64,000 nucleotides of DNA, taken from contig JAKJBR010000006.1 of NCBI GenBank assembly GCA_022706885.1, positions 670-64,669 of the forward strand, in the 5' to 3' direction. The DNA comes from Bacillota bacterium (lineage in GTDB: Bacteria; Bacillota; Clostridia; DUPQ01). The translations under genes and the position numbers were made by a program. How positions within the stretch are numbered: the stretch's first letter is position 1; every line of letters starts with the position of its first letter. The notes under the pieces are model-generated. The model was not told the origin of the DNA. It saw only the letters and a list, made by a program, of their open reading frames with translations, and ran no database searches. This document shows, piece after piece, positions 1 to 64,000 of the stretch.

Positions 1-442
1 AAAAGAGTATTATGTCGGAGGCTCTACGGCTCTTATTGACGCAATGGGTAAGACCATCAACAAGATTGACAATGTACAAAAAAACACAGCCGAAGAGTAT
101 CGTGCCGAAAAGGTTATGTTTGTTATCATAACGGACGGACAGGAAAACTCCAGTAAAGAGTATACTGCCGATAAGGTAAGAGCATTGGTCGAGAAACAAA
201 AAGAGAAAAACGGATGGGAGTTTGTCTTCCTCGGAGCCAATATCGATGCAGTGGAGACAGCCGAAAGATACGGTATTTCCCGTAACAGAGCGGTAGACTA
301 TTTGTCCGACAAGAAAGGTACTGCTCTAAACTACAGAGTTATGGCGGATGCCGTGACTTCGTTCCGTAAGTCGGGAGAGGTTGACGACAGTTGCTTTGAG
401 GAGATACGTAAGGATGTGAAAAAAAGAGGAAAGAAGAAATAA
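1..442 (+). CDS. von Willebrand factor type A (vWA) domain protein, 5'-truncated by window edge
   Basis: The frame is open from the first base, so the gene starts upstream of the window. The translation GGSTALIDAMGK...FVIITDGQEN matches the vWA MIDAS-region motifs. Confidence 0.55.
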   Translation, partial: KEYYVGGSTALIDAMGKTINKIDNVQKNTAEEYRAEKVMFVIITDGQENSSKEYTADKVRALVEKQKEKNGWEFVFLGANIDAVETAERYGISRNRAVDYLSDKKGTALNYRVMADAVTSFRKSGEVDDSCFEEIRKDVKKRGKKK

Positions 443-561
443 GAAAAGAATAGTTTTATAGTGTTGCTATACAGACCGATTATAACCAGTAATGTTGCGC
501 CTATTGTATTGATATCAGACATACAATAGGCGTATGTTTAAGTAGTGAAAGGGGTGACAAG

Positions 562-837
562 ATGGCACTTAAAAGCACCAATATAAAGATTGAAGAAGAT
601 CTGAAAAAACAAGCTCAGCAGCTCTTTTCCGATTTAGGTATGGATATGACGACAGCGGTCAATATATTTTTATGTCAGGCTGTAAAGGAGCAGGCCATTC
701 CGTTCAGAATCGGCAAACCGGCTCCTAATGCGGAAACACCGGAGGCTATGGCAGAGGTAGCTGAAATGAAAAAATTTCCCGACAGGTATAAAGGATATAC
801 CGATGTTGACGGAATGATGAAGGAGCTGCTTGAATGA
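562..837 (+). CDS. RelB/DinJ-family type II antitoxin (orphan)
   Basis: 91 aa. The N-terminal ribbon-helix-helix-like region (IKIEEDLKKQAQQLFSDLGMDMTTAVNIFLCQAV) resembles DinJ/RelB antitoxins. The stop overlaps (ATGA) a downstream toxin-like stub. Confidence 0.55.
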   Translation: MALKSTNIKIEEDLKKQAQQLFSDLGMDMTTAVNIFLCQAVKEQAIPFRIGKPAPNAETPEAMAEVAEMKKFPDRYKGYTDVDGMMKELLE

Positions 838-860
838 AATATGCAGTTAACATACAATGA
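834..860 (+). pseudogene. RelE/ParE-family toxin remnant (8 codons, MKYAVNIQ*)
   Basis: The ATG overlaps the antitoxin stop. MKYAVN matches the N-terminus (MKYSVNYSD) of the intact RelE/ParE toxin at 40966, then a premature stop follows. Confidence 0.35.
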
Positions 861-913
861 ATAATGTGTAATAATAGTTATTGAGAATACTATTTTAAGA
901 ATGAGAGTTTATT

Positions 914-1630
914 ATGAAAGAATTTTTATCCGGATTTATGAAAGATTTTTTGTCCAAAGTTCTGCCTTCGTCACTTATGGTTGGCATAATGTATGCAATA
1001 CTTACCGCTGGCGGATATTTAAGAAATGTAAAAATTGGTGATTATGATACGCCGAAAGTTATAAGAGAAGGTAATTTAAGCATGTTTAAATCAGCAATCA
1101 TTACCAATAGTATTTTACTGGGTATTTTAATAATCTTAATTTCAATTACATTGATTGCAATTTTGACGCTTATGTTTAAGAATAAAAAAATAGATTACAG
1201 AGTAAAAATCAGTATTATATTAGCCGTTTTTATCATATTTATGATCTCATATTTCTTTAGGAATACACCGTATACAGAAAATGATGTTTATGACACTATT
1301 GAAAGTAAAGCAGAAGATTACATAACCGATTTTACCAATAAAGAATATGATAAAATGGTTAAAAATTATATTCTTAACAGGAATATGAATAAATTTGTCA
1401 GCAAGAACATATATTCTCAAGCGATGGAAAGAACTATAAGAAAATATGGTCAGATAGGTAAAATAGAAGATCCTATTAAAGTATATATTAATGAAGAATA
1501 TACTTTTTTGTCTTATCCTGTAATACATGGAAATGGTCAAGTAGTATATTATAATATTGCCTTTAACAGTAAAAATGAAATATCCGGTTTATTTACTACT
1601 CTTATACTCCCGGATAGAAATAATAACTGA
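914..1630 (+). CDS. hypothetical membrane protein (AT-rich, likely horizontally acquired)
   Basis: 238 aa with two or three hydrophobic segments and a very A/T-rich codon composition unlike its neighbours. No recognisable motif. Confidence 0.45.
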   Translation: MKEFLSGFMKDFLSKVLPSSLMVGIMYAILTAGGYLRNVKIGDYDTPKVIREGNLSMFKSAIITNSILLGILIILISITLIAILTLMFKNKKIDYRVKISIILAVFIIFMISYFFRNTPYTENDVYDTIESKAEDYITDFTNKEYDKMVKNYILNRNMNKFVSKNIYSQAMERTIRKYGQIGKIEDPIKVYINEEYTFLSYPVIHGNGQVVYYNIAFNSKNEISGLFTTLILPDRNNN

Positions 1631-2001
1631 TTTGTTACCTTTAAAAACATAATATTTCTTACGTAATGTCATATATATTATATGATTAAAAAACATACAC
1701 GAATTATATATTTAAGCAGTTCCAGCTTCATTTACTGCTCTTTTCCTACTATTAATAACACTTCAGCAGATTCTTCACTTATATTCAACTTTGCAGCGTC
1801 TGCCTGACTGATTCAATAGCCTTTTAATTTTCAACACCATAACGGTAGGTGCTTTCAGTATAGGCAATATATGGACTCCGGGCGGACATTTATTGATGTT
1901 TAATAAGGCAAAAGAAAACTATGACAGCAAAAGTGAAAGGGAAATATATTGACATGGAAAAGATAAAGATAGAAAAAACAGTGTCCGGTAAACACTCATT
2001 A

Positions 2002-2244
2002 TTATACATTATGCTCTTCAAGTTCAATTATTCTGACGCTCTTTGTCAGAATATCCGTGTATTGTACTGAATAGCATTTTCCTTGTGTTTCTATATTAAA
2101 AATATGCGGATAAACACTTTTTATCCGTGCTTCCTGATTGCTGATTCTGACCCTTGGACGGTTCATAGAAACATCGATATGAATGTTCGGATCGGTGCGG
2201 TAAAGCTTGACTATTTCTGCTCTTATTCTATCTACCGTTTTCAT
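2002..2244 (-). CDS. veg: Veg family protein (biofilm-stimulating small protein)
   Basis: 80 aa. The pattern ...GR..V.....YPHIFNIE....SVQYTDILTKSVRIIEL matches B. subtilis Veg (YPSVF ... SYADVLTETVEL). Confidence 0.7.
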   Translation of the reverse strand: MKTVDRIRAEIVKLYRTDPNIHIDVSMNRPRVRISNQEARIKSVYPHIFNIETQGKCYSVQYTDILTKSVRIIELEEHNV

Positions 2245-2245
2245 A

Positions 2246-2530
2246 TTAGCCTCCGTTTTTTTTAAAGTATTCGGAAATATCGGTTTTGTCGTTGTACTGC
2301 TTTCTTATGCGAACAACAATAGAACCGTCTTCCTGCTCAACCGTATCATCAATTAAATATCTTGTTTTTGAACATTCTAAAGCAGCTATATAATGCTCGA
2401 ATTCTTCGCGATTGATTTTTAATGCATGCTCTTTGCTGAATCCGTATTCAGGCTTCTGGACAAAAACGAGTGTCTGAAAAATACACGCCGATTTTACTCG
2501 TTTCACGATAACACCTCCTTTTGGTACCAT
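2246..2530 (-). CDS. hypothetical protein
   Basis: 94-aa ORF directly upstream of veg on the same strand and probably co-transcribed. No recognisable motif. Confidence 0.4.
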   Translation of the reverse strand: MVPKGGVIVKRVKSACIFQTLVFVQKPEYGFSKEHALKINREEFEHYIAALECSKTRYLIDDTVEQEDGSIVVRIRKQYNDKTDISEYFKKNGG

Positions 2531-2760
2531 ACATTACGGCAGAAATATGCGACCTATAATGCAGAGAGGTGATCGAGCTATAATACACGAATGATATAAC
2601 GGCTGCCGTCGGAATATCAGCTAATGCACTCTCATGGTAGCTTTACTACAATGTAATTTTATCATGATTTTTTAAAAGTTTCATGCGTCAGGGACATACC
2701 TTTTGCAAAAACATTACTGTTAATATATACTTGATATGCATAAAAACATTGGAGCATAAC

Positions 2761-3141
2761 ATGAAAACGACTAAAGTGAGAATTTGCAATACGGAGTATG
2801 TGATAAAAGGCGATGAATCGGAAGAATACATCGAAAAGATAGCATTGTTTGTTGATAAAAAAATGAACTCCATAATAAGGGAGAATCCCAAGTTAAGCCT
2901 TTCTACGGCTGCCGTCTTAACCGCGGTTAATGTCTCTTACGATTACTTCAAAGAAAGAGATCAGGCTAATAAGCAGAAAGACCTTATGGACGAGTTTGAG
3001 AAAAAGTCCAAAGACCAGGTGTCGCGTGTACGATTACTGGAAGCTAAAATAGAAAAGCTTACACAAGCCAATAGCGAACTTAAAGAAACGCTTACCAAGA
3101 CCGAGGAGCAGCTTAAAAAAGCTCAAAACGAATTCAGATGA
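2761..3141 (+). CDS. zapA: cell division protein ZapA
   Basis: GGAG ribosome-binding site before the ATG at 2761. MKTTKVRICNTEYVIKGDESEEYIEKIALFVDKKMNSI...LTAVNV matches the ZapA N-domain, and the C-terminus is a coiled coil. Confidence 0.65.
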   Translation: MKTTKVRICNTEYVIKGDESEEYIEKIALFVDKKMNSIIRENPKLSLSTAAVLTAVNVSYDYFKERDQANKQKDLMDEFEKKSKDQVSRVRLLEAKIEKLTQANSELKETLTKTEEQLKKAQNEFR

Positions 3142-3620
3142 TAAAAGTTTACATAGAAAAAACTAGGAAAGATGCAAAGATTCCGGTTTATGCCAACAGC
3201 TTTGATGCCGGGGCGGATGTTTGTGCATGTGAAGATGCGGTTCTGGATATAAACAGCACAAGGGTGATACCGACCGGTTTGAAAGTTGCAATACCCGAAG
3301 GGTATGAGATACAAATCCGTCCCAGGAGCGGACTTTCTCTGAATACCCGATTGAGAGTGGCCAACAGCCCCGGAACTATAGACGCCGGATACAGAGATGA
3401 AATAGGGATAATAATGCATAATACCTCCGTAGTTAATGAAGGTAATTTTGATGTAACGGAAAAGCACAACCGTCAGGGTGTTTATCATATTAAAAAAGGC
3501 GACAGAATAGCACAGATAGTGCTGCAACAGATACCGAAAATAGAGTTTGTTGAAACCGATTGTGTCGCCGATATCGGGAAAGACAGAGGTGGAGGTTTTG
3601 GCTCGACAGGGGTCAGATAA
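3138..3620 (+). CDS. dut: dUTP diphosphatase
   Basis: dUTPase motifs RSGLSL and GTIDAGYRDEIGIIMHN are present, with a C-terminal GGFGSTG motif. Confidence 0.85.
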   Translation: MIKVYIEKTRKDAKIPVYANSFDAGADVCACEDAVLDINSTRVIPTGLKVAIPEGYEIQIRPRSGLSLNTRLRVANSPGTIDAGYRDEIGIIMHNTSVVNEGNFDVTEKHNRQGVYHIKKGDRIAQIVLQQIPKIEFVETDCVADIGKDRGGGFGSTGVR

Positions 3621-4236
3621 AGCGGTCTATACAATAAAGCAGGATGCCGTTTCGGAGATAACGGAAAAGAAATCACGCTTCATTTCCTATGCGATAAAAA
3701 CGGAGACGGAAAAAGACGCCTTAGCAGAGCTGGAAAAGATAAAGTCAAAATATCCCGATGCCACACATCATGTGTATGCCTATGTTGTAAACGACCAAGG
3801 GGTGGTTTATCACAGATATTCCGACGACAGAGAACCTTCCGGTACGGCGGGACTGCCGACATTGGATGTCCTGAAAAAAGGCAACATTGAAAATGTGCTC
3901 CTTGTAACCGTAAGATACTTCGGAGGAACACTTCTCGGAACGGGAGGACTGACAAGAACTTACGGTTTAAGTGCCAAAAAGGCCGTAAAACAGGCGGGGT
4001 TGGTAAAGAGAGTAGACTGTGCCGTTTTTACATTGACGGCAGACTATTCATCGTACGAAAAGATTAAGCGATTGTTGGATGAGTGTGTTGTAATGGATAC
4101 GGAATTCGGAGAGCTTGTTACGGTGCGTTTTGCTGCGGAGGACTTGAAAGCGGAAGAACGGATTGGTAGAATGAACGAGCTGCTTAATAGCAGGTGTGTA
4201 ATTGAACGAAAGAATAATATAGTTTTGGAGATATGA
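3589..4236 (+). CDS. yigZ: YigZ/IMPACT family protein
   Basis: UPF0029-like motifs ([27 protein letters not shown]) are present. The start is uncertain: it is GTG or TTG inside the 3' end of dut after a GGAGG sequence. Confidence 0.65.
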
Positions 4237-4237
4237 T

Positions 4238-4969
4238 ATGGCAGGACATTCAAAGTGGGCAAACATAAAGCACAAAAAAGAGAAAAGCGATGCTGCAAGA
4301 GGTAAAATATTTACCAAAATAGGCCGTGAGATAATGGTTGCGGTAAAAGCCGGAGGACCGGACCCCGCCAGTAATTCGCGTTTGCGCGATGTTATCGCTA
4401 AAGCGAAGGCCAATAATGTGCCTAACGATACTATAAACAAAAGCATAAAGAAAGCGGCGGGAGAGGGAGATTCGGAAAACTACGAGCAGATAACATACGA
4501 AGGATACGGACCCAACGGTGTTGCCGTCATAGTAGAGGCAATGACCGATAACCGCAACAGGACCGCTTCCGATGTGCGCCACTATTTCGACAAATTCGGA
4601 GGCAACCTCGGGACGACCGGCTGCGTATCCTACCTGTTTGACAGAAAAGGCGTGTTGATTATAGAGGAAAAGGAAAGCATTGATGCAGAACAGCTTATGA
4701 CCGATGCCCTGGAGGGCGGAGCGGAGGATTTCGAGCATGAAGATGAAATGTATGAGATAATATGCGATCCTGCGGAGTTTTCTTCATTGAGAGAAGCATT
4801 GGAACAAAAAGGATATGAGTTTCTGGAAGCGGAAGTTCAGATGCTTCCGCAGACATATGTCACGGTAGAGGAAGACAAGGTTGAAAGTATGCAAAAGCTT
4901 ATTGACAATCTGGAAGACCTTGACGATGTGCAGAACATATATCATAACTGGGAACAACCGGAAGAATAA
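4238..4969 (+). CDS. yebC: YebC/PmpR family DNA-binding transcriptional regulator
   Basis: [14 protein letters not shown]...GKIFTK is the canonical YebC N-terminus. Confidence 0.9.
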
Positions 4970-4983
4970 AAACATAGTTGTAC

Positions 4984-5030
4984 AACACCTGTCGGTAAGT
5001 GTATAATAGAGAACAGGTGTTTGTTTTTTT
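4984..5030 (+). terminator. putative intrinsic terminator after yebC
   Basis: AACACCTGT ... ACAGGTGTT 9-bp stem followed by TTGTTTTTTT. The loop is unusually long at 20 nt. Confidence 0.4.
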
Positions 5031-7388
5031 ATGCAGAAAAGAATTAATGTTTCAGTCAGGGATATTGCGGACTTTTCTCTCGCATCGGGAGATATTGAAA
5101 CCTATGCCGCATTCGGTTACAGGGAAGCGGCGCTGGACGGAACGCAAAATCATATACGATTTCAGAAGGATATGATAAAACAGTACGGTGAAGATTGCTT
5201 TGCAAAGGAAGTATATGTAGAAGACGTATTGGAAAATGATGTAGTGTATATGGTTATTACCGGTCGAATAGACGGTGTTCTTAAAACCGATGATTCAAAT
5301 ATTTTTGTATATGAAATAAAGACAACTTGCAAAGATATAAACGAGATAAAGCCAGCCGACAGACCGGAGCATCTGGGGCAGGCTCACTGTTATGCATATA
5401 TGTACTGCAAAAAGAACAATATTGATGCAACAGGTATAAGGCTGGTATATATAAACAGAGAAAATCAGGACAGCATTACTTTCGAGTACCGGCTGACTTT
5501 TAAGCAATTGGAAAGTATATATTCCGAGCTTTCCAACAGATATCTTGACTGGGTAACCGGAATAACCGCATGGAAGACAATAAGAAATCAGAGTATTGAA
5601 ACACTGGAATTTCCTTTTGCTTCATATAGAGCGGGTCAGAAAACACTTATGAGCGAGGTATACAACTGCATAGACGATGCCGTAAAACTTTTTGCCACCG
5701 CTCCGACCGGTATCGGAAAGACAATGGGAGTACTTTTCCCCGCAATAAAAGCATTAGGAGCGGGCCTTGTGGACAAGCTTATGTATCTGACGGCAAAGAC
5801 CGTAACGGCAAAGGTGGCGGTGGATGCATATAAAAAACTGGAGAAAAACGGACTTAACTTACGAACGGTCTGTATAACCGCAAAAGATAAAGTGTGTCCC
5901 ATGGATAAAAAAGACTGTGATCCGGAGAAATGTCCCAGAGCAAACCACTATTATATAAGAGCAAGGGCATGCTTGAAAGAAATACTTCATGAACAGTTTT
6001 TTGACCGCGATATAATTGCCCGGTATGCCGATGAATTCAATATCTGTCCGTTTGAGCTGAGTCTGGATGTTTCCGGTTACTGCGACCTCATAATATGCGA
6101 CTACAACTATCTTTTCGATCCCAGAGTCCGGTTGCAAAGGTATTTCGATTATGAAAATGAGCAGTCTTTCTGTTTTATGGTGGATGAAGCGCATAATCTT
6201 GTGGAGCGGGGAAGGGAGATGTTTTCCTGCTCCATAGGTATAAAGCAGCTGGAGGATTTCAAAGACAGCATTAAAAAAGAATGGAAGGCACTGAGAAAAA
6301 GCGTAAATGCACTGATTAACGAAATGAAGGAGTTGCAGGCCGAACATTTTTCGACCATGAACCAAGGTTTTATTTCACAGGCAGAGTTGCCTTTGGTTCT
6401 TACGGACAGAGCCAACAGATGTGTCAATGACATTATGATGTACGACCTTTCCAAAATACCTGACGATAAGAGAGAATCTTTCTTGGAAGGTATGTTTAAT
6501 ATTCTGTTCTTTTCCCGTGTCGCACAAATGTATGACAGACGGTTTACCACACTGTTTACCTCCGACGGCAAAGGGCTGGATGTCAAACTGATGTGTCTGG
6601 ACCCTTCCTATCTTTTGCGACAAAGCATGGATACGGGAAGATCGGCGATATTGTTCTCCGCAACGCTGGAGCCTAAAAGATATTACATGGACCTTTTGGG
6701 CGGTGACGGTAATATGGACAGTTTCCTGACATTGGATTCGCCCTTTCCGAGAGAAAACTTGAAAGTAAAACTGGTTACGGACATATCCACAAAGTATAAA
6801 GACCGGGACCTGTCCTATGAGAAAATAGCACAACTGCTGAAAAAGCAATTCTCTCAAAAGACCGGTAACTATATGGTATTTTTTCCTTCCTATGCTTACA
6901 TGAGACGCGTTGTGGAGATTTTTACCGACCTCTGCCCCGATATGGATATTTTAGAACAGAAACCCTATATGGATGATGCCGAGAGAAGTTTATTTCTTGA
7001 GAGGTTCGAGAAGTTCGGTGAAAATACACTGGTAGCTTTTGCGGTAATGGGAGGACTTTTCGGAGAAGGAATAGACCTTGTGGGAGAAATGCTTTCCGGT
7101 GTGGCGATAATAGGTCCCGGACTTCCCATGCTGTGTCCGGAAAGGGAACTTATAAAGAAGTATTTTGATGACATTGATATGAACGGTTTTGACTATTCTT
7201 ACACATTTCCCGGAATGAACAGGGTGCTTCAGGCTGCGGGAAGAGTAATACGAAGCGAAACCGATACCGGCTTTGTGCTGCTCATAGATTCCCGTTTCGG
7301 GACGGCAAAATACAGGTCGCTATTTCCAAAGTGGTGGAATTGTAGTAATATGTACAATAGCTTTGAAGAGGACGGTTTTTTATGCTAA
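5031..7388 (+). CDS. PD-(D/E)xK nuclease domain fused to an XPD/DinG-family 4Fe-4S DNA helicase
   Basis: N-terminal about 200 aa: GRIDGV...VYEIKTT...QAHCYAYMY (D, ExK and QxxxY motifs of the Cas4/RecB-like nuclease fold). The helicase part has Walker A ATAPTGIGKT, a DEAH box (MVDEAHNL), a four-Cys cluster CPMDKKDCDPEKCPRANHY...C between motifs I and II, and a C-terminal GRVIRSETDTG motif VI. Confidence 0.8.
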   Translation: MQKRINVSVRDIADFSLASGDIETYAAFGYREAALDGTQNHIRFQKDMIKQYGEDCFAKEVYVEDVLENDVVYMVITGRIDGVLKTDDSNIFVYEIKTTCKDINEIKPADRPEHLGQAHCYAYMYCKKNNIDATGIRLVYINRENQDSITFEYRLTFKQLESIYSELSNRYLDWVTGITAWKTIRNQSIETLEFPFASYRAGQKTLMSEVYNCIDDAVKLFATAPTGIGKTMGVLFPAIKALGAGLVDKLMYLTAKTVTAKVAVDAYKKLEKNGLNLRTVCITAKDKVCPMDKKDCDPEKCPRANHYYIRARACLKEILHEQFFDRDIIARYADEFNICPFELSLDVSGYCDLIICDYNYLFDPRVRLQRYFDYENEQSFCFMVDEAHNLVERGREMFSCSIGIKQLEDFKDSIKKEWKALRKSVNALINEMKELQAEHFSTMNQGFISQAELPLVLTDRANRCVNDIMMYDLSKIPDDKRESFLEGMFNILFFSRVAQMYDRRFTTLFTSDGKGLDVKLMCLDPSYLLRQSMDTGRSAILFSATLEPKRYYMDLLGGDGNMDSFLTLDSPFPRENLKVKLVTDISTKYKDRDLSYEKIAQLLKKQFSQKTGNYMVFFPSYAYMRRVVEIFTDLCPDMDILEQKPYMDDAERSLFLERFEKFGENTLVAFAVMGGLFGEGIDLVGEMLSGVAIIGPGLPMLCPERELIKKYFDDIDMNGFDYSYTFPGMNRVLQAAGRVIRSETDTGFVLLIDSRFGTAKYRSLFPKWWNCSNMYNSFEEDGFLC

Positions 7389-7843
7389 AACAATACCTGT
7401 ACATATTGGCAATTTCGGCGGTTCCCGTAATAGAGCAAAGAGGCGCAATTCCGTTGGGAATACTACTGTATAAATTGGATCCGGTTCTTGTTACACTTGT
7501 TTCCTATGTAGGCTCTTTGATTCCAATGTTTTTTGTAATCTACTGCTTTACTCCCATATTTAAGTGGCTGAGTACAAAAAAGATTCTTAAGTGGTTTTAC
7601 GATTTTGTGGATAACAAGGTGAGGAAAGGCAAAGAAAAGGTGGAAAGATATGAAGTAATAGGACTTACCATATTTGTTGCCATACCTCTTCCCATGACCG
7701 GAGTGTGGACCGGCAGTGCCGTAGCCGCATTCATGCAGATGAACAAAAAGAAGGCTTTTATAAGTGTCAGTATAGGAGCCGCCATATCCGCTATTATCAT
7801 AACTATAATATGCTATGTAGCCCCTAAGCTTTTAGGATATTGA
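7382..7843 (+). CDS. small multidrug-export-like membrane protein (COG2426 family)
   Basis: 153 aa with four transmembrane segments. The start overlaps the helicase stop (ATGCTAA). Family assignment is from overall resemblance only. Confidence 0.45.
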   Translation: MLKQYLYILAISAVPVIEQRGAIPLGILLYKLDPVLVTLVSYVGSLIPMFFVIYCFTPIFKWLSTKKILKWFYDFVDNKVRKGKEKVERYEVIGLTIFVAIPLPMTGVWTGSAVAAFMQMNKKKAFISVSIGAAISAIIITIICYVAPKLLGY

Positions 7844-7890
7844 TTTTTCCATAACTAACTTATTTAACTAATCACTTTATTGGTGATATA

Positions 7891-8745
7891 ATGACCTCTA
7901 TGAAGATTGTTGAATATAAAGAAAGCGATATATCGGATTTTTTCCCGTTAAGAAAAGACATAAGCTGTAAATCGGATTACGGCAGGTTTCTTGTAATAGG
8001 CGGCTCACCCGGCATGACCGGAGCGTTGAGATTATGTGTGGATGCCTGTTACAGAAGCGGAGCGGGACTTGTGTACTATACGGCGCCCGAAAAAGACTTA
8101 CTGTTATATGACCTTCTTACCGTGGAAGGTATTACCCTACCGGCAGAAGATATTCTTTCGTTTATCGGTGATAAAGACTGTATATGCATTGGATGCGGTC
8201 TGTATAACGATGAAGAAAACCTGATACTGTTAAAAAAAGTATTGGAAAACTCGAAATGCAACATAGTAGCCGATGCTGCGGCGCTGAGGATGCTTGCGGA
8301 ACATAAAGAACTGTTGAAACGGCACGGCAACAGAATGACCGTGTTACCGCATCCCGGAGAAATGTTTCATCTTACGGGGTTGTCGGTAGCGGATATTCAA
8401 AAATACAGAATTAATACGGCATATAAATTTTATGAAGTGTACGGATGTATAACGGTGTTAAAAGGCAACCGGACCGTGGTTGCGGGGAATGATTCCGTGT
8501 ATATTAACAATACGGGAAATCCCGGAATGGCCACCGCAGGATCGGGGGATGTTCTTGCAGGTATGGTAACGGCATACTCGGTTATGAGTAATGACATGTT
8601 CAAAAATGCCTGCATGGCGGTATATGTACACGGTCTGGCGGGAGATATGGCTGCTAAAGACTTGGGCGTGATAAGTATGATTTCATCGGATATAATAAGG
8701 TATATACCCCAAGCACACAAGGAGGTGGCATGTGGAAAAGCCTGA
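7891..8745 (+). CDS. nnrD: ADP-dependent NAD(P)H-hydrate dehydratase (YjeF C-terminal domain)
   Basis: GGSPGMTGA and GNPGMATAGSGDVLAG carbohydrate-kinase-fold motifs. Confidence 0.8.
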   Translation: MTSMKIVEYKESDISDFFPLRKDISCKSDYGRFLVIGGSPGMTGALRLCVDACYRSGAGLVYYTAPEKDLLLYDLLTVEGITLPAEDILSFIGDKDCICIGCGLYNDEENLILLKKVLENSKCNIVADAAALRMLAEHKELLKRHGNRMTVLPHPGEMFHLTGLSVADIQKYRINTAYKFYEVYGCITVLKGNRTVVAGNDSVYINNTGNPGMATAGSGDVLAGMVTAYSVMSNDMFKNACMAVYVHGLAGDMAAKDLGVISMISSDIIRYIPQAHKEVACGKA

Positions 8746-9877
8746 CAGAGTGTGGGTGGAAATAAATCTGGATAACATAGCACACAACATCGCTGCGATA
8801 AGAAAAAAAACAGGTGATGTGAAGGTAGCCGCCGTGGTAAAAGCCGACGGTTACGGACACGGAGCTGTGGAGATTGCCCAGACTCTTTGCGAAAACGGCG
8901 TATATATGCTGGTGGTGGCAACTCTTGATGAAGGGATAAGTTTACGAAGAAACGGCATAACCGCTCCCATATTGGTGTTAGGCTATATATGCCCGGAAAA
9001 GATTGAGCAGGCGATAGACAATAACCTTGCGGCAACAATTACCAACTCGGATATGGCAAGGAAGTACTCTTCGGTTGCAAAAGAAGCGGGAAAAACGCTG
9101 TATGCACACATCAAGATAGATACCGGAATGCACAGGGTGGGTTTTGCATATGATGACAAGCAATCTATTCTTTCCGCACTGGCTCTTTGCAATATTCATT
9201 ACAGCGGGATATTCTCACATTTTTCCACTGCCGACGAAGAAGATAAAACATATACAAATATGCAGTATGAAAGATTTAGCGGTGTTTTAGACAGTGTGAA
9301 AAAAGCGGGTTACGATATAGCTTTGAAGCACATATGTAACAGCGGAGCGATAATACTGCATCAAGACAAATATATGGACATGGTGCGACCGGGAATAATC
9401 ATATACGGTCTGTATCCTTCGCAGTATTGCAAAAATCATGACATGTCGGATTTGCGGTGCGCTATGAGTTTCAAGTCCAGAATAATACAGATTAAGAAAG
9501 TGAAAAAAGGTCAGCCGATAAGTTACGGAAACAGTTATATTACCGAGAGAGACAGTATCATTGCCACCATTGCATGCGGATATGCCGACGGCTATTCCAG
9601 GGTGCTTTCACAAAAAACCCATGTGTTTATAAACAACCGAAGAGCTCCGATAGTAGGCAATATATGCATGGATATGTGTATGGCGGACATTACCGGACTG
9701 AAAGGTATATCGGTTAATGATGAGGTAGAGTTGTTCGGTCCTAATATACCGGTAGAACATCTGGCGGCAATCTGCTCCACAATAAACTACGAGTACATTT
9801 GTAAGATAGGTGCAAGAGTACCGAGAGTCTATATAAAAGAGGGCAATATGATAAAGATAAATAACTACCTTGTATAA
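8732..9877 (+). CDS. alr: alanine racemase
   Basis: AVVKADGYGHG pyridoxal-phosphate-lysine motif. GTG start 6 nt after AAGGAGG. Confidence 0.9.
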   Translation: MEKPDRVWVEINLDNIAHNIAAIRKKTGDVKVAAVVKADGYGHGAVEIAQTLCENGVYMLVVATLDEGISLRRNGITAPILVLGYICPEKIEQAIDNNLAATITNSDMARKYSSVAKEAGKTLYAHIKIDTGMHRVGFAYDDKQSILSALALCNIHYSGIFSHFSTADEEDKTYTNMQYERFSGVLDSVKKAGYDIALKHICNSGAIILHQDKYMDMVRPGIIIYGLYPSQYCKNHDMSDLRCAMSFKSRIIQIKKVKKGQPISYGNSYITERDSIIATIACGYADGYSRVLSQKTHVFINNRRAPIVGNICMDMCMADITGLKGISVNDEVELFGPNIPVEHLAAICSTINYEYICKIGARVPRVYIKEGNMIKINNYLV

Positions 9878-9883
9878 CATTGA

Positions 9884-9913
9884 TTGACCGTTATTCAGGT
9901 AGTTATGTATAAT
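9884..9913 (+). promoter_or_regulatory. sigma-A-type promoter (TTGACC-18-TGTATAAT)
   Basis: Consensus -35 and extended -10 elements about 40 nt upstream of the 9953 ORF. Confidence 0.5.
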
Positions 9914-9952
9914 GTAAAAAGAAATAAAACCGTATAAAGAGGAGAACAAAAG

Positions 9953-10546
9953 ATGAGACAGGATAAAAAAACCGCGATAGCAATAATAACCGTTGCATTT
10001 ATAATGAGCCTTATGTTCTGTACCACGGCACAGACTGCCGATCTTGTAATTGCAAGTGTCGAATATGTGGATGCAAAGATAGCAGAGGTAAGGGCTCTTA
10101 TTCAGTCTTCGGGAACGCCGTCGGGAGGCACAACACCGGTTACCCCCGTGGATAATGCTAAAATAACCGAGCTGGAAACGGCTTTGGGCAACGCGTTAAA
10201 GGAAATGGATGCTTTAAGATCCAGAATGGATTTTCTTGATGTAACTGTCAGAGACATGTCGGATAATTACGGCATGCAGGTTCTTCATGTTTATAAAGAT
10301 GATGTAATATACGCATTAGGTACTTCGGAGCTTATCTTGCGGAGCGGCAGCGCAATAGTAATAGGAAATGCAAACAACGAAGGGTTAAGCGATGCCACCA
10401 CGGGAGAAAATCTCAATCCCGGGGTATCGCTGGGTAAAGATCACTTTGTGGTAATACCCAGAGGCGACGGCAGAGGTATTAAGATTACATCGGGTGAAAG
10501 TTTTATTATGTACAGAGGTTCCTTCTCATATGTACCCGCAAACTGA
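9953..10546 (+). CDS. hypothetical secreted or membrane-anchored protein
   Basis: N-terminal signal/anchor (AIAIITVAFIMSLMFCTTAQTA), a coiled-coil segment, and no known motif. Confidence 0.45.
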   Translation: MRQDKKTAIAIITVAFIMSLMFCTTAQTADLVIASVEYVDAKIAEVRALIQSSGTPSGGTTPVTPVDNAKITELETALGNALKEMDALRSRMDFLDVTVRDMSDNYGMQVLHVYKDDVIYALGTSELILRSGSAIVIGNANNEGLSDATTGENLNPGVSLGKDHFVVIPRGDGRGIKITSGESFIMYRGSFSYVPAN

Positions 10547-10559
10547 TATCAAAAGTTAT

Positions 10560-11633
10560 ATGCCGGTAAAGATACTTTTCGGAAACAATTGCGTCTTTAA
10601 CAATAAAGATATATTTAAGCAGACCGGAAAGTTTCCCTTTATTGTGACCGGAAAAAGCGGAGCCGTAAAAAGCGGCGCTTTTGATGATGTGATATCTGTT
10701 TTAAACGGCGGACCGTATATTCTTTATGACAGGGTGGAAGAGAATCCCAAGGTATCCGACATGGAAGATACCGCAATTATCAGTAAAAAATTCCGTTGCG
10801 ACTATATTATTGCAATAGGCGGAGGTTCCGCTTTGGATGCGGCAAAAGCCATAGCGGTGCTGGCCGTTAATAACATGAGCGGCATGGATCTTTTCAGCAA
10901 GAAGGCGGATGCGGCTTTACCTGTAATAGCCATACCGACAACCAGCGGGACCGGAAGCGAGGTCACTCCTTATTCCATACTGACCGTGGATGAGTGGCAG
11001 ACAAAAAAGAGTTTTGCCGGCGACTGCATATATCCCAAGATTGCACTGTTAGATCCGAAATATACCTTCAGTTTACCTATCGACTATACCATATCCACCG
11101 CTTTCGATGCGGTAAGTCATCTTTTCGAAAGTTACTTTTCCTTAAAGAGTAATGAAATGTCAAAAATGTATTCGCAAGAGGGCATACGTGCTTTTGCAAA
11201 AGCCATTGATGCAATAAAAAACAGGAAGTTTGATGAGCAAAGCAGATATTATCTTATGTATGCATCCATGTTGGGCGGAATAGCAATATCGCATACCGGT
11301 ACCACCGCAATGCATGCAATGGGTTATTCCATGACATATTTCCACGGACTGCCGCACGGATTTGCCAATCTGTATTTTGCCGAACCTTATTTCAGGCATA
11401 TGATGAAACAGGAAGAGCAAAAGACAAAAACGGTTACGGATTTAATGGGTATGACCGATTTGCAGTCAATGATAAACTTCTTTTCGGATAGCATACAAAG
11501 ACCGAAACTGAACAAAGAACAGTGTGAGCGCTATGCAACGCTGGCCATGATGCAGTCCAGCATTAAATCTACACCGGGCAACCTGACAAAAGAGGATGTT
11601 GTAAATATGTTTAAAGAGGCAGGCAGGGCATGA
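10560..11633 (+). CDS. iron-containing alcohol dehydrogenase family protein
   Basis: GGGSALDAAKAIA and PTTSGTGSEVT motifs, and a His-rich metal site (HAMGY...HG). Confidence 0.8.
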   Translation: MPVKILFGNNCVFNNKDIFKQTGKFPFIVTGKSGAVKSGAFDDVISVLNGGPYILYDRVEENPKVSDMEDTAIISKKFRCDYIIAIGGGSALDAAKAIAVLAVNNMSGMDLFSKKADAALPVIAIPTTSGTGSEVTPYSILTVDEWQTKKSFAGDCIYPKIALLDPKYTFSLPIDYTISTAFDAVSHLFESYFSLKSNEMSKMYSQEGIRAFAKAIDAIKNRKFDEQSRYYLMYASMLGGIAISHTGTTAMHAMGYSMTYFHGLPHGFANLYFAEPYFRHMMKQEEQKTKTVTDLMGMTDLQSMINFFSDSIQRPKLNKEQCERYATLAMMQSSIKSTPGNLTKEDVVNMFKEAGRA

Positions 11634-12214
11634 TAGTCTATTATCACATTCCCGAAGACAAAGCAAAAGACGCCATATCTTTCGGGATGAAACTTTCGGA
11701 ATACGGCAATTTCCTTATAAACATCGGCAACGGACCGAAAAATGTTATCACGGCATATCTGTGTCCTGCGGATGATGTCAAAAGATATAACAGGTCGGGC
11801 TATACCTGCTTGCGTATCGATTTTCCCATGGAAAAGACATATATAATGGAGGGAGTCTATCTGGAAACGGAAAACACCGAGGCACTCAAGGCTTCTTTGA
11901 CCAAAGCGGAGGAGTATAAGCTTGGAAGCTATAGAAAGCCTTTGGCTCTTATCACCACCACGGTATTTGCCGAAAGAATAAAGGTGCTGGGAAAATTCAT
12001 GGATGTACCCATGGTTGTGGATGACTCGGAGGAACTTTATCTTAAAAATGCACTGCTGGAGTTGGAAGAGGGCGACAGCGGATATTATGAAAAAGCCTTA
12101 TACGGATATCTTACGGTCACAAAAGAAGCGCGTATGCTTTATGAAAAGAACGGATATGTTGAATATATACTGAACAAAAGAAAATACATAGCAAGAAAGC
12201 CGGATGGCAAGTGA
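11630..12214 (+). CDS. hypothetical protein
   Basis: 194-aa ORF overlapping both neighbours by 4 nt. No recognisable motif. Confidence 0.4.
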   Translation: MIVYYHIPEDKAKDAISFGMKLSEYGNFLINIGNGPKNVITAYLCPADDVKRYNRSGYTCLRIDFPMEKTYIMEGVYLETENTEALKASLTKAEEYKLGSYRKPLALITTTVFAERIKVLGKFMDVPMVVDDSEELYLKNALLELEEGDSGYYEKALYGYLTVTKEARMLYEKNGYVEYILNKRKYIARKPDGK

Positions 12215-12969
12215 TGTGCGATATGGAAATCATTAAACTTCCATATATAAATTCCACCAATACATATGCAAAAGATAATGCGCAGTCTTTCAGTAAGAAA
12301 ATTACGGTAATACAGGCGGAAAGACAGTTGCAGGGCAGAGGACGGTTAGGCAGGGATTTCCTATCCGACAACAGCGACGGAGCATGGTTTTCCGTGGTTA
12401 TCAAACCTGAAAAAGACACTATTTCTCCCCAAACGGTACTGTTGATGCCCATTCTTGCGGCAGGCGAAACGGCTGCTGCAATAGAAGATATATACAGTAT
12501 AAAAGCGGGGATAAAATGGCCTAACGATATATTGATTAACGGTAAAAAGGTATGCGGGATACTGTGTGAAAGCAGTGTTGCCGACAACAATGTTCTTCTG
12601 ATTGTTATAGGCATAGGCATAAATGTCAATCAAAAAGCGATGCATCCCGATATAGCGGATATTGCCACATCACTGTTTATGGAAACCGCTATCCAAGTTC
12701 CTGTCGACCTGCTGATACAAAATATATGTGGAAATATAGCCTGCTCTTATGATAAAATTAGACGCGGGAATACAGCCGGCATAATAGATAAGTGGAATGA
12801 ATACTCTATAATGAATAATGCTGTCATAACCTATACGAAAGGACAATCGTTGTACAGCGCAGTTTCCAAAGGAATTGACAGGCAGGGCAGGCTGATAGCC
12901 GAACAGGACGGATTGACGATATATCTTGACTCGAGCGAGATAAGTATAAAAAGCACAAGGAGCAAATAA
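12211..12969 (+). CDS. birA: biotin--[acetyl-CoA-carboxylase] ligase, class I (no HTH domain)
   Basis: QGRGRLGR and KWPNDI motifs. It begins directly with the catalytic domain. Confidence 0.8.
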   Translation: MMCDMEIIKLPYINSTNTYAKDNAQSFSKKITVIQAERQLQGRGRLGRDFLSDNSDGAWFSVVIKPEKDTISPQTVLLMPILAAGETAAAIEDIYSIKAGIKWPNDILINGKKVCGILCESSVADNNVLLIVIGIGINVNQKAMHPDIADIATSLFMETAIQVPVDLLIQNICGNIACSYDKIRRGNTAGIIDKWNEYSIMNNAVITYTKGQSLYSAVSKGIDRQGRLIAEQDGLTIYLDSSEISIKSTRSK

Positions 12970-13286
12970 TGGACGACAATCGGAATACCGCTTCCGCAAA
13001 TGACGGCAACCGGAAGAGGTCGAACAACAATTATTACAGAAAGAAAAAGAACTATTCGGGTGAGCGAAAACAGGACAATTTGCCCGCACAGGCGACTGCA
13101 GGTGAGGAAAGAGATAACAGAAAACCTTCTCAAAATAAAGGATATAATAATTACAAACGCTATAACAGGGACAGAAGAAGAAACCGCAGCGGGGAAGAAA
13201 CCGTTGATGATATAAAAAAGGATATAATGAGGATAGAAAAAGAAATCCGGCTGGAGATTGAAGAAATAAAAATGATAAGGGTGTAG
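12969..13286 (+). CDS. small highly basic low-complexity protein
   Basis: 105 aa, rich in R/K/N. The start overlaps the birA stop (TAATG) and the ORF ends 3 nt before coaX, which suggests translational coupling. Confidence 0.4.
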   Translation: MDDNRNTASANDGNRKRSNNNYYRKKKNYSGERKQDNLPAQATAGEERDNRKPSQNKGYNNYKRYNRDRRRNRSGEETVDDIKKDIMRIEKEIRLEIEEIKMIRV

Positions 13287-13289
13287 AGA

Positions 13290-14096
13290 ATGCTTTTAGC
13301 TATTGATGTGGGAAATACCAATATCGTAATGGGGGTACATAACGGGGAAAAATATACCAATGTGTGGCGCCTGACGACCAACAAAGAAAGAACCCCTGAA
13401 GAATTCGGAGTTTTCTATATGAACATGTTCAATGCAGCCGGTCTGAAACTGTCCGATGTTGATGCCATTATTCTTTCTTCGGTTGTACCGGGAATAATGT
13501 ATACGCTTACCAGCAGTCTGGAAAAATACTTTAACCGGACACCCTTGCTGGTGGAACAGGGAATAAAGACCGGATTGAATATAAAGATAGACAATCCCAG
13601 AGAACTGGGGGCGGACATAATAGTAAACTTGGTCTCCGCTTATGAAACATATAAAGGTCCGGCTATAGTAATTGATTTCGGTACTGCAACCACATTCAGT
13701 TGCGTAACGGATAATTTCGAGTGTCCCGGCGTGGTAATATGCTCGGGCGTCAGTCTTACAGCCGAGGCTTTGTACAAAAGAGCGGCAAAACTGCCTAATG
13801 TAGATATAATAAAACCTGCTAAGGTTATAGGCAAAAATACTATAACCTCCATGCAGTCGGGTATAGTAAACGGCTACCTGGGGCTGATAGCGGGCATAGT
13901 GAATGATATGAAAAAAGAGCTTGCGGAAGACTATAACCAGAAGTATGAGGACATAAAGGTTATAGCCACCGGAGGTCTTTTAAGCATTATTGCCAAAAAC
14001 AGCGACCAGATTGACTATATAGACGGAATGCTTACACTGAACGGGCTTAAACTGGTTTATGATAAAAACAAATCCAAGACGGAGGGAAAGGCATAA
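13290..14096 (+). CDS. coaX: type III pantothenate kinase
   Basis: MLLAIDVGNTN and the GTATTFS acetate/sugar-kinase fold motifs. Confidence 0.9.
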   Translation: MLLAIDVGNTNIVMGVHNGEKYTNVWRLTTNKERTPEEFGVFYMNMFNAAGLKLSDVDAIILSSVVPGIMYTLTSSLEKYFNRTPLLVEQGIKTGLNIKIDNPRELGADIIVNLVSAYETYKGPAIVIDFGTATTFSCVTDNFECPGVVICSGVSLTAEALYKRAAKLPNVDIIKPAKVIGKNTITSMQSGIVNGYLGLIAGIVNDMKKELAEDYNQKYEDIKVIATGGLLSIIAKNSDQIDYIDGMLTLNGLKLVYDKNKSKTEGKA

Positions 14097-14103
14097 TACG
14101 TTT

Positions 14104-14739
14104 ATGGCAAAAGGAATGATTATTTCTTTCGAAGGCACCGACGGTTCCGGAAAGACCACTCAGATAAAGGCTTTGAGCCGATATCTTGAAGAAAAGGGAT
14201 ATATGCCGGCAATTTTACGGGAACCGGGAGGAACAAGGATAGGAGAGGAAATTCGCTCCATATTACTTAACAGCGATAATACCGAAATGGCTTCCCTGAC
14301 GGAAATGCTTTTATACGCATCTTCCCGGGCACAGATGATGGAAGAAAAAGTCGAACCGTTGCTTAAAGAGGGAAAGATAGTGATACTGGACAGGTTTTTC
14401 GATTCCTCGCTTGCATACCAAGCCTATGGAAGAGACTTGAATTTCGATGCGGTACTGTCCATAAACCTTGCAGCGGTAAAGAATATAGTTCCCAAGATTA
14501 CTTTCTTTATTGATATAACACCCGAGCAGTCGCTGAAGAGAAGGCAGAATGCTACCGCAACCGACCGGTTGGAAAATGAGGATATGTCTTTTCATTACAA
14601 AGTGTATGAAGGATACAAAAAGCTTTTGGAGAGATTTCCCGAAAGAATAATAAGGATTGACGGCACCAAGGAAGCAAGAGAAATAACTAACGAGATAACA
14701 TCATATGTAGATAATGTTTTGAAGGAGGATATTAGATGA
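14104..14739 (+). CDS. tmk: thymidylate kinase
   Basis: ISFEGTDGSGKTTQ P-loop, DRFFDSSLAYQ motif. Confidence 0.9.
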   Translation: MAKGMIISFEGTDGSGKTTQIKALSRYLEEKGYMPAILREPGGTRIGEEIRSILLNSDNTEMASLTEMLLYASSRAQMMEEKVEPLLKEGKIVILDRFFDSSLAYQAYGRDLNFDAVLSINLAAVKNIVPKITFFIDITPEQSLKRRQNATATDRLENEDMSFHYKVYEGYKKLLERFPERIIRIDGTKEAREITNEITSYVDNVLKEDIR

Positions 14740-15065
14740 AGCTGATATTTGCAATAGTGAATGATGAAGATGAATTGGATGTAATGAGAGGACTGAGCCA
14801 GGAAGGTTACGGAGTCACAAAGCTGTGTTCCACCGGAGGATTCTTAAAATCGGGAAATACCACCTTGCTTATAGGAGTGGACGATGAAAAACTGGACCAC
14901 GCCATTGAAATAATAAAAGCGAGATCCAAGAGCAGAAAGAAGATAGTTAATTCTTCCATGATAGGAGCATCTCAGGGTGCGGTTCTGACAGGATATCCGA
15001 TAGAGATAACCATGGGCGGAGCAACGATTTTCGTAACCGATGTTGTAAAATACGTCAAGAGTTAA
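14736..15065 (+). CDS. darA: cyclic-di-AMP receptor, PII-like (DarA/YaaQ)
   Basis: MKLIFAIVNDED...VTKLCSTGGFLKSGNTTLLIGV is near-identical in pattern to B. subtilis YaaQ, and the conserved tmk-darA-holB order is preserved. Confidence 0.75.
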   Translation: MKLIFAIVNDEDELDVMRGLSQEGYGVTKLCSTGGFLKSGNTTLLIGVDDEKLDHAIEIIKARSKSRKKIVNSSMIGASQGAVLTGYPIEITMGGATIFVTDVVKYVKS

Positions 15066-15066
15066 A

Positions 15067-16020
15067 ATGGCGGATTTTGATGATATAAAGGGAAGAAAAC
15101 CTTTAAAAAATCAAATATCAAAACTTATGTCAAAAGGCAGGATATGTCACGGGTATATATTTGAGGGTCCTGTCGGGTCGGGAAAAAAACTTATTGCGGA
15201 TGCTTTTTCCCGGCTTCTTTTTTGCAAGAATCCCGATAAACTGAAAGTATGCGGCCGCTGTGAAGGCTGTTTGGGGCACAAAGAGCAGTATATACTGAAA
15301 AGTGATAAATCCATTTCCGTGGAGGATATACGCGCTCTTATCAAAGATACTCAACTTCTGCCTTTGGGCAGCGGAAATAAAATCTACATTATACATGATG
15401 CCGATACAATGACCGACCAGGCACAAAACGCTTTTTTAAAAGCACTGGAAGAGCCTCCTTCCAATGTCTATTTTCTGTTGACGGTTACCAATTCCGAACA
15501 GCTGATAGATACAATAAAATCTCGATGTGTAATTATTTATACCGGAGTCAACACCGAGAGTGAGGTTTTGGATTATCTTCAAAGCAAATATCCCGATACC
15601 GATATACAACAGATAAACTTTGCTGCAAGTTTTTCCGAGGGTTGCATAGGAAGAGCGGACACACTTATAACCGATGAAACTTTCCGGCAGACCAGAAGTG
15701 CCGCGGTAAGATATCTCAGTGAAATAAACACCGATTTAGCAGACAAAGACAAATCGACAAATATAACGGTTTTTCTGGAGGTATTGCAAAGCTTATTCCG
15801 TGACGCACTTATATTCAAAGAAACCGAGCAAACAGACAACTTGATAAATGCCGATTTTTTGGATATTATAAAAAGAACGGCGGCAAACTACAGCAGCGAA
15901 AGCCTGTTTAAGGCATGCAATTATGTGGCAAAGGCCGCACAATACATAAAAGATAATGTTTCCGCAAGCATAGCTATAGGTACCATGAATGTGGAATTAA
16001 TGGAGGAATTGAATATATGA
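15067..16020 (+). CDS. holB: DNA polymerase III subunit delta'
   Basis: GPVGSGKK P-loop, zinc module CGRCEGC, LKALEEPP motif. Confidence 0.85.
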   Translation: MADFDDIKGRKPLKNQISKLMSKGRICHGYIFEGPVGSGKKLIADAFSRLLFCKNPDKLKVCGRCEGCLGHKEQYILKSDKSISVEDIRALIKDTQLLPLGSGNKIYIIHDADTMTDQAQNAFLKALEEPPSNVYFLLTVTNSEQLIDTIKSRCVIIYTGVNTESEVLDYLQSKYPDTDIQQINFAASFSEGCIGRADTLITDETFRQTRSAAVRYLSEINTDLADKDKSTNITVFLEVLQSLFRDALIFKETEQTDNLINADFLDIIKRTAANYSSESLFKACNYVAKAAQYIKDNVSASIAIGTMNVELMEELNI

Positions 16021-16904
16021 TAACCGTTGTCGGAGTAAAGTTCAGACATTCGAACAAAATATACAGTTTCGCTCCGGGAGATTGGGAGCTTAATATAAAT
16101 GACAAAGTAATAGTGGAGACAATCAAGGGTACGGAAATGGGAACTGTTGCATCACCGATTACTCAGGTTGAGCAATCGAATGTTGTGGCCCCTCTTAAGG
16201 AGATTATCCGAAAAGCAACACAGGAGGATCTTAACAAAGCGGAGGAGTCAAAAAGCAAAGAAAGCGAAGCCTTTGCCATCTGCGAGAAAAAGATAGCCGA
16301 CCATAAGATAGCCATGAAGCTTGTCGGGGTGGAAGCAACATTTGATATGAGTAAAATACTCTTTTATTTTACAGCAGACGGAAGGGTGGACTTCAGGGAA
16401 CTGGTTAAGGATCTGGCATCCACTTTTCGTACCAGAATCGAGTTAAGACAGATAGGCGTACGCGATGAAGCCAAACTCTTAGGCGGAATAGGAATATGCG
16501 GTCGGCCCTTCTGCTGTACCAGTTACTTAAACGAATTTCAGACAGTTTCCATAAAAATGGCAAAAGACCAGGCTATTTCCCTTAATCCTCTTAAGATATC
16601 GGGAGTGTGCGGAAGGCTTATGTGTTGCCTGAAATATGAACATGAAGTATATACCGACCTTATAAAAAAGACACCGGGTATAGGCGCCATAGTACAGACG
16701 GTCGACGGCAAGGGGGAAGTTATCGACGTTAGTATGCTTAAGGGCGAACTGAAGGTTAAATTGGACAAAGGCGAAGAGATAGACATAAGGCAGTACAACG
16801 CACAGGATGTAACCGTACTGAAGAAGTCCAGCAAGTATAAGGTTCTGCCCGATGAAGAAGCGGCACAGGATATTAATGAACTTACTAAGCTGGAGGATAA
16901 TTGA
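16017..16904 (+). CDS. ricT: PSP1 domain protein RicT (YaaT)
   Basis: PSP1 C-terminal domain with conserved Cys (GICGRPFCC...GVCGRLMCC). The syntenic position after holB matches B. subtilis. Confidence 0.85.
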   Translation: MITVVGVKFRHSNKIYSFAPGDWELNINDKVIVETIKGTEMGTVASPITQVEQSNVVAPLKEIIRKATQEDLNKAEESKSKESEAFAICEKKIADHKIAMKLVGVEATFDMSKILFYFTADGRVDFRELVKDLASTFRTRIELRQIGVRDEAKLLGGIGICGRPFCCTSYLNEFQTVSIKMAKDQAISLNPLKISGVCGRLMCCLKYEHEVYTDLIKKTPGIGAIVQTVDGKGEVIDVSMLKGELKVKLDKGEEIDIRQYNAQDVTVLKKSSKYKVLPDEEAAQDINELTKLEDN

Positions 16905-16940
16905 TATTTTGATAAAGATATATCAATTATTCATATGACC

Positions 16941-17166
<226 letters not shown>

Positions 17167-17186
17167 CAGGAGTCAAATACTGAGAA

Positions 17187-17216
17187 CCGGCGGCCAGACC
17201 GCCCTTTTTCATTTTA
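17187..17216 (+). terminator. putative intrinsic terminator after the ferredoxin gene
   Basis: GGCGG-ccaga-CCGCC hairpin followed by CTTTTTCATTTT. Confidence 0.45.
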
Positions 17217-17226
17217 AGGAAAGATA

Positions 17227-17865
17227 ATGACAAATCACTACTATACGGACAAACAGTTAACTCATGAGGACATGTTTGAGTACAAGGCCAGAATAAATGA
17301 GGTGGAATTTCGATTTTACTCCGATTCCGGTGTATTTTCCAAAACCGGCATTGATTACGGCTCCAAGCTTCTTATTGACTCGGTTATTGCCGATATCGGG
17401 GAGCAGGAAAAAGGCCTTTCCAATGAAGAGAGACCTTCGCTTGCCGATTTAGGTTGCGGAATAGGGGTTATAGGGATAGTACTCAACAGACTGCTTAAGA
17501 TAAACAATACGTATCTTTATGAGATAAACGAAAGAGCGGCCGAGTTGGCAAAAAAAAATGCCGGGCAGAACAGGTCCAAAAGAACATATGTAAATAAACT
17601 GGATATAGCAAAAGAGGATATACCGGAGAAAGTGGACATTTGTGTGACCAATCCCCCCATAAGAGCGGGTAAAGCGACGGTGTTTGCTTTTTATGAAAAA
17701 GCATATAAAATGCTTAACGAAAACGGTATCTTTTACTGTGTTATTCAGAAGAAACAAGGGCTGGACAGCACAAAAAAGAAACTTACCGAGCTATTTTCCA
17801 ATCTTGAAACTGTTAACAGAAGTGCCGGATATCATATTCTTAAATGCATTAAAGATAAAAACTGA
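17227..17865 (+). CDS. class I SAM-dependent methyltransferase (RsmC/RsmD-like, NPP motif)
   Basis: DLGCGIGVIG SAM-binding motif and the VTNPPIR catalytic motif. Confidence 0.7.
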   Translation: MTNHYYTDKQLTHEDMFEYKARINEVEFRFYSDSGVFSKTGIDYGSKLLIDSVIADIGEQEKGLSNEERPSLADLGCGIGVIGIVLNRLLKINNTYLYEINERAAELAKKNAGQNRSKRTYVNKLDIAKEDIPEKVDICVTNPPIRAGKATVFAFYEKAYKMLNENGIFYCVIQKKQGLDSTKKKLTELFSNLETVNRSAGYHILKCIKDKN

Positions 17866-17895
17866 TATAATCTTAATATATATACGGAGGTACAC

Positions 17896-18726
17896 ATTAA
17901 AGTATATGCCTTAGTCGGTCCGAGCGGAACCGGCAAAAGTCATAAATCCACGCTGCTTGCTTCGGATATGGGTATCACCCATATAATTGACGACGGCTTA
18001 TTGATAAGTGAAAACCGGGTCATAGCCGGAAAAAGCGCCAAGAAGGAAGCTACCAAAATAGCTTCCATAAAGCGTGCCATTTTTGACGATAACGATCATC
18101 GCAAGGAGGTTATAAAAGCGATAAGAGCAGGTAAAGTGGACTCTTTACTGATTTTAGGAACATCGGATAAGATGGTCAACGAGATAGCACAGAGACTGGA
18201 AGTGTCACCTATACAGAAAATAATAAGAATTACCGATATATCCGACGAAGAAGAAATTGCCGCCGCGACCAGAAGCCGTCAGGAGAAGGGAAAACACGTA
18301 ATACCCGTTCCCACTTTTGAGATAAAGAAGGATTTTGCCGGGTATCTTTTAGACCCGTTGTATATTTTCCGAAGAAGAGACAAGACAAGGTATGAGCCGG
18401 ACGGTACCAAGACCATAGTAAGACCCACATTTTCCTACTTGGGAGGATACACAATATCCAACAACACTTTATTTCAGATTGCAAGTTACGGATGTACCGA
18501 AATAAACGGCTATGAGGGCATGACCCGCTTTCGTGTCATAAACCGACCGGAAGGGATATCTCTGGAAGTAAATATAACGGTAAATGTGGATTATGATATA
18601 CCGGAAACTTTGCGACAGGTACAGCAGAAAATATATGATGTGCTGGATTTTACCACCGCTTTGAATATGATAAGAATTGATGTGACAGCCAAGAATATCA
18701 TGATAAACGGGGAAGTATATCCATAG
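17896..18726 (+). CDS. P-loop NTPase-like protein with Asp23-like C-terminal region; apparent non-AUG (ATT) start
   Basis: The Walker A motif LVGPSGTGKS lies upstream of the first in-frame ATG at 17968. The frame is open back only to a TGA at 17863, and the only plausible initiator is ATT at 17896, 5 nt after ACGGAGGT. The C-terminus (NITVNVDYDIPETLRQVQQKIYDVLDFTTALNMIRIDV) resembles the Asp23/Gls24 family. Confidence 0.45.
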   Translation: MKVYALVGPSGTGKSHKSTLLASDMGITHIIDDGLLISENRVIAGKSAKKEATKIASIKRAIFDDNDHRKEVIKAIRAGKVDSLLILGTSDKMVNEIAQRLEVSPIQKIIRITDISDEEEIAAATRSRQEKGKHVIPVPTFEIKKDFAGYLLDPLYIFRRRDKTRYEPDGTKTIVRPTFSYLGGYTISNNTLFQIASYGCTEINGYEGMTRFRVINRPEGISLEVNITVNVDYDIPETLRQVQQKIYDVLDFTTALNMIRIDVTAKNIMINGEVYP

Positions 18727-18810
18727 TCAGGTACGCAGTTTACTTGACAATACATATGTTATGCATTAAACTGTCGATATATTTTGATTTATGGAGCGTG
18801 AAAATCCTTA

Positions 18811-20124
18811 ATGGATAGTGACAGTATATACCGAAGTATCGCCTTAATCGGCCTCATCGTCGTTGGGGGTCTGTTGGCGGGTATGGAAACGGCATATTCA
18901 TCCTGTAATAAGATACGGATGAAGTATAATGCGGAAAACGGCGATGTTAAATCTCAAAGAGTACTGAAGATATTAGAGCAATCCGATAAATATATTTCTA
19001 CTATTCTTATACTGTTAAACATAATACATATAACCGCAGCTTCAATAGCTACGGTTATTGCGGTGCGCTATCTGGGCGAGATAGGTTCATTGGTGTCAAC
19101 AATTGTCCTTACCATCATCATATTTACATTCAGCGAAGTAATCCCCAAAAGCATAGCTAAAGACAATGCCGATGCCTATGCAAGAACCTTTGCTCCGTTG
19201 TTGAAATTTCTTATCGTAATATTAACCCCCGTTTCCTATGTGCTTTCCGCAGTGGGAAGGCTGGTAAGAAAACTGATGGGAAATGCACCCAAAGAACCTA
19301 CAATGACGGAAGAAGAACTTCAGAGCATGATAGAAACAATTGAGGAAGAAGGTGTAATTGAGGCGGATAAGAGCGAACTTATCCAGTCGGCAATAGACTT
19401 TCTGGACACTACCGCTGCGGATATTCTTACACCCAGAGTGGACATAGTCGCTGTGGATATAGACTGGAGTAAAGAGAAAATAGACAGTATCGTTATAAAA
19501 GAAAAATTCTCCAGATTGCCGGTTTATGAAAATACCATAGATAACATTATAGGAGTTCTGCATACAAGAAAGTATCTGAAAGGTATACTGAACAATACCG
19601 CTGTTGATGTGGCATCGGTAATGGATGAACCGATATTCGTGCATCAGAGCCTGTTGGTTAATACACTTTTTGAAATGATGAGTGCAAGAAGAGTTCATAT
19701 GGTAATTGTAACCGACGATTACGGCGGAACCGCAGGTCTGATTACAATGGAAGATATAATGGAAGAGCTTGTAGGTGATATATACGACGAAGACGATATA
19801 GTGGAAGAAGAGTTTGTGTATCTGGATGACGGAGTATTGGAAGTAGTCGGTGAGTTGCGTATGGATGAACTGCTGGACGAACTGGATATTCCGTATAATG
19901 ATGATGATATAGAACATAAAACCGTTTCCGCCTGGACAATGGAACATCTTCAGAATATTCCCGAAGCGGGCGATTTCTTTGAAGATATGGGACTATCGGT
20001 ATCCATCAAAGAGTTGGACGGTATGAGAATAGAAAAGCTGCTTGTAAAGGTAATGGAAAAAGAAGAATCTTCAGATACGGAAGAAGAGAACGACAGGAAG
20101 AAGAAAGAGGAGGTAAATCAGTAA
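18811..20124 (+). CDS. CNNM/HlyC-CorC family transporter (DUF21 + CBS pair + CorC_HlyC)
   Basis: Four N-terminal transmembrane segments, then a CBS pair and a C-terminal transporter-associated domain. Acidic tail. Confidence 0.8.
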   Translation: MDSDSIYRSIALIGLIVVGGLLAGMETAYSSCNKIRMKYNAENGDVKSQRVLKILEQSDKYISTILILLNIIHITAASIATVIAVRYLGEIGSLVSTIVLTIIIFTFSEVIPKSIAKDNADAYARTFAPLLKFLIVILTPVSYVLSAVGRLVRKLMGNAPKEPTMTEEELQSMIETIEEEGVIEADKSELIQSAIDFLDTTAADILTPRVDIVAVDIDWSKEKIDSIVIKEKFSRLPVYENTIDNIIGVLHTRKYLKGILNNTAVDVASVMDEPIFVHQSLLVNTLFEMMSARRVHMVIVTDDYGGTAGLITMEDIMEELVGDIYDEDDIVEEEFVYLDDGVLEVVGELRMDELLDELDIPYNDDDIEHKTVSAWTMEHLQNIPEAGDFFEDMGLSVSIKELDGMRIEKLLVKVMEKEESSDTEEENDRKKKEEVNQ

Positions 20125-21389
20125 TGGATTGGCTTATTTATCTCGGAATAATCATCCTTATTATGCTTTCCTTCTTTTTCTCCGGCACGGAGATGGCATT
20201 TTCATCACTTAACATAGGAAGAATCCGGTTGGAAGCGGAAGGCGGGGACAAAAAAAAGAAAAAAACCTATGAGTTGGCTAAGAACTTCTCCTCGGTACTT
20301 TATACGGTATTGGTAGGTAACAACTTAGTTAATATAGCCATTTCTTCTTTGACCACCCTTATTGCTTTAAGGATTATTGAGCAAACAAATACAAGTCTTC
20401 CCGTTCAGACCATAACGGTTATAGTTACCACCATAGTAATCCTTATATTCGGTGAAATAACACCCAAGATGGTTGCAAACGACAATCCCAACAAATTTGC
20501 CGTGAATGTTACCTGGCTGCTTAAGGTATTTATATTCATCTTCAAACCCATAGTGTTTACGGTTACCAAAATGACGGAAAAGCTTTCCGTGATATGGAAA
20601 CCTAAAAAAGAAGAACCTACGGTTACCGAAGACGAGTTGTTAAGTATAGTGGAGACAATAGAAGAAGAGGGCGGGTTTACCGAAAAAGAAAGCGACCTTA
20701 TACGGTCGGCAATAGAGTTTTCCGATGACAGAGCATTTGAGATTCTTACCCCGAGGGTGGATGTATTTGCCATAGATATAAATGATGAGCCCGAGGATAT
20801 AATACGGGCGGTAGTGGATGAGGAATATTCCAGAGTACCGGTTTTTGAAGGTACTATAGATAATATAATAGGTATATTAAGTACAAAGAAGTTGCTGAAA
20901 GCAGCCGTGAAAAAGGGAGCACAGTTTGATATCCGCTCCATGATACGTGAACCTTTATACATATATAAGTCCATGGACATATCCTCCGTTATGGAAGAGT
21001 TCAAGGCAAAAAGAGCACATATGGCTGTTGTTGTCGATGAATTCGGAGGTACTATGGGCATAGTCACTCTGGAGGATGTTCTGGAACAGCTGGTCGGGGA
21101 TATATGGGATGAAACCGACGACATGAGTGAGGACACGGTGGAAACGGCGGAAGGAACCTATGAGGTTGTCGGGGACATGTTGCTGGATGATTTTCTGGAA
21201 ATGATAGATTTTGATGAAGAATTGGAATCGGAATCCACCACGGTCGGCGGTTTTGTGACCGAGAGGCTGGGAAGACTTCCCTTAGAAAATGACAGGGTGG
21301 AGTTTGACGGTCATGTAATAACCGTACTGGAAATGGCAAACTTGAGAGTGGAAAGAATAAAAGTGGAGATGAGAAAAGATGCTGACTGA
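20124..21389 (+). CDS. CNNM/HlyC-CorC family transporter (paralog)
   Basis: Same architecture as the upstream gene, about 40% identical by eye. Starts 1 nt after the upstream stop. Confidence 0.8.
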   Translation: MDWLIYLGIIILIMLSFFFSGTEMAFSSLNIGRIRLEAEGGDKKKKKTYELAKNFSSVLYTVLVGNNLVNIAISSLTTLIALRIIEQTNTSLPVQTITVIVTTIVILIFGEITPKMVANDNPNKFAVNVTWLLKVFIFIFKPIVFTVTKMTEKLSVIWKPKKEEPTVTEDELLSIVETIEEEGGFTEKESDLIRSAIEFSDDRAFEILTPRVDVFAIDINDEPEDIIRAVVDEEYSRVPVFEGTIDNIIGILSTKKLLKAAVKKGAQFDIRSMIREPLYIYKSMDISSVMEEFKAKRAHMAVVVDEFGGTMGIVTLEDVLEQLVGDIWDETDDMSEDTVETAEGTYEVVGDMLLDDFLEMIDFDEELESESTTVGGFVTERLGRLPLENDRVEFDGHVITVLEMANLRVERIKVEMRKDAD

Positions 21390-22017
21390 TAATATAAAGT
21401 GGTTAGGGCATGCCGCCTTCAGGGTGGACGGCAGCAAAACGATATATTTTGATCCGTTCAGAATAGATGAAGGCAAAAAAGCAGATATCATATTGGTTTC
21501 CCACAAACACCATGACCATTGTTCCAAAGAGGATATATTAAAGATATTGAAACCGGATACTTTGATTGTTACCGATGCGGACAGTGCGGAAATTTTACAA
21601 CTGGATAATATGATAATAGTGAAACCGTATGACAGTATTTCCGTAGAAGGAATAGAGATACAGGCATTACCGGCATATAACATTACAAAACCCCATCACC
21701 CCAAGGAAAACGGATGGCTGGGTTTTCTGGTTAATATTGACGGTAAAACAATATACCACGCAGGCGATACCGACTGTATAGAGGAAATGCGGGATATTAC
21801 GACCGATGTCGCACTTATCCCTATATATCCCGATAACAAATATGTCATGACTCCCGATGAAGCGGCACAGGCCACATATTACATAAACACAAAAGTTGCG
21901 GTTCCCATGCATTTCGGAGTGTTGGGCGGTTCAAAGGGCGATGCTTTAACGGTTGCTAAAAAAGGTAATCCCGAAATACAGGTAGTTATTTTGGAAAGTC
22001 AAAAAAACAGCTTTTAG
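21379..22017 (+). CDS. MBL-fold metal-dependent hydrolase (UPF0173-like)
   Basis: HKHHDHC metal-binding motif and GDTD motif. Confidence 0.7.
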   Translation: MLTDNIKWLGHAAFRVDGSKTIYFDPFRIDEGKKADIILVSHKHHDHCSKEDILKILKPDTLIVTDADSAEILQLDNMIIVKPYDSISVEGIEIQALPAYNITKPHHPKENGWLGFLVNIDGKTIYHAGDTDCIEEMRDITTDVALIPIYPDNKYVMTPDEAAQATYYINTKVAVPMHFGVLGGSKGDALTVAKKGNPEIQVVILESQKNSF

Positions 22018-22092
22018 CCTTTTATTTTATACCCTGTAAGGATATAATCATATATACAGAAGCAACAGATTGAGGTTATTATAACAGGCAAA

Positions 22093-23964
22093 ATGAGAGA
22101 GCAACACTTCCTACCTGAAAGTACTCGGGATAAAGCATTTATGGAAAAGAAAAGGAAAAGAAGGCAGGCATTTAAGGAAAAGGCGGCGATTATTCTGCTT
22201 ACCGTGCTTTATCTTGTAATATCTTTAACCAATCTCGGAAACACAAAGGCGCCGGTCAACGGATGGACACCGCAAAAAGCCGGGTCGGTCGTGTATGTTG
22301 ATTTTGAAAAGCAGGAAACAATTGAGAGAATAACATATCTTTGCGGTCTGGGTGATACCTGGTATAACGTGACGGCACTGGACTTATACTATAAGGATGC
22401 ATCGGGATATTATGTTCATTTCGTCACCCTGGAAAGAAGAGCCAGCACATTTCTCAAGTGGCTTTATACGGATTTGGAACAACCCGTTACCACCGATTGT
22501 GTAAAGGTTGTTTCCGGCATTTATCAGGACAAGGAAGAAGACTACATCAAAGGGACAAGGGGAGAAATCATGGAGGTATGTTTCTTTGCTTCAGGTAAAG
22601 ATACTCCTATTCCCATAAGTTCGGTCAGACCGACCGATCCGCATAAAGACGAAAAATCCGTCAACCTGTTTGACGAACAGGACCTGTATGTTTATGAGCC
22701 TTCATATATGAACAGCACCTATTTCGACGAGATATATTTTCCCAGAACGGCATATGAGTTTTTAATAAAAAACCAAACAATTTATGAAAATACGCATCCT
22801 CACTTAGGTAAGATTATAATCATGTGGTCCTATAAAATGTTCGGGGTAAATCCTTTCGGGTACAGAGCTATGGGAGCAATAGCGGGAGCACTTATGATAC
22901 CGGTTATGTATGCTCTGGGAAAGAAGTTATTTAAGAACCATTACTTTGCTATGATAGGGGCAACGCTTTTAGCGTTTGAATGTATGCATTTCGTGCAGAC
23001 AAGACTGGGAACGGTGGACAGCTATCTGGTTCTTTTTATAATGCTTACCTTCTATTTTATGGCATGTTATGTGGATATGGATTTGCGGAAAACAAGCTAC
23101 TTCAAAACGCTTGTGCCTTTATTCTTCTCCGGTATTTTCTTCGGATGTGCCATATCGGTCAAATGGATAGGATTTTATGCGGGAGCGGGAATTGCGTTTC
23201 TGTTCTTCGTTAAGATATTTTCACAATGGAAATCTTTCGGATACGGACGCATTGTATACGGAGGCAAAGCACTTGCCGCAAGAAACAGTCTGCTTACCTG
23301 CTTCTTCTGTCTGATTTTCTTTATCGCTATACCGGCCCTTATATATTCACTGTCATATATTCCTATCTTTCAGATACAGTCGGCCGCTATCGACAATGAA
23401 AAGTTTACAATAATGGAAATGGCGGATAACATAATTGCCAGCCAGAAGCACATGTTTGAATACCATAAGGGAGTGACACAGGACCATCCTTTCAAATCCG
23501 CCTGGTACACATGGCCCATCATGTACAAGCCGGTTTATTACTACTCGGCTCCCGTAAAAGCCGAAGGGCAGTGGGGCACAATAGTGGCAATAGGCAATCC
23601 CTTGATATGGTGGACCGGTCTTGCGGCGCTTATAGGGACGGCGATAGTGTCGTTAAGAAAGCAAGACAGAAGAGGACTGTTCATATTTGCAGGCTATCTT
23701 TCCATACTGTTGCCGTGGGCCGTGGCACCCAGAAGCATTACCTTCCTGTATCATTATTTCGGATGTGTGCCTTTTATGATTCTGGCAATTGTGTATATGG
23801 CCTCATACTTTATGGAGGACAATCCCAAAGTGAAAAAATATATTAATGCATATGTAATATTGGCTATCCTTATCTTTGCGGCTTTTTATCCCGCAATGGC
23901 CGGGATAAAAGTCAGCGTCGATTATATCGAGCTTTTAAGATGGCTTCCCAGCTGGTGGTTTTAA
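22093..23964 (+). CDS. family 39-like glycosyltransferase (PMT/ArnT-type) with N-terminal discoidin-like domain
   Basis: DEIYFPRTAYEF (a DE-motif loop as in protein O-mannosyltransferases), at least 8 transmembrane segments, and an N-terminal beta-sandwich-like segment after one transmembrane segment. The start is uncertain (22093 or 22141). Confidence 0.55.
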   Translation: MREQHFLPESTRDKAFMEKKRKRRQAFKEKAAIILLTVLYLVISLTNLGNTKAPVNGWTPQKAGSVVYVDFEKQETIERITYLCGLGDTWYNVTALDLYYKDASGYYVHFVTLERRASTFLKWLYTDLEQPVTTDCVKVVSGIYQDKEEDYIKGTRGEIMEVCFFASGKDTPIPISSVRPTDPHKDEKSVNLFDEQDLYVYEPSYMNSTYFDEIYFPRTAYEFLIKNQTIYENTHPHLGKIIIMWSYKMFGVNPFGYRAMGAIAGALMIPVMYALGKKLFKNHYFAMIGATLLAFECMHFVQTRLGTVDSYLVLFIMLTFYFMACYVDMDLRKTSYFKTLVPLFFSGIFFGCAISVKWIGFYAGAGIAFLFFVKIFSQWKSFGYGRIVYGGKALAARNSLLTCFFCLIFFIAIPALIYSLSYIPIFQIQSAAIDNEKFTIMEMADNIIASQKHMFEYHKGVTQDHPFKSAWYTWPIMYKPVYYYSAPVKAEGQWGTIVAIGNPLIWWTGLAALIGTAIVSLRKQDRRGLFIFAGYLSILLPWAVAPRSITFLYHYFGCVPFMILAIVYMASYFMEDNPKVKKYINAYVILAILIFAAFYPAMAGIKVSVDYIELLRWLPSWWF

Positions 23965-25176
23965 ATGAGAGAATTATATGATGTGTCGGCTTCGGAACAT
24001 AATCCGAAATGGGAGAATATGATTTGCCGTAAAGAGCATATCGGCAGGAAAGAGCAGGATATACGCTCGGAGTTTTACCGGGACTATACCAGGATAATAA
24101 ACAGCAGAGCTTACAGAAGACTTAAGCAAAAGACGCAGGTGTTTTTTGCAACGAGGAATGACCATGTCTGCACCAGAATGGAGCATGTGAATAATGTGTT
24201 ATCCATCAGTTACGGTGCCGCAAAATATCTCGGACTTAATGAAGAACTTGTCATGGCGATTGCCGTAGGTCATGATCTGGGACACTCGCCTTTCGGTCAC
24301 AGCGGGGAAAGAATTATAGACAGGATAACAAAAGAATATCTGAAGACGGATTTTTGGCATGAGAAAAACAGTTTAAGGGTTATTGATTACAGCGAAACCA
24401 TTCAGAATGCATGGGGACAGGAAGAAAATCTCAACCTGACTTATGCGGTGAGGGACGGAATAGTTACACATTGCGGCGAAATAGAAAGAAAACAGCTGGT
24501 ACCGCGGACGGAATATTTAGAACTTGAGAATATTAAAAACGCTTCTGCGGTTTCACCGTATACTTATGAAGGCTGTCTTGTAAAGGCAGCGGATATAATT
24601 GCATATCTGGGCAGAGATATTGAGGATGCTTTAAGGTTGAGAATACTTAATTCACAGGATATTTCCCGTCTTGACGAAATACTGAAGCAGTACAAAAAAG
24701 CCGATGAAGCCATGAACAACAGCACCATAATAAACAGCCTTGTGACCGATTTGTGCTTTACCAGTAAAAAAGAACACGGCATCTGTTTTTCCGATGAAGG
24801 ATTCATGATACTTAAAAAAATTAAGGCATTCAATTATGAGTATATTTACAAAAACAAACGGTTGAGAAAGTATGAGGAATATGCCGAACTTATTATCCAA
24901 TCGCTGTTTGATGTGCTGATGTCCTTTTACAAAGAGGAGGATACCCTCGAATACATAAAAACCGAGTATTCAACTATTTATCCGGAACTGGCATCTTCTT
25001 TTTCCGACCGGCTGAAAAAGTATTCAATCATGGAAAACCGACCGGAGAATCTTAAAAACAAAATGCTTTATAATCTTTCAAGTAAGGAAGATTACATCAT
25101 AGCGGTTATAGACTATATATCTTCCATGACCGACATGTATGCAAAAAAACTGTTTGATGAGATAACATCATTCTAA
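23965..25176 (+). CDS. dGTPase-like HD-domain phosphohydrolase
   Basis: HD motif VGHDLGHSPFGH and N-terminal dGTP triphosphohydrolase-like region. Confidence 0.8.
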   Translation: MRELYDVSASEHNPKWENMICRKEHIGRKEQDIRSEFYRDYTRIINSRAYRRLKQKTQVFFATRNDHVCTRMEHVNNVLSISYGAAKYLGLNEELVMAIAVGHDLGHSPFGHSGERIIDRITKEYLKTDFWHEKNSLRVIDYSETIQNAWGQEENLNLTYAVRDGIVTHCGEIERKQLVPRTEYLELENIKNASAVSPYTYEGCLVKAADIIAYLGRDIEDALRLRILNSQDISRLDEILKQYKKADEAMNNSTIINSLVTDLCFTSKKEHGICFSDEGFMILKKIKAFNYEYIYKNKRLRKYEEYAELIIQSLFDVLMSFYKEEDTLEYIKTEYSTIYPELASSFSDRLKKYSIMENRPENLKNKMLYNLSSKEDYIIAVIDYISSMTDMYAKKLFDEITSF

Positions 25177-25235
25177 AGAAACTGTTTGATGAAATACATA
25201 ATTTACTACATATTGATTAGAGGGAACAGGAAACA

Positions 25236-25652
25236 ATGGAAATAAAAGAACAAGTCGGAAAAAGGAAAACAGGTATAATTTTATCGGCTGTTATTGTAGC
25301 GGCAATCGCAGCGCTTTTAATATTCAGTAAAGTCAGCATCACCGTCGGAGAACAAGCTATAACAGTAAAAGCCGGTCTGGAGCGGTCAGTTATAGCTTAT
25401 GAGGACATAGTTAAAGTGGAGAAAGTAAGTTCCATAACGGTGGGAAAAAGAATAATGGGTGCCGACCTCATAAAAATATACAGCGGGACATTCAAAAATG
25501 AGCAATACGGCAGATACAGACTGTATATATACAAGGATGTAAGCAACTATATAGTTGTGGAACATAAAGAAGGATTTGCGGTGTTCAATTCAGATACAGC
25601 AGAGCGGACCGACAGCCTGTATGAAGACATATTGGAAAAATTAAAAAGATAA
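25236..25652 (+). CDS. hypothetical membrane-anchored protein (possible bacterial PH-like domain)
   Basis: One N-terminal transmembrane segment followed by a beta-rich domain. Confidence 0.4.
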   Translation: MEIKEQVGKRKTGIILSAVIVAAIAALLIFSKVSITVGEQAITVKAGLERSVIAYEDIVKVEKVSSITVGKRIMGADLIKIYSGTFKNEQYGRYRLYIYKDVSNYIVVEHKEGFAVFNSDTAERTDSLYEDILEKLKR

Positions 25653-25763
25653 GTAAGTAAACAGAATCAGGAATAGTAAATAGTAAAGAGGATAACAGAT
25701 AATACTTGAATTTATTTCTCACAGTTGTAAAATAAAGCCATTATGTAAAGGGGATGGCTTTTT

Positions 25764-26564
25764 TTGAACGGTTTATACAAAATAGCGGACTCGCACACAC
25801 ATATATATCCCGATAAAATAGCGATGAAGGCATCAAAGAGCATCGGAGACTTCTACGGTATTCCTATGTTCTACAACGGAACGGTGAAGGAACTCCTGGA
25901 AAACGGAAGCGGAATAAATATTAAGAAGTATCTTGTCTGCTCGGTGTCCACCACCCCGCAACAGGTTATGAGTATAAATGACTTCATAATCTCACAGTGT
26001 CTGGAGCATGAAGAATTTGTAGGACTTGCTGCCATGCACCAGGATTTTAATGATGTGGAAAAAGAGCTGGAGCGGGTAGCGGAGCAGGGACTTAAGGGTA
26101 TAAAAATGCACCATGATTTTCAGAAAGTATATTCGGATGATGAAAGATTCTTTCGAACATACAAAAAAGCCGAAGAGGCGGGCATGGTATGTCTTTTACA
26201 TGCGGGCGACGACAGGTATGACTATACAAGGCCCAAGCGAATAATATCGGTAATGGAGAAATTCCCGAATCTGAAATGTATAGCGGCGCATTTCGGGGGA
26301 TACAAATGCTGGGAAGAGGCATACAAAACATATAAAGGGACGGATAATCTGTATTTTGATACATCCTCCAGTCTGTATTCACTGAAACCCGATGAAGCGC
26401 GGGATATAATAAGGGAATTCGGAAGTGACAGATTTTTATTCGGTACCGATTATCCCATGTGGGACGCAAAAACCGAACTGGAAAGGTTTTTATCTCTTAA
26501 TCTTACCGAGCGGGAAAACAGCAGTATTCTTTATGATAATTTTATAAATCTCTTCAACCTATGA
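25764..26564 (+). CDS. amidohydrolase-2 family TIM-barrel metal-dependent hydrolase
   Basis: N-terminal DSHTH metal motif; HAGD and GTDYP motifs. A TTG start is the only option upstream of DSHTH. Confidence 0.6.
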   Translation: MNGLYKIADSHTHIYPDKIAMKASKSIGDFYGIPMFYNGTVKELLENGSGINIKKYLVCSVSTTPQQVMSINDFIISQCLEHEEFVGLAAMHQDFNDVEKELERVAEQGLKGIKMHHDFQKVYSDDERFFRTYKKAEEAGMVCLLHAGDDRYDYTRPKRIISVMEKFPNLKCIAAHFGGYKCWEEAYKTYKGTDNLYFDTSSSLYSLKPDEARDIIREFGSDRFLFGTDYPMWDAKTELERFLSLNLTERENSSILYDNFINLFNL

Positions 26565-27273
26565 AAACATCTGCAATATACGGAAGATGATCGGATGCCG
26601 TGGTTAACGGAACAACAATGTCATTTACCTTGATGTCATGTGATACGAATATATAGTCGATTTTTCTGTCCGGTATATCGGAAGGAAATGTGAAATATTT
26701 CTTGTTACTTATAGCAGCGGTATCTTTCAGTATACCCGATATGCTCTTCAATTGTTCTTCATGCGGTTCCAGGTTCAGATCTCCCATGAAAACAAGAGAT
26801 TTCCGGTGTTGCCTGAAGATGGGTATAAGTAAATCCAATGCGTTTTTCCTCTCACCTTCAGCCAGGCCGAAATGGGTAACTATAACATGTAAGTCTTTAC
26901 CTATATCAATTACCGAATCTATGAAGGAACGCTGTTCATAATATACATCCTCATCAAGAACCGCAGGCTGGTCCACAAGAACGGTATGAACGGTTTTAAC
27001 AGGGTATCTGGAAAACAATGCATTACCCTGAAAACCTTCTTTTATCGCTCCCGCTTTCCCGTAGTACATATATTCATAGTTAAGAAGTTTATTTATCTCT
27101 TCGGCCTGTTTTACAAATCCGGAAAACCGGATATTGTAATGGACTTCATTAAGAGCCAGAATGTCGGGTGCATACTCCTTTATAACCTCCGCACTTTGGG
27201 CTAAGTCTCTTTTTCTGTTTTCTCCGTAGCTCATTCCCGAACAGATATTGTATGTCATCAACCTTATATCCAT
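26554..27273 (-). CDS. endonuclease/exonuclease/phosphatase (EEP) family protein
   Basis: MTYNI...LALNEV, GDLN and SDHLP motifs. Confidence 0.8.
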   Translation of the reverse strand: MDIRLMTYNICSGMSYGENRKRDLAQSAEVIKEYAPDILALNEVHYNIRFSGFVKQAEEINKLLNYEYMYYGKAGAIKEGFQGNALFSRYPVKTVHTVLVDQPAVLDEDVYYEQRSFIDSVIDIGKDLHVIVTHFGLAEGERKNALDLLIPIFRQHRKSLVFMGDLNLEPHEEQLKSISGILKDTAAISNKKYFTFPSDIPDRKIDYIFVSHDIKVNDIVVPLTTASDHLPYIADVFIG

Positions 27274-27436
27274 AATACCTTACACAAACGGCATTGACCG
27301 TATGTATTCCTCCTTATTCCATTATATACAAAAATACATATGTATTAAATCAAATTAAACGGTAAATACATAAAGGTTTGATGTTGTAGCTTACCGTTAA
27401 TAATGATACAATTATCGGTATACAAGGAGGGAAATT

Positions 27437-28267
27437 ATGTCTCTGCCCATTGCTTTACAGCTATATTCAGTCAGACAGGACTTGGATAAAGATTTCGAAC
27501 AGGTAATAAAAAAAGTAAAAGAGTACGGATATGACGGCGTGGAACTTGCATCGTTGCACGGTAAAGAGCCCGAATATGTTAAAAAGCTTCTTTCGGATAC
27601 CGGTTTAACTCCCATATCCGCTCATATTCCGTTGGATTCGATGTTGAAAAATCCGGATAAAGTGTTTAGTTTGTATTTTGATATGGGGTGTAAATATGTT
27701 GCCGTTCCCTATCTTCCTGAAGAGAGAAGACCGGGAAAACCTCTATTTGACAAGACTTTGGAACAGATGGAACAGTTGGGTAAAAAAGCCAAAGAAGCGG
27801 GATTACAGCTTCTTTATCACAACCATGATTTTGAGTTTGTCAAAATAGGAGACAGGTTGGGTCTGGATGTCATATACGAAACAATACCTGCAGATTTATT
27901 ACAGACTCAGATTGATACATGCTGGGTAAAAGTAGCAGGACAGGATCCGGCGGAGTATATAAGGAAGTACAAAGGAAGAGCTCCGGTTGTGCATCTTAAG
28001 GATTTCTACAAGCAAGAAACGGACAAAGATATTAAGATGTATGAATTGATAGGTATCAAAGGAAAAGACCATAAGCCTTCCGACAAAAAGGCTTTCGGAT
28101 TTATGCCTTTGGGATTCGGACAACAGGATATACCTGAAATACTGGAAGCTTCGAAAGAAGCCGGTGCAAGCTGGGTAGTGGTGGAGCAGGATGAGCCTCA
28201 AGAAGGCAGAACGGCATTGGAATGTGCAAGATTAAGTATTAAATATTTAAAAAACCTGATTTGGTAA
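27437..28267 (+). CDS. sugar phosphate isomerase/epimerase (xylose isomerase-like TIM barrel)
   Basis: Overall resemblance to the AP-endonuclease-2/xylose-isomerase TIM-barrel family: IALQLYSVRQDL N-terminal region plus conserved acidic residues typical of the family. Confidence 0.7.
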   Translation: MSLPIALQLYSVRQDLDKDFEQVIKKVKEYGYDGVELASLHGKEPEYVKKLLSDTGLTPISAHIPLDSMLKNPDKVFSLYFDMGCKYVAVPYLPEERRPGKPLFDKTLEQMEQLGKKAKEAGLQLLYHNHDFEFVKIGDRLGLDVIYETIPADLLQTQIDTCWVKVAGQDPAEYIRKYKGRAPVVHLKDFYKQETDKDIKMYELIGIKGKDHKPSDKKAFGFMPLGFGQQDIPEILEASKEAGASWVVVEQDEPQEGRTALECARLSIKYLKNLIW

Positions 28268-28281
28268 AAAAGGAGGGAAAT

Positions 28282-29436
28282 ATGTCAGAGGATATTCTAA
28301 ACAAATTCAAGAAGATACACGAGGAAAAAAAGAGTACCGATACCGGTAAGGTGCTTAAAATAGGTATCATAGGTACCGGTTGGATAGCGGAACCTCATGT
28401 CAATGCGTACTTAAAATGCCCCGATGCAAAGATAGTGGCATGTGCCGACTTGATAGACGGAAAAGCCGCGGCTTTCTGTAAGAAAATGGGGTTAGAAGAT
28501 GTGCGTCTGTACAGAAGTCACAAAGAACTTCTGGATAATGAAGAGTTGGATGCGGTAAGTGTTTGCACATATAACTGTACTCATGCGGAATGTGCAATAT
28601 ATGCTCTGGAAAAAGGTGTGCATGTACTCTTGGAGAAGCCCATGTGTGTAACGCTGGATGAAGCGGTTGCAATAGTAAGGGCGGAAAAAGCATCGGGTAA
28701 AGTTCTCTCAATAGGTTTTCAGCCGAGATTTGACGAGAACATGAAGATGATTAAAAAGATAGTGCAGAACGGAGAACTGGGCGATGTCTACTACATTCAG
28801 ACAGGCGGCGGCAGAAGAAGAGGAATACCCACTCCTTTCGGTACCACCTTCATACAGAAAGATACCGGCGGAATAGGAGCTTTGGGAGATATAGGGTGCT
28901 ATTCTTTGGATATGGTATTGAATGCCGTAGGTTATCCGAAACCGCTTACCGTTTCGGGATATAAGTCGGACTTCTTCGGAAAACGACCGAGCTATTATCC
29001 CAAACATCCGGAATATGCAAAGGTTTTCGGAGTGGACGATTTTGCAGCTGCATTTATCCGATTGGAAGGAGGTATTGTATTGGACTTCCGTATTTCCTGG
29101 GCAATGAACATGGACACATCGGGAGACACATTGATTTTAGGTACAAAAGCCGGATTGAGAATTCCTTCAACCGAATGCTGGAACGGTACGGTCGGCGGTC
29201 CCATGACGCTGTATCATGAAATAAGCGGCAAGCAGGTGGAGACCGTAATACCGGTACTAAAGACCGATTTCAATCTTTTTGATATGAAGATAAGGACCTT
29301 CTTGGATGCAGTAAAAGAAGGAACTCCGTCTCCGATACCTTCCAGCCAGATACTGTATAACCAGGCTATAATAGACGGAATCAATAAATCCGCCGAACTG
29401 GGAAGGGAAATTGAAATTAAGATACCTAAGATTTAA
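28282..29436 (+). CDS. Gfo/Idh/MocA family oxidoreductase
   Basis: IGIIGTGWIA Rossmann motif. GGAGGG ribosome-binding site before the ATG at 28282. Confidence 0.8.
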   Translation: MSEDILNKFKKIHEEKKSTDTGKVLKIGIIGTGWIAEPHVNAYLKCPDAKIVACADLIDGKAAAFCKKMGLEDVRLYRSHKELLDNEELDAVSVCTYNCTHAECAIYALEKGVHVLLEKPMCVTLDEAVAIVRAEKASGKVLSIGFQPRFDENMKMIKKIVQNGELGDVYYIQTGGGRRRGIPTPFGTTFIQKDTGGIGALGDIGCYSLDMVLNAVGYPKPLTVSGYKSDFFGKRPSYYPKHPEYAKVFGVDDFAAAFIRLEGGIVLDFRISWAMNMDTSGDTLILGTKAGLRIPSTECWNGTVGGPMTLYHEISGKQVETVIPVLKTDFNLFDMKIRTFLDAVKEGTPSPIPSSQILYNQAIIDGINKSAELGREIEIKIPKI

Positions 29437-29458
29437 TAACAAAACGTTTAAGTTCAGT

Positions 29459-29500
29459 CCAAAGGCGCCAAAAGGCGCCTTTGTGTCGTATGATGTTTTA
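29459..29500. terminator. bidirectional intrinsic terminator
   Basis: AAAGGCGCC-aaaa-GGCGCCTTT perfect 9-bp hairpin with a U-rich tail. Confidence 0.5.
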
Positions 29501-29562
29501 TGAATTTTATTGATTAACAGTATTTGATTGGATATTATATTTAACAGCGGAGTATGGAAATC

Positions 29563-30819
29563 ATGAGATACAAGATAGAGAAACGGGAAAGAGAATATTT
29601 AAGAGATTATGCCAAGAAGCAGTTGGAGATTTCCAAGTTGCCGGTAATGAGCGAGCGGGTTAAACGTTGGTACAATCATAACGAAAACAGAAAAGGTAAG
29701 CCTATGATAGTGATAGAGCTTAACTCGTTTAAAAATGATGTCCGGTCTCCTTTAAAAACACAGTCGGATTTTGCCAGAAGAATAGAATCCGCTATTCAGA
29801 GCAACCTGCTGGTTCATGAACTTCTCGATGATGACCAAGTTTGTCCGGATTTTCTTTCCTTCAATTGGGATATAACATACAAAGAGTTCGGAGTGGATAT
29901 ACCGGTTATAAAATCCAAAGATGCTTCAGGCAGAGAGATAGGTTTTGAATATATACACCCGATAACCGATCTGGAGCGGGATTTTCCCATACTCAAACCT
30001 TTTACTTTTTCGGTAGACAGAGAAAATTCGTTAAGAAGGCTGCAAGCCGCCGAGGATATATTGGGAGATATACTCAATGTAGAACTGGAAAACACTTTTC
30101 ACCAATGGAATCATATGATTACCTATAAAGTTATAAAACTTATGGGAATGGAAAACTGGATGATAGCCATGTTCGAAACACCGGATACGGTGCATAAGCT
30201 TATGGATTATATAACTTCCAATCTGCTTGCATACCAACAATGGATGGAGGATGAAGGATTGCTTACCATGAATAACAGTAATCACTATACCGGAGCGGGA
30301 AGCAGGGGATTTACTCATGAGTTAAAGAAACCCGCTGACGGTCGTGTACGATTAAAAGACTTATGGATAAATGTTAATTCACAGGAATCTACCGGAATAT
30401 CTCCCGATACATACAGGGAGTTTGTGTATCCGTATATAGACCGAATAGCAAGAGAGTTCGGAATGGTATATTACGGATGTTGTGAGGCCGTACATTCTCT
30501 TTGGGATGTTTGTCTGAAGGATTTATCCAATTTACGCAAAGTATCGGTTTCTCCGTGGTGTGATGAAGAGTTTATGGGTGAAAGATTAAGAGGGACAAAT
30601 ATCATTTACTCCAGAAAACCTTCACCTCATTTTCTGGGAGTGGGATATGATTTTGATGACGATGAGTATAAAAAGTATATGCAAAACACTTTAAAGGCGG
30701 CAAAAGGTTGTAATTTAGAGATAATATTCAGGGATGTATATACTTTAGGCGGTAACCCTTCCAAAGCCAAAAGAGCCGTAAGAATCTTACGGGAATTGAT
30801 AGAAGAATACTGGGAATAA
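29563..30819 (+). CDS. uncharacterised enzyme, paralog A (possibly URO-D-like fold)
   Basis: Shares YYGCCE/D, IPNL(R/M)KVS(V/C)SPW(C/S)D and S(R/N)KP(S/T)P motifs with the gene at 39171. There is a weak resemblance to the uroporphyrinogen-decarboxylase-like N-terminal motif. Confidence 0.5.
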   Translation: MRYKIEKREREYLRDYAKKQLEISKLPVMSERVKRWYNHNENRKGKPMIVIELNSFKNDVRSPLKTQSDFARRIESAIQSNLLVHELLDDDQVCPDFLSFNWDITYKEFGVDIPVIKSKDASGREIGFEYIHPITDLERDFPILKPFTFSVDRENSLRRLQAAEDILGDILNVELENTFHQWNHMITYKVIKLMGMENWMIAMFETPDTVHKLMDYITSNLLAYQQWMEDEGLLTMNNSNHYTGAGSRGFTHELKKPADGRVRLKDLWINVNSQESTGISPDTYREFVYPYIDRIAREFGMVYYGCCEAVHSLWDVCLKDLSNLRKVSVSPWCDEEFMGERLRGTNIIYSRKPSPHFLGVGYDFDDDEYKKYMQNTLKAAKGCNLEIIFRDVYTLGGNPSKAKRAVRILRELIEEYWE

Positions 30820-30821
30820 CA

Positions 30822-32411
30822 CTATTCTTTTTTAATTGTTATAGTTTTCCTGAAAGGGGCTTCCGCTGTCAAAAAAACGGTGAAAGAGTTTTTGTCGGTC
30901 GGCAGAACCTTATTCATACATATTTTTGAATATTCATCACCGGTAAAATCGCTTTCCACCGTAAGAGCATTGGGAATGTATCTGACCGAAGGCAAATAAG
31001 TGAATTTGCCGTTCTTTACATGAAGATTCTTTCCCGTTCTTGCTCGGAGTGAATAACCGTCACCTTGCAAAAATCCTTCTTTGTCAAACATAAGAACCGC
31101 CGCACAGGGATACGGCTGATCGGCTTTTGTCTCTACGGATATTGTTGCTTTGTCGGGTTGGAATACGCAGTCCAATATAACTTCGGTTTTGTCATCGTTT
31201 CCGTACAGTCTGTATCCTGCGTGCGTTTTTTCAATTCTGTCAAATTCCATATACTTATCCGACAAAAACATCATATATATACCTAAGAATCTGTACATAT
31301 ATTTTACGGGCATAACATTCTTTGCAAGAACCGTCATGGAGGTATCGCCGTCTCTCATGCGGGCTATGTCGGAATAGGGAAAGAAGGCGTCATAATGAGT
31401 ATAATCAAATGGCAAAATGGCAACCTCCCCGTCAAAAAACTCAGAATATTCCATATTCCGTATGATATGTGCCGTGAAGCAATAATAGCCCAGCTCACCT
31501 GTGTCAATAGGATTGTTGCTGCACATATCGAATATCACTTTGGCCATATATGCAAATTGAGGATTTCTGTCTATGTGGGCCATTACCATATAGCCTTCAA
31601 AAAGAGTAAAAGGATAGATTCTGGTTCCGACATCCTGTCTGGAGGAATTAAGGGTATATAAGGTTCCGTCCGGCTCGATATATTTCATAGACATATACAG
31701 ATTACGTCTTACATGCTCCAAAAATTCCGGCCTGTTCAACTCACGGGCCAATATGATAAGCGACTCGTTATTTGTCAGGTTATATATCGATATGGACCGC
31801 TCTGCATATTCGCCGTATTCATCACAGTCAATTCCTTCATCAAGATACTTATTTATTTCACTCATCAGCTCCGGCATATCCAATATATTCATTACCATTG
31901 CAAGACCGCTGGCAACAACCCATCTGTGGTTGGGGGTGTGGAATCCTTTACCTACCATTCCGTCTGCCGATTTTGTCAGATAATTTATTATAGTGTTGTA
32001 GACTTTCACTTCCAAAGCGGAAGGTGACGATTTTTTTTGCATGTAGTTTTTAAGCATACGAAAAGCCGGTACGATTGTCCTTACGGAAAATGCAACGGAT
32101 GTAGGGTCATGCGGATTGGTGGCTGTAAGATCCATCGTATTATCCGGATGCATATGTTTCAGCCCGTGCTTCAAACCTATTAAAGCACGCTGTAAGAGCA
32201 GTTGGTTTTTATAGAACCGGGATAGCGGATGGCAGTATCTGGTAATATAGGTTGCGGCTACCAGTATAGATCGTGTAGGTTCATTGTATCCCGCCGTACG
32301 ATCCGGTACATTTCCGTAATACACGGAATCGGGATCGGTACATTGCGCATTCAGCTGGTTTTCTATAATATCATCGGAACGTCTTATTCTTTCTTTAATC
32401 AGTTCTTTCAT
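30822..32411 (-). CDS. uncharacterised protein with an alpha-helical-rich N-terminal half and a beta-rich C-terminal half (candidate glycan-active enzyme)
   Basis: 529 aa. FHTPNHRW motif and a C-terminal beta-rich domain. No signal peptide. Confidence 0.5.
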   Translation of the reverse strand: MKELIKERIRRSDDIIENQLNAQCTDPDSVYYGNVPDRTAGYNEPTRSILVAATYITRYCHPLSRFYKNQLLLQRALIGLKHGLKHMHPDNTMDLTATNPHDPTSVAFSVRTIVPAFRMLKNYMQKKSSPSALEVKVYNTIINYLTKSADGMVGKGFHTPNHRWVVASGLAMVMNILDMPELMSEINKYLDEGIDCDEYGEYAERSISIYNLTNNESLIILARELNRPEFLEHVRRNLYMSMKYIEPDGTLYTLNSSRQDVGTRIYPFTLFEGYMVMAHIDRNPQFAYMAKVIFDMCSNNPIDTGELGYYCFTAHIIRNMEYSEFFDGEVAILPFDYTHYDAFFPYSDIARMRDGDTSMTVLAKNVMPVKYMYRFLGIYMMFLSDKYMEFDRIEKTHAGYRLYGNDDKTEVILDCVFQPDKATISVETKADQPYPCAAVLMFDKEGFLQGDGYSLRARTGKNLHVKNGKFTYLPSVRYIPNALTVESDFTGDEYSKICMNKVLPTDKNSFTVFLTAEAPFRKTITIKKE

Positions 32412-34015
32412 ATTCTGTCACCTCTTATCCTGACGGTATGTACTGACGGCGTCATACCCGTAAAATAAACGGTAAAGGAGTTTTCTATCGGCGGATTGCT
32501 GCCTCTCAGACCTTCACTGCCGATGGATAATTCATTAAATGCCGGACCTGCCGTTATACGGTCATGCCCTGCGGTATAAGTGAAACTGCCTTGCTGAAGC
32601 TGAATAAAATCATTGCCTGCAGCCTGTGTGGAAGCATAGTCGCAATCAAACAAACCGTGTTTTTCGAATATAAGGTCCAGCTTGGTTGCTAAACCGTCCG
32701 TTCCCTTAATTGATATGGTTATATCCGCTCCGTTATCCAGAAACTTTATATCGGCCTGCATATCTATATGTTGCAGATTGGTCATTGTTCTGTCGACTTT
32801 ATTGACATCCTGACCTATAATCGCAGGAACCGATCGGTCTTCCAGCGGCAGCCAATACCCCCAATCCCTTATATACCTCAACCTCAATCCGGTATCGGTT
32901 TCTTCCAGCACATCACTTCTGAAACGCCCTCTCGGCCCGAAGTATGTGGTATTGAACCGGAGACGCACCTTTAAATCTCCGCACTGCATGGTGTAGAAAG
33001 TATCCTGTTCTTTGGACACTGTCTGGGATATATACGTACCGGTTCCGTGACGATAAACATTATCGCCGACAAACCCGTTAAATGCGGATAAGGCCTTGCT
33101 TTTTGTTGTTTTATGTAAAATGATGCTGAAAAGCTTTTTGTTTAACAAAGTAAAAACAGGCAGTAAAAGTACATTGTCACTGCTTTTCGGACAACCGTTT
33201 TCATCAATTAAATCAAATACATAGGAAAGAACATTGCAGAGCCTCTCATTGTTGTCTGTAAAAGCCAGATACAGCAAAGAATCGATATAGTCCCAAAGAT
33301 AAACAGTTGCACTTCTTTTATCGAGATTATTCTTTTCTTCTTTCAAGTCTATTACGGTATTGTCCGGCTCCGTAAGTTTAAGCACCGATGTCATAACATT
33401 CAATGCCTTTTTTAAGTATTGTTTGTCTTTGGTTTCGTTGTGTATGTCGCAAAGTGCCTGCAAATATTGAACGGAAAAATATTCTTCATCCCGCACCCTT
33501 TCTTTCATTTCTTTGACGCATTGCTTCAGGTTGTTATCTTCCATATCTCTTGCGCAGTGAATCAGTGCCGCATATTTGAAAACGGTATCTTCTTTCAAAC
33601 TTTGTATCAGCGGTTTAGCACCCTCTATATAATCTAAAGCTGCTCTCTGTAAGTCTTTGCCTATATGTGTATCGTGGGTAAACAATTCTTTCGTATATTT
33701 CTCTGCCAATCTGTATACATACGATGCATGTATGACTGACATACAAAAAGATACAGGTTCGTACATGCCTTTATTGACAAGTGCAATTGCATTGTTAAGA
33801 TATTCCGAAGCTGCTTTTAACAGTGATGCCGACCGGTAATTTCTTGAAAAAGGATTAAAACAAACACTTGTTATAATCAATGTTTTTCTGATGGATATTG
33901 CCGAAGGAGCAATGTATTCTTTATTGTAAGGATCGGATTTTTCCGTTGTAAAAACAGTTATTGACGAGACATATCTGTCGGTAAGATCGGTTATTTTATC
34001 GATATATTCATCCAT
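32408..34015 (-). CDS. uncharacterised protein, similar alpha-rich N-terminal and beta-rich C-terminal organisation to 30822 (possible distant paralog)
   Basis: 535 aa. Overlaps the downstream gene by 4 nt, so the two form an operon. Confidence 0.5.
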   Translation of the reverse strand: MDEYIDKITDLTDRYVSSITVFTTEKSDPYNKEYIAPSAISIRKTLIITSVCFNPFSRNYRSASLLKAASEYLNNAIALVNKGMYEPVSFCMSVIHASYVYRLAEKYTKELFTHDTHIGKDLQRAALDYIEGAKPLIQSLKEDTVFKYAALIHCARDMEDNNLKQCVKEMKERVRDEEYFSVQYLQALCDIHNETKDKQYLKKALNVMTSVLKLTEPDNTVIDLKEEKNNLDKRSATVYLWDYIDSLLYLAFTDNNERLCNVLSYVFDLIDENGCPKSSDNVLLLPVFTLLNKKLFSIILHKTTKSKALSAFNGFVGDNVYRHGTGTYISQTVSKEQDTFYTMQCGDLKVRLRFNTTYFGPRGRFRSDVLEETDTGLRLRYIRDWGYWLPLEDRSVPAIIGQDVNKVDRTMTNLQHIDMQADIKFLDNGADITISIKGTDGLATKLDLIFEKHGLFDCDYASTQAAGNDFIQLQQGSFTYTAGHDRITAGPAFNELSIGSEGLRGSNPPIENSFTVYFTGMTPSVHTVRIRGDRI

Positions 34016-34226
34016 AGGTTACTCACTTTCAAGGTGATTATAGCACAAGCGATTTATTCGTCAACATCAAAGGGATGTGCCAACTCTAAAGGAAAATTTT
34101 GCATATATTTCGGCATGTCCGCATCTTAATAACTTATAATAGTAAAAGAGCATATAACTTTATCAAAAATTCATTTGTATGATTATAGTTGTTAATATAT
34201 AATAAAATCAAACGGAGGTAATAATA

Positions 34227-34787
34227 ATGGGATGGATGATACTTGGTTATGTTGTATTAGGAGTTATACTGCTTGTAGCAGTGTATTTTATCGCTACGTA
34301 TAACGCATTTATACGCTTAAGGAACAAATATGAGGAAGCATTTGCCGCAATCGATGTGTTCTGTAAAAAGCGGTATGATTTGATACCCAATCTTATTGAA
34401 ACAATAAAAGGATATGCAAAGCATGAAGAACAGACTTTTATCAAAGTAGTGGAAGCCAGAGCAAAAGCAATGCAAAGTAAAACCGTTGCCGAATCACAGG
34501 CAAATGAGACGGCACTGGAAGGTGCCCTTAAAAGTCTTTTCGCACTGGCGGAGAGCTATCCGGATTTAAAAGCCAATCAGGGGTTTTTGGATTTGCAGGC
34601 ACAGTTGACCACTATTGAAGGAGAGCTTGCAGGTTCCAGAAGATATTACAATGCAATTGTACAGTCTTTCAATACAAAGACACAGACAATCCCCAGTTCC
34701 TTTGTGGCAAGTATATGCAGATTTGAAAAACAGCCTTACTATGAAGTTGCAGAGGAAGCACGCGAAAACGTAAAAGTGAGCTTTTAA
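34227..34787 (+). CDS. lemA: LemA family protein
   Basis: N-terminal transmembrane segment, then a LemA motif block (YNAF...YDLIPNL...). Confidence 0.85.
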   Translation: MGWMILGYVVLGVILLVAVYFIATYNAFIRLRNKYEEAFAAIDVFCKKRYDLIPNLIETIKGYAKHEEQTFIKVVEARAKAMQSKTVAESQANETALEGALKSLFALAESYPDLKANQGFLDLQAQLTTIEGELAGSRRYYNAIVQSFNTKTQTIPSSFVASICRFEKQPYYEVAEEARENVKVSF

Positions 34788-34792
34788 GAGGT

Positions 34793-37255
34793 ATGAAAAA
34801 AACAGGTTTTTATAGAAGTATAGTGTCAATAGCGCTGTCAGTTTTACTGATATGCGCTTTTTTACCGGTTTTTGCGTATGATGTGAACGGATACCATATT
34901 TCCGATTATGACATTGCAATAGATGTAGGTGAAGACAATGTAATGTACATAACGGAGAATATTGCTGCTGTTTTTACCGAAAGCGGCAAGCACGGTATAA
35001 TACGTACAATTCCCACCGTTTTCGGAAATCAGAGAGTTTTTATCGACGACATATATGTTGATAAAACCTATGTAGTGAGTACTGAAGCGGATTATGTTTC
35101 CATACGTATAGGTGATGCCGACAAAACCGTTAAAGGTGAGGTTAAATACAAAATAACTTATCGTTACGATTACGGTGATGACCAACAAGATGCTTACGAT
35201 AAGATTTACCATAACATATTGGGAACCGACTGGGACTGTGATATTTATAAAGTCACATTCACTGTAAACATGCCCAAATCGTTTGATAAAGAGAAAATAA
35301 GCATTACATACGGGGACAGGTACAGTGATAATAAATATACGGGATATACCGTTTCGGGAAACAGCATAAAAGGACAACTGACCGACCTGTCCGCTTACCA
35401 GGGAATTACTCTGGCTTTGGAGCTTCCCGAAGGATATTTTGTAAACGAACGTCCCGTAACGGTGTATGACAGGCACGGATATCATATCTCGCATTATGAA
35501 ACCGTTATAGATGTAGGTGAAAACAATGTCATGCATATAACGGAAAATATTACAGCTGATTTTACCGCCTACGGCAAGCACGGTATAATACGTACTCTTC
35601 CCACCATTTTCGAAGGCAAGAGAGTTTATGTAGACAACATATATGTGGACAAGACATATGTAGTGGAGCATGCAAGAGAATATGTTTCCATTCGGATAGG
35701 CGACGCCGATAAAATTGTCGAGGGCGAGGTTAAATACAAAATATCCTATGATTACGACTACGGCGACGACTTGGAAGAAGCATACGACAAGATTTACCAT
35801 AATATACTGGGAAGAGACTGGGACTGCGATGTTTATCTGGTTACTTTCACGGTGAATATGCCTAAACCGTTTGACAAAGAGAAAATAAGTATTACATACG
35901 GGGATTGGTATAGTGACACAAGGTATACCGGATATACCGTAACGGGTAATACCATAAAAGGACAACTGTCCGGTCTGTATTCCTATCAATCGGTTACACT
36001 TGCACTGGAACTTCCTGAAGGATATTTTGTAAACGAACGTCCTGCAGCGGGTGTAAGGATTCCGGTCATAGCGATAGTAGCTCCGGTATCCGTACTGATT
36101 CTGGTACTCATAATATTGGGCTGGACAAAAAAAGGAAGAGACCAACAGATTATCTCCGTACCGCAGTTTTATCCCATTGAAGGACAGTCTCCTGCGGAAG
36201 TGGGCTATATAATCGACGGAGTTATCAATAACAAAGATATTACCTCTTTATTGTTCTACTGGGCGGACAAGGGGTATCTGGAGATAACGGAAAAGCGTTG
36301 GAGCTATGAGTTTACAAGACTGACCGTGCCGGTATTTGAAAATGACTATGAGCGGTATATGTTCAACAAACTGTTTGAATACGGAGACGGTGACACGGTT
36401 ACCACTGACGATTTGAAGGATAATTTCTATTCCGCCGTTCCGAATATAAAGAGCAAATTGAAACAGGTTTTCAAAGGGAGAAAAGAACTGGTTTCCAAAG
36501 ATTCATTAAAAGCCCGCATGGAATATTTTATGTTGGCTTTGGTGCCTTTTGCGGTATTTCTGGCAGTGCTGTTTCTGGAGTTCTTTGATATGGGGTTTTT
36601 AATAGCGTTTATACTGATTTACGGAGGTTTTTATGCAACCCTCGGTTTCATGTATGTTAATGCGGAAAATAAATGGAATATAATCGGTAAATTCAGAAAA
36701 TTACTGTATGCGGTAGCGGTGGTAATCATGTTGATTTTAACAACCGTAATCGGTCATGCGATAATTACCGACGGGTACTATTACTTTAATATCAGGACAT
36801 ATTCGATAGCATACTTCATTGTCGCTTTTGTAACCGCAATATCGCTGGCATATTGTGCTGCGATGAAGAAACGTTCGGAATACGGACAGTATGTTCTGGA
36901 GTACAATCTGGGATTCAAGGACTTTATAGCCAATGCCGAAATGGACAAGTTAAAAACGCTTATTGATGAGGATCCGAAATACTTTTACAATATACTGCCT
37001 TATGCAATAGTATTGGGTCTGGAAAGAAAATGGGGCAGGAAGTTTGAAAACATAATTACGCAACCGCCCGATTGGTATCACGGATCCAGTATGAGGGCAT
37101 TTTCCACGATGCATATGTTATCCGGAATGAACAGCTGTCTTGCCCGGACGACATCATCCATGGTTCAGGCACCCAGCTCCAGCAGCGGAGGCGGATTCTC
37201 ATCGGGAGGATTTTCCGGAGGAGGCGGCGGTGGCGGTGGCGGTTCCAGCTGGTAA
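34793..37255 (+). CDS. DUF2207-domain membrane protein with duplicated ectodomain and Gly/Ser-rich C-terminal tail
   Basis: Canonical LemA partner. The signal peptide is followed by two tandem ~195-aa DUF2207-like beta-sandwich repeats, then several transmembrane segments and a GGGGGGGGSSW tail. Confidence 0.8.
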   Translation: MKKTGFYRSIVSIALSVLLICAFLPVFAYDVNGYHISDYDIAIDVGEDNVMYITENIAAVFTESGKHGIIRTIPTVFGNQRVFIDDIYVDKTYVVSTEADYVSIRIGDADKTVKGEVKYKITYRYDYGDDQQDAYDKIYHNILGTDWDCDIYKVTFTVNMPKSFDKEKISITYGDRYSDNKYTGYTVSGNSIKGQLTDLSAYQGITLALELPEGYFVNERPVTVYDRHGYHISHYETVIDVGENNVMHITENITADFTAYGKHGIIRTLPTIFEGKRVYVDNIYVDKTYVVEHAREYVSIRIGDADKIVEGEVKYKISYDYDYGDDLEEAYDKIYHNILGRDWDCDVYLVTFTVNMPKPFDKEKISITYGDWYSDTRYTGYTVTGNTIKGQLSGLYSYQSVTLALELPEGYFVNERPAAGVRIPVIAIVAPVSVLILVLIILGWTKKGRDQQIISVPQFYPIEGQSPAEVGYIIDGVINNKDITSLLFYWADKGYLEITEKRWSYEFTRLTVPVFENDYERYMFNKLFEYGDGDTVTTDDLKDNFYSAVPNIKSKLKQVFKGRKELVSKDSLKARMEYFMLALVPFAVFLAVLFLEFFDMGFLIAFILIYGGFYATLGFMYVNAENKWNIIGKFRKLLYAVAVVIMLILTTVIGHAIITDGYYYFNIRTYSIAYFIVAFVTAISLAYCAAMKKRSEYGQYVLEYNLGFKDFIANAEMDKLKTLIDEDPKYFYNILPYAIVLGLERKWGRKFENIITQPPDWYHGSSMRAFSTMHMLSGMNSCLARTTSSMVQAPSSSSGGGFSSGGFSGGGGGGGGGSSW
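34880..36045 (+). repeat. intragenic tandem duplication (2 x ~585 bp) of the DUF2207 ectodomain
   Basis: The two units are collinear and about 80-85% identical at the protein level, for example GKHGIIRT(I/L)PT(V/I)F...DKIYHNILG(T/R)DWDCD...LALELPEGYFVNERP. Confidence 0.75.
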
Positions 37256-37292
37256 TAAGTAGTTGATTTAACATATGGAAGGAGTATGAGAA

Positions 37293-39086
37293 ATGACAAA
37301 GAAAAACAACGTTGAAAGACTGAAAGGCACTTTGCCTAAAGTCGGCATAAGACCTGCAATTGACGGAAGAAGAAGAGGCGTCAGAGAAGAACTGGAGCCT
37401 GTTGTGATGGGAATGGCTTATTCCGCAGCGGAATTCATTTCACAGAATCTGAAGTATCCCAACGGAATGCCCGTTGAATGTGTTGTAGCCGATACCTGCA
37501 TAGGAAATGTGGCGGAAGCTGCGGCATGTGCGGAGAAATTCGCAAGAGAAGGTGTAGGACTTACACTGACGGTTACACGTTGCTGGTGTTACGGAAGCGA
37601 AACAATGGATATGGACCCGTATATGCCCAAAGCGGTCTGGGGTTTTAACGGAACCGAAAGACCGGGAGCCGTATACCTTGCAGCGGTTTTAGCTGCTCAC
37701 AGCCAGAAGGGACTGCCCGCATTTGGAATATACGGAAAAGATGTACAGGATGCCAATGATACCGAGATACCCGAAGATGTACGGGAAAAATTGCTTAATT
37801 TCGTAAGAGCGGGACTTGCCGTAGCCTATATGAGAGGTAAATCCTATGTCAGTTTGGGAAATGTTTCAATGGGAATAGCCGGATCTATTGCCAATCCCGA
37901 ATTCTATCAGAAGTATCTGGGTATAAGAAACGAGTATCTGGATATGTCGGAGTTTATCCGCAGGATGAACGAGGGGATATATAATAAGAAAGAATTTAAG
38001 ACCGCTTTAGAGTGGACAAGAAAGAACTGCAAGGAAGGCAAAGACTATAACAAGGTGCCCAACTCCCGTCAGAAGAAAGACAAAGAGTGGGAAACCTGCG
38101 TTAAAATGGCTATGATTGCAAAAGACATTATGACCGGAAGCGACTATCTCACAAAGAAAGGATTTGAAGAAGAAGGTTGCGGAAAGAATGCAATTTTAGC
38201 GGGATTCCAGGGCCAGAGACAATGGACCGATTTTATGCCCAACGGAGACTTTATGGAAGCCATACTGAACTCCTCATTTGACTGGACCGGAATACGTCAA
38301 CCATATTTGGTGGCAACCGAGAATGACGGACTTAACGGAACGGCAATGCTTTTCGGACATCTCCTGACAGCAGGTACCGCACAGATATTTGCCGATGTCA
38401 GAACCTACTGGAGTCCCGATGCTGTAAAGAGAGTAACGGGTTATACGCTTAAAGGACATGCCAAGAACGGTATTATCCACCTTATAAACTCCGGAGCGGC
38501 AGCTTTGGACGGCACCGGCAGATGTGAAAAGAACGGCGAACCTGCAATGAAACCTTTCTATGAAATAACCGAAGAAGAAGCGCAAGCCTGTCTGGACCAC
38601 ACCACATGGGGACCGGCAAGCTTAGGATATTTCAGAGGAGGCGGTTTCTCTTCCACATTCTTAACAAGAGGCGGAATGCCCGTTACCATGACAAGAATGA
38701 ATCTGGTGGACGGATTAGGACCGGTATTCCAGATTGCCGAAGGCTGGACGGTGGATATCGATCCCAAAGCGCATAACATACTTAACTTAAGAACCGACCC
38801 GACATGGCCTACAACATATTTCGCACCGCGTCTCACAGGCGAAGGGGCTTTCACCAGCGTATATGATGTTATGGCTAAATGGGGAGCAAACCACGGAGTG
38901 CTGACATACGGACATGTGGGAGACCGCTTTATCACATTATGTTCCATGTTGAGAATACCGGTGAATATGCATAACGTTGAGGAGCATAAGATATACAGAC
39001 CCAGCGCATGGTCTTCCTTCGGAACAAACGATTTAGAAGGTGCCGACTACAGAGCATGTAAGAACTTCGGACCTCTGTATAAGTAA
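37293..39086 (+). CDS. fucI: L-fucose isomerase
   Basis: Collinear with E. coli FucI throughout, for example [79 protein letters not shown] and the C-terminal [10 protein letters not shown]. Confidence 0.9.
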
Positions 39087-39170
39087 AAGACACATAAATA
39101 GGAACTTTTGACATATACATTAATGAATATTAAGGTATAATTTAGTATGCATATATGGAGGGAAAGTACT

Positions 39171-40406
39171 ATGGCTTTGACTGAAAAAGAAATATCCGTT
39201 TTGCAGGAAACGGCAAAGAAATATATGGAATATGCAAATCTTCCGGTCCAAAAAGAAAAGATAGAACTTTGGAAGGCATTGAACAGAGGGAAAATGCAAC
39301 GACCCATGGTTGTAATGGACCAATTTCCCTGGAATGAGCTTAACAATGAAGGCGAACTGGATTTGTTTGTGGAGGATCCCGTTTTCCGAAGAGTAGAGCG
39401 CTATTTGAAAAGGGAAATATATAAGTATAAGCATTTTCCCGTGGATATGGTTTTAGACCCGTTTATACGGGTTCCCAAAGCCATAGACAATACCGGTTTC
39501 GGTATAAAAGTGGAAGAAGAAACGCTGTATGCATCGGGCAATGTCAGTTCCCATGTTTTTAAAAACCAACTGGAGACAAAGGAAGATGCTGAAAAGATTA
39601 AAGACATGATAATAACCCATGACGAGAAAGAGACCGAAAGAAGATTTGAAACGGCATCGGAAATATTCAAAGGAATTGCTCCGGTAATGATGGAAGGCAG
39701 AACCTGTCATCTGGGTGTATGGGATAATCTCACGCAGTTCATGGGAGTGGAGAATATATATTTCGATTTAGTAGACGAGCCGGATAAGCTTCATCTGTTT
39801 ATGGAGAGAATGACCACTTCGGTTATAAAGGGAGTTGAGCAGACAAACAGGCTTAAGATATATGATACAAACGCAAATACCTGCCATTGCTCCTATGTGT
39901 ATACGGATGAATTGCTGCCTGACAGCGGAATGGGTAAAGAAAGCATTACGCAAAACGGTTGGGCATTCGGTCTTGCGCAGCTGTTCTCTTCGGTATCACC
40001 GGCAGTGACCGAAGAGTTCGAGATTCCCTATGTAACAAGGATGGCAAAATACTTCGGTATGATATACTACGGATGCTGTGACCGATTGGATGACAGGCTG
40101 GAGATGGTACTGACAATACCCAACTTAATGAAAGTATCCTGCAGTCCCTGGTCGGACAGAGATGCATTTGCCGAAAAGATAGGCAAAAAAGTGGTAATGA
40201 GCAACAAGCCCACTCCGGCATTTGTAGCCACAACCACAATGGATGAAGAGGAGATAAGGAAAGATCTTCAGTGGACGGTAGATGCGGCAAGAAAGAACAA
40301 TGTAAATCTGGAAATGATACTGAAGGATATATCCACGGTGAAATGTCAACCGGAAAGACTGACAAGGTGGGCTGACATAGCAATGGATGTGGTAAATAAC
40401 TACTAA
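39171..40406 (+). CDS. uncharacterised enzyme, paralog B of the 29563 gene
   Basis: GGAGGG ribosome-binding site before the ATG at 39171. Shares the YYGCCD...IPNLMKVSCSPWSD...SNKPTP block with paralog A. Confidence 0.5.
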   Translation: MALTEKEISVLQETAKKYMEYANLPVQKEKIELWKALNRGKMQRPMVVMDQFPWNELNNEGELDLFVEDPVFRRVERYLKREIYKYKHFPVDMVLDPFIRVPKAIDNTGFGIKVEEETLYASGNVSSHVFKNQLETKEDAEKIKDMIITHDEKETERRFETASEIFKGIAPVMMEGRTCHLGVWDNLTQFMGVENIYFDLVDEPDKLHLFMERMTTSVIKGVEQTNRLKIYDTNANTCHCSYVYTDELLPDSGMGKESITQNGWAFGLAQLFSSVSPAVTEEFEIPYVTRMAKYFGMIYYGCCDRLDDRLEMVLTIPNLMKVSCSPWSDRDAFAEKIGKKVVMSNKPTPAFVATTTMDEEEIRKDLQWTVDAARKNNVNLEMILKDISTVKCQPERLTRWADIAMDVVNNY

Positions 40407-40411
40407 AGATT

Positions 40412-40486
40412 GTCCCGGTAGTATAATGGATAAAACGGGGGATTCCGGTTCCTCAGATGCGGGTTCGATTCCTGTTCGGGACGCCA
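40412..40486 (+). tRNA. tRNA-Arg (anticodon CCG), with encoded CCA
   Basis: Hand-folded cloverleaf. Acceptor GTCCCGG/TCGGGAC with discriminator G and CCA. T-arm GCGGG-TTCGATT-CCTGT. Anticodon arm GGGGA-TTCCGGT-TCCTC, which gives U33 and CCG at positions 34-36. D-loop AATGGATA carries the GG pair. The D-stem has only 3 of 4 pairs, so the isotype call is tentative. Confidence 0.6.
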
Positions 40487-40489
40487 TAA

Positions 40490-40531
40490 AAGAAACGTCT
40501 ATCGCCTAAAAGACGTTTCTTCTTGTGTTTT
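40490..40531 (+). terminator. intrinsic terminator after the tRNA
   Basis: AAGAAACGTCT-loop-AGACGTTTCTT perfect 11-bp stem followed by CTTGTGTTTT. Confidence 0.6.
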
Positions 40532-40595
40532 AGGCAATCATCGGACTGTTTTGGAGTGAAAAATGGTCATAAAATTTTGCAAATGTATGCTAAAT

Positions 40596-40605
40596 GCTTG
40601 CAAGC
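40596..40605. promoter_or_regulatory. perfect 10-bp palindrome GCTTGCAAGC upstream of relB (candidate autoregulatory operator)
   Basis: Lies about 50 nt upstream of the relB start, inside a promoter-like region (TTGCAA ... TACTAC). Confidence 0.35.
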
Positions 40606-40657
40606 TGCAAAAATTTGTGACATACTACAACCAGATAAACATAAGGAGGTTTTTCCA

Positions 40658-40963
40658 ATGGCAAATACAGCTACCGTATATGCAAGAATTGATCCCGAAC
40701 TCAAATCGGATGTCGATTCCATTCTTAATAAGCTTGGAGTAACTCCGTCCGCACTTATCCAAATGCTCTATAGCCAAATCAAACTGACAGAAAGCATTCC
40801 GTTTGAGATTAAAATTCCGGCTAAGATTCCGCTTTCACTCGGAAGCATGTCTGTTGAACGGTTGAACACTGAACTTCAGAAAGGAGTTGACTCGGTGAAA
40901 GCCGGTCGTGTACACTCTGCGGATGAGGTTGACGGAATACTGAATAAGGAGTTCGGTATCTGA
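40658..40963 (+). CDS. relB: RelB/DinJ-family antitoxin
   Basis: AAGGAGG ribosome-binding site. N-terminal RHH-like region (ATVYARIDPELKSDVDSILNKLGVTPSALIQML). Followed 2 nt later by a RelE/ParE toxin gene. Confidence 0.7.
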   Translation: MANTATVYARIDPELKSDVDSILNKLGVTPSALIQMLYSQIKLTESIPFEIKIPAKIPLSLGSMSVERLNTELQKGVDSVKAGRVHSADEVDGILNKEFGI

Positions 40964-40965
40964 TA

Positions 40966-41283
40966 GTGAAGTATTCTGTAAACTATTCCGATGAAGCACT
41001 GGACGATCTTCGGGATATTTATAGCTATATATCCGAATCTCTTATGGAACCGACCATTGCTGCCGGACAGGTTAACCGTATCCGTACTGAAATTAAAGCA
41101 CTTGACAGACTGCCGTTTCGTCACAGTGTTGTTGATTGGGAACCATGGCATACAATGGAAATGCGTCACTTTCCGGTAGACAACTTCGTTGTTTTTTATC
41201 TGGTGGAAGATAAAAGCGTAAATGTTGTTCGCATTTTTTACGGCAGACGGGATATTGAATCAATTATAAAGAATTCCAAATAG
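40966..41283 (+). CDS. relE: RelE/ParE-family toxin
   Basis: 105 aa, GTG start. MKYSVNYSDEALDDLRDIYSYI...FRIFYGRRD matches the ParE/RelE fold signature. Confidence 0.7.
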   Translation: MKYSVNYSDEALDDLRDIYSYISESLMEPTIAAGQVNRIRTEIKALDRLPFRHSVVDWEPWHTMEMRHFPVDNFVVFYLVEDKSVNVVRIFYGRRDIESIIKNSK

Positions 41284-41344
41284 GTTATCTGTCTTTCATA
41301 TCGCAGTGCAACTTCGTTTGATAGGAGTCACGATTACGGTTCAT

Positions 41345-41640
41345 TATCGTCCACATCAAAAAGAGATATGCAAACCTGAAGATTCACTATATTAAAAAGA
41401 CTTATATCCTATCGGTATATCGGAAATACGAACACCGCTCGGAAATGTAGTTCAAGTTTATGATGTAGAAAGAAGCATTTGCGACATCGTTCTTGATAGA
41501 GAAAAAGCCGATACACAGTTTTTGTCGGTACACTTTCCGTATATTTCAAAGGAAAAAACAAAGATTTAAGAAAACTTATAAATTACGGCAGACAATTCGG
41601 AATCGAAGAAGAGATACGGCGTTATGTGGCGTTCTTTAAA
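41345..41640 (+). pseudogene. 3'-half fragment of an abiEi-like gene, frameshifted
   Basis: About 93% nucleotide identity to 52105-52400, the 3' half of the intact gene at 51816. It has a 1-nt deletion in an A-run and lacks the 5' half. Confidence 0.55.
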
Positions 41641-41771
41641 TCCGTTCTTGCACAAGTGTAGTGCCAAGTTTTCTTAATATTAGCACAACGCAATCTTTGT
41701 AATGAAAGTTTTCACTTACGGTAAACTATCGTGTATAATTGTATCAGCAAAACAACGACGGATGTGTTGAT

Positions 41772-43436
41772 ATGAGAAAAACAAATATAGTAAAAGCCTT
41801 TATTATCATTGCTCTCGTATTACTTATTATTGTATATACTCCCGCTGTCCTCTGGTGGACAGGCAAGGTTTCTTTACCTGTCTTTTTTACATACATGCGT
41901 ACAGTTATTCATGTCGGTCTTCTCGTCGCATGGGCTATGTCGGTTTACTATCGCATTATTCATAAACAGGTTAGGAGATACCTTATTTCCATAGGCGGTC
42001 TGATGATTTTTTGGTTATTAATTAAAACACTGAAATACTATTTCGTATATGATGTAGATTCGACCCGTATGCTTTGGTATGCCTACTATATTCCGCTGCT
42101 TCTCATTCCCACTATGGGTGTTTTGGTTGCGTTGTCGCTTGGTAAGCCGGAAGATTATCGTCTTCCGAAGTGGACGAACTATTTTTTTATCTGTGCTGTG
42201 ATTTTGGTTTTATTGGTGCTCACAAACGATTTTCACAATTTGGTTTTTATTTTTCCGAAAGGAGAGACGGGGTCAGACAAAAATGCTGCATTCAACATAA
42301 TATTTTTGGTCGTTATGGCGTGGGTGAATCTTGTAGGCACAGTCGCTATTATTCTCATTATTCTCAAGTGTCGCATTCCTAAAAGTCGGGCTGTCTTATG
42401 GTTACCGTTGGTTTCACTGTCGCTCACCATCCTATACGGGATTTTATATTTGATAAAATGGGCACCTGTCAGAGTGTTTCTCAACGACCCGACAGTGACA
42501 ATATGTATGCTCTTTATTGTTGTACTGGAAAGTTGTATCAAGTCCGGCCTTATACAGGCCAATACACTTTACGGTAAGTTGTTTTATGCGTCTTCCATAG
42601 GAATGCAGATTACGGATAGTAATTTTGATGTTCTTTACACTTCGGAAAGTGCAAAGAGTTTTAACATAAAGACTCTGAAAGCTGCTGCCGAAAAACCCGT
42701 CATTCCGAGTATGAGAGAAGGGTTACGTCTTTCCGGAGCACCGATAAAGAGAGGATATGTATTCTGGCAGGAAGATGTGAGTGAACTGCTCGGCGTGTTG
42801 GAGGAGCTTGCGGGAACGGCGGAAGAGTTGGAAAGTTACGGTGAGATTATTCGGGATGAAAACCGACAAAAGGAACGACGCAAAAAATTGGAAGAACGAA
42901 AAAGACTTTTTGTGAGTATGTGTGAACAAATATCTCCACAGGTAGAGTTGCTGACAAGGTATGTGGAAGAATTGGAGGCGACAGAGAACGAAGAAACGGC
43001 CAAATTGATTTTAAGCAGGATTTCGGTAATCGGTGCATATATGAAGCGACGCAGCAACCTTATCTTTTTAGCCGAGCAACCCTGTTCCTGTGCGACAGAG
43101 GAATTGCGTCTATGCCTGAACGAGTCGATGGCAAGCCTCAGGTTTTACGGTGTGGAATGTGCCTGCTTTTTTGATGAACTGATAGATTTTGACTTAACGG
43201 TTGCAACTCTTTTCTATGACTTTTTTGAAGTTGCGGTGGAGATGGCTCTGAATAATCTTTCACAAATGGTGGCGTCTTTTAATTACAAGAACAGCAATGT
43301 CGGTTTCTCGATTATGCTCTGTACGGACAGCGACATGAGCCTTATAACAAAAAAGTTTCCGGACGCCTCCGTAGAGAAAGAGGACGGCATATGGTATTGT
43401 ATGCTGGCTGCCGGGAAAGGAGAGGCTTTCACATGA
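41772..43436 (+). CDS. polytopic membrane protein with degenerate histidine-kinase-like cytoplasmic domain (no conserved His)
   Basis: At least 8 transmembrane segments, then a coiled coil, then a C-terminal region with HisKA_3/HATPase-like spacing but no phospho-acceptor His or G-boxes. The tool's start at 41739 is a TTG inside a TGTATAAT box, so the ATG at 41772 is preferred. Confidence 0.5.
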   Translation: MRKTNIVKAFIIIALVLLIIVYTPAVLWWTGKVSLPVFFTYMRTVIHVGLLVAWAMSVYYRIIHKQVRRYLISIGGLMIFWLLIKTLKYYFVYDVDSTRMLWYAYYIPLLLIPTMGVLVALSLGKPEDYRLPKWTNYFFICAVILVLLVLTNDFHNLVFIFPKGETGSDKNAAFNIIFLVVMAWVNLVGTVAIILIILKCRIPKSRAVLWLPLVSLSLTILYGILYLIKWAPVRVFLNDPTVTICMLFIVVLESCIKSGLIQANTLYGKLFYASSIGMQITDSNFDVLYTSESAKSFNIKTLKAAAEKPVIPSMREGLRLSGAPIKRGYVFWQEDVSELLGVLEELAGTAEELESYGEIIRDENRQKERRKKLEERKRLFVSMCEQISPQVELLTRYVEELEATENEETAKLILSRISVIGAYMKRRSNLIFLAEQPCSCATEELRLCLNESMASLRFYGVECACFFDELIDFDLTVATLFYDFFEVAVEMALNNLSQMVASFNYKNSNVGFSIMLCTDSDMSLITKKFPDASVEKEDGIWYCMLAAGKGEAFT

Positions 43437-44428
43437 AGTACAATATAAAGGGTCGCTCCATCAAGGAAAGTTTTGACAATTTACCTTCAGGCGTATGCTT
43501 TGCCGACAGCAAAGGTATGATTGTATTGTGTAACAGACAAATGCACAGATTATGTTGCATATTGCTCGGAACAGGTTTGCAACACATTTTTGAGCTCAGA
43601 GAGGCATTACAAACACCTACGGATACCGTTACACATGTTGAGGGAACAAATGATACTTTTCGTTTCCCCGACGGTCGGATATGGGAGTTTAGGGAAAGTA
43701 CGGTTACCGTTGTCGGCGGCAAAACATATACGCAGATACAGGCACTTTCTTTGACCGAACTGTATGCCAAAAAAACAGAGCTGGAGCAAAAAAATCGCGA
43801 ATTGGAAGAAGTGAATAAGCGGGCAAGGAAGCTTTATGCGGAGTTGGACAATACCGTTAGAGAGGAAGAAGCTTTTGCAATCAAAATGCGTATTCATAGC
43901 GATATAGGTTTACGGTTGCTTGCCACACATAAGGTGCTCCGTGAAGGCGGACTTACCGAACTTAAGGAAGCCGGGAAAATATGGAGAAGCACCCTTAATG
44001 TTTTCGGTATAGCCGATGCGGTGGCAAGTGATTATACAAATATAGAGAAAAAAACCTCAAGCAGGTCGGAGGAAATGCTCCATAACCTTATTAATTCCGC
44101 CGCAGGGATAGGCTTAAAAATCATTCTTGACGGTAATTTACCTGAGGACCGGGAACAAAGTTACCTTATTACTACCGCTATGAGGGAATGTGCCACCAAT
44201 ACGGTACGTCATGCCGGCGGTAATGAAATGAAAGTAAGGATATTTGAAGTAAAAAGCACACTTGTTGTATGGATTGAAAATAACGGAAAGCCGCCCGAGA
44301 GGAAAGTTGTAGAGGGCGGAGGTTTGTCCGATTTAAGAAAGCGTATAGAAAAGGCGGGCGGTACTATGAGAATAAAGAGCAGTCCTACATACAGATTGAC
44401 AGTGATTTTGCCCGGAAAGGAGAAATAA
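43433..44428 (+). CDS. cytoplasmic sensor histidine kinase (HisKA_3 / NarL-partner type)
   Basis: H-box MRIHSDIGLRL, N-box ECATNTVRHAGGNEM, and G-boxes ENNGKP...EGGGLSDLRKRIEKAGG. GGAGAGG ribosome-binding site. The start overlaps the upstream stop. Confidence 0.75.
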   Translation: MKYNIKGRSIKESFDNLPSGVCFADSKGMIVLCNRQMHRLCCILLGTGLQHIFELREALQTPTDTVTHVEGTNDTFRFPDGRIWEFRESTVTVVGGKTYTQIQALSLTELYAKKTELEQKNRELEEVNKRARKLYAELDNTVREEEAFAIKMRIHSDIGLRLLATHKVLREGGLTELKEAGKIWRSTLNVFGIADAVASDYTNIEKKTSSRSEEMLHNLINSAAGIGLKIILDGNLPEDREQSYLITTAMRECATNTVRHAGGNEMKVRIFEVKSTLVVWIENNGKPPERKVVEGGGLSDLRKRIEKAGGTMRIKSSPTYRLTVILPGKEK

Positions 44429-44431
44429 TCC

Positions 44432-45055
44432 ATGGTTAATGTACTTATTGTGGAAGATAAAATAATGCCTCGCGATTGCATGGAAGGCTATATCAAAAGC
44501 AGTGACCGCTATAGTCTTGTAGCCTCTATAACCAATGCGGGAATGGCGGAAATGACATGCATGTGTTATCCTGTCGACCTTATACTTATGGATGTTTGTA
44601 CCGAGAACAACGAAAGCGGCATTAAGGCCTGTTCCGTTATAAAGCGATACTTTCCCGATATTAAAGTTATTATAGTGACTTCCATGGCCGATTCAAGCTT
44701 TATAACCAAAGCAAGGGAAGCAAATGCGGACAGTTTTTGGTATAAGGAAGTAAGTGAAAATGAATTATTGGATATTATGGATCGTACAATGAGCGGCGAA
44801 TCGGTATGGCCGGATAAAGTACCCGAAGTACAGATCGGCAAAGCAAGCTCCTGCGAGTTTACTCAACGAGAGATGGAGGTACTTCGACTGATTGTAAGAG
44901 GTCTGACCGATGCCGCTATTGCGGAGGAGTTGTATATAAGTATAACCACAGTACGTACACATATAAGGGAGTTGCTCAAAAAATCAGGCTATAGCAACCG
45001 TGTAAGGCTTGCCTGTGATGTGATAAACAAAGATTTGATTGTCGAAGGATTTTAG
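44432..45055 (+). CDS. LuxR/NarL-family response regulator (REC + HTH)
   Basis: Receiver domain with the acceptor Asp in DLILMDV. C-terminal LuxR HTH (REMEVLRLIVRGLTDAAIAEELYISITTVRTHIRELLKKSG). Confidence 0.8.
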   Translation: MVNVLIVEDKIMPRDCMEGYIKSSDRYSLVASITNAGMAEMTCMCYPVDLILMDVCTENNESGIKACSVIKRYFPDIKVIIVTSMADSSFITKAREANADSFWYKEVSENELLDIMDRTMSGESVWPDKVPEVQIGKASSCEFTQREMEVLRLIVRGLTDAAIAEELYISITTVRTHIRELLKKSGYSNRVRLACDVINKDLIVEGF

Positions 45056-45214
45056 AAAATATATTATATCTATTCCGCACCGTTTTTCCGTACTACGGCT
45101 TCTTTTGTTGCAAAAATCATCATTTATGACGATATGTTTTTTATGCCCTTTTCCCTATAATTTAAAGTGACAAGGTGCTGTATATCACCTACTTAAGAAA
45201 AGGAAGGTGGCAGG

Positions 45215-45601
45215 GTGCGTCAAATTATTTTGAGCATGAAAGACTATATCTTTGCAGATGCTGTCGCACAGGCATTGCTGAATGAAAAGGGCAGTGATTT
45301 TGCCGTGCAAAAAACAAAAAGTCCGGAAGAAATACAAAAGTATTGCAAGATTACTTCTCCATATGCTCTGCTCATGGAAGTGACGGGATATCCGCCTTTT
45401 GCACTGTCGGAAAGGCTTGCTTTACGGGAGCAAGTAAAGAAACAAAATCCGAACTGCAAGATTGTTATTCTTGTGGACGAGAACTCGGAGAAAGAGATTG
45501 CAGCGCAGGTAAGACAGGCAAAAAAGGACGGTCTTATAGACCAGTTTATCTACGGTTCCACAAGTGCAAGCTACCTTGTGGCGATGATGGACACCTTGTA
45601 G
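45215..45601 (+). CDS. stand-alone receiver-like domain protein with Glu at the phospho-acceptor position (pseudo-receiver)
   Basis: CheY-like alternation of beta-strands and helices, but beta3 reads ALLMEVTG (E instead of D), the DD pair is KD, and the conserved Lys is not evident. Confidence 0.4.
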   Translation: MRQIILSMKDYIFADAVAQALLNEKGSDFAVQKTKSPEEIQKYCKITSPYALLMEVTGYPPFALSERLALREQVKKQNPNCKIVILVDENSEKEIAAQVRQAKKDGLIDQFIYGSTSASYLVAMMDTL

Positions 45602-45641
45602 ACAACAAAAAGGAAAATACATATATGAAGGAGAAAGCGAA

Positions 45642-48600
45642 ATGAAAGTAAAAAGGAAATTATTATCTGTTTTTTTGGTAATATCCATGTTGGCAGGGAT
45701 TCTGCCCTTAACCGCTCTGCCGGTATATGCGGCCAATCCGCCGGCGACAGATGTATCAGTATATACTACGGAAGGTAATCAAACTCTCGACTCCATGTAT
45801 CCGTACCTGGTTAACGGGAAGAAGGCAAAAACGGGTACTTTGGGAAGTGGCGGATGTACCGCCTATTTTGACCATACTACCGGTATCTTGACACTGCAGA
45901 ATCATAGCGGAGGTAATATAGTGAAAGGTTCTTTAGGGGGTAAAAAGGATTTGACCGTTAAGTTGGTCGGTACTAATGCTCTTACATCCGCTTTGCAAAA
46001 CATATCGGGCGGGGACCTCATAATCACGGCAGAGGATACCGCCACTCTTTCGATTACTAACAACACAGACACTAACGGTGTTATAACAGGCATAAGTACC
46101 GATATTACGGGAGTTAACGCCGGACCCGGAAGTATAACAATTAGAGGAAAAGCAAATATATCCATATACGTAGAAAACATAAGTACAGGTGTAGAATCCG
46201 GGGTCCGAGGTATCTTTGCTAAACAGGATATATCTATCCTTGATAATGCATCGGTGAATATTGAATGTATAGGCAAAGGGACGGGTTCCTACCCGGTATC
46301 AGGAATTCAAAGTACAAATAAAAGTGTAACATTCAACACAACGGGAAAAGTAAATATCGACTGTTCGGATGCACAGAACAAAAATCCATATGCTATTAAC
46401 AATATGCTAGCAAATATTTTAACCTCTGTCGATGAACTTACTCTAAAATGGACGAACGGAGGTCGTGGATATAGTTTAGTTGATGGTGGTATGTCATATG
46501 ATGTCACATCTTTTACCCGCAACATCAAAGAAGCTACACCAACCCAGCCCGGAATAGAGGTCTTCAAGAAAGGAACACCTCTTACTTTAACGATAGAAAA
46601 CGGCAAAAACAATTTCGGCAAAAAGGAAGGGCAATTTACCCACGGAGAAACAGTAAATGTTACGGCCAATTCCATTACCGGTCTGACATTTAAAAAGTGG
46701 GTAGCCACAGCCGGTATAATCGGATGTGCCACAGATTCTTCCACCACTTTAACCATGCCCGATGAGAATGTAACGCTTACGGCAATATATGATGTTTTTG
46801 CCGTACAACCTAAATCCGCCTATGTAAGCGCTACATCGAGAAAAGTCACTTTTTCTTTAAAGGCAACTCCTACTACTTATGCTCCCCGTTTAGTTACCGA
46901 ATCCGGAGATTATAACGACATAGTCGGGGAGACAACTTTCGGTCATGATGGCGCATTAAACTATTCAGAAGTTATTCGTTGTATTGGAATATTCGATGTT
47001 CCGAACGGCAATTACCGTATTGCCGCCAAATTTGACGATGTATGGTATTATAGCGATGTTTTCACGGTAGATTATAGTACCCATAGCATAACCGTTGACG
47101 GAGATGCGGTTGAGACTACCGACTACACAATAACGGGTGTAAGTGACTTCAGTTCTATACCGGACGGTACAAACCTGACAATCAATGCAGTTAATGATAT
47201 TAATGTTGACGGAGAGAATGTAGTCGCCGGCAGCTCAAAGACTATAGTTATCAATTCGTCCTATACCATAACCATTAATAAAAAGGTGAGCAATAGTGCA
47301 CCTACGGTAGTTGTAGGAAAGGAAACGCAAACCGGAAATGCAACTCCGAAGGCAAGTAGCGGTATTCCTGCAGCGATTGCGTATGAGGCGGATATGTCGG
47401 GATGGTTTAATGATGCTGACGGTGACGCTTTGACTTACTCGGTAGTATCGGCAAGGGAAGGCACAAATGATGTTTCCGCTCATGTGAGTGTTGCGGGAAA
47501 GCACATCACCTATACACCTGCTGCCGCACAAGCGGGTAAAAATGTAATTATAAAGATAAAAGCAAATGACGGACTTGCAGACAGTACGGATAATGTAACA
47601 ATAACCGTAACTGTAGAGGAAGTGCCTGCAGATGCGAAGATATATAAGGTAACTGTTGCCGGAGATGCTGCCGAGACTACCGACTACACAATATCGGGAG
47701 CAACCGACTTGAATGCGGTGCCGGACGGAACGAATCTGACAATCTATGCGGTTAATAACATTACCGTTAACGGTGAAATTGTGACTTGCGGAAACTCCAA
47801 AAATATAACTATCAATTCAGCTCAAACAATAACCATTAACAAAAAGGTGGGCAATAGTGCACCTACGGTAGTTGCAGGAAAGGAAGCACAAACCGGAAAT
47901 GCAACACCTGAGGCTAACTGCGGTCATCCTGAAGCAGTAATGTATGAGGCGGATATGTCGGGATGGTTTAATGATGTTGACGGTGATGTATTGACTTACT
48001 CGGTAGTATCTGCAACGGAAGGCACAAATGATGTTTCCGCTCATGTGAGTGTTGCAGGAAAGCACATCACCTATATACCTGCTGCCGCACAAGCGGGTAA
48101 AAATGTAATTATAAAGATAAAAGCAAATGACGGACTTGCAGACAGTACAGGTGATGTAACAATTACAGTGAGTGTAGCGGCGGTTCCGGCGGATACAACC
48201 TACAAAGTAACCATATACGGAAATGCCGTTATAACAACCGACTATACGGTATCGGTAGCCGACTTGAATGCGGTACCGCACGGAACTGATTTAATAATCT
48301 ATGCGGTTAATGATATTACCGTTAGTGGCGAGGATGTGGCGGCAGGCGGCTCTAAGACTATAGCATCAATCGTTTCACCCTGTGGCATTGAAGTTAAAAA
48401 GAAAAATAACGCACCTACGGTAGTTGCAGGAAAGGAAACGCAAACCGGAAATGCAACACCTGAGGCTAACTGCGGTCATCCTGAAGCAGTAAGGTATGAG
48501 GCGGATATGTCGGGATGGTTTAATGATGTTGACGGTGACACTTTGACTTACTCGGTAGTATCTGCAACGGAAGGCACAAATGATGTTTCCGCTCATGTGA

Positions 48601-51434
48601 GTGTTGCGGGAAAGCACATCACCTATACACCTGCTGCCGCACAAGCGGGTAAAAATGTAATTATAAAGATAAAAGCAAATGACGGACTTGCAGACAGTAC
48701 AGGTAATGTAACAATTACAGTGAGTGTAGCGGCAGTACCGGCGGATACAACTTATGTGGTAACCGTTAACGGAGATGCAGTTATAACAACCGACTATACG
48801 GTATCGATAGCCGACTTGAATGCGGTACCGCACGGAACTGATTTGATAATCTATGCGGTTAATGATATTACCGTTGACGGTGCGGTTGTGGTTGCAGGTG
48901 GCTCTAAGACAATAGCATCAATCATTTCACCCTACAATATAACCGTTAACAAAAAGACCGGTAATAACGCACCCACGGTAGTTGTCGGAAAGGAAACGCA
49001 AACCGGAAATGCAACACCTAAGGCTAACTGCGGTCATCCTGAAGCAGTAAGGTATGAGGCGGATATGTCGGGATGGTTTAATGATGTTGACGGTGATGTA
49101 TTGACTTACTCGTTAGTATCTGCAACGGAAGGTACAAATGATGTTTCCGGTGATGTATATATTTTAGGAGCAGATATCCGCTATACTCCTGCTGCGACAC
49201 AGGCCGGCAAGGATGTGATTATCGTAGTTAAAGCAAATGACGGATCTGCAGACAGTACAGGTAATGTAACAATTACAGTGAGTGTAGCGGCGGTTCCTGC
49301 GGATACAACCTATAAAGTAACCATGTACGGAGATGCCGTTATAACAACCGACTATACGGTATCGGTAGCCGACTTGAATGCGGTACCGCACGGAACTAAT
49401 CTGACAATCAATGCAGTTAACAATATTATCGTTGACGGCGAGAGTGTAGCGGCAGGCGGCTCAAAAGTTATTACAATCAATTCATCTCAAACAATAACGG
49501 TTAACAAGGTAGCTATACCCAAACACACGGTAACCTATGATGTAGACGGCGGCAGTTTAGCAGCGCCTACTCAGGACGATGTGGCGGAAGGTGCTACTTT
49601 TGCAGTTGCTTCATATGCAGGTACAAAAGCCGGATTTACATTCGGAGGCTGGAACGACGGTAGCAGTGATTATGTGGCCGGTGCCGTTTACACAATGGGA
49701 ACGCTAAACGTAACCTTGACGGCGGTATGGAATGTAGCGTCGATAGCCGTAACCGGAGTAAAATTGGATTCTTCAACATTAACTTTAACGGCAGGCGGTT
49801 CAGCCGGAACATTAACTGCAACGGTATTACCTATGGATGCCGCAAACAAGAACATAACATGGGCATCAAGTGATACTTCGACAGCAACCGTATCAAACGG
49901 TGTAGTAACTCCTGTAGCAGCGGGAACGGCGACTATTACCGTTACAACGGAAGACGGCGGTAAAACAGCTACTTGTACGGTAAAAGTAGTTCCTGCAAAA
50001 CCTACGGGACTTGTTGCAATAAAACCTACTACGGCAGGCGGTACCGACGGTATGATTACCGGCACAAGTGCAATTATGGAATATGCAAACAATGTTTCCT
50101 TTACAGGTGCCGTTAATTGTATCGGTACAAAGATTACGAACCTTTCGGCAGGAACATATTATGTAAGAGTAAAGGCAACCGTAGCACACGATGCCGGAGA
50201 GGCGACCACGGTTGTAGTTCCCGCATTTGTTGCTATTGAGGAAGAGGACGAGGACATTTATATTCCCGTTACCGCTTCCACTATTCCGGCAAATAACGGT
50301 GCGGTCAACATAGGATATATTGAATCCGAAGGTGTGGTATCATTGGATTTAACCGACGATAAGATAGAGGAGATTATTAAGAAGAGCAGTAAAGGGAATG
50401 TGGACTTTAATGTTTCCGGAATTGAAAATGCTACATCGGTTGAAATACCCAAAGAGGCATTTGCAGCATTCGGTAAAGCGGATATGTCTGTAACTGTAAA
50501 ACTGCCCGACGGAAGCATTACTCTTGATAAAGAAGCCGTTGATTCGGTTTCCGAACAGGCTGAAGGAGATTCGGTAAATATTGAACTATCAGTAATTGAA
50601 GCTAAAGAGTTGAACCATCTTCAGGAGCAATCGGTAAAAGCGGACGATATAGTTGTTGATATCAACATTAGCGACGGAAAAGGCAATTTGATTAAGACCT
50701 TTGACGGAGAACTGACAATACAGATTCCTTACAAGGGAACTTTACCGGTAACGGTCTGGTACTTAAATAATGCCGGTCAGTTGGAGAAAATAGAAGCAAC
50801 TTACAAAGAAGGAATCGTTACGTTCAAACTCAATCACCTTTCAGTATATGTACTGGGACAAGATAAAGACAGAACAAAAGATTGGGATAATCCTTTTACC
50901 GATGTAAATGAAAAGGATTGGTACTATGATTCAGTGAAGTTCGCACATATGAACAAACTGATGTACGGTGTTGGCTACAAGCAGTTTGACCCCCACGGTT
51001 CTATACCTCGCGGACTGTTGCTTACCGTACTGCATCGTTTGGAGAAAACGCCCGAACCGAAAGGATATGGCGCATTCAAAGATGTAGCGGCAAACAAATA
51101 TTACAGTAAAGCTGTCAACTGGGCTGCCGAGAATAATATTGTAACCGGTTACGGAGACGGAAACTTTGGCCCCAATGACCTTATTACAAGAGAACATTTG
51201 GCATTAATCCTTATGAACTATGCCAAGTACAAAGGTTTTGACACATCAAAAAAGGCGGATTTAGAAATATTTGCCGACTCAAAGAGTATTTCCATTTGGG
51301 CAAAAGAGGCTATGGCATGGGTTGTTGCCGAAGATATCTATGTAGGTGACCAAGCCAATCTGAATCCTGCCGGTAACGCCACACGTTGCCAAGTAGCGGC
51401 AATATTCAAGCGTTTCATTGAAAACGTAGAGTAA
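45642..51434 (+). CDS. giant SLH-anchored surface adhesin (cadherin-like repeats, Listeria-Bacteroides repeat, Big_2, FN3-like, 3 x SLH)
   Basis: Signal peptide MKVKRKLLSVFLVISMLAGILPLTALPVYA, followed by beta-rich domains. Four ~187-aa repeats carry DxDGD(A/V)LTYS cadherin-like motifs. A Listeria-Bacteroides (flg_new) repeat GGWNDGSSDYVAGAVY is present. A Big_2 domain reads VTGVKLDSSTLTL...ATITVTTEDGGKTATCTVKV. The C-terminus has three S-layer-homology domains (FTDVNEKDWYYDSV..., FKDVAANKYYSKAV..., ...). Confidence 0.85.
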   Translation: MKVKRKLLSVFLVISMLAGILPLTALPVYAANPPATDVSVYTTEGNQTLDSMYPYLVNGKKAKTGTLGSGGCTAYFDHTTGILTLQNHSGGNIVKGSLGGKKDLTVKLVGTNALTSALQNISGGDLIITAEDTATLSITNNTDTNGVITGISTDITGVNAGPGSITIRGKANISIYVENISTGVESGVRGIFAKQDISILDNASVNIECIGKGTGSYPVSGIQSTNKSVTFNTTGKVNIDCSDAQNKNPYAINNMLANILTSVDELTLKWTNGGRGYSLVDGGMSYDVTSFTRNIKEATPTQPGIEVFKKGTPLTLTIENGKNNFGKKEGQFTHGETVNVTANSITGLTFKKWVATAGIIGCATDSSTTLTMPDENVTLTAIYDVFAVQPKSAYVSATSRKVTFSLKATPTTYAPRLVTESGDYNDIVGETTFGHDGALNYSEVIRCIGIFDVPNGNYRIAAKFDDVWYYSDVFTVDYSTHSITVDGDAVETTDYTITGVSDFSSIPDGTNLTINAVNDINVDGENVVAGSSKTIVINSSYTITINKKVSNSAPTVVVGKETQTGNATPKASSGIPAAIAYEADMSGWFNDADGDALTYSVVSAREGTNDVSAHVSVAGKHITYTPAAAQAGKNVIIKIKANDGLADSTDNVTITVTVEEVPADAKIYKVTVAGDAAETTDYTISGATDLNAVPDGTNLTIYAVNNITVNGEIVTCGNSKNITINSAQTITINKKVGNSAPTVVAGKEAQTGNATPEANCGHPEAVMYEADMSGWFNDVDGDVLTYSVVSATEGTNDVSAHVSVAGKHITYIPAAAQAGKNVIIKIKANDGLADSTGDVTITVSVAAVPADTTYKVTIYGNAVITTDYTVSVADLNAVPHGTDLIIYAVNDITVSGEDVAAGGSKTIASIVSPCGIEVKKKNNAPTVVAGKETQTGNATPEANCGHPEAVRYEADMSGWFNDVDGDTLTYSVVSATEGTNDVSAHVSVAGKHITYTPAAAQAGKNVIIKIKANDGLADSTGNVTITVSVAAVPADTTYVVTVNGDAVITTDYTVSIADLNAVPHGTDLIIYAVNDITVDGAVVVAGGSKTIASIISPYNITVNKKTGNNAPTVVVGKETQTGNATPKANCGHPEAVRYEADMSGWFNDVDGDVLTYSLVSATEGTNDVSGDVYILGADIRYTPAATQAGKDVIIVVKANDGSADSTGNVTITVSVAAVPADTTYKVTMYGDAVITTDYTVSVADLNAVPHGTNLTINAVNNIIVDGESVAAGGSKVITINSSQTITVNKVAIPKHTVTYDVDGGSLAAPTQDDVAEGATFAVASYAGTKAGFTFGGWNDGSSDYVAGAVYTMGTLNVTLTAVWNVASIAVTGVKLDSSTLTLTAGGSAGTLTATVLPMDAANKNITWASSDTSTATVSNGVVTPVAAGTATITVTTEDGGKTATCTVKVVPAKPTGLVAIKPTTAGGTDGMITGTSAIMEYANNVSFTGAVNCIGTKITNLSAGTYYVRVKATVAHDAGEATTVVVPAFVAIEEEDEDIYIPVTASTIPANNGAVNIGYIESEGVVSLDLTDDKIEEIIKKSSKGNVDFNVSGIENATSVEIPKEAFAAFGKADMSVTVKLPDGSITLDKEAVDSVSEQAEGDSVNIELSVIEAKELNHLQEQSVKADDIVVDINISDGKGNLIKTFDGELTIQIPYKGTLPVTVWYLNNAGQLEKIEATYKEGIVTFKLNHLSVYVLGQDKDRTKDWDNPFTDVNEKDWYYDSVKFAHMNKLMYGVGYKQFDPHGSIPRGLLLTVLHRLEKTPEPKGYGAFKDVAANKYYSKAVNWAAENNIVTGYGDGNFGPNDLITREHLALILMNYAKYKGFDTSKKADLEIFADSKSISIWAKEAMAWVVAEDIYVGDQANLNPAGNATRCQVAAIFKRFIENVE
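47283..49506 (+). repeat. in-frame tandem repeat, 4 x 561 bp (about 187 aa per unit), high nucleotide identity
   Basis: Units start near 47283, 47844, 48400 and 48951. Long stretches are identical between units, for example GGATATGTCGGGATGGTTTAATGATGTTGACGGTGA. Confidence 0.85.
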
Positions 51435-51483
51435 AGAGGCAGTATGCAGTTATGCATTAATACAATTCAATAGTTTAACAATC

Positions 51484-51521
51484 GGTACCATGCTTTCCTT
51501 GAAGGTATGGTACCTTTTATT
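51484..51521 (+). terminator. intrinsic terminator after the adhesin gene
   Basis: GGTACCAT ... ATGGTACC 8-bp stem followed by TTTTATT. Confidence 0.5.
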
Positions 51522-51618
51522 GTGTACCTGGCATGGCACAGTTCTAACGGGTGAAAGTCCCTTTACAGGTATCTATCGCCAAGTGTAGTGAACCACAAGC
51601 TGGAAGAAGTAATGCCGG

Positions 51619-51718
51619 GGTGAAAGCCGGTCGTGTACACTCTGCGGATGAGGTTGACGGAATACTGAATAAGGAGTTCGGTATCTGATGGAGAAGTATT
51701 CTGTAAACTACTCCGATG
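51619..51718 (+). pseudogene. 100-bp remnant of the relB 3' end plus relE 5' end
   Basis: About 95% identical to 40894-40993. It encodes only an 18-aa RelE stub (MEKYSVNYSDV...). Confidence 0.5.
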
Positions 51719-51815
51719 TAATAAACTCTACTTATTATTTCTAAGCAATTCGACATTTAGCACTTTACAGATTCGCTTTAATTATGCATAATCTAAAGCG
51801 AAAGTGTAGGAAGAT

Positions 51816-52406
51816 ATGATAGCGTTAAAAGAGTACTTTAAAGAAAATCCTGTCATTACGAATAGGGATGCCGATAATATCGGGATAGGAAGACATGTTC
51901 TATCCGATTTGGCAAGTCAAGGAAAAATTGAAAGAATAAGACCGGGAGTATATCAAAAATCCGGTGAGATTTTAGATGATTTTGTTCTGATATCGTCCAA
52001 TAGAGATAGAGTTGTTTTTTCACACCAATCAGCCCTATATTTACATGATTTATCTGATCGTGTTCCGAACATCTTTAATATATCCGTACCTCAAGGATAC
52101 AATGCAAGCCACATCAAAAAGGGATATGCAAACCTGAAGATTCACTATATTAAAAAAGACTTATATCCTATCGGTATATCTGAAATACGAACACCGCTCG
52201 GAAATGTAGTTCAAGTTTATGATGTAGAAAGAAGCATTTGCGACATCATAGTTGATAGGGAAAAAATCGATGCGCAGATTTTTGTCGGTGCACTTTCCTC
52301 ATATTTCAAAGGAAAAAACAAGGATTTAAGAAAACTTATAAAATACGGCAGACAATTCGGGATCGAAGAAGAGATACGGCGTTATGTGGCGTTCTTTCGT
52401 GATTAA
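51816..52406 (+). CDS. AbiEi-like (type IV toxin-antitoxin / abortive-infection antitoxin) wHTH protein
   Basis: 196 aa. N-terminal wHTH-like region (ITNRDADNIGIGRHVLSDLASQGKIERIRPGVYQ) and the family-typical C-terminal extension. No AbiEii nucleotidyltransferase gene is adjacent. Confidence 0.55.
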   Translation: MIALKEYFKENPVITNRDADNIGIGRHVLSDLASQGKIERIRPGVYQKSGEILDDFVLISSNRDRVVFSHQSALYLHDLSDRVPNIFNISVPQGYNASHIKKGYANLKIHYIKKDLYPIGISEIRTPLGNVVQVYDVERSICDIIVDREKIDAQIFVGALSSYFKGKNKDLRKLIKYGRQFGIEEEIRRYVAFFRD

Positions 52407-52669
52407 CATAGAGAGTATAAAAGGGAAAATAAGAAACTTATATTATAAGAACGGCTACACACAGAGAAAGTTTGAATAAACAAAAAGAGATTGAAAAAAT
52501 ATTACGGGATATAGAAAACGATGACGTTTTGTCTTATAAGATAACGAAATCCGCCTTGCTTAAGCGTTGTGTCAATTATCTTGATATTAACGTAACGTAA
52601 TCGATTGTTTTAATTGCATATTAAGACAACTTTATATGTGTTATAATTATCCTATCGTCAGGAGGGAAA

Positions 52670-52900
52670 ATGATTAAGCAGATAGAATCAAAGGAACTGG
52701 AGTTTGCTATATTTTGCATAGAAAACACAGCTGTGCATCTTGGCATTAAAGGGAGTGTTCTGTACAAGAAGCTTACCGAGGAAAGCGACATTCTTTATGA
52801 TTACATAATACCGCTGTATGATGCTCTTCATACTCAGAGTAAAGAATATATCGTGGATGATATCTTGAGGGTTATGGAGAAGAGAGGTATTGCGGCATGA
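52670..52900 (+). CDS. DUF3791-like small protein
   Basis: 76 aa, helical. Overlaps the downstream gene by 4 nt. Confidence 0.5.
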   Translation: MIKQIESKELEFAIFCIENTAVHLGIKGSVLYKKLTEESDILYDYIIPLYDALHTQSKEYIVDDILRVMEKRGIAA

Positions 52901-53367
52901 AACTATATCACGCTTCAAATGTAGAGGTTTCAAAACCTGACTTGGTTCATTCCAGAAAGAACCTTGACTTCGGTGTCGGTTTCTATACTACACCGATTTA
53001 TGAACAAGCTCTAAGTTGGGCAAACAGGTTTCGAAAGACTGAAGGTTATGCAGTTATTTCAGAGTATGTCTTTGACAAAACAGCTTATCAAACTTTAAGT
53101 ATACTTAAATTTGACGCCTATTCGGAAGATTGGCTGAATTTTATAATAAGCTGTCGTACAGGAAAAGACAACACAACTTATGATATCGTAATTGGCGGAA
53201 TAGCAAATGATAAGGTTTTTAACACAATTGAGCTTTATCTTGACAATCTGATTGATAGAAAAGAAGCAATTAAGCGACTTAAGTACGAAAGGCCTAATTC
53301 CCAATATTGTTTCAGGACGGAAAAAGCACTTGCTTATTTAAGTTTTGAAAGGAGCAACTGTTTATGA
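52897..53367 (+). CDS. DUF3990-like protein (GFY motif)
   Basis: 156 aa. MKLYHAS...DFGVGFYTTP matches the recalled conserved GFY signature of DUF3990. Confidence 0.5.
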   Translation: MKLYHASNVEVSKPDLVHSRKNLDFGVGFYTTPIYEQALSWANRFRKTEGYAVISEYVFDKTAYQTLSILKFDAYSEDWLNFIISCRTGKDNTTYDIVIGGIANDKVFNTIELYLDNLIDRKEAIKRLKYERPNSQYCFRTEKALAYLSFERSNCL

Positions 53368-53597
53368 AGGCTCACCCTATTTTGCTACAAAAGAAATATG
53401 CAAGGATTGTGGAACAGTTTGCAAAAAAACAGGGTATAGAAATTAGCACTGCTCTTGATTTTTTCTACGGTTCCATGGTGTATGTTTTGATGAGCGAAGG
53501 AATATCGGATTTTCACTGCATGTCGGATACATATATAGTTGATGAACTTATTATTGAGTATTCAAAAGCTTTGAAAAAGAATCAATTAGATAAGTGA
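53364..53597 (+). CDS. DUF3791-like small protein (second copy)
   Basis: 77 aa, paralogous in pattern to the 52670 gene. Overlaps the upstream gene by 4 nt. Confidence 0.5.
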   Translation: MKAHPILLQKKYARIVEQFAKKQGIEISTALDFFYGSMVYVLMSEGISDFHCMSDTYIVDELIIEYSKALKKNQLDK

Positions 53598-54791
53598 TAC
53601 GGGAATTTTCCAAATTTTCTCTTTAACAGGACTTAATGTATTTGTATGACATATCACTCCGTAATAGGGGATACGAAAATCTTCTTGAGCTAAAACGGAG
53701 AAATTCTTTTCTGCATGAGAGGGATTATCGCTTAATTTAATTTCAAACGGATACAGTTTTCCTCCCATTTCAATGAGTAAATCTATTTCTCTTTGGTTAC
53801 TGTCGCGGTAATAATACATTTGCGGGCTTATGCCGTTATGTCGATAAGACTTGTATATTTCCGAAACTATCCAACTTTCAAAAAGATTTCCTTTTAGCGG
53901 ATTCATATCAAAAGCCTCGACTGTCCTGATAGAACACAGGTAAGCAGCCAGTCCGACATCACAGAAATGAATTTTGGGCCGTTTAATGATTCTCTTTCCC
54001 AAATTTCGGCTATATGCAGGCAGCTCGATTACCAGACCGCTTGTTAAGAGAACATCCAGCCACCTTCTCACCGTACTGCTGTCAACACCTAAATCTTTTC
54101 CGATACTTGCCAAGTTTAATTCCTGTGCGGTACATATTGCAAGCAACGTCATAAAATGCAGGAACTGACCGGTATCCAAAACATTGGTAATTTCTCTCAC
54201 GTCACGTGCGATATAACTGTCAATGTATGACTGATAGTAACCTGCAACATCAATATTCTTTTGGAAAAGAACTCTTGGCATGGAACCTTGTATAATAGTT
54301 TTTGCAACAGAAAAAGACAAGATATCTTCCCGCATCATGTCGGACAAATCACGGGGAAAAGGATTATGCTCCTGCTCTTTGTATTCTTTTACGGAAAATC
54401 CGTCTAATTGCAAAATTCTGACTCTTCCCGCCAACGACTCCTGCACCCCGCGCATCAGAGGATAAACTTGCGAGCCGGTAAGCCAAAAGAGATTGTTCTC
54501 ATTACGGGCATCTATAATCATTTTTATATACGGAAAAAGTTCGGGAGCATATTGAATCTCATCAATCAGAAGAGGAGTTTTAAAGCGTTCGAAAAACAAT
54601 TCGGGATTGAATCGTGCCAGGTTTCTCAAAGCTGGATCATCAAGACTTACATATGTCCTTTCGTCTTCTTTCAAATGCAGCAAAAGCGTGCTTTTACCTA
54701 CTTGTCTTGGCCCCGTAAGCAAAAGTGCAGGATAATATTGTGTTTGCTGTTTAAAATACTCTTCAATTTGACGTCTGCGATAAGTAATCAT
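53586..54791 (-). CDS. AAA+ ATPase (AAA_14 + DUF4143 / COG1373 family)
   Basis: Walker A LLTGPRQVGKST and Walker B LLIDEIQY. C-terminal DUF4143-like region. The preferred start is the ATG at 54791 after GAGAGG; the tool's longer ORF runs into an upstream hydrophobic low-complexity stretch. Confidence 0.7.
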   Translation of the reverse strand: MITYRRRQIEEYFKQQTQYYPALLLTGPRQVGKSTLLLHLKEDERTYVSLDDPALRNLARFNPELFFERFKTPLLIDEIQYAPELFPYIKMIIDARNENNLFWLTGSQVYPLMRGVQESLAGRVRILQLDGFSVKEYKEQEHNPFPRDLSDMMREDILSFSVAKTIIQGSMPRVLFQKNIDVAGYYQSYIDSYIARDVREITNVLDTGQFLHFMTLLAICTAQELNLASIGKDLGVDSSTVRRWLDVLLTSGLVIELPAYSRNLGKRIIKRPKIHFCDVGLAAYLCSIRTVEAFDMNPLKGNLFESWIVSEIYKSYRHNGISPQMYYYRDSNQREIDLLIEMGGKLYPFEIKLSDNPSHAEKNFSVLAQEDFRIPYYGVICHTNTLSPVKEKIWKIPVSLI

Positions 54792-54978
54792 TTTGATATA
54801 CCTCTCTATAATTAAGATTATTATACTAAACATATTCATGAAAATCAAGGATTCAATCCCTGAAAAACGGGGATGCAATCCTTGAAAAGCATAAATTCCT
54901 GTTAAAGACAGGAACTTTATCCAAACATAAGTGAGGTATTTTTTGCGTAAATTTGTGCGGCAAATTGCTAAAACCCTC

Positions 54979-55660
<682 letters not shown>

Positions 55661-55695
55661 AAGTAGCGGAAATAAATCAGGAGGAGAAAAAAACT

Positions 55696-57036
55696 ATGGG
55701 AAAAACAAAAAATGAAGGCTTCACATTAAAGACGGCTATACTGAGTTTTCAGCATATGTTCGCAATGTTCGGAGCAACAATACTCGTACCTATCTTGACG
55801 GGAATGAGTATATCGGTAGCACTGCTTTCGGCGGGATTGGCAACAATAGCATTCTACTTTATAGCTAAGAAGAAAGTTCCGGTATTTTTGGGGAGCAGTT
55901 TTGCATTTCTTCCGGCTCTTATATCCGGAATGCAGGGTGCCGGTGAGATAGGATCGGATACATGGAACAGAGCAATGGGAAAAGTAAGCGTTGCCGTAAT
56001 GCTGGCAGGTCTTGTTTACGTCATAATTGCTCTTTTCTTGAAGAGAATAGGCGTTGACAGGATAAGGAAATTATTCCCGCCGATAGTGGTAGGTCCCGTT
56101 ATAGTGGTTATAGGTATGATTCTTGCACCCAAGATGTTCTATAACAACATTATAGGGCAGGCTATTTGGACCGGAGTTCCCGCCTGGAAGCACTGGACGG
56201 CAGCCGGTATCACCGCTTTGACAATTCTTCTTGTAAGTGCGGTTGCAAAACCCAAGAGCTTTTTGAAGGTAATACCTATACTTATGGGCTTTGTTGTCGG
56301 ATATATCTATTCACTCATAATCGGTCTTGTGGATTATTCCAATGTCGACTGGAGCCAGATTATCATATTCCAGGATATGGGAAAAACATTCGGTTTCTAT
56401 AAGTACCTGACTTTTGACTGGGGGGTAATACTTTCTCTTGTACCTATTGCTGTAGTAACTTTTATGGAGCATCTGGGTGATATTGCGGCCAGCAGTACGG
56501 TATGCGGCAAAGACTTCATGAAAGATCCGGGAGTGCACAGAACATTGATGGGAGACGGAGTGGGAACAATGATAGCCGGAGTCCTCGGAGGACCTCCGAA
56601 CACTACATACGGTGAAAATACGGCGGTACTTGCTATTACAAAGAATTATGAGCCCAAGAATTTGTTCTATGCAGGTATAATGGCTGTAATATTCGGTTCG
56701 ATAACCATATTCGGAACGGCTGTAGGAACTATTCCTTCAGCGGTAATAGGCGGAGCATCCATAGTGTTGTTCGGAATGATTTCCGCAGCAGGCTTGAGAG
56801 CATTGGTAGACGGCAAAGTGGACTTTTCCGATACCAAGAATATTCTGGTAGTTTCGGTAATACTTTCAATAGGTCTCGGACTTGGCGCAATGAGTCTTGC
56901 AGGCGATGTTACCGGTGATCCGATATATAAGATAATGATAGGAACAGTGGAAATTTCTCCTCTGGCAATAGCAACATTTGCAGGTATTATACTTAACCTG
57001 GTAATTCCTTCCGACAACAGGGAAGAGAAGAAATAA
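55696..57036 (+). CDS. pyrP: uracil permease (NCS2 family)
   Basis: GGAGGAG ribosome-binding site. At least 12 transmembrane segments with NCS2 signature regions. Confidence 0.85.
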   Translation: MGKTKNEGFTLKTAILSFQHMFAMFGATILVPILTGMSISVALLSAGLATIAFYFIAKKKVPVFLGSSFAFLPALISGMQGAGEIGSDTWNRAMGKVSVAVMLAGLVYVIIALFLKRIGVDRIRKLFPPIVVGPVIVVIGMILAPKMFYNNIIGQAIWTGVPAWKHWTAAGITALTILLVSAVAKPKSFLKVIPILMGFVVGYIYSLIIGLVDYSNVDWSQIIIFQDMGKTFGFYKYLTFDWGVILSLVPIAVVTFMEHLGDIAASSTVCGKDFMKDPGVHRTLMGDGVGTMIAGVLGGPPNTTYGENTAVLAITKNYEPKNLFYAGIMAVIFGSITIFGTAVGTIPSAVIGGASIVLFGMISAAGLRALVDGKVDFSDTKNILVVSVILSIGLGLGAMSLAGDVTGDPIYKIMIGTVEISPLAIATFAGIILNLVIPSDNREEKK

Positions 57037-57089
57037 GTGTAAATTACGGCTGCCCTCAAAAAAGGGGGCAGCCTGCTTAAAAGGAGGAC

Positions 57090-58274
57090 ATGATGCTTTT
57101 AAAGAATGCTTATATATACAAAGACGGAAGTTTTCATGCCTCCGATTTATTCATTATTGACGATAAGCGGTGGATAGCAGGTAAAAATCTTTCCGCTGTT
57201 AAAACGGATAAGGTTATTGATTTGCAAGGAAAATATATTATTCCGGGGTTGGTGGATGTTCATGTGCATCTGAGACAGCCGGGATTTGAGTTTAAAGAGA
57301 CAATACTGACAGGATCAAAAAGCGGGGCGGCGGGAGGATTTACGTCGATATGTGCTATGCCCAATGTGGTGCCGGCACCGGACAGTATTGATAATTTCCG
57401 AAGAATTCGGAAGATTATAGACAGCGATGCATGTATCAATGTATATCAGTACGGTTGTATAACTAAAAAAAGAGAAGGTATGGAATTGGCGGATATCGGT
57501 AAGTTGACCGGGTATGTAATAGGTTTTTCCGATGACGGAAACCCCGTTTCAAGTGAATCGGTTATGGCGGCAATGCTGGAACAGGCATCATTGCATGACT
57601 GCCTGATAGCCGCCCACTGCGAGGACTTGTCTTATGAAGATCCTGCAAAGAGAGAGTATATGCATATAGAAAGGGATATCGGGTTGTTGAGGAAGACGGG
57701 TATATCCTGCAGATATCATGTATGCCATGTGTCAAGAAAAGAAAGTGTTGAACTTATCCGGCAGGCAAAAAAAGAAGGAATAAATATTACATGTGAGACG
57801 GCTCCTCACTACCTTATCTTTACAAAAGAAGATGTTAAGTCGGAAAACTATATCATGAATCCGCCTTTGGGAAATAAAGAAGACAGGGAAGCTCTGTTGC
57901 AGGCTGTCTGTGACGGAACGATAGATATTATCGCCACCGACCATGCTCCTCATACAAAGGAAGACAAAGCAGCGGGTGCCATGGGAGTTATAGGTATGGA
58001 AACCGCTTTTAGCAGTATGTATACGTATTTGGTGGCTGCAGGTCGTGTTTCATTGGAACGACTGGTGGAGTTTATGTCCGTTAATCCCGCCCGTATATTC
58101 GGGATACCGCAATACTCCGATTTTACGGTACTGGATTTGGATAAAGAATATATAGTTAATGCCAATGAGTTTTTTTCAATGGGAAGAAATACTCCCTTTG
58201 AAGGCATGAGAATGAAGGGCAGAGTTATTAAAACAATATGTAAAGGGAAGATAGTATGGGAATATACACAATAG
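57090..58274 (+). CDS. pyrC: dihydroorotase
   Basis: DVHVHLRQPG metal motif and the HxH/D pattern of class I dihydroorotases. Confidence 0.85.
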   Translation: MMLLKNAYIYKDGSFHASDLFIIDDKRWIAGKNLSAVKTDKVIDLQGKYIIPGLVDVHVHLRQPGFEFKETILTGSKSGAAGGFTSICAMPNVVPAPDSIDNFRRIRKIIDSDACINVYQYGCITKKREGMELADIGKLTGYVIGFSDDGNPVSSESVMAAMLEQASLHDCLIAAHCEDLSYEDPAKREYMHIERDIGLLRKTGISCRYHVCHVSRKESVELIRQAKKEGINITCETAPHYLIFTKEDVKSENYIMNPPLGNKEDREALLQAVCDGTIDIIATDHAPHTKEDKAAGAMGVIGMETAFSSMYTYLVAAGRVSLERLVEFMSVNPARIFGIPQYSDFTVLDLDKEYIVNANEFFSMGRNTPFEGMRMKGRVIKTICKGKIVWEYTQ

Positions 58275-58981
58275 AAAGCATAAGGCAGCTTACATATGAT
58301 ACTTACGAAATGACATTAAGCGGTGATATGTCTTGGATAAAAGCACCCGGACAGTTCGTGAATATAAAGATTGACGGATTCTTTTTAAGAAGACCGCTGT
58401 CGGTATGCGATATTGATGACAGATATATGACCCTCATATTCAAGGTTGCAGGACAAGGCACCAAGGCGCTTTCCATGATGAAAGCTTCTTCGCAGCTGGA
58501 TATATTATGCGGTTTGGGTAACGGGTATGATGTTAATGTGAGTATGTACGAACCTTTATTGATAGGGGGAGGTTGCGGAGTACCGCCGCTATATTATCTT
58601 GCAAAGACTCTTAAAAACAAAGGCATTACACCATGCGTTATTTTAGGCTTCAATAAAAAGGAAGATGTTTTTTATGAGGATGAGTTTAAGGCTTTAGGAT
58701 GTAATGTATGTGTCTGCACCGTGGACGGAAGTTACGGATATATCGGACTTGTAACAGATATTATGGATATGTTTGATTACGACTATACTTTCTCCTGCGG
58801 ACCGGAAGGTATGTTAAAAGCAATATATGACAAAAGTATTGTATCGGGACAGTTTTCTTTTGAAGAAAGAATGGGTTGCGGTTTCGGAGCATGCATGGGA
58901 TGCACTTGTAAGACAAAATACGGGTACAAGAGAATATGCAAGGACGGACCGGTTTTATTCAAAGAGGAGATATCATGGTGA
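58256..58981 (+). CDS. pyrK: dihydroorotate dehydrogenase electron-transfer subunit
   Basis: FAD/NAD-binding fold and C-terminal 2Fe-2S Cys cluster CGFGACMGCTC. Confidence 0.85.
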   Translation: MGIYTIESIRQLTYDTYEMTLSGDMSWIKAPGQFVNIKIDGFFLRRPLSVCDIDDRYMTLIFKVAGQGTKALSMMKASSQLDILCGLGNGYDVNVSMYEPLLIGGGCGVPPLYYLAKTLKNKGITPCVILGFNKKEDVFYEDEFKALGCNVCVCTVDGSYGYIGLVTDIMDMFDYDYTFSCGPEGMLKAIYDKSIVSGQFSFEERMGCGFGACMGCTCKTKYGYKRICKDGPVLFKEEISW

Positions 58982-59889
58982 ACTTATCTGTTAATTTAAG
59001 CGGACTTACATTATCCAATCCTATCATACCGGCAAGCGGATGTTTCGGATACGGAAAAGAATTCGCAGAATATTATGATATCAACATATTAGGTTCTTTT
59101 TGTATAAAGGGCACAACAAAAGAGCCGAGATTCGGAAACGAGACCCCCAGAATTGCAGAATCCTGCAGCGGAATGCTTAACAGTGTGGGGTTGCAGAATC
59201 CGGGAATAGAGCATGTCGTGCAGCAGGAACTTAAAGAAATAAGGGCGTATTACTCCAAACCGGTGATTGCCAACATTTCGGGGTTTTCCGTAGAGGAATA
59301 TGAGTACTGCGTAAGATGTTTAAGAGGAATAGACAATGTCGGACTTATAGAGGTGAATATAAGTTGTCCCAATGTCGAGCAGGGAGGGATGAGTTTCGGA
59401 ACCGATCCGGAAATGGCTGCAAAAGTGACAAAGGCCGTGGTGAAGGTTGCCGATAAACCGGTGTATGTTAAGTTAACACCCAATGTTACCGATATTACGG
59501 AAATAGCCAAGGCATGCGAATCGGAGGGAGCGTCGGGAATATGTGCAATCAATACCCTTTCGGCAATGAGGATAGACATTAGAAAACAAAAGCCCGTGCT
59601 TGCTAATATAACGGGAGGGTTGTCGGGACCTGCGGTGTTTCCGGTGGCACTGCGTATGGTTTATCAATTATATAAAGAGATTAAAATACCGATAATTGGT
59701 ATTGGCGGAATAAGCAAGGTTGAGGATGTTATAGAGATGATGATGGCGGGAGCGACTGCGGTGCAGATAGGTTCTTTGAATCTTGTCGACCCGTATATAT
59801 GTAAGACAATAATCAATCAGTTGCCCGGTATGCTGGAGCAACTGGGTATTGATGATATAAATAAGATAGTAGGAGCAGCTCACAGATGA
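58975..59889 (+). CDS. pyrD: dihydroorotate dehydrogenase catalytic subunit (class 1B)
   Basis: ATG overlaps the pyrK stop. SGCFGYGKE and the TIM-barrel FMN motifs (GIGGI). Confidence 0.85.
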   Translation: MVNLSVNLSGLTLSNPIIPASGCFGYGKEFAEYYDINILGSFCIKGTTKEPRFGNETPRIAESCSGMLNSVGLQNPGIEHVVQQELKEIRAYYSKPVIANISGFSVEEYEYCVRCLRGIDNVGLIEVNISCPNVEQGGMSFGTDPEMAAKVTKAVVKVADKPVYVKLTPNVTDITEIAKACESEGASGICAINTLSAMRIDIRKQKPVLANITGGLSGPAVFPVALRMVYQLYKEIKIPIIGIGGISKVEDVIEMMMAGATAVQIGSLNLVDPYICKTIINQLPGMLEQLGIDDINKIVGAAHR

Positions 59890-60599
59890 AAAAGGATGTA
59901 ATTGTTGCATGTGATTTTCCGTCAAGAAGCGAAGTAATGGAATTTTTGCAACTGTTCGGAAAGAGAAAACCTTTCGTAAAGATAGGGATGGAACTGTTCT
60001 ATTCTGAAGGGCCGGAAATAGTGAGGGAAATAAAGAAAAGAGGGTATAAAATATTTTTAGACCTCAAACTTCATGATATTCCCAATACCGTGGAGAGAGC
60101 CATGAGAAGCTTATCGATGCTGGATATAGACATGGTCAATCTGCATACAGCCGGTACGATAAAGATGATGCAGGCGGCGTTGAGAGGTCTTGTAAGACCG
60201 GACGGAACCCGACCGATATTGATAGGAGTAACCCAGCTTACTTCCACCGATGAAAAAGAGCTTAAAGAACAGTTGCTTGTCAACGGAGCAATGGACGATG
60301 TGGTAATAGCTTACGCCAAGCTGGGAGTTGCTGCCGGAATAGACGGAGTGGTCTGTTCACCTTTGGAAGCAGGTAAAGTAAAGAAAGAATGCGGTGAAAC
60401 ATTTTTAACGGTGACACCGGGAATCCGGTTCAAAGACAGCAAGAAAGATGATCAGGCACGCATAACCACACCTTATGAAGCTTCCAGGATGGGATGCGAC
60501 TATATTGTAGTCGGTAGACCCGTAACGCAGGCAACCGATCCGGTGGGAGCATATGAAAGATGCATACGGGAATTTGTTTACGGAAAGGAAAGCGAATGA
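59886..60599 (+). CDS. pyrF: orotidine-5'-phosphate decarboxylase
   Basis: VACDFP...LDLKLHDIPNTV motif. Confidence 0.85.
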   Translation: MKKDVIVACDFPSRSEVMEFLQLFGKRKPFVKIGMELFYSEGPEIVREIKKRGYKIFLDLKLHDIPNTVERAMRSLSMLDIDMVNLHTAGTIKMMQAALRGLVRPDGTRPILIGVTQLTSTDEKELKEQLLVNGAMDDVVIAYAKLGVAAGIDGVVCSPLEAGKVKKECGETFLTVTPGIRFKDSKKDDQARITTPYEASRMGCDYIVVGRPVTQATDPVGAYERCIREFVYGKESE

Positions 60600-61225
60600 A
60601 AAGAGCAATAGCGGAACATTTACTTAATATCAAAGCGGTGTTTTTAAGCCCGGATAAACCTTTTGTCTGGGCAAGCGGAATTAAAAGTCCCATATACTGT
60701 GATAACAGAATTACGTTATCCGATCATTTTGTCAGGGAAGATATTGAAAGAGGTCTTGCCGAGATAATAAAAAGCAATTACCCGCGATGTGAAGCGGTTA
60801 TGGGAACCAGTACGGCGGGTATTGCTCATGCAGCCATTACCGCTCATATATTGAAACTTCCCATGGGTTATGTGCGTTCAGCGCCAAAAGACCACGGAAG
60901 AGGAAACCGAATTGAAGGAAAGCTGCTTCCCGGACAGAAAGTTGTGGTTATCGAAGACCTCATATCCACTGCCGGAAGTGTTATCGATACGGTAGAGACT
61001 TTAAGAGAAGAGGGAGCGGAGGTCCTGGGTATAGCAAGCATATTTACATACGGTATGGAAAAAGGGCTTCAAAGACTTAAGGAAGCGAATGTCACCAATA
61101 TATCGTTGACGGATTTTGATACGATAATTGATGTCGCATGTGAAAAGGGATTTATAAAGTCGGAAGACAAGGAAAGGTTATCGGCATTCAGGAACAATCC
61201 TGCCGATGAGGGATGGATAAAGTAA
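60596..61225 (+). CDS. pyrE: orotate phosphoribosyltransferase
   Basis: ATG at 60596 overlaps the pyrF stop. PRPP motif [13 protein letters not shown]. Confidence 0.85.
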
Positions 61226-61238
61226 AGGAGACTTTGGT

Positions 61239-62159
61239 ATGAAGCATTTGATGGATATAAACGATCTTACATTATCACAGATAGACCAACTTATTGCTAC
61301 GGCAAACGACATTATAGCCGATAAGGATAAGTATAAGGATGTCTGTAAGGGTAAAAAACTGGCGACATTGTTTTTTGAACCCAGCACAAGGACCAGGCTG
61401 AGTTTTGAAGCGGCTATGATTGAACTGGGAGGTAGCATATTGGGATTTTCCGAGGCACAAAGCTCTTCGGCGGCAAAAGGAGAAAGTGTTACCGATACCG
61501 TGCAGACCGTAGGTTGTTATGCCGACATAATTGCCATGAGACACCCTAAGGAGGGAGCTCCTTTGGCGGCTTCAAAAAGGACCACGGTTCCCATAATAAA
61601 TGCGGGAGACGGCGGTCACAGCCATCCCACTCAGACGCTGGCGGATATTCTGACAATACATCGGGAAAAGGGAAGACTGTCAAATATGACGGTGGGAGTT
61701 TGCGGAGATCTGAAGTTCGGCAGAACCGTACATTCTCTTATCAATGCTCTTTCCAGATACCAAGGTAATAAGTATGTCTGCATATCACCTACAGAATTGG
61801 TTATACCGGATTATGTAAAAGCAAACATATTGGAGAAGAATAAAATTGAATATATAGAAACGACGGATATGGAAGAATATATGCCGTCGTTGGATATATT
61901 GTATATGACAAGAGTGCAGAGGGAGAGATTCTTTAACGAAGCCGATTATGTACGCTTAAAAGACAGCTATATTCTGACTCCGGACAAATTAAAGAGTGCA
62001 AAACCCGATTTAAGCATAATGCATCCGCTACCGAGAGTGAACGAGATTTCGGTTAAAGTAGATGATGACCCGAGAGCATGCTACTTTAAACAGGTGGTGA
62101 ACGGCAAGTATATGCGTATGGCACTTATACTTATGCTTTTGGGAATAGAGGTAAAGTGA
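61239..62159 (+). CDS. pyrB: aspartate carbamoyltransferase catalytic subunit
   Basis: STRTR carbamoyl-phosphate motif and HPLP motif. Confidence 0.9.
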
Positions 62160-62599
62160 GGGATAATATGAAAATAGACAGCATTGTAAACGGAATAGTT
62201 TTAGACCACATAGCAGCGGGCAACAGTTTGAGGATATATAAGTTTCTGAATTTAGACGACCTGGAATGCTCCGTTGCGGTTATACGAAACTGCAGAAGCA
62301 AAAAGTACGGCAAAAAGGATGTTATCAAGATAGACTCCATTATCGACATGAATCTGGATGTCTTAGGATATATAGATCCCAATATTACCGTCAACATAAT
62401 AAGGGACGGGAAAATTGCAGAGAAGAAACATCTGGAACTTCCTGAAAGACTGGTCAATGTTATCAAGTGCCATAATCCTAGATGTATTACCTCAATAGAG
62501 CAGGAAGTAGACCATATTTTTAAACTTACCGACAGAGAGAACATAATATACAGATGTGCATATTGTGAAACCAAGTCGGATAAGGAAGAGATTTGGTAA
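62156..62599 (+). CDS. pyrI: aspartate carbamoyltransferase regulatory subunit
   Basis: C-terminal zinc domain CxxC...CxxC (CHNPRC...CAYCE). Overlaps the pyrB stop. Confidence 0.8.
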
Positions 62600-62611
62600 C
62601 TGTAGCAGTAA

Positions 62612-63562
62612 GTGAAAGGACAAAACCTTTTGATTATACAAGGTAAAGAAATAACAGGACTGTTTTTGGCCCCTATGGCGGGAATAACCGATGCGCCTTT
62701 CCGGACAATATGCATTGAACATGGAGCAGCGCTTACATATACCGAAATGATAAGTGCCAAAGGTCTTATGTATAATAATGAAAAAACAAAGAAACTGTTG
62801 AGTAAGACGCATCCGTCCGAGCCGCTTGCGGTGCAGATATTCGGGTCGGAAACCGAACCTATGAAGCATGCGACCGAATATATCTGTTCGTTGAATCCCG
62901 TATTGATAGATATAAACATGGGCTGTCCCGTATCAAAGGTGGTAAAGAACGGAGAGGGCAGCGCTTTGATGAAAGATATAAACAAGGCATATGAAACAGC
63001 AAAAGCCGTCGTGAATGCATCGAGTGTTCCGGTCAGTGTCAAGTTTCGCTCGGGATATGATAAGCAAAATCTTAATTACATGGAATTCGGTAAAGCCATG
63101 CAGGCTGCCGGTGTTGCATGTTTAACACTGCATCCCAGAACACGGGATATGTTCTATTCCGGTAAAGCCGATTGGAACCATATAGTGCAATTAAGGGAAG
63201 CGGTTGATATTCCCGTTATAGCCAACGGGGATGTTTTCAGTAAGCAAGATATTGAGGATATAAGGGAATATGCCGGCTGTTGTGATGTGATGATAGCAAG
63301 GGGAAGTTTGGGCAATCCGTGGATATTTTCAAACGGTACTCCCACATTGGAGCAAAGGATGCAGGTATTCAGGCGTCATATGGATTTACAGATTGACTAC
63401 AGCGGTGAAAAAAACGCAATAAAAGAAATGCGTAAACACGGCGCATGGTATTTCAAGGGTCTTAAAAACAGTGCGAAACTGAGAGATCTGCTCTTTAAAG
63501 CAGAGACAAAAAGCGATATTATTAACTATATAGAAACAATTTTAGAGATAGAAAATGCTTAA
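62612..63562 (+). CDS. dusB: tRNA-dihydrouridine synthase
   Basis: LAPMAGITDAPFR N-terminal motif and the FMN TIM barrel. The start is GTG at 62612 or TTG at 62630. Confidence 0.8.
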   Translation: MKGQNLLIIQGKEITGLFLAPMAGITDAPFRTICIEHGAALTYTEMISAKGLMYNNEKTKKLLSKTHPSEPLAVQIFGSETEPMKHATEYICSLNPVLIDINMGCPVSKVVKNGEGSALMKDINKAYETAKAVVNASSVPVSVKFRSGYDKQNLNYMEFGKAMQAAGVACLTLHPRTRDMFYSGKADWNHIVQLREAVDIPVIANGDVFSKQDIEDIREYAGCCDVMIARGSLGNPWIFSNGTPTLEQRMQVFRRHMDLQIDYSGEKNAIKEMRKHGAWYFKGLKNSAKLRDLLFKAETKSDIINYIETILEIENA

Positions 63563-63634
63563 TTATCGAGAATAATCAAGATTGGGCGAGCGATATCGAG
63601 ATATCGTAAGATATTTCCCTTTATTTTCCCCTAA

Positions 63635-63712
63635 AGGTCAGATAAAGTCAAAAAGAATACTTGAAACATATCGAAAGTATGATATAATGTATATAGGTCA
63701 AAGAAAGTCAAA
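63635..63712 (+). promoter_or_regulatory. sigma-A promoter (TTGAAA-16-TATAAT) flanked by two CtsR-box-like tandem heptad repeats
   Basis: AGGTCAGATAAAGTCAAA at 63635-63652 and AGGTCAAAGAAAGTCAAA at 63695-63712 both fit the CtsR operator consensus (A/G)GTCAAA-NAN-(A/G)GTCAAA. The -35 (63661-63666) and -10 (63683-63688) hexamers sit between them. Confidence 0.5.
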
Positions 63713-63732
63713 GTTAAATGGAGGTGACAAGA

Positions 63733-64000
63733 ATGTTAGACTTAATTAGAAATAGAAGAAACGATTACAGAGTATTGGATTTGATGAACGACTTTTTCAG
63801 CACCGATGTGATGACCAGTGTTCAGGGATTTAAAGTGGATATTTCAGAGAAGGACAAGGAATATATTCTTGAAGCGGAACTTCCCGGATTCGACAAGAAA
63901 GATATATCGGTAGAATTGAAAAACAACTATCTTACAATCTCTGCCAGAAGGGATTATGAGAAAGAAGAAAAGGAAAAGGATTTTATCAGAAGAGAGAGAA
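63733..64000 (+). CDS. Hsp20/alpha-crystallin family small heat-shock protein, 3'-truncated by window edge
   Basis: GGAGGTG ribosome-binding site. FKVDISEKDKEYILEAELPGFDKKDISVELKNNYLTISARR is a classic alpha-crystallin-domain core. Confidence 0.8.
   Translation, partial: MLDLIRNRRNDYRVLDLMNDFFSTDVMTSVQGFKVDISEKDKEYILEAELPGFDKKDISVELKNNYLTISARRDYEKEEKEKDFIRRER

Follow-up and report, generated by a model that had tools for sequence, protein, structure and literature searches.

The region between tRNA-Arg and pyrR

The window, a 64,000-nucleotide stretch of DNA, comes from a highly recombining digester Clostridia species and matches GCA_002070835.1 at 99.99%. Sister strains are ~95-98% identical to it in the flanks of the region that separates a tRNA-Arg(CCG) gene from the pyrR promoter (Table 1). 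The covariance model and ARAGORN agree on the tRNA, which is kept in filled alleles, empty alleles and one related species. The start of pyrR is at 55067 or 55124, and a weak PyrR-site match lies at 55014-55107. Checked with Pfam and PADLOC, the gene list of the preliminary description (toxin-antitoxin pair, Abi-like genes, signalling module, adhesin, DUF triad and ATPase) proved correct.

Table 1. Features of the tRNA-Arg to pyrR region (window coordinates)
Feature	Position	Strand	Details and source
tRNA-Arg(CCG)	40412-40486	+	ARAGORN; Rfam RF00005, 49.6 bits (gathering score 29)
tRNA terminator hairpin and T-rich tail	40492-40526	+	stem 40492-40500 / 40511-40519; sequence
Post-terminator sequence P	40527-40565	+	common to empty-site alleles; blastn, sequences
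Block A	~40557-51633	+	~11.05 kb; in lineage 1, missing from empty-site alleles
relB antitoxin	40658-40963	+	101 aa; Pfam RelB 3.6e-11
Direct repeat R1, copy A	40894-40995	+	relB 3' end and parE 5' end; repeat search, alignment
parE/relE-superfamily toxin	40966-41283	+	105 aa, GTG start; Pfam ParE_toxin 2.5e-10
Direct repeat R2, copy A	41351-41637	+	decayed abiEi 3' fragment, frame-breaking indels, no ORF
HisKA_7TM sensor-like membrane protein (cassette gene 1)	41772-43436	+	Pfam
Cytoplasmic kinase	43433-44428	+	331 aa, PAS-like and GHKL ATPase domains; weak Pfam PAS/HATPase_c
REC-LuxR/GerE response regulator	44432-45055	+	Pfam; NCBIfam NarL-type regulators
Small protein	45215-45601	+	121/128 aa; best conserved of the cassette (82% identity to L068)
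Secreted SLH-anchored surface protein	45642-51434	+	1930 aa, signal peptide, Flg_new, Big_2; Pfam
Strong intrinsic terminator of surface-protein gene	51484-51514	+	
Possible group II intron stump	51522-51566	+	GTGTA...GGTGAAAGTCC; register as in L032 intron
Direct repeat R1, copy B	51619-51720	+	relB 3' remnant and 28-nt parE stub
Block B	51740-54833	none	3.09 kb, AT-rich defence islet; deleted with scars in empty-site alleles
Intact abiEi	51816-52406	+	196 aa; PADLOC AbiEi 3.7e-62
PDC-M13A (DUF3791)	52670-52900	+	Pfam 2.1e-19; PADLOC 1.6e-32
PDC-M13B (DUF3990)	52897-53367	+	modelled ADP-ribosyltransferase fold
PDC-M13C (second DUF3791)	53364-53597	+	PADLOC 7.8e-35
PDC-S01, AAA_14 ATPase with DUF4143	53586-54791	-	Pfam; PADLOC 4.3e-98
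Conserved intergenic region upstream of pyrR	54834-55066	none	

For block A, the RelB/ParE pair is likely an ordinary type II toxin-antitoxin system, and the five genes from the 7TM sensor to the surface protein form a cassette that another species (L068) also keeps together, at a different locus and with a sensor homologue of 59% identity. The kinase gene starts within the sensor gene, and its product matches the NCBIfam UhpB C-terminus (1.4e-8; 381 homologues in the family), while the small protein has no family match in Pfam or NCBIfam. Judged by the conserved linkage, the first four genes (sensor, kinase, regulator and small protein) probably govern the surface protein encoded after them. 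The gene of the latter contains five internal repeats of ~558 nt (47074-49507), and the repeat number differs among strains (1744 aa in the L017 variant).

Block B is likely a small defence islet of candidate functions, and the expectation that the region might house uncharacterised defence genes was borne out by the PADLOC candidates PDC-M13 and PDC-S01 and by an orphan AbiEi. AbiEi is full-length and belongs to a widespread ~195-aa family, as in the AbiE (AbiEi/AbiEii) type IV toxin-antitoxin abortive-infection system. However, AbiEi homologues usually overlap an abiEii gene, and here no AbiEii nucleotidyltransferase toxin lies beside either copy, one of which is only a 3' fragment; the AbiE system is therefore incomplete. 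Decayed abiEii genes lie beside the closest homologue, and AbiEi is likely a regulator orphaned when its toxin was lost.

Each of the three PDC-M13 components, like the one component of PDC-S01, matches its HMM strongly and stands in the expected order, and there is no structural difference from the systems catalogued by PADLOC as phage defence candidates (Payne et al., bioRxiv 10.1101/2024.01.29.577857). Since they are candidates in the catalogue too, membership says nothing on function as yet. The modelled structure of the DUF3990 protein has its nearest neighbours among RES toxins (Xre-RES/ParST/MbcTA type II systems). It differs from these in sequence (6-11% identity), in Pfam family (DUF3990, not RES) and in its partners, two DUF3791 proteins encoded on either side of the toxin gene instead of one Xre antitoxin. 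Among viral contigs, DUF3990 is linked with DUF3791-like genes in 32 of 46. PDC-M13 is probably a candidate toxin-antitoxin-like abortive-infection module, in which the DUF3990 protein would be an NAD+-using toxin with an ADP-ribosyltransferase fold, restrained by one or both DUF3791 proteins. The true start of PDC-S01 is likely M69 of a 469-aa ORF, the PADLOC alignment beginning at residue 66. DUF4143 is listed among the PD-(D/E)XK families (PMC3424549), and the protein is likely an ATPase that also bears a predicted nuclease domain.

The overall GC content of the region (0.411) equals that of the left flank (0.411). Against the flanks, skew is real only at 51.4-55.0 kb (GC 0.36-0.38; GC3 0.30-0.37 versus 0.43 +/- 0.04); in the remaining ~11 kb of the region's 14 kb, which correspond to block A, GC and codon usage are host-like.

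Empty-site alleles

The boundaries of the variable DNA were measured against empty-site alleles. Two sister alleles (L062 and L064) have the order LemA-DUF2207-FucI-411aa-tRNA-Arg, followed by 283 nt and then the pyrR upstream region; a third (L060) has the same arrangement with a group II intron added. All three are contiguous over both flanks, and L062 and L064, from separate sequencing runs, are identical across a 408-nt junction stretch. The scarred, intron-bearing arrangement recurs in three other datasets (L032, L042, L043). Because sister strains have a near-empty site, the segment is accessory, as the preliminary description held. Its limits, however, are ~40557 and 54833 instead of 40412 and 55000, and it is broken by a 106-nt relB/parE remnant (51634-51739) present in all empty-site alleles. 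A single island integrated at the tRNA thus gives way to two indels around a shared remnant. Contigs with the exact AbiEi, ParE, DUF3990 or DUF4143 protein all show the complete arrangement of the window.

Block B was lost from the empty alleles by deletion, with a 9-nt microhomology signature. The sequence CTTATTATT occurs twice in the window (51731 and 53547) and once in the empty alleles; at 53547 it falls within the coding sequence of PDC-M13C, the 3' 40 nt of which (53547-53586) are kept by those alleles as a scar. One deletion between the two copies left behind this tail of the last PDC-M13 gene. Such scars of island genes mark the empty alleles as products of deletion, not as att sites that were never occupied. 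In place of block A they have a 33-nt linker. The sequence P ends in AATG, at the left junction of block A; these four letters recur at the right end of the block, and the empty alleles have them once.

At 40526|40527 lies a homing site for a terminator-seeking group II intron, vacant in the window. The intron sits exactly there, after the tRNA terminator, in L004 and L060, and the intron-less L062 allele reads TTCTCGT|ATTTTAGG. It is a multi-copy intron (Rfam) with several different 5' flanks, each ending in a terminator, although several intron-bearing contigs with unrelated 5' flanks may be assembly chimeras. The sister-strain intron carries an RT/maturase ORF and directly follows rho-independent terminators at several genomic sites, this tRNA's included, resembling terminator-targeting (class C-like) group II introns. 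The window itself has no intron; a 45-nt segment past the surface-protein gene is suggestive of a stump of a related one, its anchored alignment score being equalled in 2 of 1000 shuffles, with no Rfam detection.

The split repeat and the origin of block A

Block A is bracketed by a split 0.75-kb direct repeat, with copies 10.7 kb apart. The two R1 copies are 97% identical to each other, and either is 91.5-92.9% identical to the remnant in the empty alleles. The second copy of R2 (52109-52397) lies within the intact abiEi and is ~94% identical to the first; the sequence between R1 and R2 differs in the two copies. Our best reading is that one ancestral relB-parE-abiEi locus gave two alleles, which decayed in different ways and then became linked head to tail. 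One would have had an intact relB-parE and an abiEi fragment, the other a relB/parE fragment and an intact abiEi. A single illegitimate crossover at the 4-nt microhomology AATG may have placed block A ahead of the other allele. Neither the postulated recipient, an allele that has block B and lacks block A, nor a donor-type allele for block A was found.

Mechanically, the AATG junction is equally compatible with an ancestor resembling the window that lost block A by deletion. It is possible, if unlikely, that the full window arrangement, split repeat included, is ancestral to the whole species complex and that the emptier alleles are purely reductive, nothing having been gained in the window lineage; block A would have been lost by one AATG microhomology deletion, with further deletions removing block B. 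Bacteria in general show a bias towards deletion, block B was demonstrably deleted, AATG stands on both sides of block A and the composition of block A is native. However, the right end of that deletion would have to coincide exactly with an older junction between non-relB sequence and the relB remnant (...AATG|CCGG...), a coincidence made unnecessary if, as we infer, the empty alleles derive from one that had always lacked block A. The R1 copies are also closer to each other than to the empty-allele remnant, and an earlier duplicative event would still be required for the repeat. Alternatively, block A may have entered as circular DNA (an excised segment or plasmid of a relative) through a Campbell-type single crossover in the relB-parE-abiEi module, duplicating the module on both sides, with complementary deletions then trimming each copy. 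Such an entry would fit the direct repeats on either side of the cargo, alike in order and orientation, the heavy recombination in the species, the presence of the abiEi family on plasmids and the cassette at a different locus in another species; if it took place, the toxin-antitoxin and Abi genes would serve as portable stretches of homology by which cargo is captured. Nevertheless it appears improbable: from a single crossover in R1 or R2 one would expect another arrangement, two extra deletions are needed, a search for the cassette in circular or plasmid form found none, and ~45 contigs include no cargo-loss recombinant formed by repeat-by-repeat recombination.

The preliminary description had proposed a classic tRNA island, old and decayed or moved by an unusual route. 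Like tRNA-associated integrative islands (e.g., those with a P4-like integrase), the segment adjoins a tRNA gene, is present or absent among strains and carries the toxin-antitoxin and defence cargo usual in islands, and block B is AT-rich. However, the DNA that varies among strains begins 70 nt beyond the tRNA, downstream of its terminator and not inside its 3' end. No recombinase gene or remnant was found in the region, nor a recombinase in the left neighbouring genes scanned (~25.8-40.4 kb), and a search of the whole window for the tRNA 3' end (25-mer and 17-mer, up to 3 mismatches) gave no further copy, 54.8-55.0 kb included, just as had been described. Furthermore, the remnant of the empty alleles splits the supposed island, those alleles are scarred deletion products, 11 kb are host-like in GC and codon usage and the region has no similarity to known plasmids or phages. 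An old tRNA-targeted element that has since lost its integrase and distal tRNA-derived repeat is thus very improbable. Parts of the region may derive from a single old, decayed insertion, but no observation calls for one, and ordinary illegitimate and homologous recombination fits better than an unusual mobilisation route, flank divergence being mosaic (0-11.6% per 500 nt).

A probable plasticity zone after the tRNA terminator

The interval from the tRNA-Arg terminator to the pyrR promoter is probably a chromosomal plasticity zone filled, rearranged and emptied by non-site-specific processes, with no integrated mobile element. It resembles integrase-less islets and plasticity regions in its strain-level presence or absence between conserved flanks without a recombinase, in its defence, toxin-antitoxin and surface-protein cargo, in mosaic flanks consistent with exchange by homologous recombination and in alternative cargos occupying the same interval across strains. 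Differently to these, it happens to start at a tRNA terminator, its split repeat would record the combination of two TA/Abi-locus alleles, and a terminator-seeking group II intron occupies the same spot in sister strains. In another lineage (L026, L028, L029), a 9.7-kb gene encoding an SLH/LRR surface protein of 3122 aa takes the place of 54898-54969, and a related species (L005, 82% identity) has different genes after the tRNA.

Gene content and accessory blocks between tRNA-Arg and pyrR

The preliminary description anchored a genomic island on a tRNA gene, and that gene is sound: the one tRNA that ARAGORN calls in the window is this tRNA-Arg(CCG), which survives scoring against the Rfam covariance model and directly adjoins the accessory segment. 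The gene content listed for the region is likewise borne out by Pfam (see table). Intergenic gaps in the region are at most 455 nt and all are accounted for.

Features of the region and of compared contigs (L-numbers); positions are those of the window unless a contig is named
Feature	Position	Strand	Match or comment
tRNA-Arg(CCG)	40412-40486		ARAGORN; Rfam tRNA model, 49.6 bits (gathering score 29)
Homing site of group II intron	40526/40527		Intact, unoccupied
Post-terminator sequence P	40527-40565
Block A	~40557-51633		~11.05 kb
RelB	40658-40963		Pfam RelB 3.6e-11
ParE/RelE-superfamily toxin	40966-41283		Pfam ParE_toxin 2.5e-10
R1, copies A and B	40894-40995; 51619-51720		97% identity; relB 3' end and first 28 nt of parE
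R2, copies A and B	41351-41637; 52109-52397		~94% identity; abiEi 3' half
HisKA_7TM membrane protein	41772-43436		Pfam
Kinase, 331 aa	43433-44428		Pfam, sub-threshold HATPase_c and PAS; NCBIfam UhpB C-terminus 1.4e-8
REC-LuxR regulator	44432-45055		Pfam Response_reg 4.6e-15, GerE 3.9e-14
Small protein, 128 aa	45215-45601		No family match
Flg_new/Big_2/SLH surface protein, 1930 aa	45642-51434		Pfam
Tandem repeats of surface protein	47074-49507		Five, ~558 nt (~186 aa) each
Terminator of surface-protein gene	51484-51514		Strong
Possible intron stump	51522-51566		Possibly to 51612
relB/parE remnant	51634-51739		106 nt, copy-B type
Block B	51740-54833		3.09 kb
AbiEi	51816-52406		PADLOC 3.7e-62, full length
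DUF3791/DUF3990/DUF3791	52670-53597		Pfam; PADLOC PDC-M13A 1.6e-32, M13B 1.1e-66, M13C 7.8e-35
3' end of second DUF3791 gene kept as scar	53547-53586		40 nt
AAA_14-DUF4143 ATPase	53586-54791	(-)	Pfam AAA_14 1.2e-27, DUF4143 2.1e-43; PADLOC PDC-S01 4.3e-98
PyrR binding site	55014-55107		Rfam, sub-threshold, 30.3 bits (gathering score 54)
pyrR	start 55067/55124		Followed by uracil permease and pyr operon
Group II intron, L004	10661-10785
Group II intron, L032	51-1900
Group II intron, L060	~7620-9468
Shorter surface protein, L017	14678-19912		1744 aa
Alternative surface-protein gene, L026	126-9846		SLH/Flg_new/LRR_5, 3122 aa
HicB/HicA pair, L068	10620-11241
Small protein, L068	11523-11888		121 aa

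The window is 99.99% identical to MWEB01000007.1 (GCA_002070835.1), named by one source as Firmicutes bacterium ADurb.Bin099, an anaerobic-digester MAG. Contigs with an exact copy of the AbiEi, ParE, DUF3990 or DUF4143 protein, drawn from dozens of assemblies and several digester metagenomes, all keep the gene order of the window (lineage 1); they differ from one another only in a surface protein with one repeat fewer, as in L017, where it is exactly one repeat shorter. Matching by the exact DUF4143 protein led to lineage 1 only, and no left-flank protein is identical in the divergent lineages. A 419-aa ORF version has no exact protein on record. Other arrangements appear on contigs whose PyrR is the same or nearly so.

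The decisive contigs, L060, L062 and L064, were found through the PyrR of the sister lineage. L062 and L064, from two independent sequencing runs, are collinear with the window from 31060 or 34279 to 40556, tRNA included, then carry a 33-nt linker, the relB/parE remnant and the DUF3791 scar, and resume at 54834-64000, with a flank identity of 97.5-98.6%. Only 283 nt lie between their tRNA and the pyrR upstream region. The 440-kb contig L060 has the same arrangement plus an inserted group II intron. The segment between the tRNA and pyrR is therefore truly accessory, as had been proposed. In three further datasets (L032, L042 and L043) an Rfam-detected group II intron is followed by post-terminator sequence 40528-40556, the same remnant, the 40-nt scar and the sequence from 54834 onward. 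A metagenome scan with an R1 29-mer recovered just two contigs, both of this scarred type and both ending inside the intron.

Other strains vary at other points. In L026, L028 and L029, window positions 54898-54969, between the DUF4143 gene and pyrR, are replaced by a 9.7-kb gene for a 3122-aa SLH/Flg_new/LRR protein around which no flanking repeats were found. The zone thus has two alternative giant surface proteins, placed at different points in different strains. In the more distant species of L005 (82% identity), unrelated genes follow this tRNA.

tRNA adjacency without tRNA integration

Accessory genes beside a tRNA gene are routinely taken for a mobile island, and the preliminary description read the region as an old, decayed insertion downstream of the tRNA or the product of an unusual mobilisation route. 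Two of its own observations hold. No tyrosine or serine recombinase, nor a remnant of one, is present among the main ORFs of 40.5-55 kb or the scanned neighbours at ~25.8-40.4 kb (Pfam, NCBIfam, PADLOC), and a search of the whole window, 54.8-55.0 kb included, with the tRNA 3' end (25-mer and 17-mer, up to 3 mismatches) returns the tRNA itself only. The island reading fails on the boundaries. Polymorphic DNA starts at ~40557, 70 nt past the tRNA and beyond the hairpin of its terminator; no att-like repeat marks the segment boundary; and the extra DNA consists of two separate blocks, A and B, around a remnant common to all alleles. Empty alleles retain the 70 nt past the tRNA and are not virgin sites, because they contain the relB/parE and PDC-M13C fragments. 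The region thus shares with tRNA-integrated genomic islands the tRNA adjacency, but lacks their recombinase, attR repeat and clean break at the tRNA 3' end. Since the boundary falls after the terminator, the link to the tRNA is probably incidental. A plasmid or phage origin of the island as a whole was also considered and yielded no near match; the only distant matches are to plasmids, at 70% between abiEi and an Anaerococcus plasmid and over 54 nt between the DUF4143 ATPase gene and a Treponema plasmid.

A skew in GC and codon usage across 40.5-55 kb is found in one part and not in the other. The GC of the whole segment (0.411) equals that of the left flank, and block A is host-like, its signalling and surface-protein genes lying within the flank range in GC3 and synonymous codon-usage distance. 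The sole deviating stretch is 51.4-55.0 kb, with GC 0.36-0.38 and GC3 0.30-0.37 against 0.43 +/- 0.04 in the flanks, that is, AT-rich by ~1.5-3 SD in GC3.

Between the window and the empty alleles, flank divergence is strongly mosaic and switches abruptly, with values between 0 and 11.6% per 500 nt, a sign that homologous recombination moves alleles freely within this species complex. The region is an integrase-less plasticity zone of toxin-antitoxin (TA) remnants, a surface-protein cassette and a small defence islet, of an ordinary kind with an unusually legible history; deletions, illegitimate joins and homologous exchange, in a population that recombines, produce its variation. These findings leave current understanding standing, and the case shows how tRNA adjacency can mislead as a sign of an island. 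For anaerobic-digester Clostridia it documents with good resolution how giant S-layer-anchored surface proteins and small defence modules turn over between strains at one hotspot.

The split direct repeat and the group II intron

The C-terminus of RelB reappears in translation near 51.6 kb. Repeat search and pairwise alignment resolve this into two direct-repeat blocks, R1 and R2, whose left (A) and right (B) copies lie ~10.73-10.76 kb apart, with the signalling and surface-protein genes between them. In copy A, R2 has frame-breaking indels. From R1 to R2 the copies differ: A contains the rest of parE, and B the promoter and 5' half of abiEi. Copy A is thus an intact relB-parE pair with an abiEi fragment, and copy B a relB/parE fragment with an intact abiEi.

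For block B, the junction is read from the 9-mer CTTATTATT, which occurs at 51731 and 53547 in the window and only once in the empty alleles. As its second copy lies inside a coding sequence whose tail the empty alleles keep, the only explanation is that the empty lineage underwent a deletion. Block A is bounded on both sides by AATG (...GAAAAATG/GTCAT... and ...GAAGTAATG/CCGG..., slash at the boundary), and at this position the empty alleles read ...AAAAATG/CCG.... The window-type allele could be ancestral, with block A deleted later, a reading that we consider rather unlikely. The simplest history of the split repeat is probably the joining of two alleles. An ancestral tRNA-P-relB-parE-abiEi locus would have decayed differently in two lineages, one keeping relB-parE, losing the 5' half of abiEi and carrying the cassette downstream, the other losing most of relB-parE and keeping abiEi with the defence genes; a single illegitimate crossover at AATG would then have joined them, with the first allele ahead of the second. 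Such joining explains why the repeats have their order and orientation, why the two copies have decayed in complementary ways and why they diverge by 3-6%, similar to the divergence between lineages; it also accounts, without coincidence, for the P/CCG junction of the empty alleles. The recipient-type and donor-type alleles that it predicts were not found among the contigs compared. Homologous loss at the AATG junction, through a second copy of P before R1-B, was rejected, the similarity there not rising above that of shuffles.

The group II intron of the sister strains sits directly after the tRNA terminator. Comparison of intron-less with intron-containing alleles fixes its position exactly (...TTCTCGT/ATTTTAGG...); it reads 5'-GUAUG...AU-3' and carries an RT/maturase ORF. 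The window has its homing site and no copy of the intron. The same intron, with ends 100% identical, follows other terminators, behind a tRNA-Ser gene, a GH4 gene, an FtsW gene and at an unidentified terminator, and is thus multi-copy and terminator-seeking; such an element probably causes assembly breaks and chimeras. Four contigs join intron and pyrR to unrelated genes (GH4, tRNA-Ser/RelB-YafQ, FtsW and EF-G), in L058, L061 and L063 upstream of the intron and in L059 at 1-9400. These joins probably reflect chimeric assembly, or artefacts of concatenation, across the repeated intron, and their upstream parts were left out of the comparison; real rearrangements between intron copies are a possible alternative. 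Directly past the surface-protein terminator the window reads GTGTACCTGGCATGG...GGGTGAAAGTCCC, where 51522-51566 lines up, in the same register, with the intron's first 45 nt at a score reached by 2 of 1000 shuffles, and GGTGAAAGTCC stands at offset 28 in both. This stretch may be what is left of a related intron; it is listed as possible only, because Rfam detects no intron in 51522-51612 at E <= 1.

The surface-protein cassette and candidate defence genes

The cassette of block A recurs whole in L068, from another species, at an unrelated locus. The LuxR regulator is present there, the small protein is 82% identical to that of the window, the kinase 67% and the 7TM protein 59%, and the SLH surface protein 51% over its SLH anchor only. 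This recurrence indicates that the cassette acts as one functional unit, conserved in its regulatory part and changing fast in the part that is exposed. Its regulator has the receiver and DNA-binding output domains of a two-component response regulator. The HATPase_c and PAS matches of the putative histidine kinase are sub-threshold. In the kinase family, 381 homologues were detected, the named ones mostly from Oscillospiraceae and Ruminococcaceae MAGs, and some members match PF02518. Genetic linkage suggests that the cassette may regulate the surface protein. A 7TM sensor, kinase, LuxR regulator and small protein travelling with variable SLH surface proteins make a testable candidate. The small protein, the most conserved member, looks by eye like a receiver domain that lacks the usual acceptor aspartate. 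L068 also has an inserted HicB/HicA pair, sitting after the regulator and before the small protein, so that a TA module again accompanies the cassette. Upstream of the L071 signalling module lie ~410-aa genes that were considered as homologues of the 411-aa gene of the window and proved unrelated (E 0.14-0.5); homology would have made the module's position ancestral.

The relB and ParE-family toxin genes, which lie 2 nt apart, are the adjacent small antitoxin and toxin genes expected of a type II RelB/ParE system. AbiEi homologues normally precede an overlapping abiEii. In the window the AbiEi antitoxin/regulator lacks this toxin gene: no AbiEii (DUF1814 nucleotidyltransferase) ORF follows either abiEi copy, and 263 nt separate the intact gene from DUF3791. 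R2 ends 9 nt before the abiEi end, where abiEii would start, and next to the closest AbiEi homologue abiEii is split in one context and no more than a stub in another. The window AbiEi is an orphan.

Block B further holds two PADLOC phage defence candidates, PDC-M13, of three co-oriented overlapping genes, and PDC-S01, a single AAA_14-DUF4143 protein. Both belong to 145 candidates predicted by guilt-by-embedding, explicitly as untested candidates (10.1101/2024.01.29.577857), and both are abundant in rumen MAGs (PMC13356809). DUF4143 is among the PD-(D/E)XK nuclease families (PMC3424549), and DUF3990 in the ART clan of Pfam (PMC7955679). An AlphaFold2 model of the DUF3990 protein built from 31 homologues is confident (pLDDT 92.5, pTM 0.85) and predicts an ADP-ribosyltransferase (ART) fold. 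Foldseek matches it to 9r35_A (probability 0.99), in agreement with structure comparison, and PARP and diphtheria-toxin catalytic domains are further structural matches. The protein shares this predicted fold with RES-type ART toxins at 6-11% identity to RES structures; Pfam assigns it to DUF3990 only, not to the RES family with its Arg-Glu-Ser motif. On 46 IMG/VR viral contigs (L074-L119) there are relatives of DUF3990, and 32 of these contigs have at least one adjacent DUF3791-like gene (the full triad on 7, one partner on 25), so that the candidate defence module is also carried by phages or prophages. The most likely mechanism for PDC-M13 would be a TA-like abortive-infection module with an NAD+-using toxin. 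With its predicted RES-like fold and viral occurrence, PDC-M13 is, together with PDC-S01, a concrete testable candidate.

A joint reading would take the split repeat as a recombinase-free route of gene capture and PDC-M13 as a new three-component, RES-like, NAD+-targeting defence system whose two DUF3791 proteins would flank and control the ART-fold toxin; we hold it to be improbable. Along such a route, widespread and allelically diverse TA and Abi modules could serve as portable homology or junction points, and 10-kb cargo cassettes, here a sensor-regulated surface protein, could be stitched into chromosomal hotspots beside terminators.

Some features of the surroundings deserve mention. The sub-threshold PyrR-site match lies at the expected position in the pyrR leader. 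Two adjoining, overlapping minus-strand genes (30822-32411 and 32408-34015; 529 and 535 aa), with neighbours on the opposite strand, have no Pfam or NCBIfam match; across this pair divergence from the sister strains jumps to 4-7.6%. The genes at 29554-30819 (421 aa) and 39171-40406 (411 aa) are of similar size, with a weak URO-D match as their sole family signal, and L005 has an extra, clearly similar copy of the latter (3999-5234) directly after the tRNA. The compositionally most deviant gene in the window is the ORF at 914-1630 (GC 0.27, GC3 0.235), with a weak DUF3887 match.

Follow-up and report, generated by a model that had tools for sequence, protein, structure and literature searches.

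We analyzed a 64,000-nucleotide stretch of DNA from a Bacillota bacterium of the class Clostridia (contig JAKJBR010000006.1), referred to here as the window, in which a signaling and surface-protein operon is bracketed by two decayed copies of toxin-antitoxin genes. On its left, the toxin-antitoxin islet is bounded by a tRNA-Arg(CCG) gene ending 171 bp upstream of relB, and an operator-like inverted repeat (40566-40621) lies 5' of the relB-toxin pair. The two genes are on the same strand with relB upstream, and only 2 nt separate the relB stop (40963) from the toxin start (40966). RelB scored above the cut-offs of two family models (Pfam PF04221, 43.3 bits vs 22.4; NCBIfam TIGR02384, 50.1 bits vs 45.65). 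The toxin exceeded the cut-off of the ParE_toxin model (PF05016, 41.2 bits vs 23) and fell just below that of the RelE_StbE subfamily model (NCBIfam TIGR02385, 26.0 bits vs 27.9); since its public names vary as well (ParE1/3/4, 'plasmid stabilization system protein', RelE/ParE family), the label relE is provisional.

On the right side, AbiEi harbors the N-terminal winged-helix domain AbiEi_4 (PF13338, 34.9 bits vs a cut-off of 25, residues 5-47) and is 60-76% identical to AbiEi proteins of ~195 aa across Firmicutes, which adjoin AbiEii and not relBE. A 15-nt inverted repeat, TACAGATTCGCTTTA-N13-TAAAGCGAAAGTGTA (51766-51808, 87% complementary), spans the -10 box of abiEi. AbiEi of S. agalactiae binds GCTTTTA/TAAAAGC inverted repeats (PMC3985639), to which the core of this repeat is similar, and the repeat is likely a candidate operator that AbiEi would bind. 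Intact AbiEii (DUF1814/PF08843) is not present after abiEi; only a remnant of ~200 bp was found, in which the GTG start still overlaps the abiEi stop. This remnant keeps 14 N-terminal codons, followed after an internal deletion and a frame change by residues ~207-239 and the C-terminus (~55 codons). Between strains it has evolved about twice as fast as abiEi, in which four synonymous and three non-synonymous changes were found. Because nothing but this remnant of abiEii is left, the region appears to be a decayed AbiE locus. Judged from its sequence, abiEi is an orphan regulator or antitoxin gene and not part of a working AbiE defence system.

Table 1. Features of the toxin-antitoxin islet and the bracketed operon (positions in the window).
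Feature	Position	Strand	Basis or remark
tRNA-Arg(CCG)	40412-40486	+	ARAGORN; Rfam tRNA, 49.6 bits; left edge of the islet
relB/dinJ antitoxin gene, intact, 101 aa	40658-40963	+	Pfam RelB PF04221
Repeat segment 1, copy 1	40894-40993	+	functional relB 3' end (70 nt), 2-nt spacer, relE 5' end (28 nt)
RelE/ParE-superfamily toxin gene, intact, 105 aa	40966-41283	+	Pfam ParE_toxin PF05016
Spacer between relE and abiEi fragment, 67 bp	41284-41350	+	copy 1 only
Repeat segment 2, copy 1	41351-41637	+	abiEi pseudogene fragment, codons 98-194
Repeat segment 3, copy 1	41638-41695	+	abiEii 3'-end remnant
Bracketed cassette, 9,923 bp	41696-51618	+	Pfam; promoter/terminator scan
Promoter-like site of cassette	41711-41739	+	
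7TM histidine kinase gene	41772-43436	+	Pfam
Gene for 331-aa kinase-like protein	43433-44428	+	Pfam
LuxR-type response regulator gene	44432-45055	+	Pfam
Gene for 128-aa protein	45215-45601	+	
Flg_new/Big_2/SLH surface protein gene, 1,930 aa	45642-51434	+	Pfam
Cassette terminator	51484-51514	+	terminator scan; followed by 104 bp to cassette end
Repeat segment 1, copy 2	51619-51718	+	non-functional stub: relB 3' end 51619-51688, relE 5' end 51691-51718
abiEi promoter with overlapping inverted repeat	51764-51808	+	promoter scan; TTTACA-17-CATAAT at 51764-51792
abiEi, intact, 196 aa	51816-52406	+	Pfam AbiEi_4
Repeat segment 2, copy 2	52109-52397	+	functional abiEi 3' half; includes 53-bp high-divergence patch 52248-52300
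abiEii (nucleotidyltransferase toxin) remnant	52399-52600	+	tblastn with AbiEii from L030/L031
Repeat segment 3, copy 2	52547-52602	+	inside/at end of abiEii remnant
DUF3791-DUF3990-DUF3791-like gene triad	52670-53597	+	Pfam; right unique flank, outside the repeat

A blastn self-search of the whole window, together with repeat finding, revealed that the two copies are collinear direct repeats around the 10-kb operon, in agreement with the original prediction of duplicate copies bracketing the cassette. In segment 1 (40894-40993 vs 51619-51718), 97 of 100 positions are identical without gaps (E 5e-42). Segment 2 (41351-41637 vs 52109-52397) is 93.8% identical over 289 columns (E 2e-121) and differs by 16 substitutions and two 1-nt deletions, both of the latter in copy 1. 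The predicted identity of 93-95% therefore fits segment 2 but is too low for segment 1 (97%). Segment 1 includes an identical run of 71 bp, and segment 2 one of 66 bp. Restriction of the similarity to low-complexity stretches, which the prediction had named as its own refutation, was not seen, as neither segment is low-complexity. The self-search detected no additional copy of either segment within the window. To the left of segment 1, homology ends abruptly (P 0.42), and the DNA between segments 1 and 2 (357 bp in copy 1 vs 390 bp in copy 2) is unrelated (P 0.30). The spacer in copy 1 showed in-register identity to copy 2 at chance level and no significant local alignment; it may derive from the intergenic region between relE and abiEi in the ancestor.

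We also detected a third segment (41638-41695 and 52547-52602) with greater divergence: 44 of 58 positions are identical (76%), and the match begins at the first base after segment 2 in copy 1. With a length of only 58 bp, this segment gave a local alignment score of 42, against a maximum of 26 among 5,712 random window segments (26-29 across nulls). Copy 1 retains intact relB and toxin genes and, as predicted, only a frameshifted 3' half of abiEi: tblastn located codons 98-194 over three reading frames, with a frameshift at each of the two 1-nt deletions, no start codon, and no promoter. Also as predicted, copy 2 has an intact abiEi (by Pfam) and just 100 bp of the other pair, in which 70 nt from the 3' end of relB precede 28 nt from the 5' end of relE and the relE start has changed from GTG to GAG. 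Segment 3 and the abiEii remnant indicate that the repeated unit begins in the middle of relB, covers relE/parE and abiEi, and ends at the abiEii stop, that the native junctions lie inside relB (A|R) and past the abiEii stop (R'|B), and that the novel junctions lie at 41695|41696 and 51618|51619. Several boundaries had to be revised on this basis. The feature ends at ~52602 and not at 52406, and the bracketed cassette is 41696-51618. The position 41637|41638, previously taken as the cassette joint, is an internal deletion joint at which copy 1 is without 149 bp that copy 2 has. Furthermore, relBE and abiEi, previously described as one module, are two adjacent systems, and the unit also includes abiEii.

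The cassette is a self-contained, independent operon. The five genes occur as a unit at another locus in a different taxon (L063-L065), with other neighbors and with proteins 58, 67, 78, and 82% identical to those of the cassette; no toxin-antitoxin remnants were found at that locus. This occurrence elsewhere without toxin-antitoxin genes agrees with the earlier view of the operon as a captured block.

The public contigs examined belong to an uncultured digester Clostridia species (ADurb.Bin099). Four look-ups by exact protein covered 23-24 contigs each, all with an identical layout (23 for exact RelB, with one layout throughout, and 24 for the exact RelE/ParE toxin), and this layout was also found in 13 contigs with a variant AbiEi. 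The breakpoints were the same in all assemblies examined, and both copies with their fixed differences recurred in the independent ENA, JGI, and NCBI assemblies checked. Neither the repeat remnants nor the abiEii remnant were among the called genes of the public contigs. The DUF3791-DUF3990-DUF3791-like triad adjoined abiEi in all contigs examined, and the right flank differed among strain clades, which marks a variable locus. Logan contigs carry these genes but stop short of the repeats. Six look-ups (anchored on RelB, RelE, AbiEi, the AbiEi variant, DUF3990, and a 411-aa flank gene) yielded no contig with a deletion or amplification of the cassette, in consensus assemblies that would miss rare subpopulations. 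By far the closest relative of each remnant is the other copy (94-97% nucleotide identity). Among 5.8 billion proteins, the best match outside the species was at most 76% identical in amino acids for AbiEi and at most 63% for the toxin. None of 13 relBE loci in other species had a same-strand abiE beside relBE. Because this adjacency was present in no other genome examined, both copies appear to share one lineage-specific ancestor.

The divergence between the copies is mosaic, amounting to 2-3% in most parts vs 21-24% in segment 3 and in a 53-bp patch of segment 2; between strains it is 1.2-2.6%. The patch, whose boundaries were set after inspection of the data, contains 11 of the 16 substitutions of segment 2 (P ~3e-4). 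Segments 1 and 2 have both retained a far higher identity between the copies than segment 3 (Fisher P 1e-4 to 1e-6). At positions 52355 and 52368, strain ERZ941555 has derived bases in both copies and the window strain has ancestral bases in both, and the E185K change of AbiEi is in both copies of one strain. Together with the mosaic divergence, the co-variation of these two sites in both copies by strain indicates that the copies exchanged sequence by gene conversion, on the evidence of few sites and of one strain contig with both copies besides the window strain; we infer the conversion tracts and their direction. Among strains, the abiEi fragment of copy 1 is more polymorphic than its counterpart in copy 2, and it holds most of the derived changes at conserved AbiEi residues, and the segment 1 stub of copy 2 did not vary among the strains examined. 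Copy 1 of the window has the copy-2 state at three sites at which copy 1 of L012 and L013 shares another state, including an in-frame TGA stop codon. Inter-strain recombination could explain part of this incongruence of copy-1 alleles.

Taken together, a single duplicative rearrangement probably left this scar in a toxin-antitoxin islet that is specific to the lineage and adjoins tRNA-Arg. The ancestral gene order would have been tRNA-Arg, relB, relE/parE, abiEi, abiEii, and DUF3791 onward; it is reconstructed and not observed, since neither an empty site nor an intact relB-relE-abiEi-abiEii arrangement was found in the public sequences searched. Everything between relB codon ~79 and the abiEii stop would have been doubled as direct copies with the 9.9-kb operon between them (topology A-R-C-R'-B), and complementary deletions would then have settled the redundancy. 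From copy 1, the promoter and 5' half of abiEi would have disappeared together with almost the whole of abiEii; copy 2 would never have included the relB 5' part and promoter and would have lost the body of relE, with abiEii internally deleted. The predicted end state is a working relBE on the left and, on the right, an autoregulated abiEi that has lost its toxin partner. In addition, there would be three non-coding remnants that may still pair with their functional partners and swap sequence by gene conversion. Such conversion would explain why segments 1 and 2 are still 97-98% identical over most of their length, whereas the unconverted parts would have drifted to 76-79%. We infer the order of these events and the way the duplication arose; a circle with R plus C may have integrated by a single crossover, or a tandem duplication may have formed with the operon placed at the joint. 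A search for a recombinase, an att repeat, or an inverted repeat that might trace the mechanism found none at the locus. The proposal that a block was captured between decayed copies by duplication or island recombination is thus supported, each copy being the closest relative of the other.

It is also conceivable, though unlikely, that two related and already diverged relBE-abiE islands were acquired separately near tRNA-Arg and joined by deletion, and that conversion later homogenized segments 1 and 2. The high divergence in segment 3 and the 53-bp patch, which far exceeds that between strains, would fit such an origin, as would the adjacent tRNA gene and the variable right flank. However, no integrase or att repeat was found, and the gene next to the tRNA is relB and not an integrase gene; no recombinase domain was detected among the genes called between tRNA-Arg and the pyr genes, and a search for a downstream repeat of the tRNA-Arg 3' end gave no significant match. 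The databases contained no second source, the next relatives being those at 76% and 63% or less, and relBE was beside abiE in no other genome examined. Because separate acquisition needs conversion just as duplication does, it adds an event and explains nothing more. We consider it very improbable that the operon was resident and that the toxin-antitoxin pieces were mobile cassettes inserted independently on each side. Toxin-antitoxin genes are often mobile, and the toxin-antitoxin/DUF3791 stretch has a lower GC content (0.35-0.40) than the operon (0.41-0.46), but copy 2 starts mid-relB and copy 1 is without the abiEi 5' half, so that neither is an insertable functional unit. Moreover, independent insertions would not repeat the order, the orientation, and the lineage-specific relE-abiEi adjacency, and the presence of the operon in an unrelated context in a related taxon indicates that the operon is the part that changes location.

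The repeats had also been proposed as a substrate for recombination that deletes or amplifies the cassette. Gene conversion and the 71- and 66-bp identical runs support recombination between them indirectly, but none of the contigs examined had the cassette deleted or amplified; of the two marks of a deletion/amplification locus, only the long identical direct-repeat runs were found. A RecA-dependent on/off or copy-number switch of the surface-protein operon, deleting or amplifying a 10.7-kb unit, therefore appears extremely unlikely, even with the evidence for pairing and sequence exchange between the copies and with either deletion product presumably tolerable, as relB or a dead abiEii would remain. 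There is a slim chance that the remnants are not inert, and act as conversion partners that repair or diversify relBE and abiEi or, alternatively, as a low-frequency RecA-dependent excision/amplification switch in digester populations. Chance similarity, low complexity, or an assembly artefact has next to no probability and was rejected, given the E-values within the window, the coding-type sequence, and the recurrence of the same copies and fixed differences in independent assemblies.

The intact relB-toxin pair is ordinary among RelBE/ParDE type II modules, in which a RelB/DinJ gene likewise lies directly 5' of a RelE/ParE toxin gene (here with a 2-nt gap) behind an operator-like inverted repeat, whereas the second copy here is a 100-bp stub. 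The AbiE type IV system (Dy et al., 2014; PMC3985639) shares with this locus the AbiEi_4 winged helix at the AbiEi N-terminus, a promoter within ~50 bp of the start codon with an inverted repeat across it, and an abiEii start overlapping the abiEi stop; here, however, the nucleotidyltransferase core of the toxin gene has been deleted, and 10.8 kb upstream there is another abiEi 3' half, which has no promoter. As in Campbell-type integration and tRNA-linked islands, the inserted DNA lies between direct duplications of a chromosomal segment and a tRNA gene is adjacent. Unlike in these, no integrase, att-site repeat, tRNA 3'-end direct repeat, or plasmid or phage genes were found at the locus, what was duplicated lies within the toxin-antitoxin genes instead of being an att site, and the circle intermediate is hypothetical. 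Segmental duplication, reciprocal gene loss, and concerted evolution by conversion are known for bacterial paralogs (tuf and rrn genes, for example) and for pseudogene/gene pairs. The present locus is an ordinary kind of genome evolution without a new mechanism. It provides a clean small example of how a chromosome gains an operon while duplicated toxin-antitoxin genes are pruned to one working copy of each useful gene, and both repeats are potential points of mis-assembly or recombination beside a variable surface-protein gene. As in the known duplication and conversion cases, direct repeats flank the DNA between them, the parts lost from one copy survive in the other, patches of sharply higher divergence make the identity mosaic, and strain-specific variants occur in both copies. 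What differs here is that the unit is very small (~1.3-2 kb ancestrally, with 445 bp still shared) and consists of toxin-antitoxin genes, and that a complete foreign operon lies exactly at the joint of the copies.

Pairwise BLASTN of the two regions, self-BLASTN of the whole window and a repeat finder all recovered segment 1, the first homologous piece of the left and right repeat sets (copy 1 and copy 2), as an ungapped alignment with 97/100 identical positions (E 5e-42). Segment 2 was 93.8% identical over 289 columns (E 2e-121 within the window), the differences being 16 substitutions and, in copy 1, two deletions of one base each. The original prediction of a duplicated relBE-abiEi module was thus borne out: BLASTN and the repeat finder placed the two segments as collinear direct repeats, and whole-window self-BLASTN found no additional copy of either. 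The predicted reciprocal decay was also evident. Copy 1 carries relB and the toxin gene, but only codons 98-194 of abiEi, scattered across three frames; copy 2 carries an intact abiEi and a stub consisting of the final 70 nt of relB and the initial 28 nt of the toxin gene, whose start codon has changed from GTG to GAG. No relation was detected between the inter-segment stretches (357 bp in copy 1 vs 390 bp in copy 2), no weak homology extended to the left of segment 1, and the 67-bp spacer resembled the abiEi upstream region or the abiEi 5' half only at chance level. A mini-antitoxin role for a 45-aa ORF ending in the RelB C-terminal 22 residues found no support; by eye, nothing resembling a Shine-Dalgarno sequence precedes its GTG start.

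Coordinates of the repeats, genes and neighbouring features, in window positions unless another locus is named
Feature	Position	Position of second copy	Match or remark	Differences between copies
relB	40658-40963		Pfam RelB, 43.3 bits
Toxin gene	40966-41283		Pfam ParE_toxin, 41.2 bits
abiEi	51816-52406		Pfam AbiEi_4, 34.9 bits
Segment 1, overall	40894-40993	51619-51718		3/100
Segment 1, relB part				0/70
Segment 2, outside patch	41351-41637 (whole segment)	52109-52397 (whole segment)		5/236
53-bp patch		52248-52300		11/53
Segment 3	41638-41695	52547-52602		12/56 and two gaps
Bracketed block	41696-51618		9,923 bp
Kinase promoter	41711-41739
128-aa protein gene	45215-45601		no Pfam match
Adhesin gene	45642-51434
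Adhesin tandem repeats	47089-49507		4-5 units of ~552-561 bp, 76-96% identity (repeat finder, self-BLAST)
Adhesin terminator	51484-51514
45-aa ORF	51551-51688
DUF3791 / DUF3990 / DUF3791-like triad	52670-53597		stop and start codons overlapping
AAA_14/DUF4143 ATPase gene	53586-54995 (-)		401 or 469 aa, depending on assembly
DUF2207 membrane-protein gene	34793-37255
Tandem duplication within DUF2207 gene	34887-35466	35475-36055	~580 bp, 79% identity (self-BLAST)
tRNA-Leu(GAG), other taxon	L063 16906-16990 (-)		63 bp from end of homologous operon

At the loci of AbiEi relatives elsewhere, the next gene downstream encodes an AbiEii nucleotidyltransferase (PF08843) and is often fragmented. Using tblastn with the AbiEii proteins of those relatives as queries, we found an abiEii remnant directly 3' of copy-2 abiEi. 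Its GTG start at 52399 overlaps the abiEi stop, as has been reported for abiE operons (PMC3985639), and its N-terminal 14 codons (VINIESIKGKIRNL) are followed by a frame jump to residues ~207-239 and a stop at 52600, indicating that the AbiEii toxin core was deleted. A third segment, with 44/58 identical positions, is a highly significant match: its score is 42, whereas the best of 5,712 random window segments reached 26. It opens at the exact base where segment 2 stops. Because segment 3 abuts segment 2 in copy 1, the joint 41637|41638 marks an internal deletion, and its earlier candidacy as the cassette joint, with microhomology in a CGTTCTT repeat, was dropped. The two predicted segments stand, but their extent had been underestimated: with segment 3 and the abiEii remnant added, the repeated unit once began at relB codon ~79 and ended with the stop of abiEii.

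The antitoxin falls in RelB/DinJ, above the NCBIfam cut-off. The toxin scored 26.0 bits against the NCBIfam RelE/StbE model, slightly under the cut-off of 27.9, so the 'relE' label is provisional and the safe name is RelE/ParE superfamily. Toxin relatives in GTDB representative genomes were at most 60% identical and had a relB partner in every case, and none of them had a same-strand abiE neighbour. In searches among 5.8 billion proteins, the closest relatives outside the species cluster reached only 63% (toxin) and 76% (AbiEi); the nearest relative of each remnant is therefore its partner copy, by a wide margin. Both copies have relE next to abiEi, a lineage-specific adjacency, and the repeat goes back to a single ancestral unit, not to a common module. 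The GTDB toxin query, the 5.8-billion-protein searches and the contexts of the closest AbiEi proteins yielded neither an intact ancestral relB-relE-abiEi-abiEii order nor an empty site.

Judged from its sequence, the orphan abiEi has a promoter of its own as well as an operator-like inverted repeat. It differs between strains by 4 synonymous and 3 non-synonymous changes, which are compatible with purifying selection, though the numbers are small. At 51787, within this inverted repeat, C is replaced by T in the clade of the AbiEi variant P0001, turning the -10 box CATAAT into the consensus TATAAT. The 5' part of relB (40666-40729) differs between L012 and the window in tight clusters (40673-40675, ACC to GTT, and 40726-40729), a pattern that points to recombination with a diverged allele or to events of several nucleotides at once, not to single point mutations.

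The bracketed block runs from the kinase promoter to 104 bp beyond the adhesin terminator. The left-hand junction of copy 1 falls within intact relB and is therefore native. So, it seems, is the right-hand junction of copy 2, where the abiEii stop is followed by the DUF3791 promoter and gene. The novel junctions are the two with the operon, 41695|41696 and 51618|51619. The topology is therefore A-R-C-R'-B: between flanks A and B there is one islet, in which the repeat R is duplicated and the operon C joins its copies. Upstream of relB, 171 bp away, is a tRNA-Arg(CCG) gene. No att-like repeat of its 3' end, no integrase and no terminal inverted repeat was present, and the only Rfam match in the junction regions was the tRNA.

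The original reading, a duplication or island recombination with the operon caught between the copies, is sound and can be sharpened. We propose that the toxin-antitoxin stretch was duplicated in a rearrangement that put the operon between its two copies, and that complementary deletions then stripped redundant or harmful parts: on the right a promoter-less toxin copy, and on the left a second abiEi promoter with the 5' half of the gene, and abiEii. The end state is one relBE and one orphan abiEi. Two routes fit the topology: a circle bearing R plus C may have integrated by a single crossover, or a tandem duplication may have received a templated insertion at its joint. The main rival is that related islands lay in tandem and were joined by deletion.

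Duplication followed by independent decay does not account for how the divergence is distributed (table). Differences in segment 2 are clustered (permutation P ~3e-4), and segments 1 and 2 are less diverged than segment 3 (Fisher P 1e-4 to 1e-6). A pseudogene under free drift since the duplication would be about as diverged everywhere as it is in the patch and segment 3. The two most distant strains show a neutral divergence of just ~2.6% (abiEii remnant). Besides the window strain, only ERZ941555 had both copies available; its L012 and L048 come from a single contig. ERZ941555 has the derived G at 52355 and A at 52368 (E185K in AbiEi) in both copies, and the window strain and outgroups have A and G; two identical parallel hits would arise by chance at ~1e-3 (hand estimate from site counts). 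At three sites, window copy 1 has the copy-2 state and the copy-1 alleles of L012 and L013 share another, including an in-frame TGA. This pattern suggests a copy-2-to-copy-1 tract, with inter-strain recombination as the alternative. We conclude that the copies exchange sequence by gene conversion. Within the window and the protein database searched, nothing supported the idea that the patch came from a third, divergent abiEi paralog: the database has no AbiEi at 76-98% identity, and the copy-1 patch residues matched no homolog better. Derived changes at conserved residues are mostly in copy 1, which is also more polymorphic (8 variable sites among three strains vs 4 between two for copy 2). 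L012 lacks one of the two copy-1 frameshifts, which shows that decay continues.

P0154, which at 58% identity is the nearest kinase found in any other species, is encoded by the first gene of an equivalent five-gene set in another taxon, in which the 331-aa kinase-like protein, the LuxR regulator and the 128-aa protein are 67%, 78% and 82% identical and the SLH/Flg_new surface protein shares only the SLH anchor. That operon has an unrelated neighbourhood adjoining a tRNA-Leu gene, with no trace of relB, relE or abiEi around it. The cassette is an independent unit. The window operon is 1.2 kb from tRNA-Arg, and the operon may favour tRNA-adjacent variable regions. The 128-aa protein, the best-conserved of the cassette, is a candidate specific accessory factor of the signalling unit. 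The surface protein measures 1,744 aa in ERZ941555, 1,930 aa in most strains and 1,989 + 316 aa (split) in L050; these differences are copy-number variation of the tandem repeats in a cell-surface protein.

Directly after the abiE remnant, the DUF3791/DUF3990 triad and the convergent ATPase gene look like another small module of toxin-antitoxin or defence type. Beyond the ATPase gene (~55000), P0001-clade strains (L048-L053) carry a giant SLH/Flg_new/LRR surface protein (>3,122 aa in L051), where the window strain has instead uracil phosphoribosyltransferase, permease and pyr genes. This entire interval forms a variable surface-protein locus. There is also a tandem duplication inside the DUF2207 membrane-protein gene.

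GCA_002070835.1 ('Firmicutes bacterium ADurb.Bin099'), a MAG from an anaerobic digester, has a sequence identical to the window. From exact-protein look-ups in ENA, JGI and NCBI we read 13-24 contigs each for AbiEi, the toxin, RelB, the variant AbiEi and DUF3990, and 4 for the 411-aa left-flank gene (Logan included). Layout and breakpoints were uniform in all contigs examined, and none of these six anchors led to a variant with a deletion, an amplification or an empty site. The proposal that the repeats are a substrate for deletion or amplification has indirect support: they contain identical runs of 71 and 66 bp and could mediate RecA-dependent operon loss, but no product appeared in these contigs. 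Recombination via segment 1 would leave the deletion junction ...AAAGGAGTTGACTC + segment 1 + TAATAAACTCTAC..., and via segment 2 ...GGTTCATTATCGT + segment 2 + CGTGATTAACATAG...; a circle or tandem would give ...AGTAATGCCGG + segment 1 + AAGCACTGGACG..., or segment 3 followed by the cassette again. From the gene content, neither deletion product would be expected to release a toxin. The phenomenon as a whole, segmental duplication with reciprocal loss and gene conversion of decayed toxin-antitoxin genes, is well-known genome evolution.

What the first reader, a model, noticed from the sequence alone, without database searches (positions are those of the whole stretch)
41772..45601. Four-gene signalling module: membrane pseudo-kinase, soluble HisKA_3 kinase, LuxR response regulator and Asp-to-Glu pseudo-receiver
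The polytopic membrane protein carries a histidine-kinase-shaped C-terminus with no phospho-acceptor His or ATP-lid G-boxes. The next gene is a complete cytoplasmic HisKA_3 kinase with no membrane anchor, which suggests that sensing and catalysis are split between two polypeptides. The stand-alone receiver downstream has Glu at the acceptor position, making it a constitutive mimic or phosphate-insensitive connector. This is an unusual architecture and is probably the regulator of the adjacent giant adhesin.
Basis: partly seen in the sequence, partly recalled or inferred. Interest (0 to 1): 0.6.

Follow-up and report, generated by a model that had tools for sequence, protein, structure and literature searches.

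The report
Two-component switch with two pseudo-partners
A gene set common in gut Clostridia joins an ordinary kinase-regulator signalling pair to a membrane protein shaped like a dead kinase and to a small dead copy of a receiver domain. The regulator's predicted DNA site lies directly in front of that dead receiver and a giant cell-surface protein, so the parts are real and widespread, but nobody has characterised them.

Summary
All four genes exist as described.

- **G1 (41772-43436)** is a polytopic membrane protein. Its predicted C-terminus has a PAS-DHp-CA histidine-kinase fold but no His and no G-boxes, and this holds across 75 diverged homologues.
- **G2 (43433-44428)** is a soluble kinase with all catalytic motifs invariant. 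It matches DesK, so it is HisKA_3-class, although the Pfam HisKA_3 model does not score it.
- **G3 (44432-45055)** is a canonical NarL/LuxR response regulator.
- **G4 (45215-45601)** folds as a receiver (pLDDT 90) with Glu55 at the acceptor site. It has also lost the acidic pair, the Thr and the Lys, and Pfam does not see it.

- G1-G2-G3 are translationally coupled through ATGA overlaps. G4 is a separate transcription unit that heads the target operon.
- An 18-bp palindrome (45116-45133) sits about 30 nt upstream of the -10 hexamer before G4. It is conserved in position across dozens of species, and its sequence co-varies with G3's recognition helix.
- G4 is followed by variable cargo. Here it is the 1930-aa SLH protein.
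- G4's divergence tracks the G2 DHp helices best, which suggests FixT/Osp-like feedback on the kinase.

I rate it a new variant of known kinds. No physical interaction was tested.

The parts
41711..41739 (+). Promoter-like site upstream of G1 (TTCACT-17-TATAAT)
   Evidence: Consensus scan, 10 of 12 matches. This is a consensus match only and has not been verified.
41772..43436 (+). G1: 7TM membrane pseudo-histidine-kinase, 554 aa. Roughly, the TM region is aa 1-263, the PAS-like domain aa 276-336, the DHp-like hairpin aa 337-433 and the degenerate CA-like domain aa 441-548.
   Evidence: The His-equivalent residue is C384 (codon 42921-42923).
43433..44428 (+). G2: soluble PAS plus DesK/HisKA_3-class histidine kinase, 331 aa. 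Its start overlaps the G1 stop (ATGA). The phospho-acceptor H155 is at codon 43895-43897.
44432..45055 (+). G3: NarL/LuxR-type response regulator, 207 aa. The acceptor D54 is at codon 44591-44593. The recognition helix reads ISITTVRTHIRELLKK.
45116..45133 (.). 18-bp palindromic operator ATCATCA-TTTA-TGACGAT (7-4-7, 6 of 7 arm pairs), the predicted G3 binding site
   Evidence: It is unique in the window. Equivalent palindromes lie 29-30 nt before the -10 hexamer in homologous loci: 34 of 84 under strict criteria, against 1.1 in shuffles. The sequence co-varies with the G3 recognition helix.
45156..45161 (+). -10 hexamer TATAAT of the G4 promoter, with no -35 consensus. The operator centre falls at about -43 if transcription starts about 7 nt downstream.
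   Evidence: Read from the sequence. The position is conserved across loci. The transcription start has not been mapped.
45215..45601 (+). G4: stand-alone pseudo-receiver, 128 aa. E55 (codon 45377-45379) occupies the acceptor position, and the acidic pair, Thr and Lys are absent.
45642..51434 (+). G5: 1930-aa secreted surface protein and the cargo of the G4 operon. It has a signal peptide, InlB-B/Flg_new repeats, 4-5 tandem repeats of about 555 nt, a Big_2 domain and 3 C-terminal SLH domains.
   Evidence: The gap after G4 is 40 nt and contains no hairpin.

Best explanation
This is a four-protein signalling circuit with a hard-wired output.

1. G1 is a 7TM membrane protein whose cytoplasmic PAS-DHp-CA-like module has lost its His and its ATP-binding motifs. 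I infer that it detects a membrane or envelope cue and passes it to G2.
2. G2 is a soluble, catalytically complete kinase of the DesK/HisKA_3 class. It is made in fixed proportion to G1 through translational coupling. The coupling is shown. The G1-G2 contact is inferred.
3. G2 autophosphorylates on H155 and transfers the phosphate to D54 of G3, a NarL/LuxR regulator. This is inferred from intact motifs.
4. Phosphorylated G3 binds the 18-bp palindrome at 45116-45133, centred near -43 of a promoter that lacks a -35 element. It activates transcription of G4 and the 1930-aa SLH surface protein. The operator, its fixed spacing and its co-variation with the G3 recognition helix are shown. Binding and activation are inferred.
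5. G4 is a receiver-fold protein that cannot be phosphorylated. It closes the loop by docking on the DHp helices of G2 and modulating the kinase, most likely inhibiting it, as FixT does to FixL and Osp does to CckA. This rests on correlated divergence and on analogy.
For: - **Gene boundaries and motifs:**
- **G2 class:** its profile matches DesK DHp plus CA at E 5.5e-12.
- **G1 fold:** the C-terminus resembles a histidine kinase and matches the pseudo-kinase DivL and the phosphotransferase ChpT.
- **Synteny:** 39 of 53 distinct G4 copies with enough upstream sequence have G1-G2-G3 directly upstream on the same strand. The G1-to-G2 and G2-to-G3 junctions are mostly -4 nt. The G3-to-G4 gap is 142-207 nt in 30 of 39 loci, and many of these gaps carry a GC-rich hairpin next to T-runs.
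- **Operator position:** the distance from palindrome centre to the -10 hexamer peaks sharply at 29-30 nt.
- **Operator uniqueness:** in the loci where I scored an operator, it occurs once per fetched locus, apart from one near-match in L060.
- **Operator co-variation:** operator identity correlates best with the G3 recognition helix (rho 0.67). The partial rho is 0.44-0.61 after controlling for G1, G2, G3-REC or G4, while the reverse partials are -0.04 to 0.30.
- **Orphan cassettes:** many G4 copies without a nearby TCS keep the same classes of operator.
- **G4 partner:** G4 pairwise identities track the two G2 DHp helices best (rho 0.68-0.70, 95% CI 0.56-0.79). The values are 0.51 for the G1 DHp, 0.46 for G3 REC and 0.38 for G2 CA. 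Bootstrap support against these three is at least 0.98.
- **Precedents:** FixT (PMC7078487) and Osp (PMC9430884) are receiver-like proteins induced by their own pathway that inhibit the kinase.
Against:
- Correlated divergence is weak evidence among co-inherited genes.
- G1 and G2 show no detectable sequence similarity (hhalign probability 0.6%). No G1-G2 fusion appears among the best 150 representatives.
- The window's operator has 6 of 7 arm pairs and sits 31 nt, not 29-30 nt, from the -10 hexamer.
- The scan found no terminator between G3 and the operator in this window, so read-through from the G1 promoter may also express G4 and G5.
- Simple docking does not explain two features. E55 is nearly invariant, and each cargo cassette carries its own G4 copy.
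- 14 of 53 G4 copies have no adjacent TCS, and one locus (L003) has the TCS without G4.
- The sign of the feedback is unknown.
Confidence: 0.45

Rival explanations
1. DivL/DivK-like reverse signalling. G4 carries a phosphomimetic Glu and docks on the DHp-like hairpin of the pseudo-kinase G1 rather than on G2. G1 then switches G2 between kinase and phosphatase states.
For: The G1 model matches DivL (4q20) and ChpT (4qpk), and these hits have the best target-normalised TM scores in the list. DivL is a His-less kinase that reads DivK~P through its receiver-docking face (PMC4211667). A nearly invariant Glu at the acceptor site would suit a constitutive phospho-mimic. G1 keeps a conserved E-x-x-R-L-Y-D-x-L motif around the lost His.
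Against: G4 divergence tracks the G1 DHp less well (rho 0.51) than the G2 DHp (0.68-0.70), with bootstrap support 0.98. There are no interaction data.
Confidence: 0.15
2. G4 acts on the regulator rather than the kinase. It heterodimerises with the G3 receiver domain and either locks an active DNA-binding dimer (positive feedback, bistable surface-protein expression) or poisons it.
For: The closest structural matches of G4 include NarL-family receivers such as DesR, VraR and LiaR. The only detectable sequence relationship is to the G3 receiver (hhalign E 2e-4). Helix alpha5 and the C-terminus of G4 are highly conserved.
Against: The correlation of G4 with G3 REC is low (rho 0.46). The hhalign probability is only 45%.
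Confidence: 0.15
3. G4 serves the cargo, not the signalling pathway. It could be a cytoplasmic factor needed for expression, secretion or anchoring of whatever is encoded behind it, or a connector to an unrelated pathway.
For: G4 always heads the cargo operon. It also occurs as operator-G4-cargo cassettes away from the TCS, sometimes twice per contig.
Against: The cargo is too varied for one shared handling step: SLH giants, LRR proteins, lipoproteins, SPFH and zinc-ribbon proteins. A receiver fold with a conserved docking face, and divergence that tracks the kinase DHp, point to signalling instead.
Confidence: 0.1
4. G1 is not the sensor for G2. G2 senses a cytoplasmic cue through its own PAS domain, and G1 is a co-transcribed membrane protein with a separate role, or a scaffold only.
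For: G2 has its own N-terminal PAS-like domain. No fusion proteins and no sequence similarity link G1 and G2.
Against: The ATGA coupling is conserved, and G1 and G2 are adjacent in every locus with G1-G2-G3 upstream of G4. G1-PAS correlates with G2-PAS (rho 0.67) and G1-DHpCA with G2-CA (rho 0.70). G1 retains a kinase-like cytoplasmic module under purifying selection.
Confidence: 0.1
5. G1 and G4 are decaying duplicates of a kinase and a regulator with no function.
For: Both lack every catalytic residue.
Against: Both are full-length and conserved across hundreds of species. G4 is the most conserved protein of the set (mean pairwise identity 0.59), and many of its columns are invariant.
Confidence: 0.02

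Closest known systems
DivL-CckA-DivK circuit of Caulobacter (PMC4211667)
   Same: A histidine-kinase-fold protein without the phospho-acceptor His controls a genuine PAS-containing kinase, and a single-domain receiver protein feeds back into the pair. The G1 model matches the DivL structure 4q20.
   Different: DivL is from an alphaproteobacterium, has Tyr in place of His and keeps a fuller CA domain. DivK is a true phosphorylatable receiver. Here the receiver is itself dead (Glu), the pseudo-kinase carries a 7TM domain, and the kinase is a small soluble HisKA_3-class protein. No sequence homology was detected.
FixT (FixL-FixJ feedback inhibitor; PMC7078487) and Osp (CckA inhibitor; PMC9430884)
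   Same: These are single-domain receiver-fold proteins whose genes are switched on by the pathway's own regulator and which inhibit kinase autophosphorylation. Like G4, Osp lacks the acidic pair and the Lys.
   Different: Both are alphaproteobacterial. Osp keeps the Asp. Neither is the obligatory first gene of a cargo operon. G4 has Glu at the acceptor site and is invisible to the Pfam Response_reg model. Homology to FixT or Osp was not tested.
DesK-DesR, LiaFSR, UhpABC and NarXL (HisKA_3 kinase with NarL-family regulator; LiaF and UhpC as membrane accessory sensors)
   Same: The G2 profile matches DesK. Its NCBIfam partial hits are to UhpB, NarQ and LiaS. G3 matches NarL-type regulators. The palindromic operator near -42 is typical of this class (my own knowledge). 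A separate membrane protein feeding a HisKA_3 kinase recalls LiaF-LiaS and UhpC-UhpB (my own knowledge).
   Different: LiaF and UhpC are not kinase-shaped. DesK, LiaS and NarX are themselves membrane-anchored. All G2 scores are far below the curated equivalog cut-offs, so G2 is not an orthologue of any of them.
RetS-GacS (a kinase-fold protein regulating another kinase by direct contact)
   Same: A kinase-like protein modulates a true kinase without needing its own phosphotransfer (my own knowledge).
   Different: RetS retains its catalytic motifs and receiver domains, and the two genes are not translationally coupled neighbours.
Plant pseudo-response regulators (Glu at the acceptor position) and D-to-E activated receiver mutants such as PhoB D53E (PDB 2jb9, listed)
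   Same: A receiver fold carries Glu in place of the phospho-Asp.
   Different: Plant PRRs are multidomain eukaryotic clock proteins (my own knowledge). The PhoB mutant is an engineered protein, not a natural family.

Membership tests
HisKA_3-class histidine kinase (G2) | H-box with a phospho-acceptor His in the first DHp helix | tested here: met
   H155 is invariant in 21 homologues and aligns to the DesK phospho-His in the profile match at E 5.5e-12.
HisKA_3-class histidine kinase (G2) | N, G1 and G2 boxes of the ATP-binding domain | tested here: met
   N256, N283-x-G285 and E294-G-G-G-L are invariant. Pfam HATPase_c is hit by 14 of 21 members. The window copy scores 19.5 bits, below the 26.4 cut-off.
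HisKA_3-class histidine kinase (G2) | Match to the Pfam HisKA_3 (PF07730) model | tested here: not met
   There is no hit at E<=1 for G2 and none at E<=0.01 in 21 homologues. The class assignment rests on the DesK match and the H-box motif only.
HisKA_3-class histidine kinase (G2) | ATP-dependent autophosphorylation and transfer to the partner regulator | not testable with these tools
   This needs biochemistry.
NarL/LuxR-family response regulator (G3) | Receiver plus GerE HTH domains above the Pfam cut-offs, with the acidic pair, Asp, Thr/Ser and Lys present | tested here: met
   Response_reg scores 56.2 bits (cut-off 30.2) and GerE 52.4 bits (cut-off 23.5). E8-D9, D54, T83 and K105 were read from the sequence.
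Receiver (REC) domain (G4) | (beta-alpha)5 CheY-like fold | tested here: met
   AF2 gives pLDDT 89.7 and pTM 0.86 with the element order E-H x5. The listed top 50 Foldseek PDB hits are receiver or CheY-like domains at TM 0.65-0.77.
Receiver (REC) domain (G4) | Phospho-acceptor Asp at the end of beta3, plus the acidic pair, Thr/Ser and Lys | tested here: not met
   E55, V87 and G114 align to D54, T83 and K105 of G3. By position, M8-K9 stand where the acidic pair should be. E55 is at least 90% conserved. G4 is therefore a pseudo-receiver, not a functional member.
Receiver (REC) domain (G4) | Match to the Pfam Response_reg model | tested here: not met
   None of 30 family members hits it at E<=1.
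Histidine kinase (G1) | DHp helical hairpin followed by a CA-type alpha/beta domain | tested here: met
   This holds at fold level only. The AF2 C-terminal region has block pLDDT mostly 70-90. Foldseek hits WalK, YF1, ThkA, DivL, ChpT and DesK at E 1e-6 to 1e-3. The G1 profile finds nothing by sequence in the PDB.
Histidine kinase (G1) | Phospho-acceptor His and ATP-binding N, G1 and G2 boxes | tested here: not met
   There is no His after residue 155. The His column reads Q39/E12/R7/H4 of 75. The Asn column is mostly Asp or Glu. No G boxes are present. G1 is a pseudo-kinase.
Pfam HisKA_7TM (PF16927) membrane domain (G1) | Score above the Pfam gathering threshold | tested here: met
   The score is 30.6 bits against 28.6, covering residues 51-251. 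Most homologues carry the precomputed hit. The match is marginal.
FixT/Osp-type feedback pseudo-receiver (G4) | Gene transcriptionally activated by the pathway's own regulator | tested here: inconclusive
   The operator sits at activator distance and co-varies with the G3 recognition helix. No expression or binding data exist.
FixT/Osp-type feedback pseudo-receiver (G4) | Direct binding to the kinase and inhibition of its autophosphorylation | not testable with these tools
   The only support is indirect: G4 divergence tracks the G2 DHp helices (rho 0.68-0.70).
DivL-type pseudo-kinase (G1) | Binds a single-domain receiver through the DHp docking face and controls a partner kinase | not testable with these tools
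   G1 has fold similarity to DivL. The G4 correlation with the G1 DHp is only 0.51.

The most novel reading that the evidence does not exclude
This would be a Gram-positive, independently evolved counterpart of 'reverse' two-component signalling. The pathway's own output gene would encode a permanently phospho-mimicking receiver (Glu55). A kinase-fold protein would read that receiver: either the G2 DHp or the His-less G1. The amount of a dead receiver, rather than a phosphate, would then carry the feedback signal.

In addition, operator-G4-cargo would form a portable cassette. Any surface-protein gene placed behind it would join the regulon and add to the feedback dose. That would explain why each cargo operon carries its own G4 copy.
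Probability: 0.2. Interest if true: 0.75.

Novelty: new variant of a known kind. Interest (0 to 1): 0.5.

Why it matters
Pseudo-kinases and pseudo-receivers are known mostly from a few alphaproteobacterial circuits such as DivL/DivK, FixT and Osp. Here both kinds sit together in one compact module.

The module is widespread in anaerobic Clostridia from guts and digesters:
- Relatives of G4 were found in 254 genome stretches from the one-genome-per-species collection.
- G4 has more than 1000 protein clusters at 90% identity.
- Carriers include Oscillospiraceae, Lachnospiraceae, Dysosmobacter, Faecousia and Oscillibacter.

The module appears to control large cell-surface proteins, which shape how these bacteria attach to hosts, substrates or each other. 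The operator is easy to recognise and its sequence changes along with the regulator's recognition helix. The regulon can therefore be predicted genome by genome, and the system could serve as a natural set of orthogonal regulator-operator pairs. G4 also shows that receiver-fold proteins can escape the standard Pfam model, so censuses of two-component proteins probably undercount them.

Tried and rejected
- **G1 and G2 as paralogues:** profile-profile comparison of G1 and G2 found no significant similarity (probability 0.6%).
- **G1 against the PDB by sequence:** nothing was found. Only the fold search was informative.
- **Autoregulation:** I looked for a second copy of the operator upstream of G1. 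None was found in the window apart from a 2-mismatch match at position 56, 41 kb away, and none in the loci where an operator was scored, apart from one near-match in L060.
- **Terminator between G3 and G4:** the scan found none in this window, although many homologous loci have a hairpin and T-runs there.
- **First automated palindrome search:** it picked up GC-rich hairpins upstream of the operator and A/T runs instead of the operator. I replaced it with a search anchored on the -10 hexamer.
- **L003:** this locus has the TCS without G4. The region after G3 shows a terminator but no palindrome.
- **Mobility:** G4 has no match in the plasmid or phage collections. The tRNA-Arg 3' end is not repeated downstream, so I found no defined island borders.
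- **RNA elements:** Rfam found only the tRNA.
- **Tandem Repeats Finder on G5:** it found nothing because the repeat period exceeds 500 nt. The repeat finder resolved the repeats.
- **Literature:** six full-text searches found no description of this module. The library lacks most subscription journals.

Full report
**What is at the coordinates**

Four + strand ORFs fill 41772-45601.
- G1 runs from 41772 to 43436 (554 aa). The ATG at 41772 is the start used by an identical database protein and by homologues.
- G2 runs from 43433 to 44428 (331 aa). This length matches the roughly 330-aa homologues. Its ATG overlaps the G1 stop as ACATGAAG.
- G3 starts 3 nt after G2 and runs from 44432 to 45055 (207 aa).
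- G4 (45215-45601, 128 aa) follows a 159-nt gap. It has a GTG start and a GGAAGGTGG ribosome-binding site.
- A 1930-aa ORF starts 40 nt after G4 (45642-51434). It has a signal peptide, InlB-B/Flg_new repeats, Big_2 and three SLH domains.

**G1 is a membrane pseudo-kinase**

- Residues 1-263 contain at least seven hydrophobic segments. They give a marginal Pfam HisKA_7TM hit of 30.6 bits against a cut-off of 28.6.
- No His occurs after residue 155.
- The AF2 model is poor in the membrane part. Residues 276-548 have block pLDDT mostly 70-90. They show a small PAS-like sheet, a long helical hairpin (337-403 and 407-433) and an alpha/beta domain.
- Foldseek matches this region to PAS-DHp-CA kinases (WalK, YF1, ThkA, VicK, DesK). 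It also matches the His-less DivL and the non-ATP-binding ChpT, at E 1e-6 to 1e-3.
- A remnant of a HisKA_3-type H-box survives as E375-x-x-R378-L379-x-x-x-L383. The His position itself (C384) reads Q39/E12/R7/H4/M4/C2 in 75 homologues of 28-57% identity.
- The N-box Asn column is mostly Asp or Glu, and there are no G boxes.
- The G1 profile finds nothing by sequence in the PDB.
- The loss of catalytic residues is therefore old and family-wide. It is not a local mutation.

**G2 is a complete soluble kinase**

- It has no hydrophobic segment and weak PAS hits at its N-terminus.
- H155, N256, N283-x-G285 and E294-GGGL are invariant in 21 homologues.
- The family profile matches DesK across DHp and CA at E 5.5e-12. 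The motif k-m-r-v-H-d-d-i-G lies over DesK's D-L-H-D-T-L-G.
- Partial NCBIfam hits are to UhpB, NarQ, LiaS and MctS.
- The Pfam HisKA_3 model itself does not score G2 or any homologue. 'HisKA_3' is correct as a class but not as a Pfam membership.

**G3 is canonical**

Response_reg and GerE both score above their cut-offs. E8-D9, D54, T83 and K105 are present.

**G4 is a cryptic pseudo-receiver**

- Neither Pfam nor NCBIfam recognises it, and none of 30 family members hits Response_reg at E<=1.
- With a 30-sequence alignment, AF2 gives a confident (beta-alpha)5 fold (pLDDT 89.7, pTM 0.86).
- The best PDB matches are all receiver domains, including DesR, PhoB, FrzS, VraR and CheY, at TM 0.70-0.77.
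- hhalign against the G3 receiver pairs E55 with D54, V87 with T83 and G114 with K105. M8-K9 occupy the place of the acidic pair.
- All five catalytic positions are therefore gone, not only the Asp.
- E55, the VDEN motif and the IDQFIYGS motif are invariant or nearly so.
- G4 is the most conserved protein of the set, with mean pairwise identity 0.59.

**Distribution and gene order**

- G1 has more than 1300 homologue clusters in the word-indexed search. In the exhaustive search it has 2626 representatives, of which 1112 score E<=1e-30.
- G4 has 1042 clusters. It has relatives in 254 stretches of the one-genome-per-species collection. These come from Oscillospiraceae, Lachnospiraceae and other Clostridia, including Oscillibacter sp. 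PC13, Dysosmobacter and Anaeromassilibacillus.
- Of 53 distinct G4 copies with at least 4.3 kb upstream, 39 have G1-G2-G3 directly upstream on the same strand.
- The G1-to-G2 and G2-to-G3 junctions are mostly -4 nt (ATGA).
- The G3-to-G4 gap is 142-207 nt in 30 of 39 loci.

**The regulatory site**

Aligning the sequences upstream of G4 shows an 18-bp 7-4-7 palindrome followed by a TATAAT-like hexamer and no -35 element.
- The distance from palindrome centre to the -10 start peaks sharply at 29-30 nt. Counts are 21 and 13 loci, against 0-6 at the other distances.
- Under strict criteria 34 of 84 regions qualify, against 1.1 in shuffles with a maximum of 6.
- With looser criteria, 37 of 46 complete loci carry the palindrome.
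- In the window the site is ATCATCATTTATGACGAT at 45116-45133, 31 nt before TATAAT at 45156-45161. It is unique in the 64 kb.
- That spacing puts the centre near -42 or -43, the usual place for a class II activator. The transcription start is inferred, not mapped.

The palindrome sequence falls into classes that follow the G3 recognition helix:

| Operator arms | G3 recognition helix pattern |
|---|---|
| ACTATCA...TGATAG | ..AVRWH.. |
| ACTACCC...GGGTAG | ..DVKWH.. |
| ATTACCC...GGGTAAT | ..TVKAH.. |
| ATCCCCC...GGGGGAT | ..TVKS.. |
| ACTATTA...TAATAGT | C.KANIRWH.. |

- Operator identity correlates best with the recognition helix (rho 0.67).
- This holds after controlling for G1, G2, G3-REC or G4 (partial rho 0.44-0.61). 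The reverse partials are -0.04 to 0.30.
- In the loci where an operator was scored, it occurs once per fetched locus, apart from one near-match in L060. The G1 promoter is therefore not a target.
- Many loci have a GC-rich hairpin between G3 and the operator, with T-runs beside it. The window has no clear one.

**What follows G4**

- The cargo varies between species. It includes SLH giants of 400-2600 aa, BspA-type LRR proteins, SBP lipoproteins, SPFH plus zinc-ribbon proteins, DUF4428 and DUF6935.
- G4 copies without a neighbouring TCS mostly keep an operator of the same classes. They are often followed by SLH proteins.
- The conserved unit is therefore TCS plus operator-G4, with exchangeable cargo.
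- In this window the cargo is the 1930-aa SLH protein.

**How it probably works**

- Phosphotransfer from G2 to G3 and activation at the palindrome follow from intact motifs and from the operator evidence.
- G1 as the input for G2 is inferred from two observations. The translational coupling is conserved. Divergence is also correlated between G1-PAS and G2-PAS (rho 0.67) and between G1-DHpCA and G2-CA (rho 0.70).
- For G4, I compared pairwise-identity matrices over 46 loci. G4 tracks the two G2 DHp helices best (rho 0.68-0.70, CI 0.56-0.79).
- The other values are 0.51 for the G1 DHp, 0.46 for G3 REC and 0.38 for G2 CA. Bootstrap support against these three is at least 0.98.
- There are two precedents for a receiver-like protein that its own pathway induces and that inhibits the kinase. 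These are FixT on FixL (PMC7078487) and Osp on CckA (PMC9430884). Like G4, Osp lacks the acidic pair and the Lys.
- Together these make kinase-directed feedback the best single reading.
- The correlation method is crude and the genes are co-inherited, so I give the complete chain 0.45.
- The rivals cannot be excluded without interaction data. They are G4 docking on G1 as DivK does on DivL (PMC4211667), G4 pairing with the G3 receiver, and a cargo-related role.

**Novelty**

- Six full-text searches found no description of this module.
- Each ingredient has a precedent. The combination does not, as far as I could find.
- That combination is a 7TM pseudo-kinase, a soluble HisKA_3-class kinase, a NarL-type regulator and a Glu pseudo-receiver that leads the target operon, all in Clostridia.
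- I classify it as a new variant of known kinds, of moderate interest.

Noticed in passing
window 40412-41283: A tRNA-Arg(CCG) gene (40412-40486) is followed by a RelB/ParE toxin-antitoxin pair (40655-41283) directly upstream of the module. Downstream of the SLH gene lie AbiEi (51816-52406), DUF3990 (52897-53367) and an AAA_14/DUF4143 ATPase (53586-54995, - strand), then the pyrimidine operon from 55067. This looks like a variable island next to a tRNA, but I found no integrase and no repeat of the tRNA 3' end.
   Followed up: partly
window 47143-49507: The SLH protein gene contains 4-5 tandem copies of a unit of about 555 nt (about 185 aa). The 300-nt core is 85-96% identical at the DNA level. 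The long antisense ORFs at 47817-48281 and 48375-48833 lie inside these repeats.
   Followed up: partly
window 30822-34015 (- strand) and 39147-40406: Two adjacent ORFs of about 530 aa on the minus strand (30822-32411 and 32408-34015) and a 419-aa ORF (39147-40406) have no Pfam match at E<=0.001.
   Followed up: no
L004 1-7800: In one metagenomic relative the same module, followed by a 1451-aa SLH protein, sits right after conjugation genes: TrbC-like, TrbL, PrgI, a VirB4-like ATPase and an NlpC/P60 hydrolase. The module may travel on integrative conjugative elements. G4 has no match in the plasmid or phage collections.
   Followed up: partly
L036, L043, L051, L053, L054, L059, L069, L070, L073, L077, L080, L084: One sublineage has longer open frames for G1 (about 720-840 codons between stops, and representatives of 769-772 aa with an N-terminal extension) and for G2 (about 425-480 codons). 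It uses the ACTATTA/ACTATCA operator class and the C.KANIRWH recognition helix.
   Followed up: no
L003 8001-12539: One locus has G1-G2-G3 without G4. G3 is followed by a terminator and an MreB-like gene, with no palindrome. The target of this system must lie elsewhere in that genome.
   Followed up: partly
L019 and L055: Two G4 copies occur on one contig (L019: 3513-3896 and 7998-8378; L055: 2098-2535 and 6479-6907). Each heads different cargo, and one copy of each pair is more diverged. Simple feedback does not explain why each cargo operon keeps its own G4.
   Followed up: no
loci L010, L018, L044, L049, L061: In some species the cargo after G4 is an SBP_bac_8 lipoprotein followed by a protein of about 530 aa with a C-terminal GerE (LuxR) HTH (Pfam checked for L010 and L044 only). 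This second regulator could extend the cascade.
   Followed up: no
G1 residues 375-390 (window 42894-42941): Around the lost His, the G1 family keeps a motif that is conserved in its own right: E-Q-N-R-L-Y-D-x-L-Q-x-x-T-x-x-Q. Gln is commonest at the His position, and a second Gln (53 of 75) lies six residues later. I could not decide whether this reflects a retained phosphatase-like or docking function.
   Followed up: no

Follow-up and report, generated by a model that had tools for sequence, protein, structure and literature searches.

The closest described relative of the locus reported here is PDC-M13, a catalogue entry without reported activity or mechanism (Payne et al., bioRxiv 10.1101/2024.01.29.577857), which is one of 145 untested PADLOC candidates whose prediction rests on 'guilt by embedding' within loci of BREX, DISARM or type I restriction-modification (RM). 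In our window (the whole stretch of DNA analysed, 64,000 nucleotides of a clostridial Bacillota genome), three adjacent small genes, here called A, B and C, have the same gene order as PDC-M13 and no structural difference from it, and their products match its profile HMMs: A matches M13A (PDLC04434, E = 1.6e-32), B matches M13B (PDLC04438, E = 1.1e-66) and C matches M13C (PDLC04442, E = 7.8e-35). An earlier note on this DNA had presented the triad as an uncharacterised module, which is true in that no experimental characterisation was found in the searchable literature, but the triad is already catalogued as a candidate phage-defence system and is not unrecognised.

Two further kinds of system invite comparison. 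CmdTAC (toxin-antitoxin-chaperone), which acts through an mRNA ADP-ribosyltransferase, also comprises three genes, an ADP-ribosyltransferase (ART) toxin and two accessory proteins (PMC11618068). Its description sets it apart: its gene order differs from that of the triad, and TAC systems have a SecB-like chaperone as third component, whereas the triad's accessory proteins are mutual paralogues with no SecB family match in Pfam. RES-type systems (ParST, Xre-RES, MbcTA) have two genes, with an Xre, ParS or MbcA partner, whereas the triad has three, with two DUF3791 helical partners, and does not combine a RES toxin with an Xre- or ParS-type antitoxin.

Anatomy and family membership of the triad

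The features of the locus are as follows (coordinates are those of the window).

51816..52406, + strand: solitary AbiEi, 196 aa (PADLOC AbiEi 3.7e-62, Pfam AbiEi_4 1.6e-8), a neighbour outside the conserved module
52639..52647, + strand: promoter-like extended -10 element (TGTTATAAT), 22 nt 5' of the A start codon, read from the sequence
52660..52666, + strand: ribosome-binding site AGGAGGG of gene A, read from the sequence
52670..52900, + strand: gene A, 76 aa, acidic five-helix DUF3791 protein, PADLOC PDC-M13A, putative neutralising/regulatory partner of B
52897..53367, + strand: gene B, 156 aa, DUF3990, ADP-ribosyltransferase fold (predicted), PADLOC PDC-M13B, putative toxin/effector
53364..53597, + strand: gene C, 77 aa, remote DUF3791 paralogue, PADLOC PDC-M13C, putative second partner of B
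53586..54791, - strand: AAA_14 + DUF4143 ATPase (COG1373; PADLOC PDC-S01), 401 aa, a neighbour outside the conserved module

The three triad genes are contiguous on one strand, and reading the sequence gave exactly the coordinates and the 4-nt overlaps that the earlier note had listed, both the A/B junction (GGCATGAAAC) and the B/C junction (TTTATGAAGG) being ATGA. Its domain assignments also held up in HMM searches, in which Pfam membership was taken as a score above the gathering threshold: A is a DUF3791 protein (E = 2.1e-19, 69.7 bits vs a cut-off of 25), B is DUF3990 over its full length (E = 2.5e-53, 180.3 bits vs 32.2) and the ATPase carries AAA_14 (1.2e-27) and DUF4143 (2.1e-43), while C scores under the 25-bit DUF3791 cut-off (E = 3e-4, 21.1 bits). 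No NCBIfam models match. A and C have no BLASTP similarity to each other, and the link between them comes from profile-profile alignment of their families, in register over 56 columns (hhalign, 77.7%, E = 1.9e-5); the word 'paralogous', which had been applied to them, is therefore correct but the relationship is remote.

Upstream of A, the extended -10 element may function as a promoter, judging by its sequence. It has no good -35 hexamer, and was missed by a consensus promoter scan because the -35 is poor. The ~85 nt directly 5' of A are identical in a sister strain, with mismatches and indels farther upstream, and the gap between AbiEi and A has no Rfam match to a small RNA or riboswitch. 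A 42-aa ORF in the same region (52472-52600) was rejected as a gene, as it has no family match (Pfam, PADLOC), is unconserved and is frameshifted in the sister strain. Compared with this 96%-identical strain, dN/dS rises from 0.08 in A to 0.19 in B and 0.70 in C, values that come from very few substitutions.

Protein B is a predicted ADP-ribosyltransferase

The predicted model of B (pLDDT 92.5) has the split beta-sheet fold of the ART superfamily, which confirms the first of the two folds (ART-like or nuclease-like) that the earlier note had suggested checking for. Among solved structures, the model comes closest to the RES/ParT/MbcT toxins of toxin-antitoxin (TA) systems, and next to PARPs and diphtheria toxin. 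A sequence search of the PDB with B, and searches with profiles of B, A and C, returned nothing significant. The catalytic triad at the NAD+ cleft of ARTs is of the H-Y-E/D or R-S-E type (PMC8120803), and in B, H5 on strand 1 (kept in 78/79 sequences) and Y30 in a G-x-G-F-Y motif on strand 2 (79/79) fit the H-Y class; the third residue could be D96 (78/80) or Q136 (78/78), and all four positions are near-invariant. The ambiguity of the third residue counts against a TA reading, as does an Ala that replaces the usual Gly of the Y-H-G-S motif in the window's B.

Although the toxins of RES-type systems are the closest solved structures to the model, they have an Arg-based motif, whereas the strand-1 residue of B is a His in place of the Arg, and the Pfam RES domain has no match in B. 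The structural similarity of DarTG to B is much weaker than that of the RES toxins, and no macrodomain was matched in A, C or the flanking genes, so that no enzymatic reversal is evident in the triad, unlike in DarTG.

A and C are acidic, and A has no recognisable DNA-binding fold

A was modelled from database homologues. No HTH, RHH or AbrB relatives of the model were found, nor any recognisable antitoxin or DNA-binding fold in A, and both A and C are acidic (median pI of 4.65 and 5.06, respectively), which gives no support to classical type II autoregulation. In other words, the autoregulating DNA-binding antitoxin of type II TA systems is not seen here, the sole hint of one being a match to 1s7o that is weak in sequence (E = 0.096). 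The triad does display, through its overlaps and co-occurrence, the other type II trait of small adjacent co-transcribed genes whose toxin is almost never found without its partner.

Conservation, fusion and decay across species

The triad was surveyed in 79 occurrences among 80 other species, where about 75-80% of junctions preserve both the gene order A-B-C and the 4-nt overlap (63 A/B and 60 B/C junctions retain the overlap), a recurrence far beyond chance. A is missing in five occurrences and C in two, some of which are contig ends or decayed copies. Natural fusions of A to B (P0313) and of B to C (P0268, P0292, P0331 and P0318) were found, a 149-aa protein encoded upstream of B on Bacteroides plasmid pBF9343 joins a C-like and an A-like domain in tandem, and alternative arrangements include B-C-A and A-B only. 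These fusions (A-B, B-C and C-A) and permuted orders indicate that the three proteins probably form one complex.

CapRel is a fused toxin-antitoxin defence protein whose toxin is a pyrophosphokinase. The single-chain B-C and A-B forms resemble such fused systems in that they look like toxins with a built-in autoinhibitory/sensor domain, but the toxin chemistry of CapRel is unrelated to that of ARTs and the parts are separate genes in the window. Covalent joining of A to B or of B to C is unusual where a labile, separately degraded antitoxin is relied on, and counts against a TA reading.

Decayed copies are also informative. In three loci (L008, L066 and L080) B is broken by a stop codon or a deletion while A is intact, C being intact in the first and partly preserved in the other two. 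The only intact B found beside a frameshifted A (L056), a single anecdote, has Gly at residue 96 (D96G), where 78/80 sequences have D. Loss of B with retention of A is the pattern that would be expected of a toxin.

Plasmids, phages and defence neighbours

PDC-M13 is common, with 3,324 loci in 6,530 rumen genomes, and the DUF3990 family comprises 5,699 clusters at 50% identity. The hosts of the triad are mostly Gram-positive Clostridia. A DUF3990 homologue is carried by 88 plasmids, including pBF9343, where the module adjoins a zeta-toxin pair. The triad is a real, widespread, self-contained and horizontally mobile cassette. A phage origin or an anti-defence role was rejected: only 7/50,697 phage records (all unannotated faecal metagenome fragments) and 46 IMG/VR contigs contain it, so it is not enriched in phages.

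The earlier note had placed the triad in an island with Abi and TA genes and had looked to enrichment near known defence systems as a check. That placement is only partly right: in the window, AbiEi does lie upstream, but the RelB-ParE pair (40523-41283) is about 11.4 kb upstream and the adjacent genes comprise a pyrimidine operon and one encoding an SLH surface protein. Elsewhere, genes within two positions of the triad match 214 and 193 PADLOC models vs 23 for genes 6-9.5 kb away, a ratio of ~9x that is a crude measure, since it counts models matched and not proteins. In several loci, PglX, PglZ, BrxC and type I S subunits are found no more than two genes away from the triad, and the distal control contains none of them; in P0363 and P0378 DUF3990 is in frame with HsdS. 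Most neighbours are nevertheless housekeeping proteins (156 different Pfam families in 137 neighbouring proteins), which counts against a TA/defence reading.

What the triad may do

Reading the triad as a TA system or defence candidate is reasonable, and we consider it probable that PDC-M13 is a tripartite toxin-antitoxin-like, addiction or abortive-infection module, for which we infer toxicity, neutralisation by A and C, NAD+ use, a target and a physiological role as follows. B would be a small ART-fold enzyme with an H-Y-D/Q type site (H5, Y30, D96 and/or Q136) that, when free, would stop growth by using NAD+ in an attack on an essential cell component, which it would either modify or deplete. 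A and C, which appear to be anciently duplicated acidic five-helix proteins, would be produced in a fixed ratio to B through translational coupling, and would bind it in one complex that keeps it inactive. Loss of the cassette or plasmid, or a phage disturbing A and C, would release B, and the outcome would be plasmid addiction and/or abortive infection.

The alternative that survives best, although we regard it as unlikely, is a non-toxic NAD+-dependent modification enzyme in which B is catalytic, A and C are targeting/adaptor subunits and there is no toxin-antidote logic, its target being a nucleic acid, a small molecule or a protein, much as Arr acts on rifampin and Tpt1 on RNA. The nearest structures to B are, however, TA toxins, the DUF3990 domain serves as the toxin tip of Rhs proteins, B decays where A is intact and the D96G change is present in the one intact B that neighbours a disrupted A; moreover, the cassette occurs patchily and has spread by horizontal transfer, on plasmids and next to BREX/RM genes, as would not be expected of a housekeeping enzyme.

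The use of DUF3990 as a C-terminal toxin domain, in Serratia Rhs5 and Enterobacter RhsA, raises a second alternative that we find quite improbable, namely that B is a toxin tip displaced from an Rhs or contact-dependent effector of the secreted kind, with A and C as immunity proteins, kept as protection against the toxins of neighbours. Rhs5 and RhsA are T6SS effectors that are secreted and carry a delivery apparatus at the N-terminus, whereas the window's B is a stand-alone cytoplasmic protein of 156 aa, full length and with a start codon and ribosome-binding site of its own; Rhs, PAAR and secretion genes are lacking both close to the triad in the window and among the top families of neighbours, and the mostly Gram-positive hosts also argue against it.

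The neighbouring ATPase and AbiEi

In the window, the ATPase (401 aa counted from the ATG used in public gene calls) is convergent with the triad, as the earlier note had described, and its 3' end overlaps that of C by 12 nt; the 'divergent' in that note's title cannot refer to orientation. It matches the PADLOC model of PDC-S01 (PDLC04790, 4.3e-98), a single-gene candidate, and its DUF4143 domain belongs to the PD-(D/E)XK nuclease superfamily (PMC3424549). AbiE systems are defined by an AbiEi antitoxin and an AbiEii (DUF1814 nucleotidyltransferase) toxin, and the AbiEi here has no AbiEii partner, being followed by a 263-bp gap, and so does not constitute an AbiE system.

The earlier note's grouping of the triad with the ATPase, next to AbiEi, did not survive the co-occurrence analysis, on which both neighbours are rejected as system components: the ATPase is near the triad in only about 5-9/80 species (~10% of loci), and single-sequence phmmer detected no AbiEi near it in the 80 other species. 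A larger four- or five-gene system, in which the ATPase and perhaps AbiEi act with the triad, for example as sensor/nuclease and ART effector, is accordingly the least probable explanation, for although the AbiEi-A-B-C-ATPase block is intact in the sister strain, whose right flank differs, and 4 of the first 40 loci scanned have an ATPase of the family no more than two genes from the triad, vs 0/148 distal control proteins, with another directly downstream and convergent in L081, no such ATPase is found within 10 kb in about 90% of the 80 species, its position and orientation vary where present (it is on the opposite strand in the window) and PADLOC treats it as a separate candidate that is extremely abundant alone (10,358 copies in 6,530 rumen genomes). 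The modest ATPase-triad association is explained by co-location in hotspots, and both genes are best read as neighbours that are independent of the triad and share a small low-GC patch with it.

Implications

A more far-reaching reading, which we hold to be less likely than not, is that PDC-M13 is a mechanistically new tripartite anti-phage system whose A/C pseudo-dimer would inhibit, and sense phage for, an uncharacterised H-Y-D/Q clade of ARTs. The same three domains could then come in several formats (separate genes, single-chain fused toxin-antitoxins, an Rhs toxin tip), and they might act on a novel target, such as a nucleic acid in place of a protein.

In conclusion, ART-fold toxins are behind several recently solved immune or addiction systems (DarTG, CmdTAC, ParST and MbcTA), and DUF3990 is a large family without a known substrate. 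The analysis offers a hypothesis for the laboratory, with (i) residues to mutate in B, (ii) A and C both being needed and both binding B and (iii) the ATPase being dispensable. Since the DUF3990 family is found on widespread Bacteroides plasmids, it is also relevant to plasmid maintenance in the human gut.

Gene anatomy and family assignments

The locus consists of three overlapping small genes (A, B and C, together the triad or cassette), with AbiEi alongside and an ATPase gene converging on C. This anatomy, 4-nt overlaps included, was described in an earlier note written by a model from the sequence alone, and it is borne out by the ORF list and the raw sequence:

51816-52406, upstream of A: AbiEi
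52670-52900, + strand: A, 76 aa
52897-53367, + strand: B, 156 aa
53364-53597, + strand: C, 77 aa
53586-54791, - strand: ATPase (COG1373-type), 401 aa, convergent with C; same ATG in public gene calls

In the raw sequence, both the A/B and B/C junctions read ATGA, the start codon overlapping the preceding stop, and a purine-rich ribosome-binding site precedes each of the three genes. The 263-bp gap between AbiEi and A holds a 42-aa ORF (52472-52600) that is probably not a gene, since it has no family match and is disrupted by a 1-nt indel in the sister strain (a close relative). C and the ATPase gene overlap by 12 nt at their 3' ends (53586-53597); C of the sister strain ends four codons sooner, so that the two genes there abut without overlap. 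GC content is 35% in the 52-54 kb patch vs roughly 40-45% over most of the window.

The Pfam families proposed in that note were confirmed: A is DUF3791 (E 2.1e-19), B is DUF3990 over its full length (2.5e-53), the minus-strand gene is AAA_14 plus DUF4143 and the gene upstream of the triad is AbiEi_4, while C has only a sub-threshold DUF3791 match (3e-4). A and C, which the note had called paralogous, are remote paralogues despite showing no pairwise similarity, since hhalign links their profiles (36 and 37 orthologues) in register across 56 columns (77.7%, E 1.9e-5), with LHTQSKEYIV-DI of A facing MHCMSD-YLAEEL of C. The deciding result is that in PADLOC-DB the three proteins match PDC-M13A (1.6e-32), PDC-M13B (1.1e-66) and PDC-M13C (7.8e-35), the ATPase being a different single-gene candidate, PDC-S01 (4.3e-98), and AbiEi matching the AbiEi models (3.7e-62). 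The 145 PDCs are 'phage defence candidates' predicted by their embedding in BREX, DISARM and type I RM loci, and are explicitly untested (bioRxiv 10.1101/2024.01.29.577857); a rumen survey of 6,530 genomes lists 3,324 PDC-M13 and 10,358 PDC-S01 loci (PMC13356809). The description of the module as uncharacterised therefore holds in part: we found no characterisation of DUF3990, DUF3791 or PDC-M13 in the searchable literature, nor does NCBIfam have a model for them, but the module is already catalogued. The locus is a PDC-M13 member, known as a catalogue item and uncharacterised as a mechanism.

An ADP-ribosyltransferase fold in the model of B

The Pfam ART clan includes DUF3990 (PMC7955679), and the ART-like fold that had been raised as a question is present in a structure model of B built from 37 homologues (pLDDT 92.5, pTM 0.85), with Foldseek concurring. 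Sequence-only PDB searches with B returned nothing, and several DUF3990 family members gave sub-threshold matches to ART-PolyVal. On this model, B is an ADP-ribosyltransferase-fold protein. Across 81 sequences, the near-invariant residues are H5 (Y-H-G-S on strand 1; 78/79), Y30 (G-x-G-F-Y-T-T on strand 2; 79/79), D96 (directly ahead of strand 97-99; 78/80), D105 (80/80) and Q136 (directly ahead of strand 137-139; 78/78), the window B having Ala where Y-H-G-S usually has Gly. H5 and Y30 fit the first two positions of the H-Y-E/D class described in PMC8120803, D96 or Q136 being candidates for the third catalytic residue.

Distribution, fusions and decay

With one genome taken per species, a pattern scan found at least 575 relatives encoded among the 600 matches listed, the best 80 loci forming our detailed set. 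These are mostly from Lachnospiraceae and other Clostridia, but also from Veillonella, Bacteroidales, Treponema, Kiritimatiellia, Campylobacterota, Lentisphaeria and Adlercreutzia; A-B-C order is essentially universal among them, and the 4-nt overlap is kept at 63 of 79 A/B and 60 of 79 B/C junctions. One Lachnospiraceae contig (L019) has two complete triads (9774-10686 and 12870-13797) ~2.2 kb apart. At 50% identity (E <= 1e-3), DUF3990 as a whole falls into 5,699 clusters. Plasmids with the module number 88, among them the family of pBF9343 from Bacteroides fragilis NCTC 9343 (in pBF9343 it adjoins a zeta-toxin pair) and a 7.7-kb Phocaeicola plasmid; phage collections seldom contain it (7 of 50,697 records; 46 IMG/VR contigs). 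Two subfamilies in IMG/VR contigs (handles L116-L131, L142, L110-L115) differ in layout, one (~32% identical, about 17 viral contigs) having a two-gene A-B form and the other the order B-C-A.

Gene order in remoter relatives is B-C-A, [C-A]-B or A-B. On Bacteroides plasmids, a 149-aa protein encoded upstream of DUF3990 matches the C profile in its N-terminal half (4.8e-6) and the A profile in its C-terminal half (1.2e-13); DUF3791 and DUF3990 share one chain in the relative P0313, as do DUF3990 and C in P0268 (1e-19), P0292 (7e-17), P0331 and P0318. These fusions and altered orders are evidence, at the sequence level, that A, B and C may act as one unit. In a 300-aa paralogue beside a canonical triad (L064:2634-3533), a Fic/DOC domain is fused to the N-terminal two-thirds of DUF3990, with a DUF3791 gene of its own before it.

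Disruptions of B differ from locus to locus: L008 (Negativibacillus massiliensis) has an early stop, L066 a late one, L075 a stop and L080 an internal deletion. An intact A persists in L008, L066 and L080, of which L008 also has an intact C and the other two a partly preserved one. Only one locus, L056, combines a frameshifted A with an intact B ORF, and its B carries D96G. A B that does harm when A is missing would be expected to leave such asymmetry, although few loci show it. In comparison with the sister strain, whose B is 96% identical, dN/dS is below 1 for all genes, with few substitutions.

Genomic surroundings

The neighbours of the triad are very diverse and mostly housekeeping (137 proteins, 156 Pfam families); in one Lachnospiraceae genome it stands alone between spoIVA and nucleoside-metabolism genes. 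The proposed defence context held only locally: proteins no more than two genes from the triad matched 214 (137 proteins) and 193 (127 proteins) PADLOC models at 1e-10, vs 23 for 148 distal proteins 6-9.5 kb away in the same loci, a crude measure because models, not proteins, were counted. Nearby genes include PglX (5 loci), PglZ (3), BrxC (1) and type I S subunits (3), none of which is found among the 148 distal proteins, and two DUF3990 ORFs (P0363 and P0378) are in frame with HsdS fragments.

In a Clostridia MAG (L073:7032-11643), the triad lies inside an apparent single long frame, an Eco57I/MmeI-type (PglX-like) methylase ORF continuing into A without a stop and the C ORF extending ~320 residues further; this cassette may be inserted into, or embedded in, a BREX/type IIG methylase gene. 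In L054 (8727-10001), a large serine recombinase ORF (Resolvase plus Recombinase domains) runs in frame into the DUF3791 gene, which suggests a cassette carried by a mobile element.

In the window, a piece of the C-terminal half of AbiEi (41351-41637; 93.8% identical to 52109-52397) comes after RelB (40523-40963; Pfam 1.1e-10) and ParE (40966-41283; 2.5e-10), and 100 bp from the 3' end of RelB are repeated just before intact AbiEi (51619-51718; 97%). Judged by these duplicated pieces, a ~10-kb two-component/SLH-protein cluster has an incomplete copy of a RelB-ParE-AbiEi segment on either side, and the island probably once read RelB-ParE-AbiEi-triad-ATPase. The SLH/Big_2/Flg_new surface protein (45642-51434, 1930 aa) has several internal ~560-nt repeats (76-84% mutually identical by self-BLAST), and its length differs among strains (1744, 1930, 1989 aa). 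Homology with the sister strain stops at 54897, the flanks beyond differing. A weak sub-threshold match to the PyrR-binding attenuator (55014-55107; 30.3 bits vs a 54-bit gathering score) covers the upstream leader and annotated TTG start (55067) at the pyrR 5' end, as expected for a pyr operon leader.

A probable tripartite toxin-antitoxin-like cassette

The best-supported model, which we hold to be probable by a modest measure, is a tripartite toxin-antitoxin-like cassette. Against it, A and C have no known antitoxin fold, a DNA-binding domain is absent, covalent fusions are atypical where the antitoxin is labile, and surroundings are housekeeping at most loci. A non-toxic multi-subunit modification enzyme is unlikely, the decay asymmetry being of the kind that a harmful B would leave. 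DUF3990 is also found at the C terminus of Rhs effectors of the T6SS, as their toxin domain (PMC4524185, PMC10763514). An orphan polymorphic-toxin/immunity cassette seems decidedly improbable. Least probable is a larger system including the ATPase: the AbiEi-A-B-C-ATPase block is kept only in the window's own lineage and the sister strain, and neither the ATPase, which the earlier note had included, nor AbiEi was upheld as a partner, relatives of the former lying within 10 kb at only 5/80 loci and of the latter at none (phmmer). When the two closest genes to either side of the triad were scanned for families, AAA_14/DUF4143 turned up at 4 of the 40 loci taken first, and AbiEi was absent from the recurrent families.

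The functionally nearest systems, by analogy, are ParST, RES-Xre and MbcTA (a small ART toxin plus a binding partner), and the three-gene layout resembles that of CmdTAC (PMC11618068). Membership failed for RES-Xre (the triad has neither Arg motif nor Xre), DarTG (no macrodomain) and AbiE (AbiEi here without AbiEii). For the toxin-antitoxin-like cassette we infer toxicity, neutralisation, NAD+ chemistry, a target and any effect on phages: the toxin would be B, an ART that uses NAD+, its paralogous partners A and C would form a complex with B that keeps it inactive, and the cassette may serve plasmid addiction and/or abortive infection.
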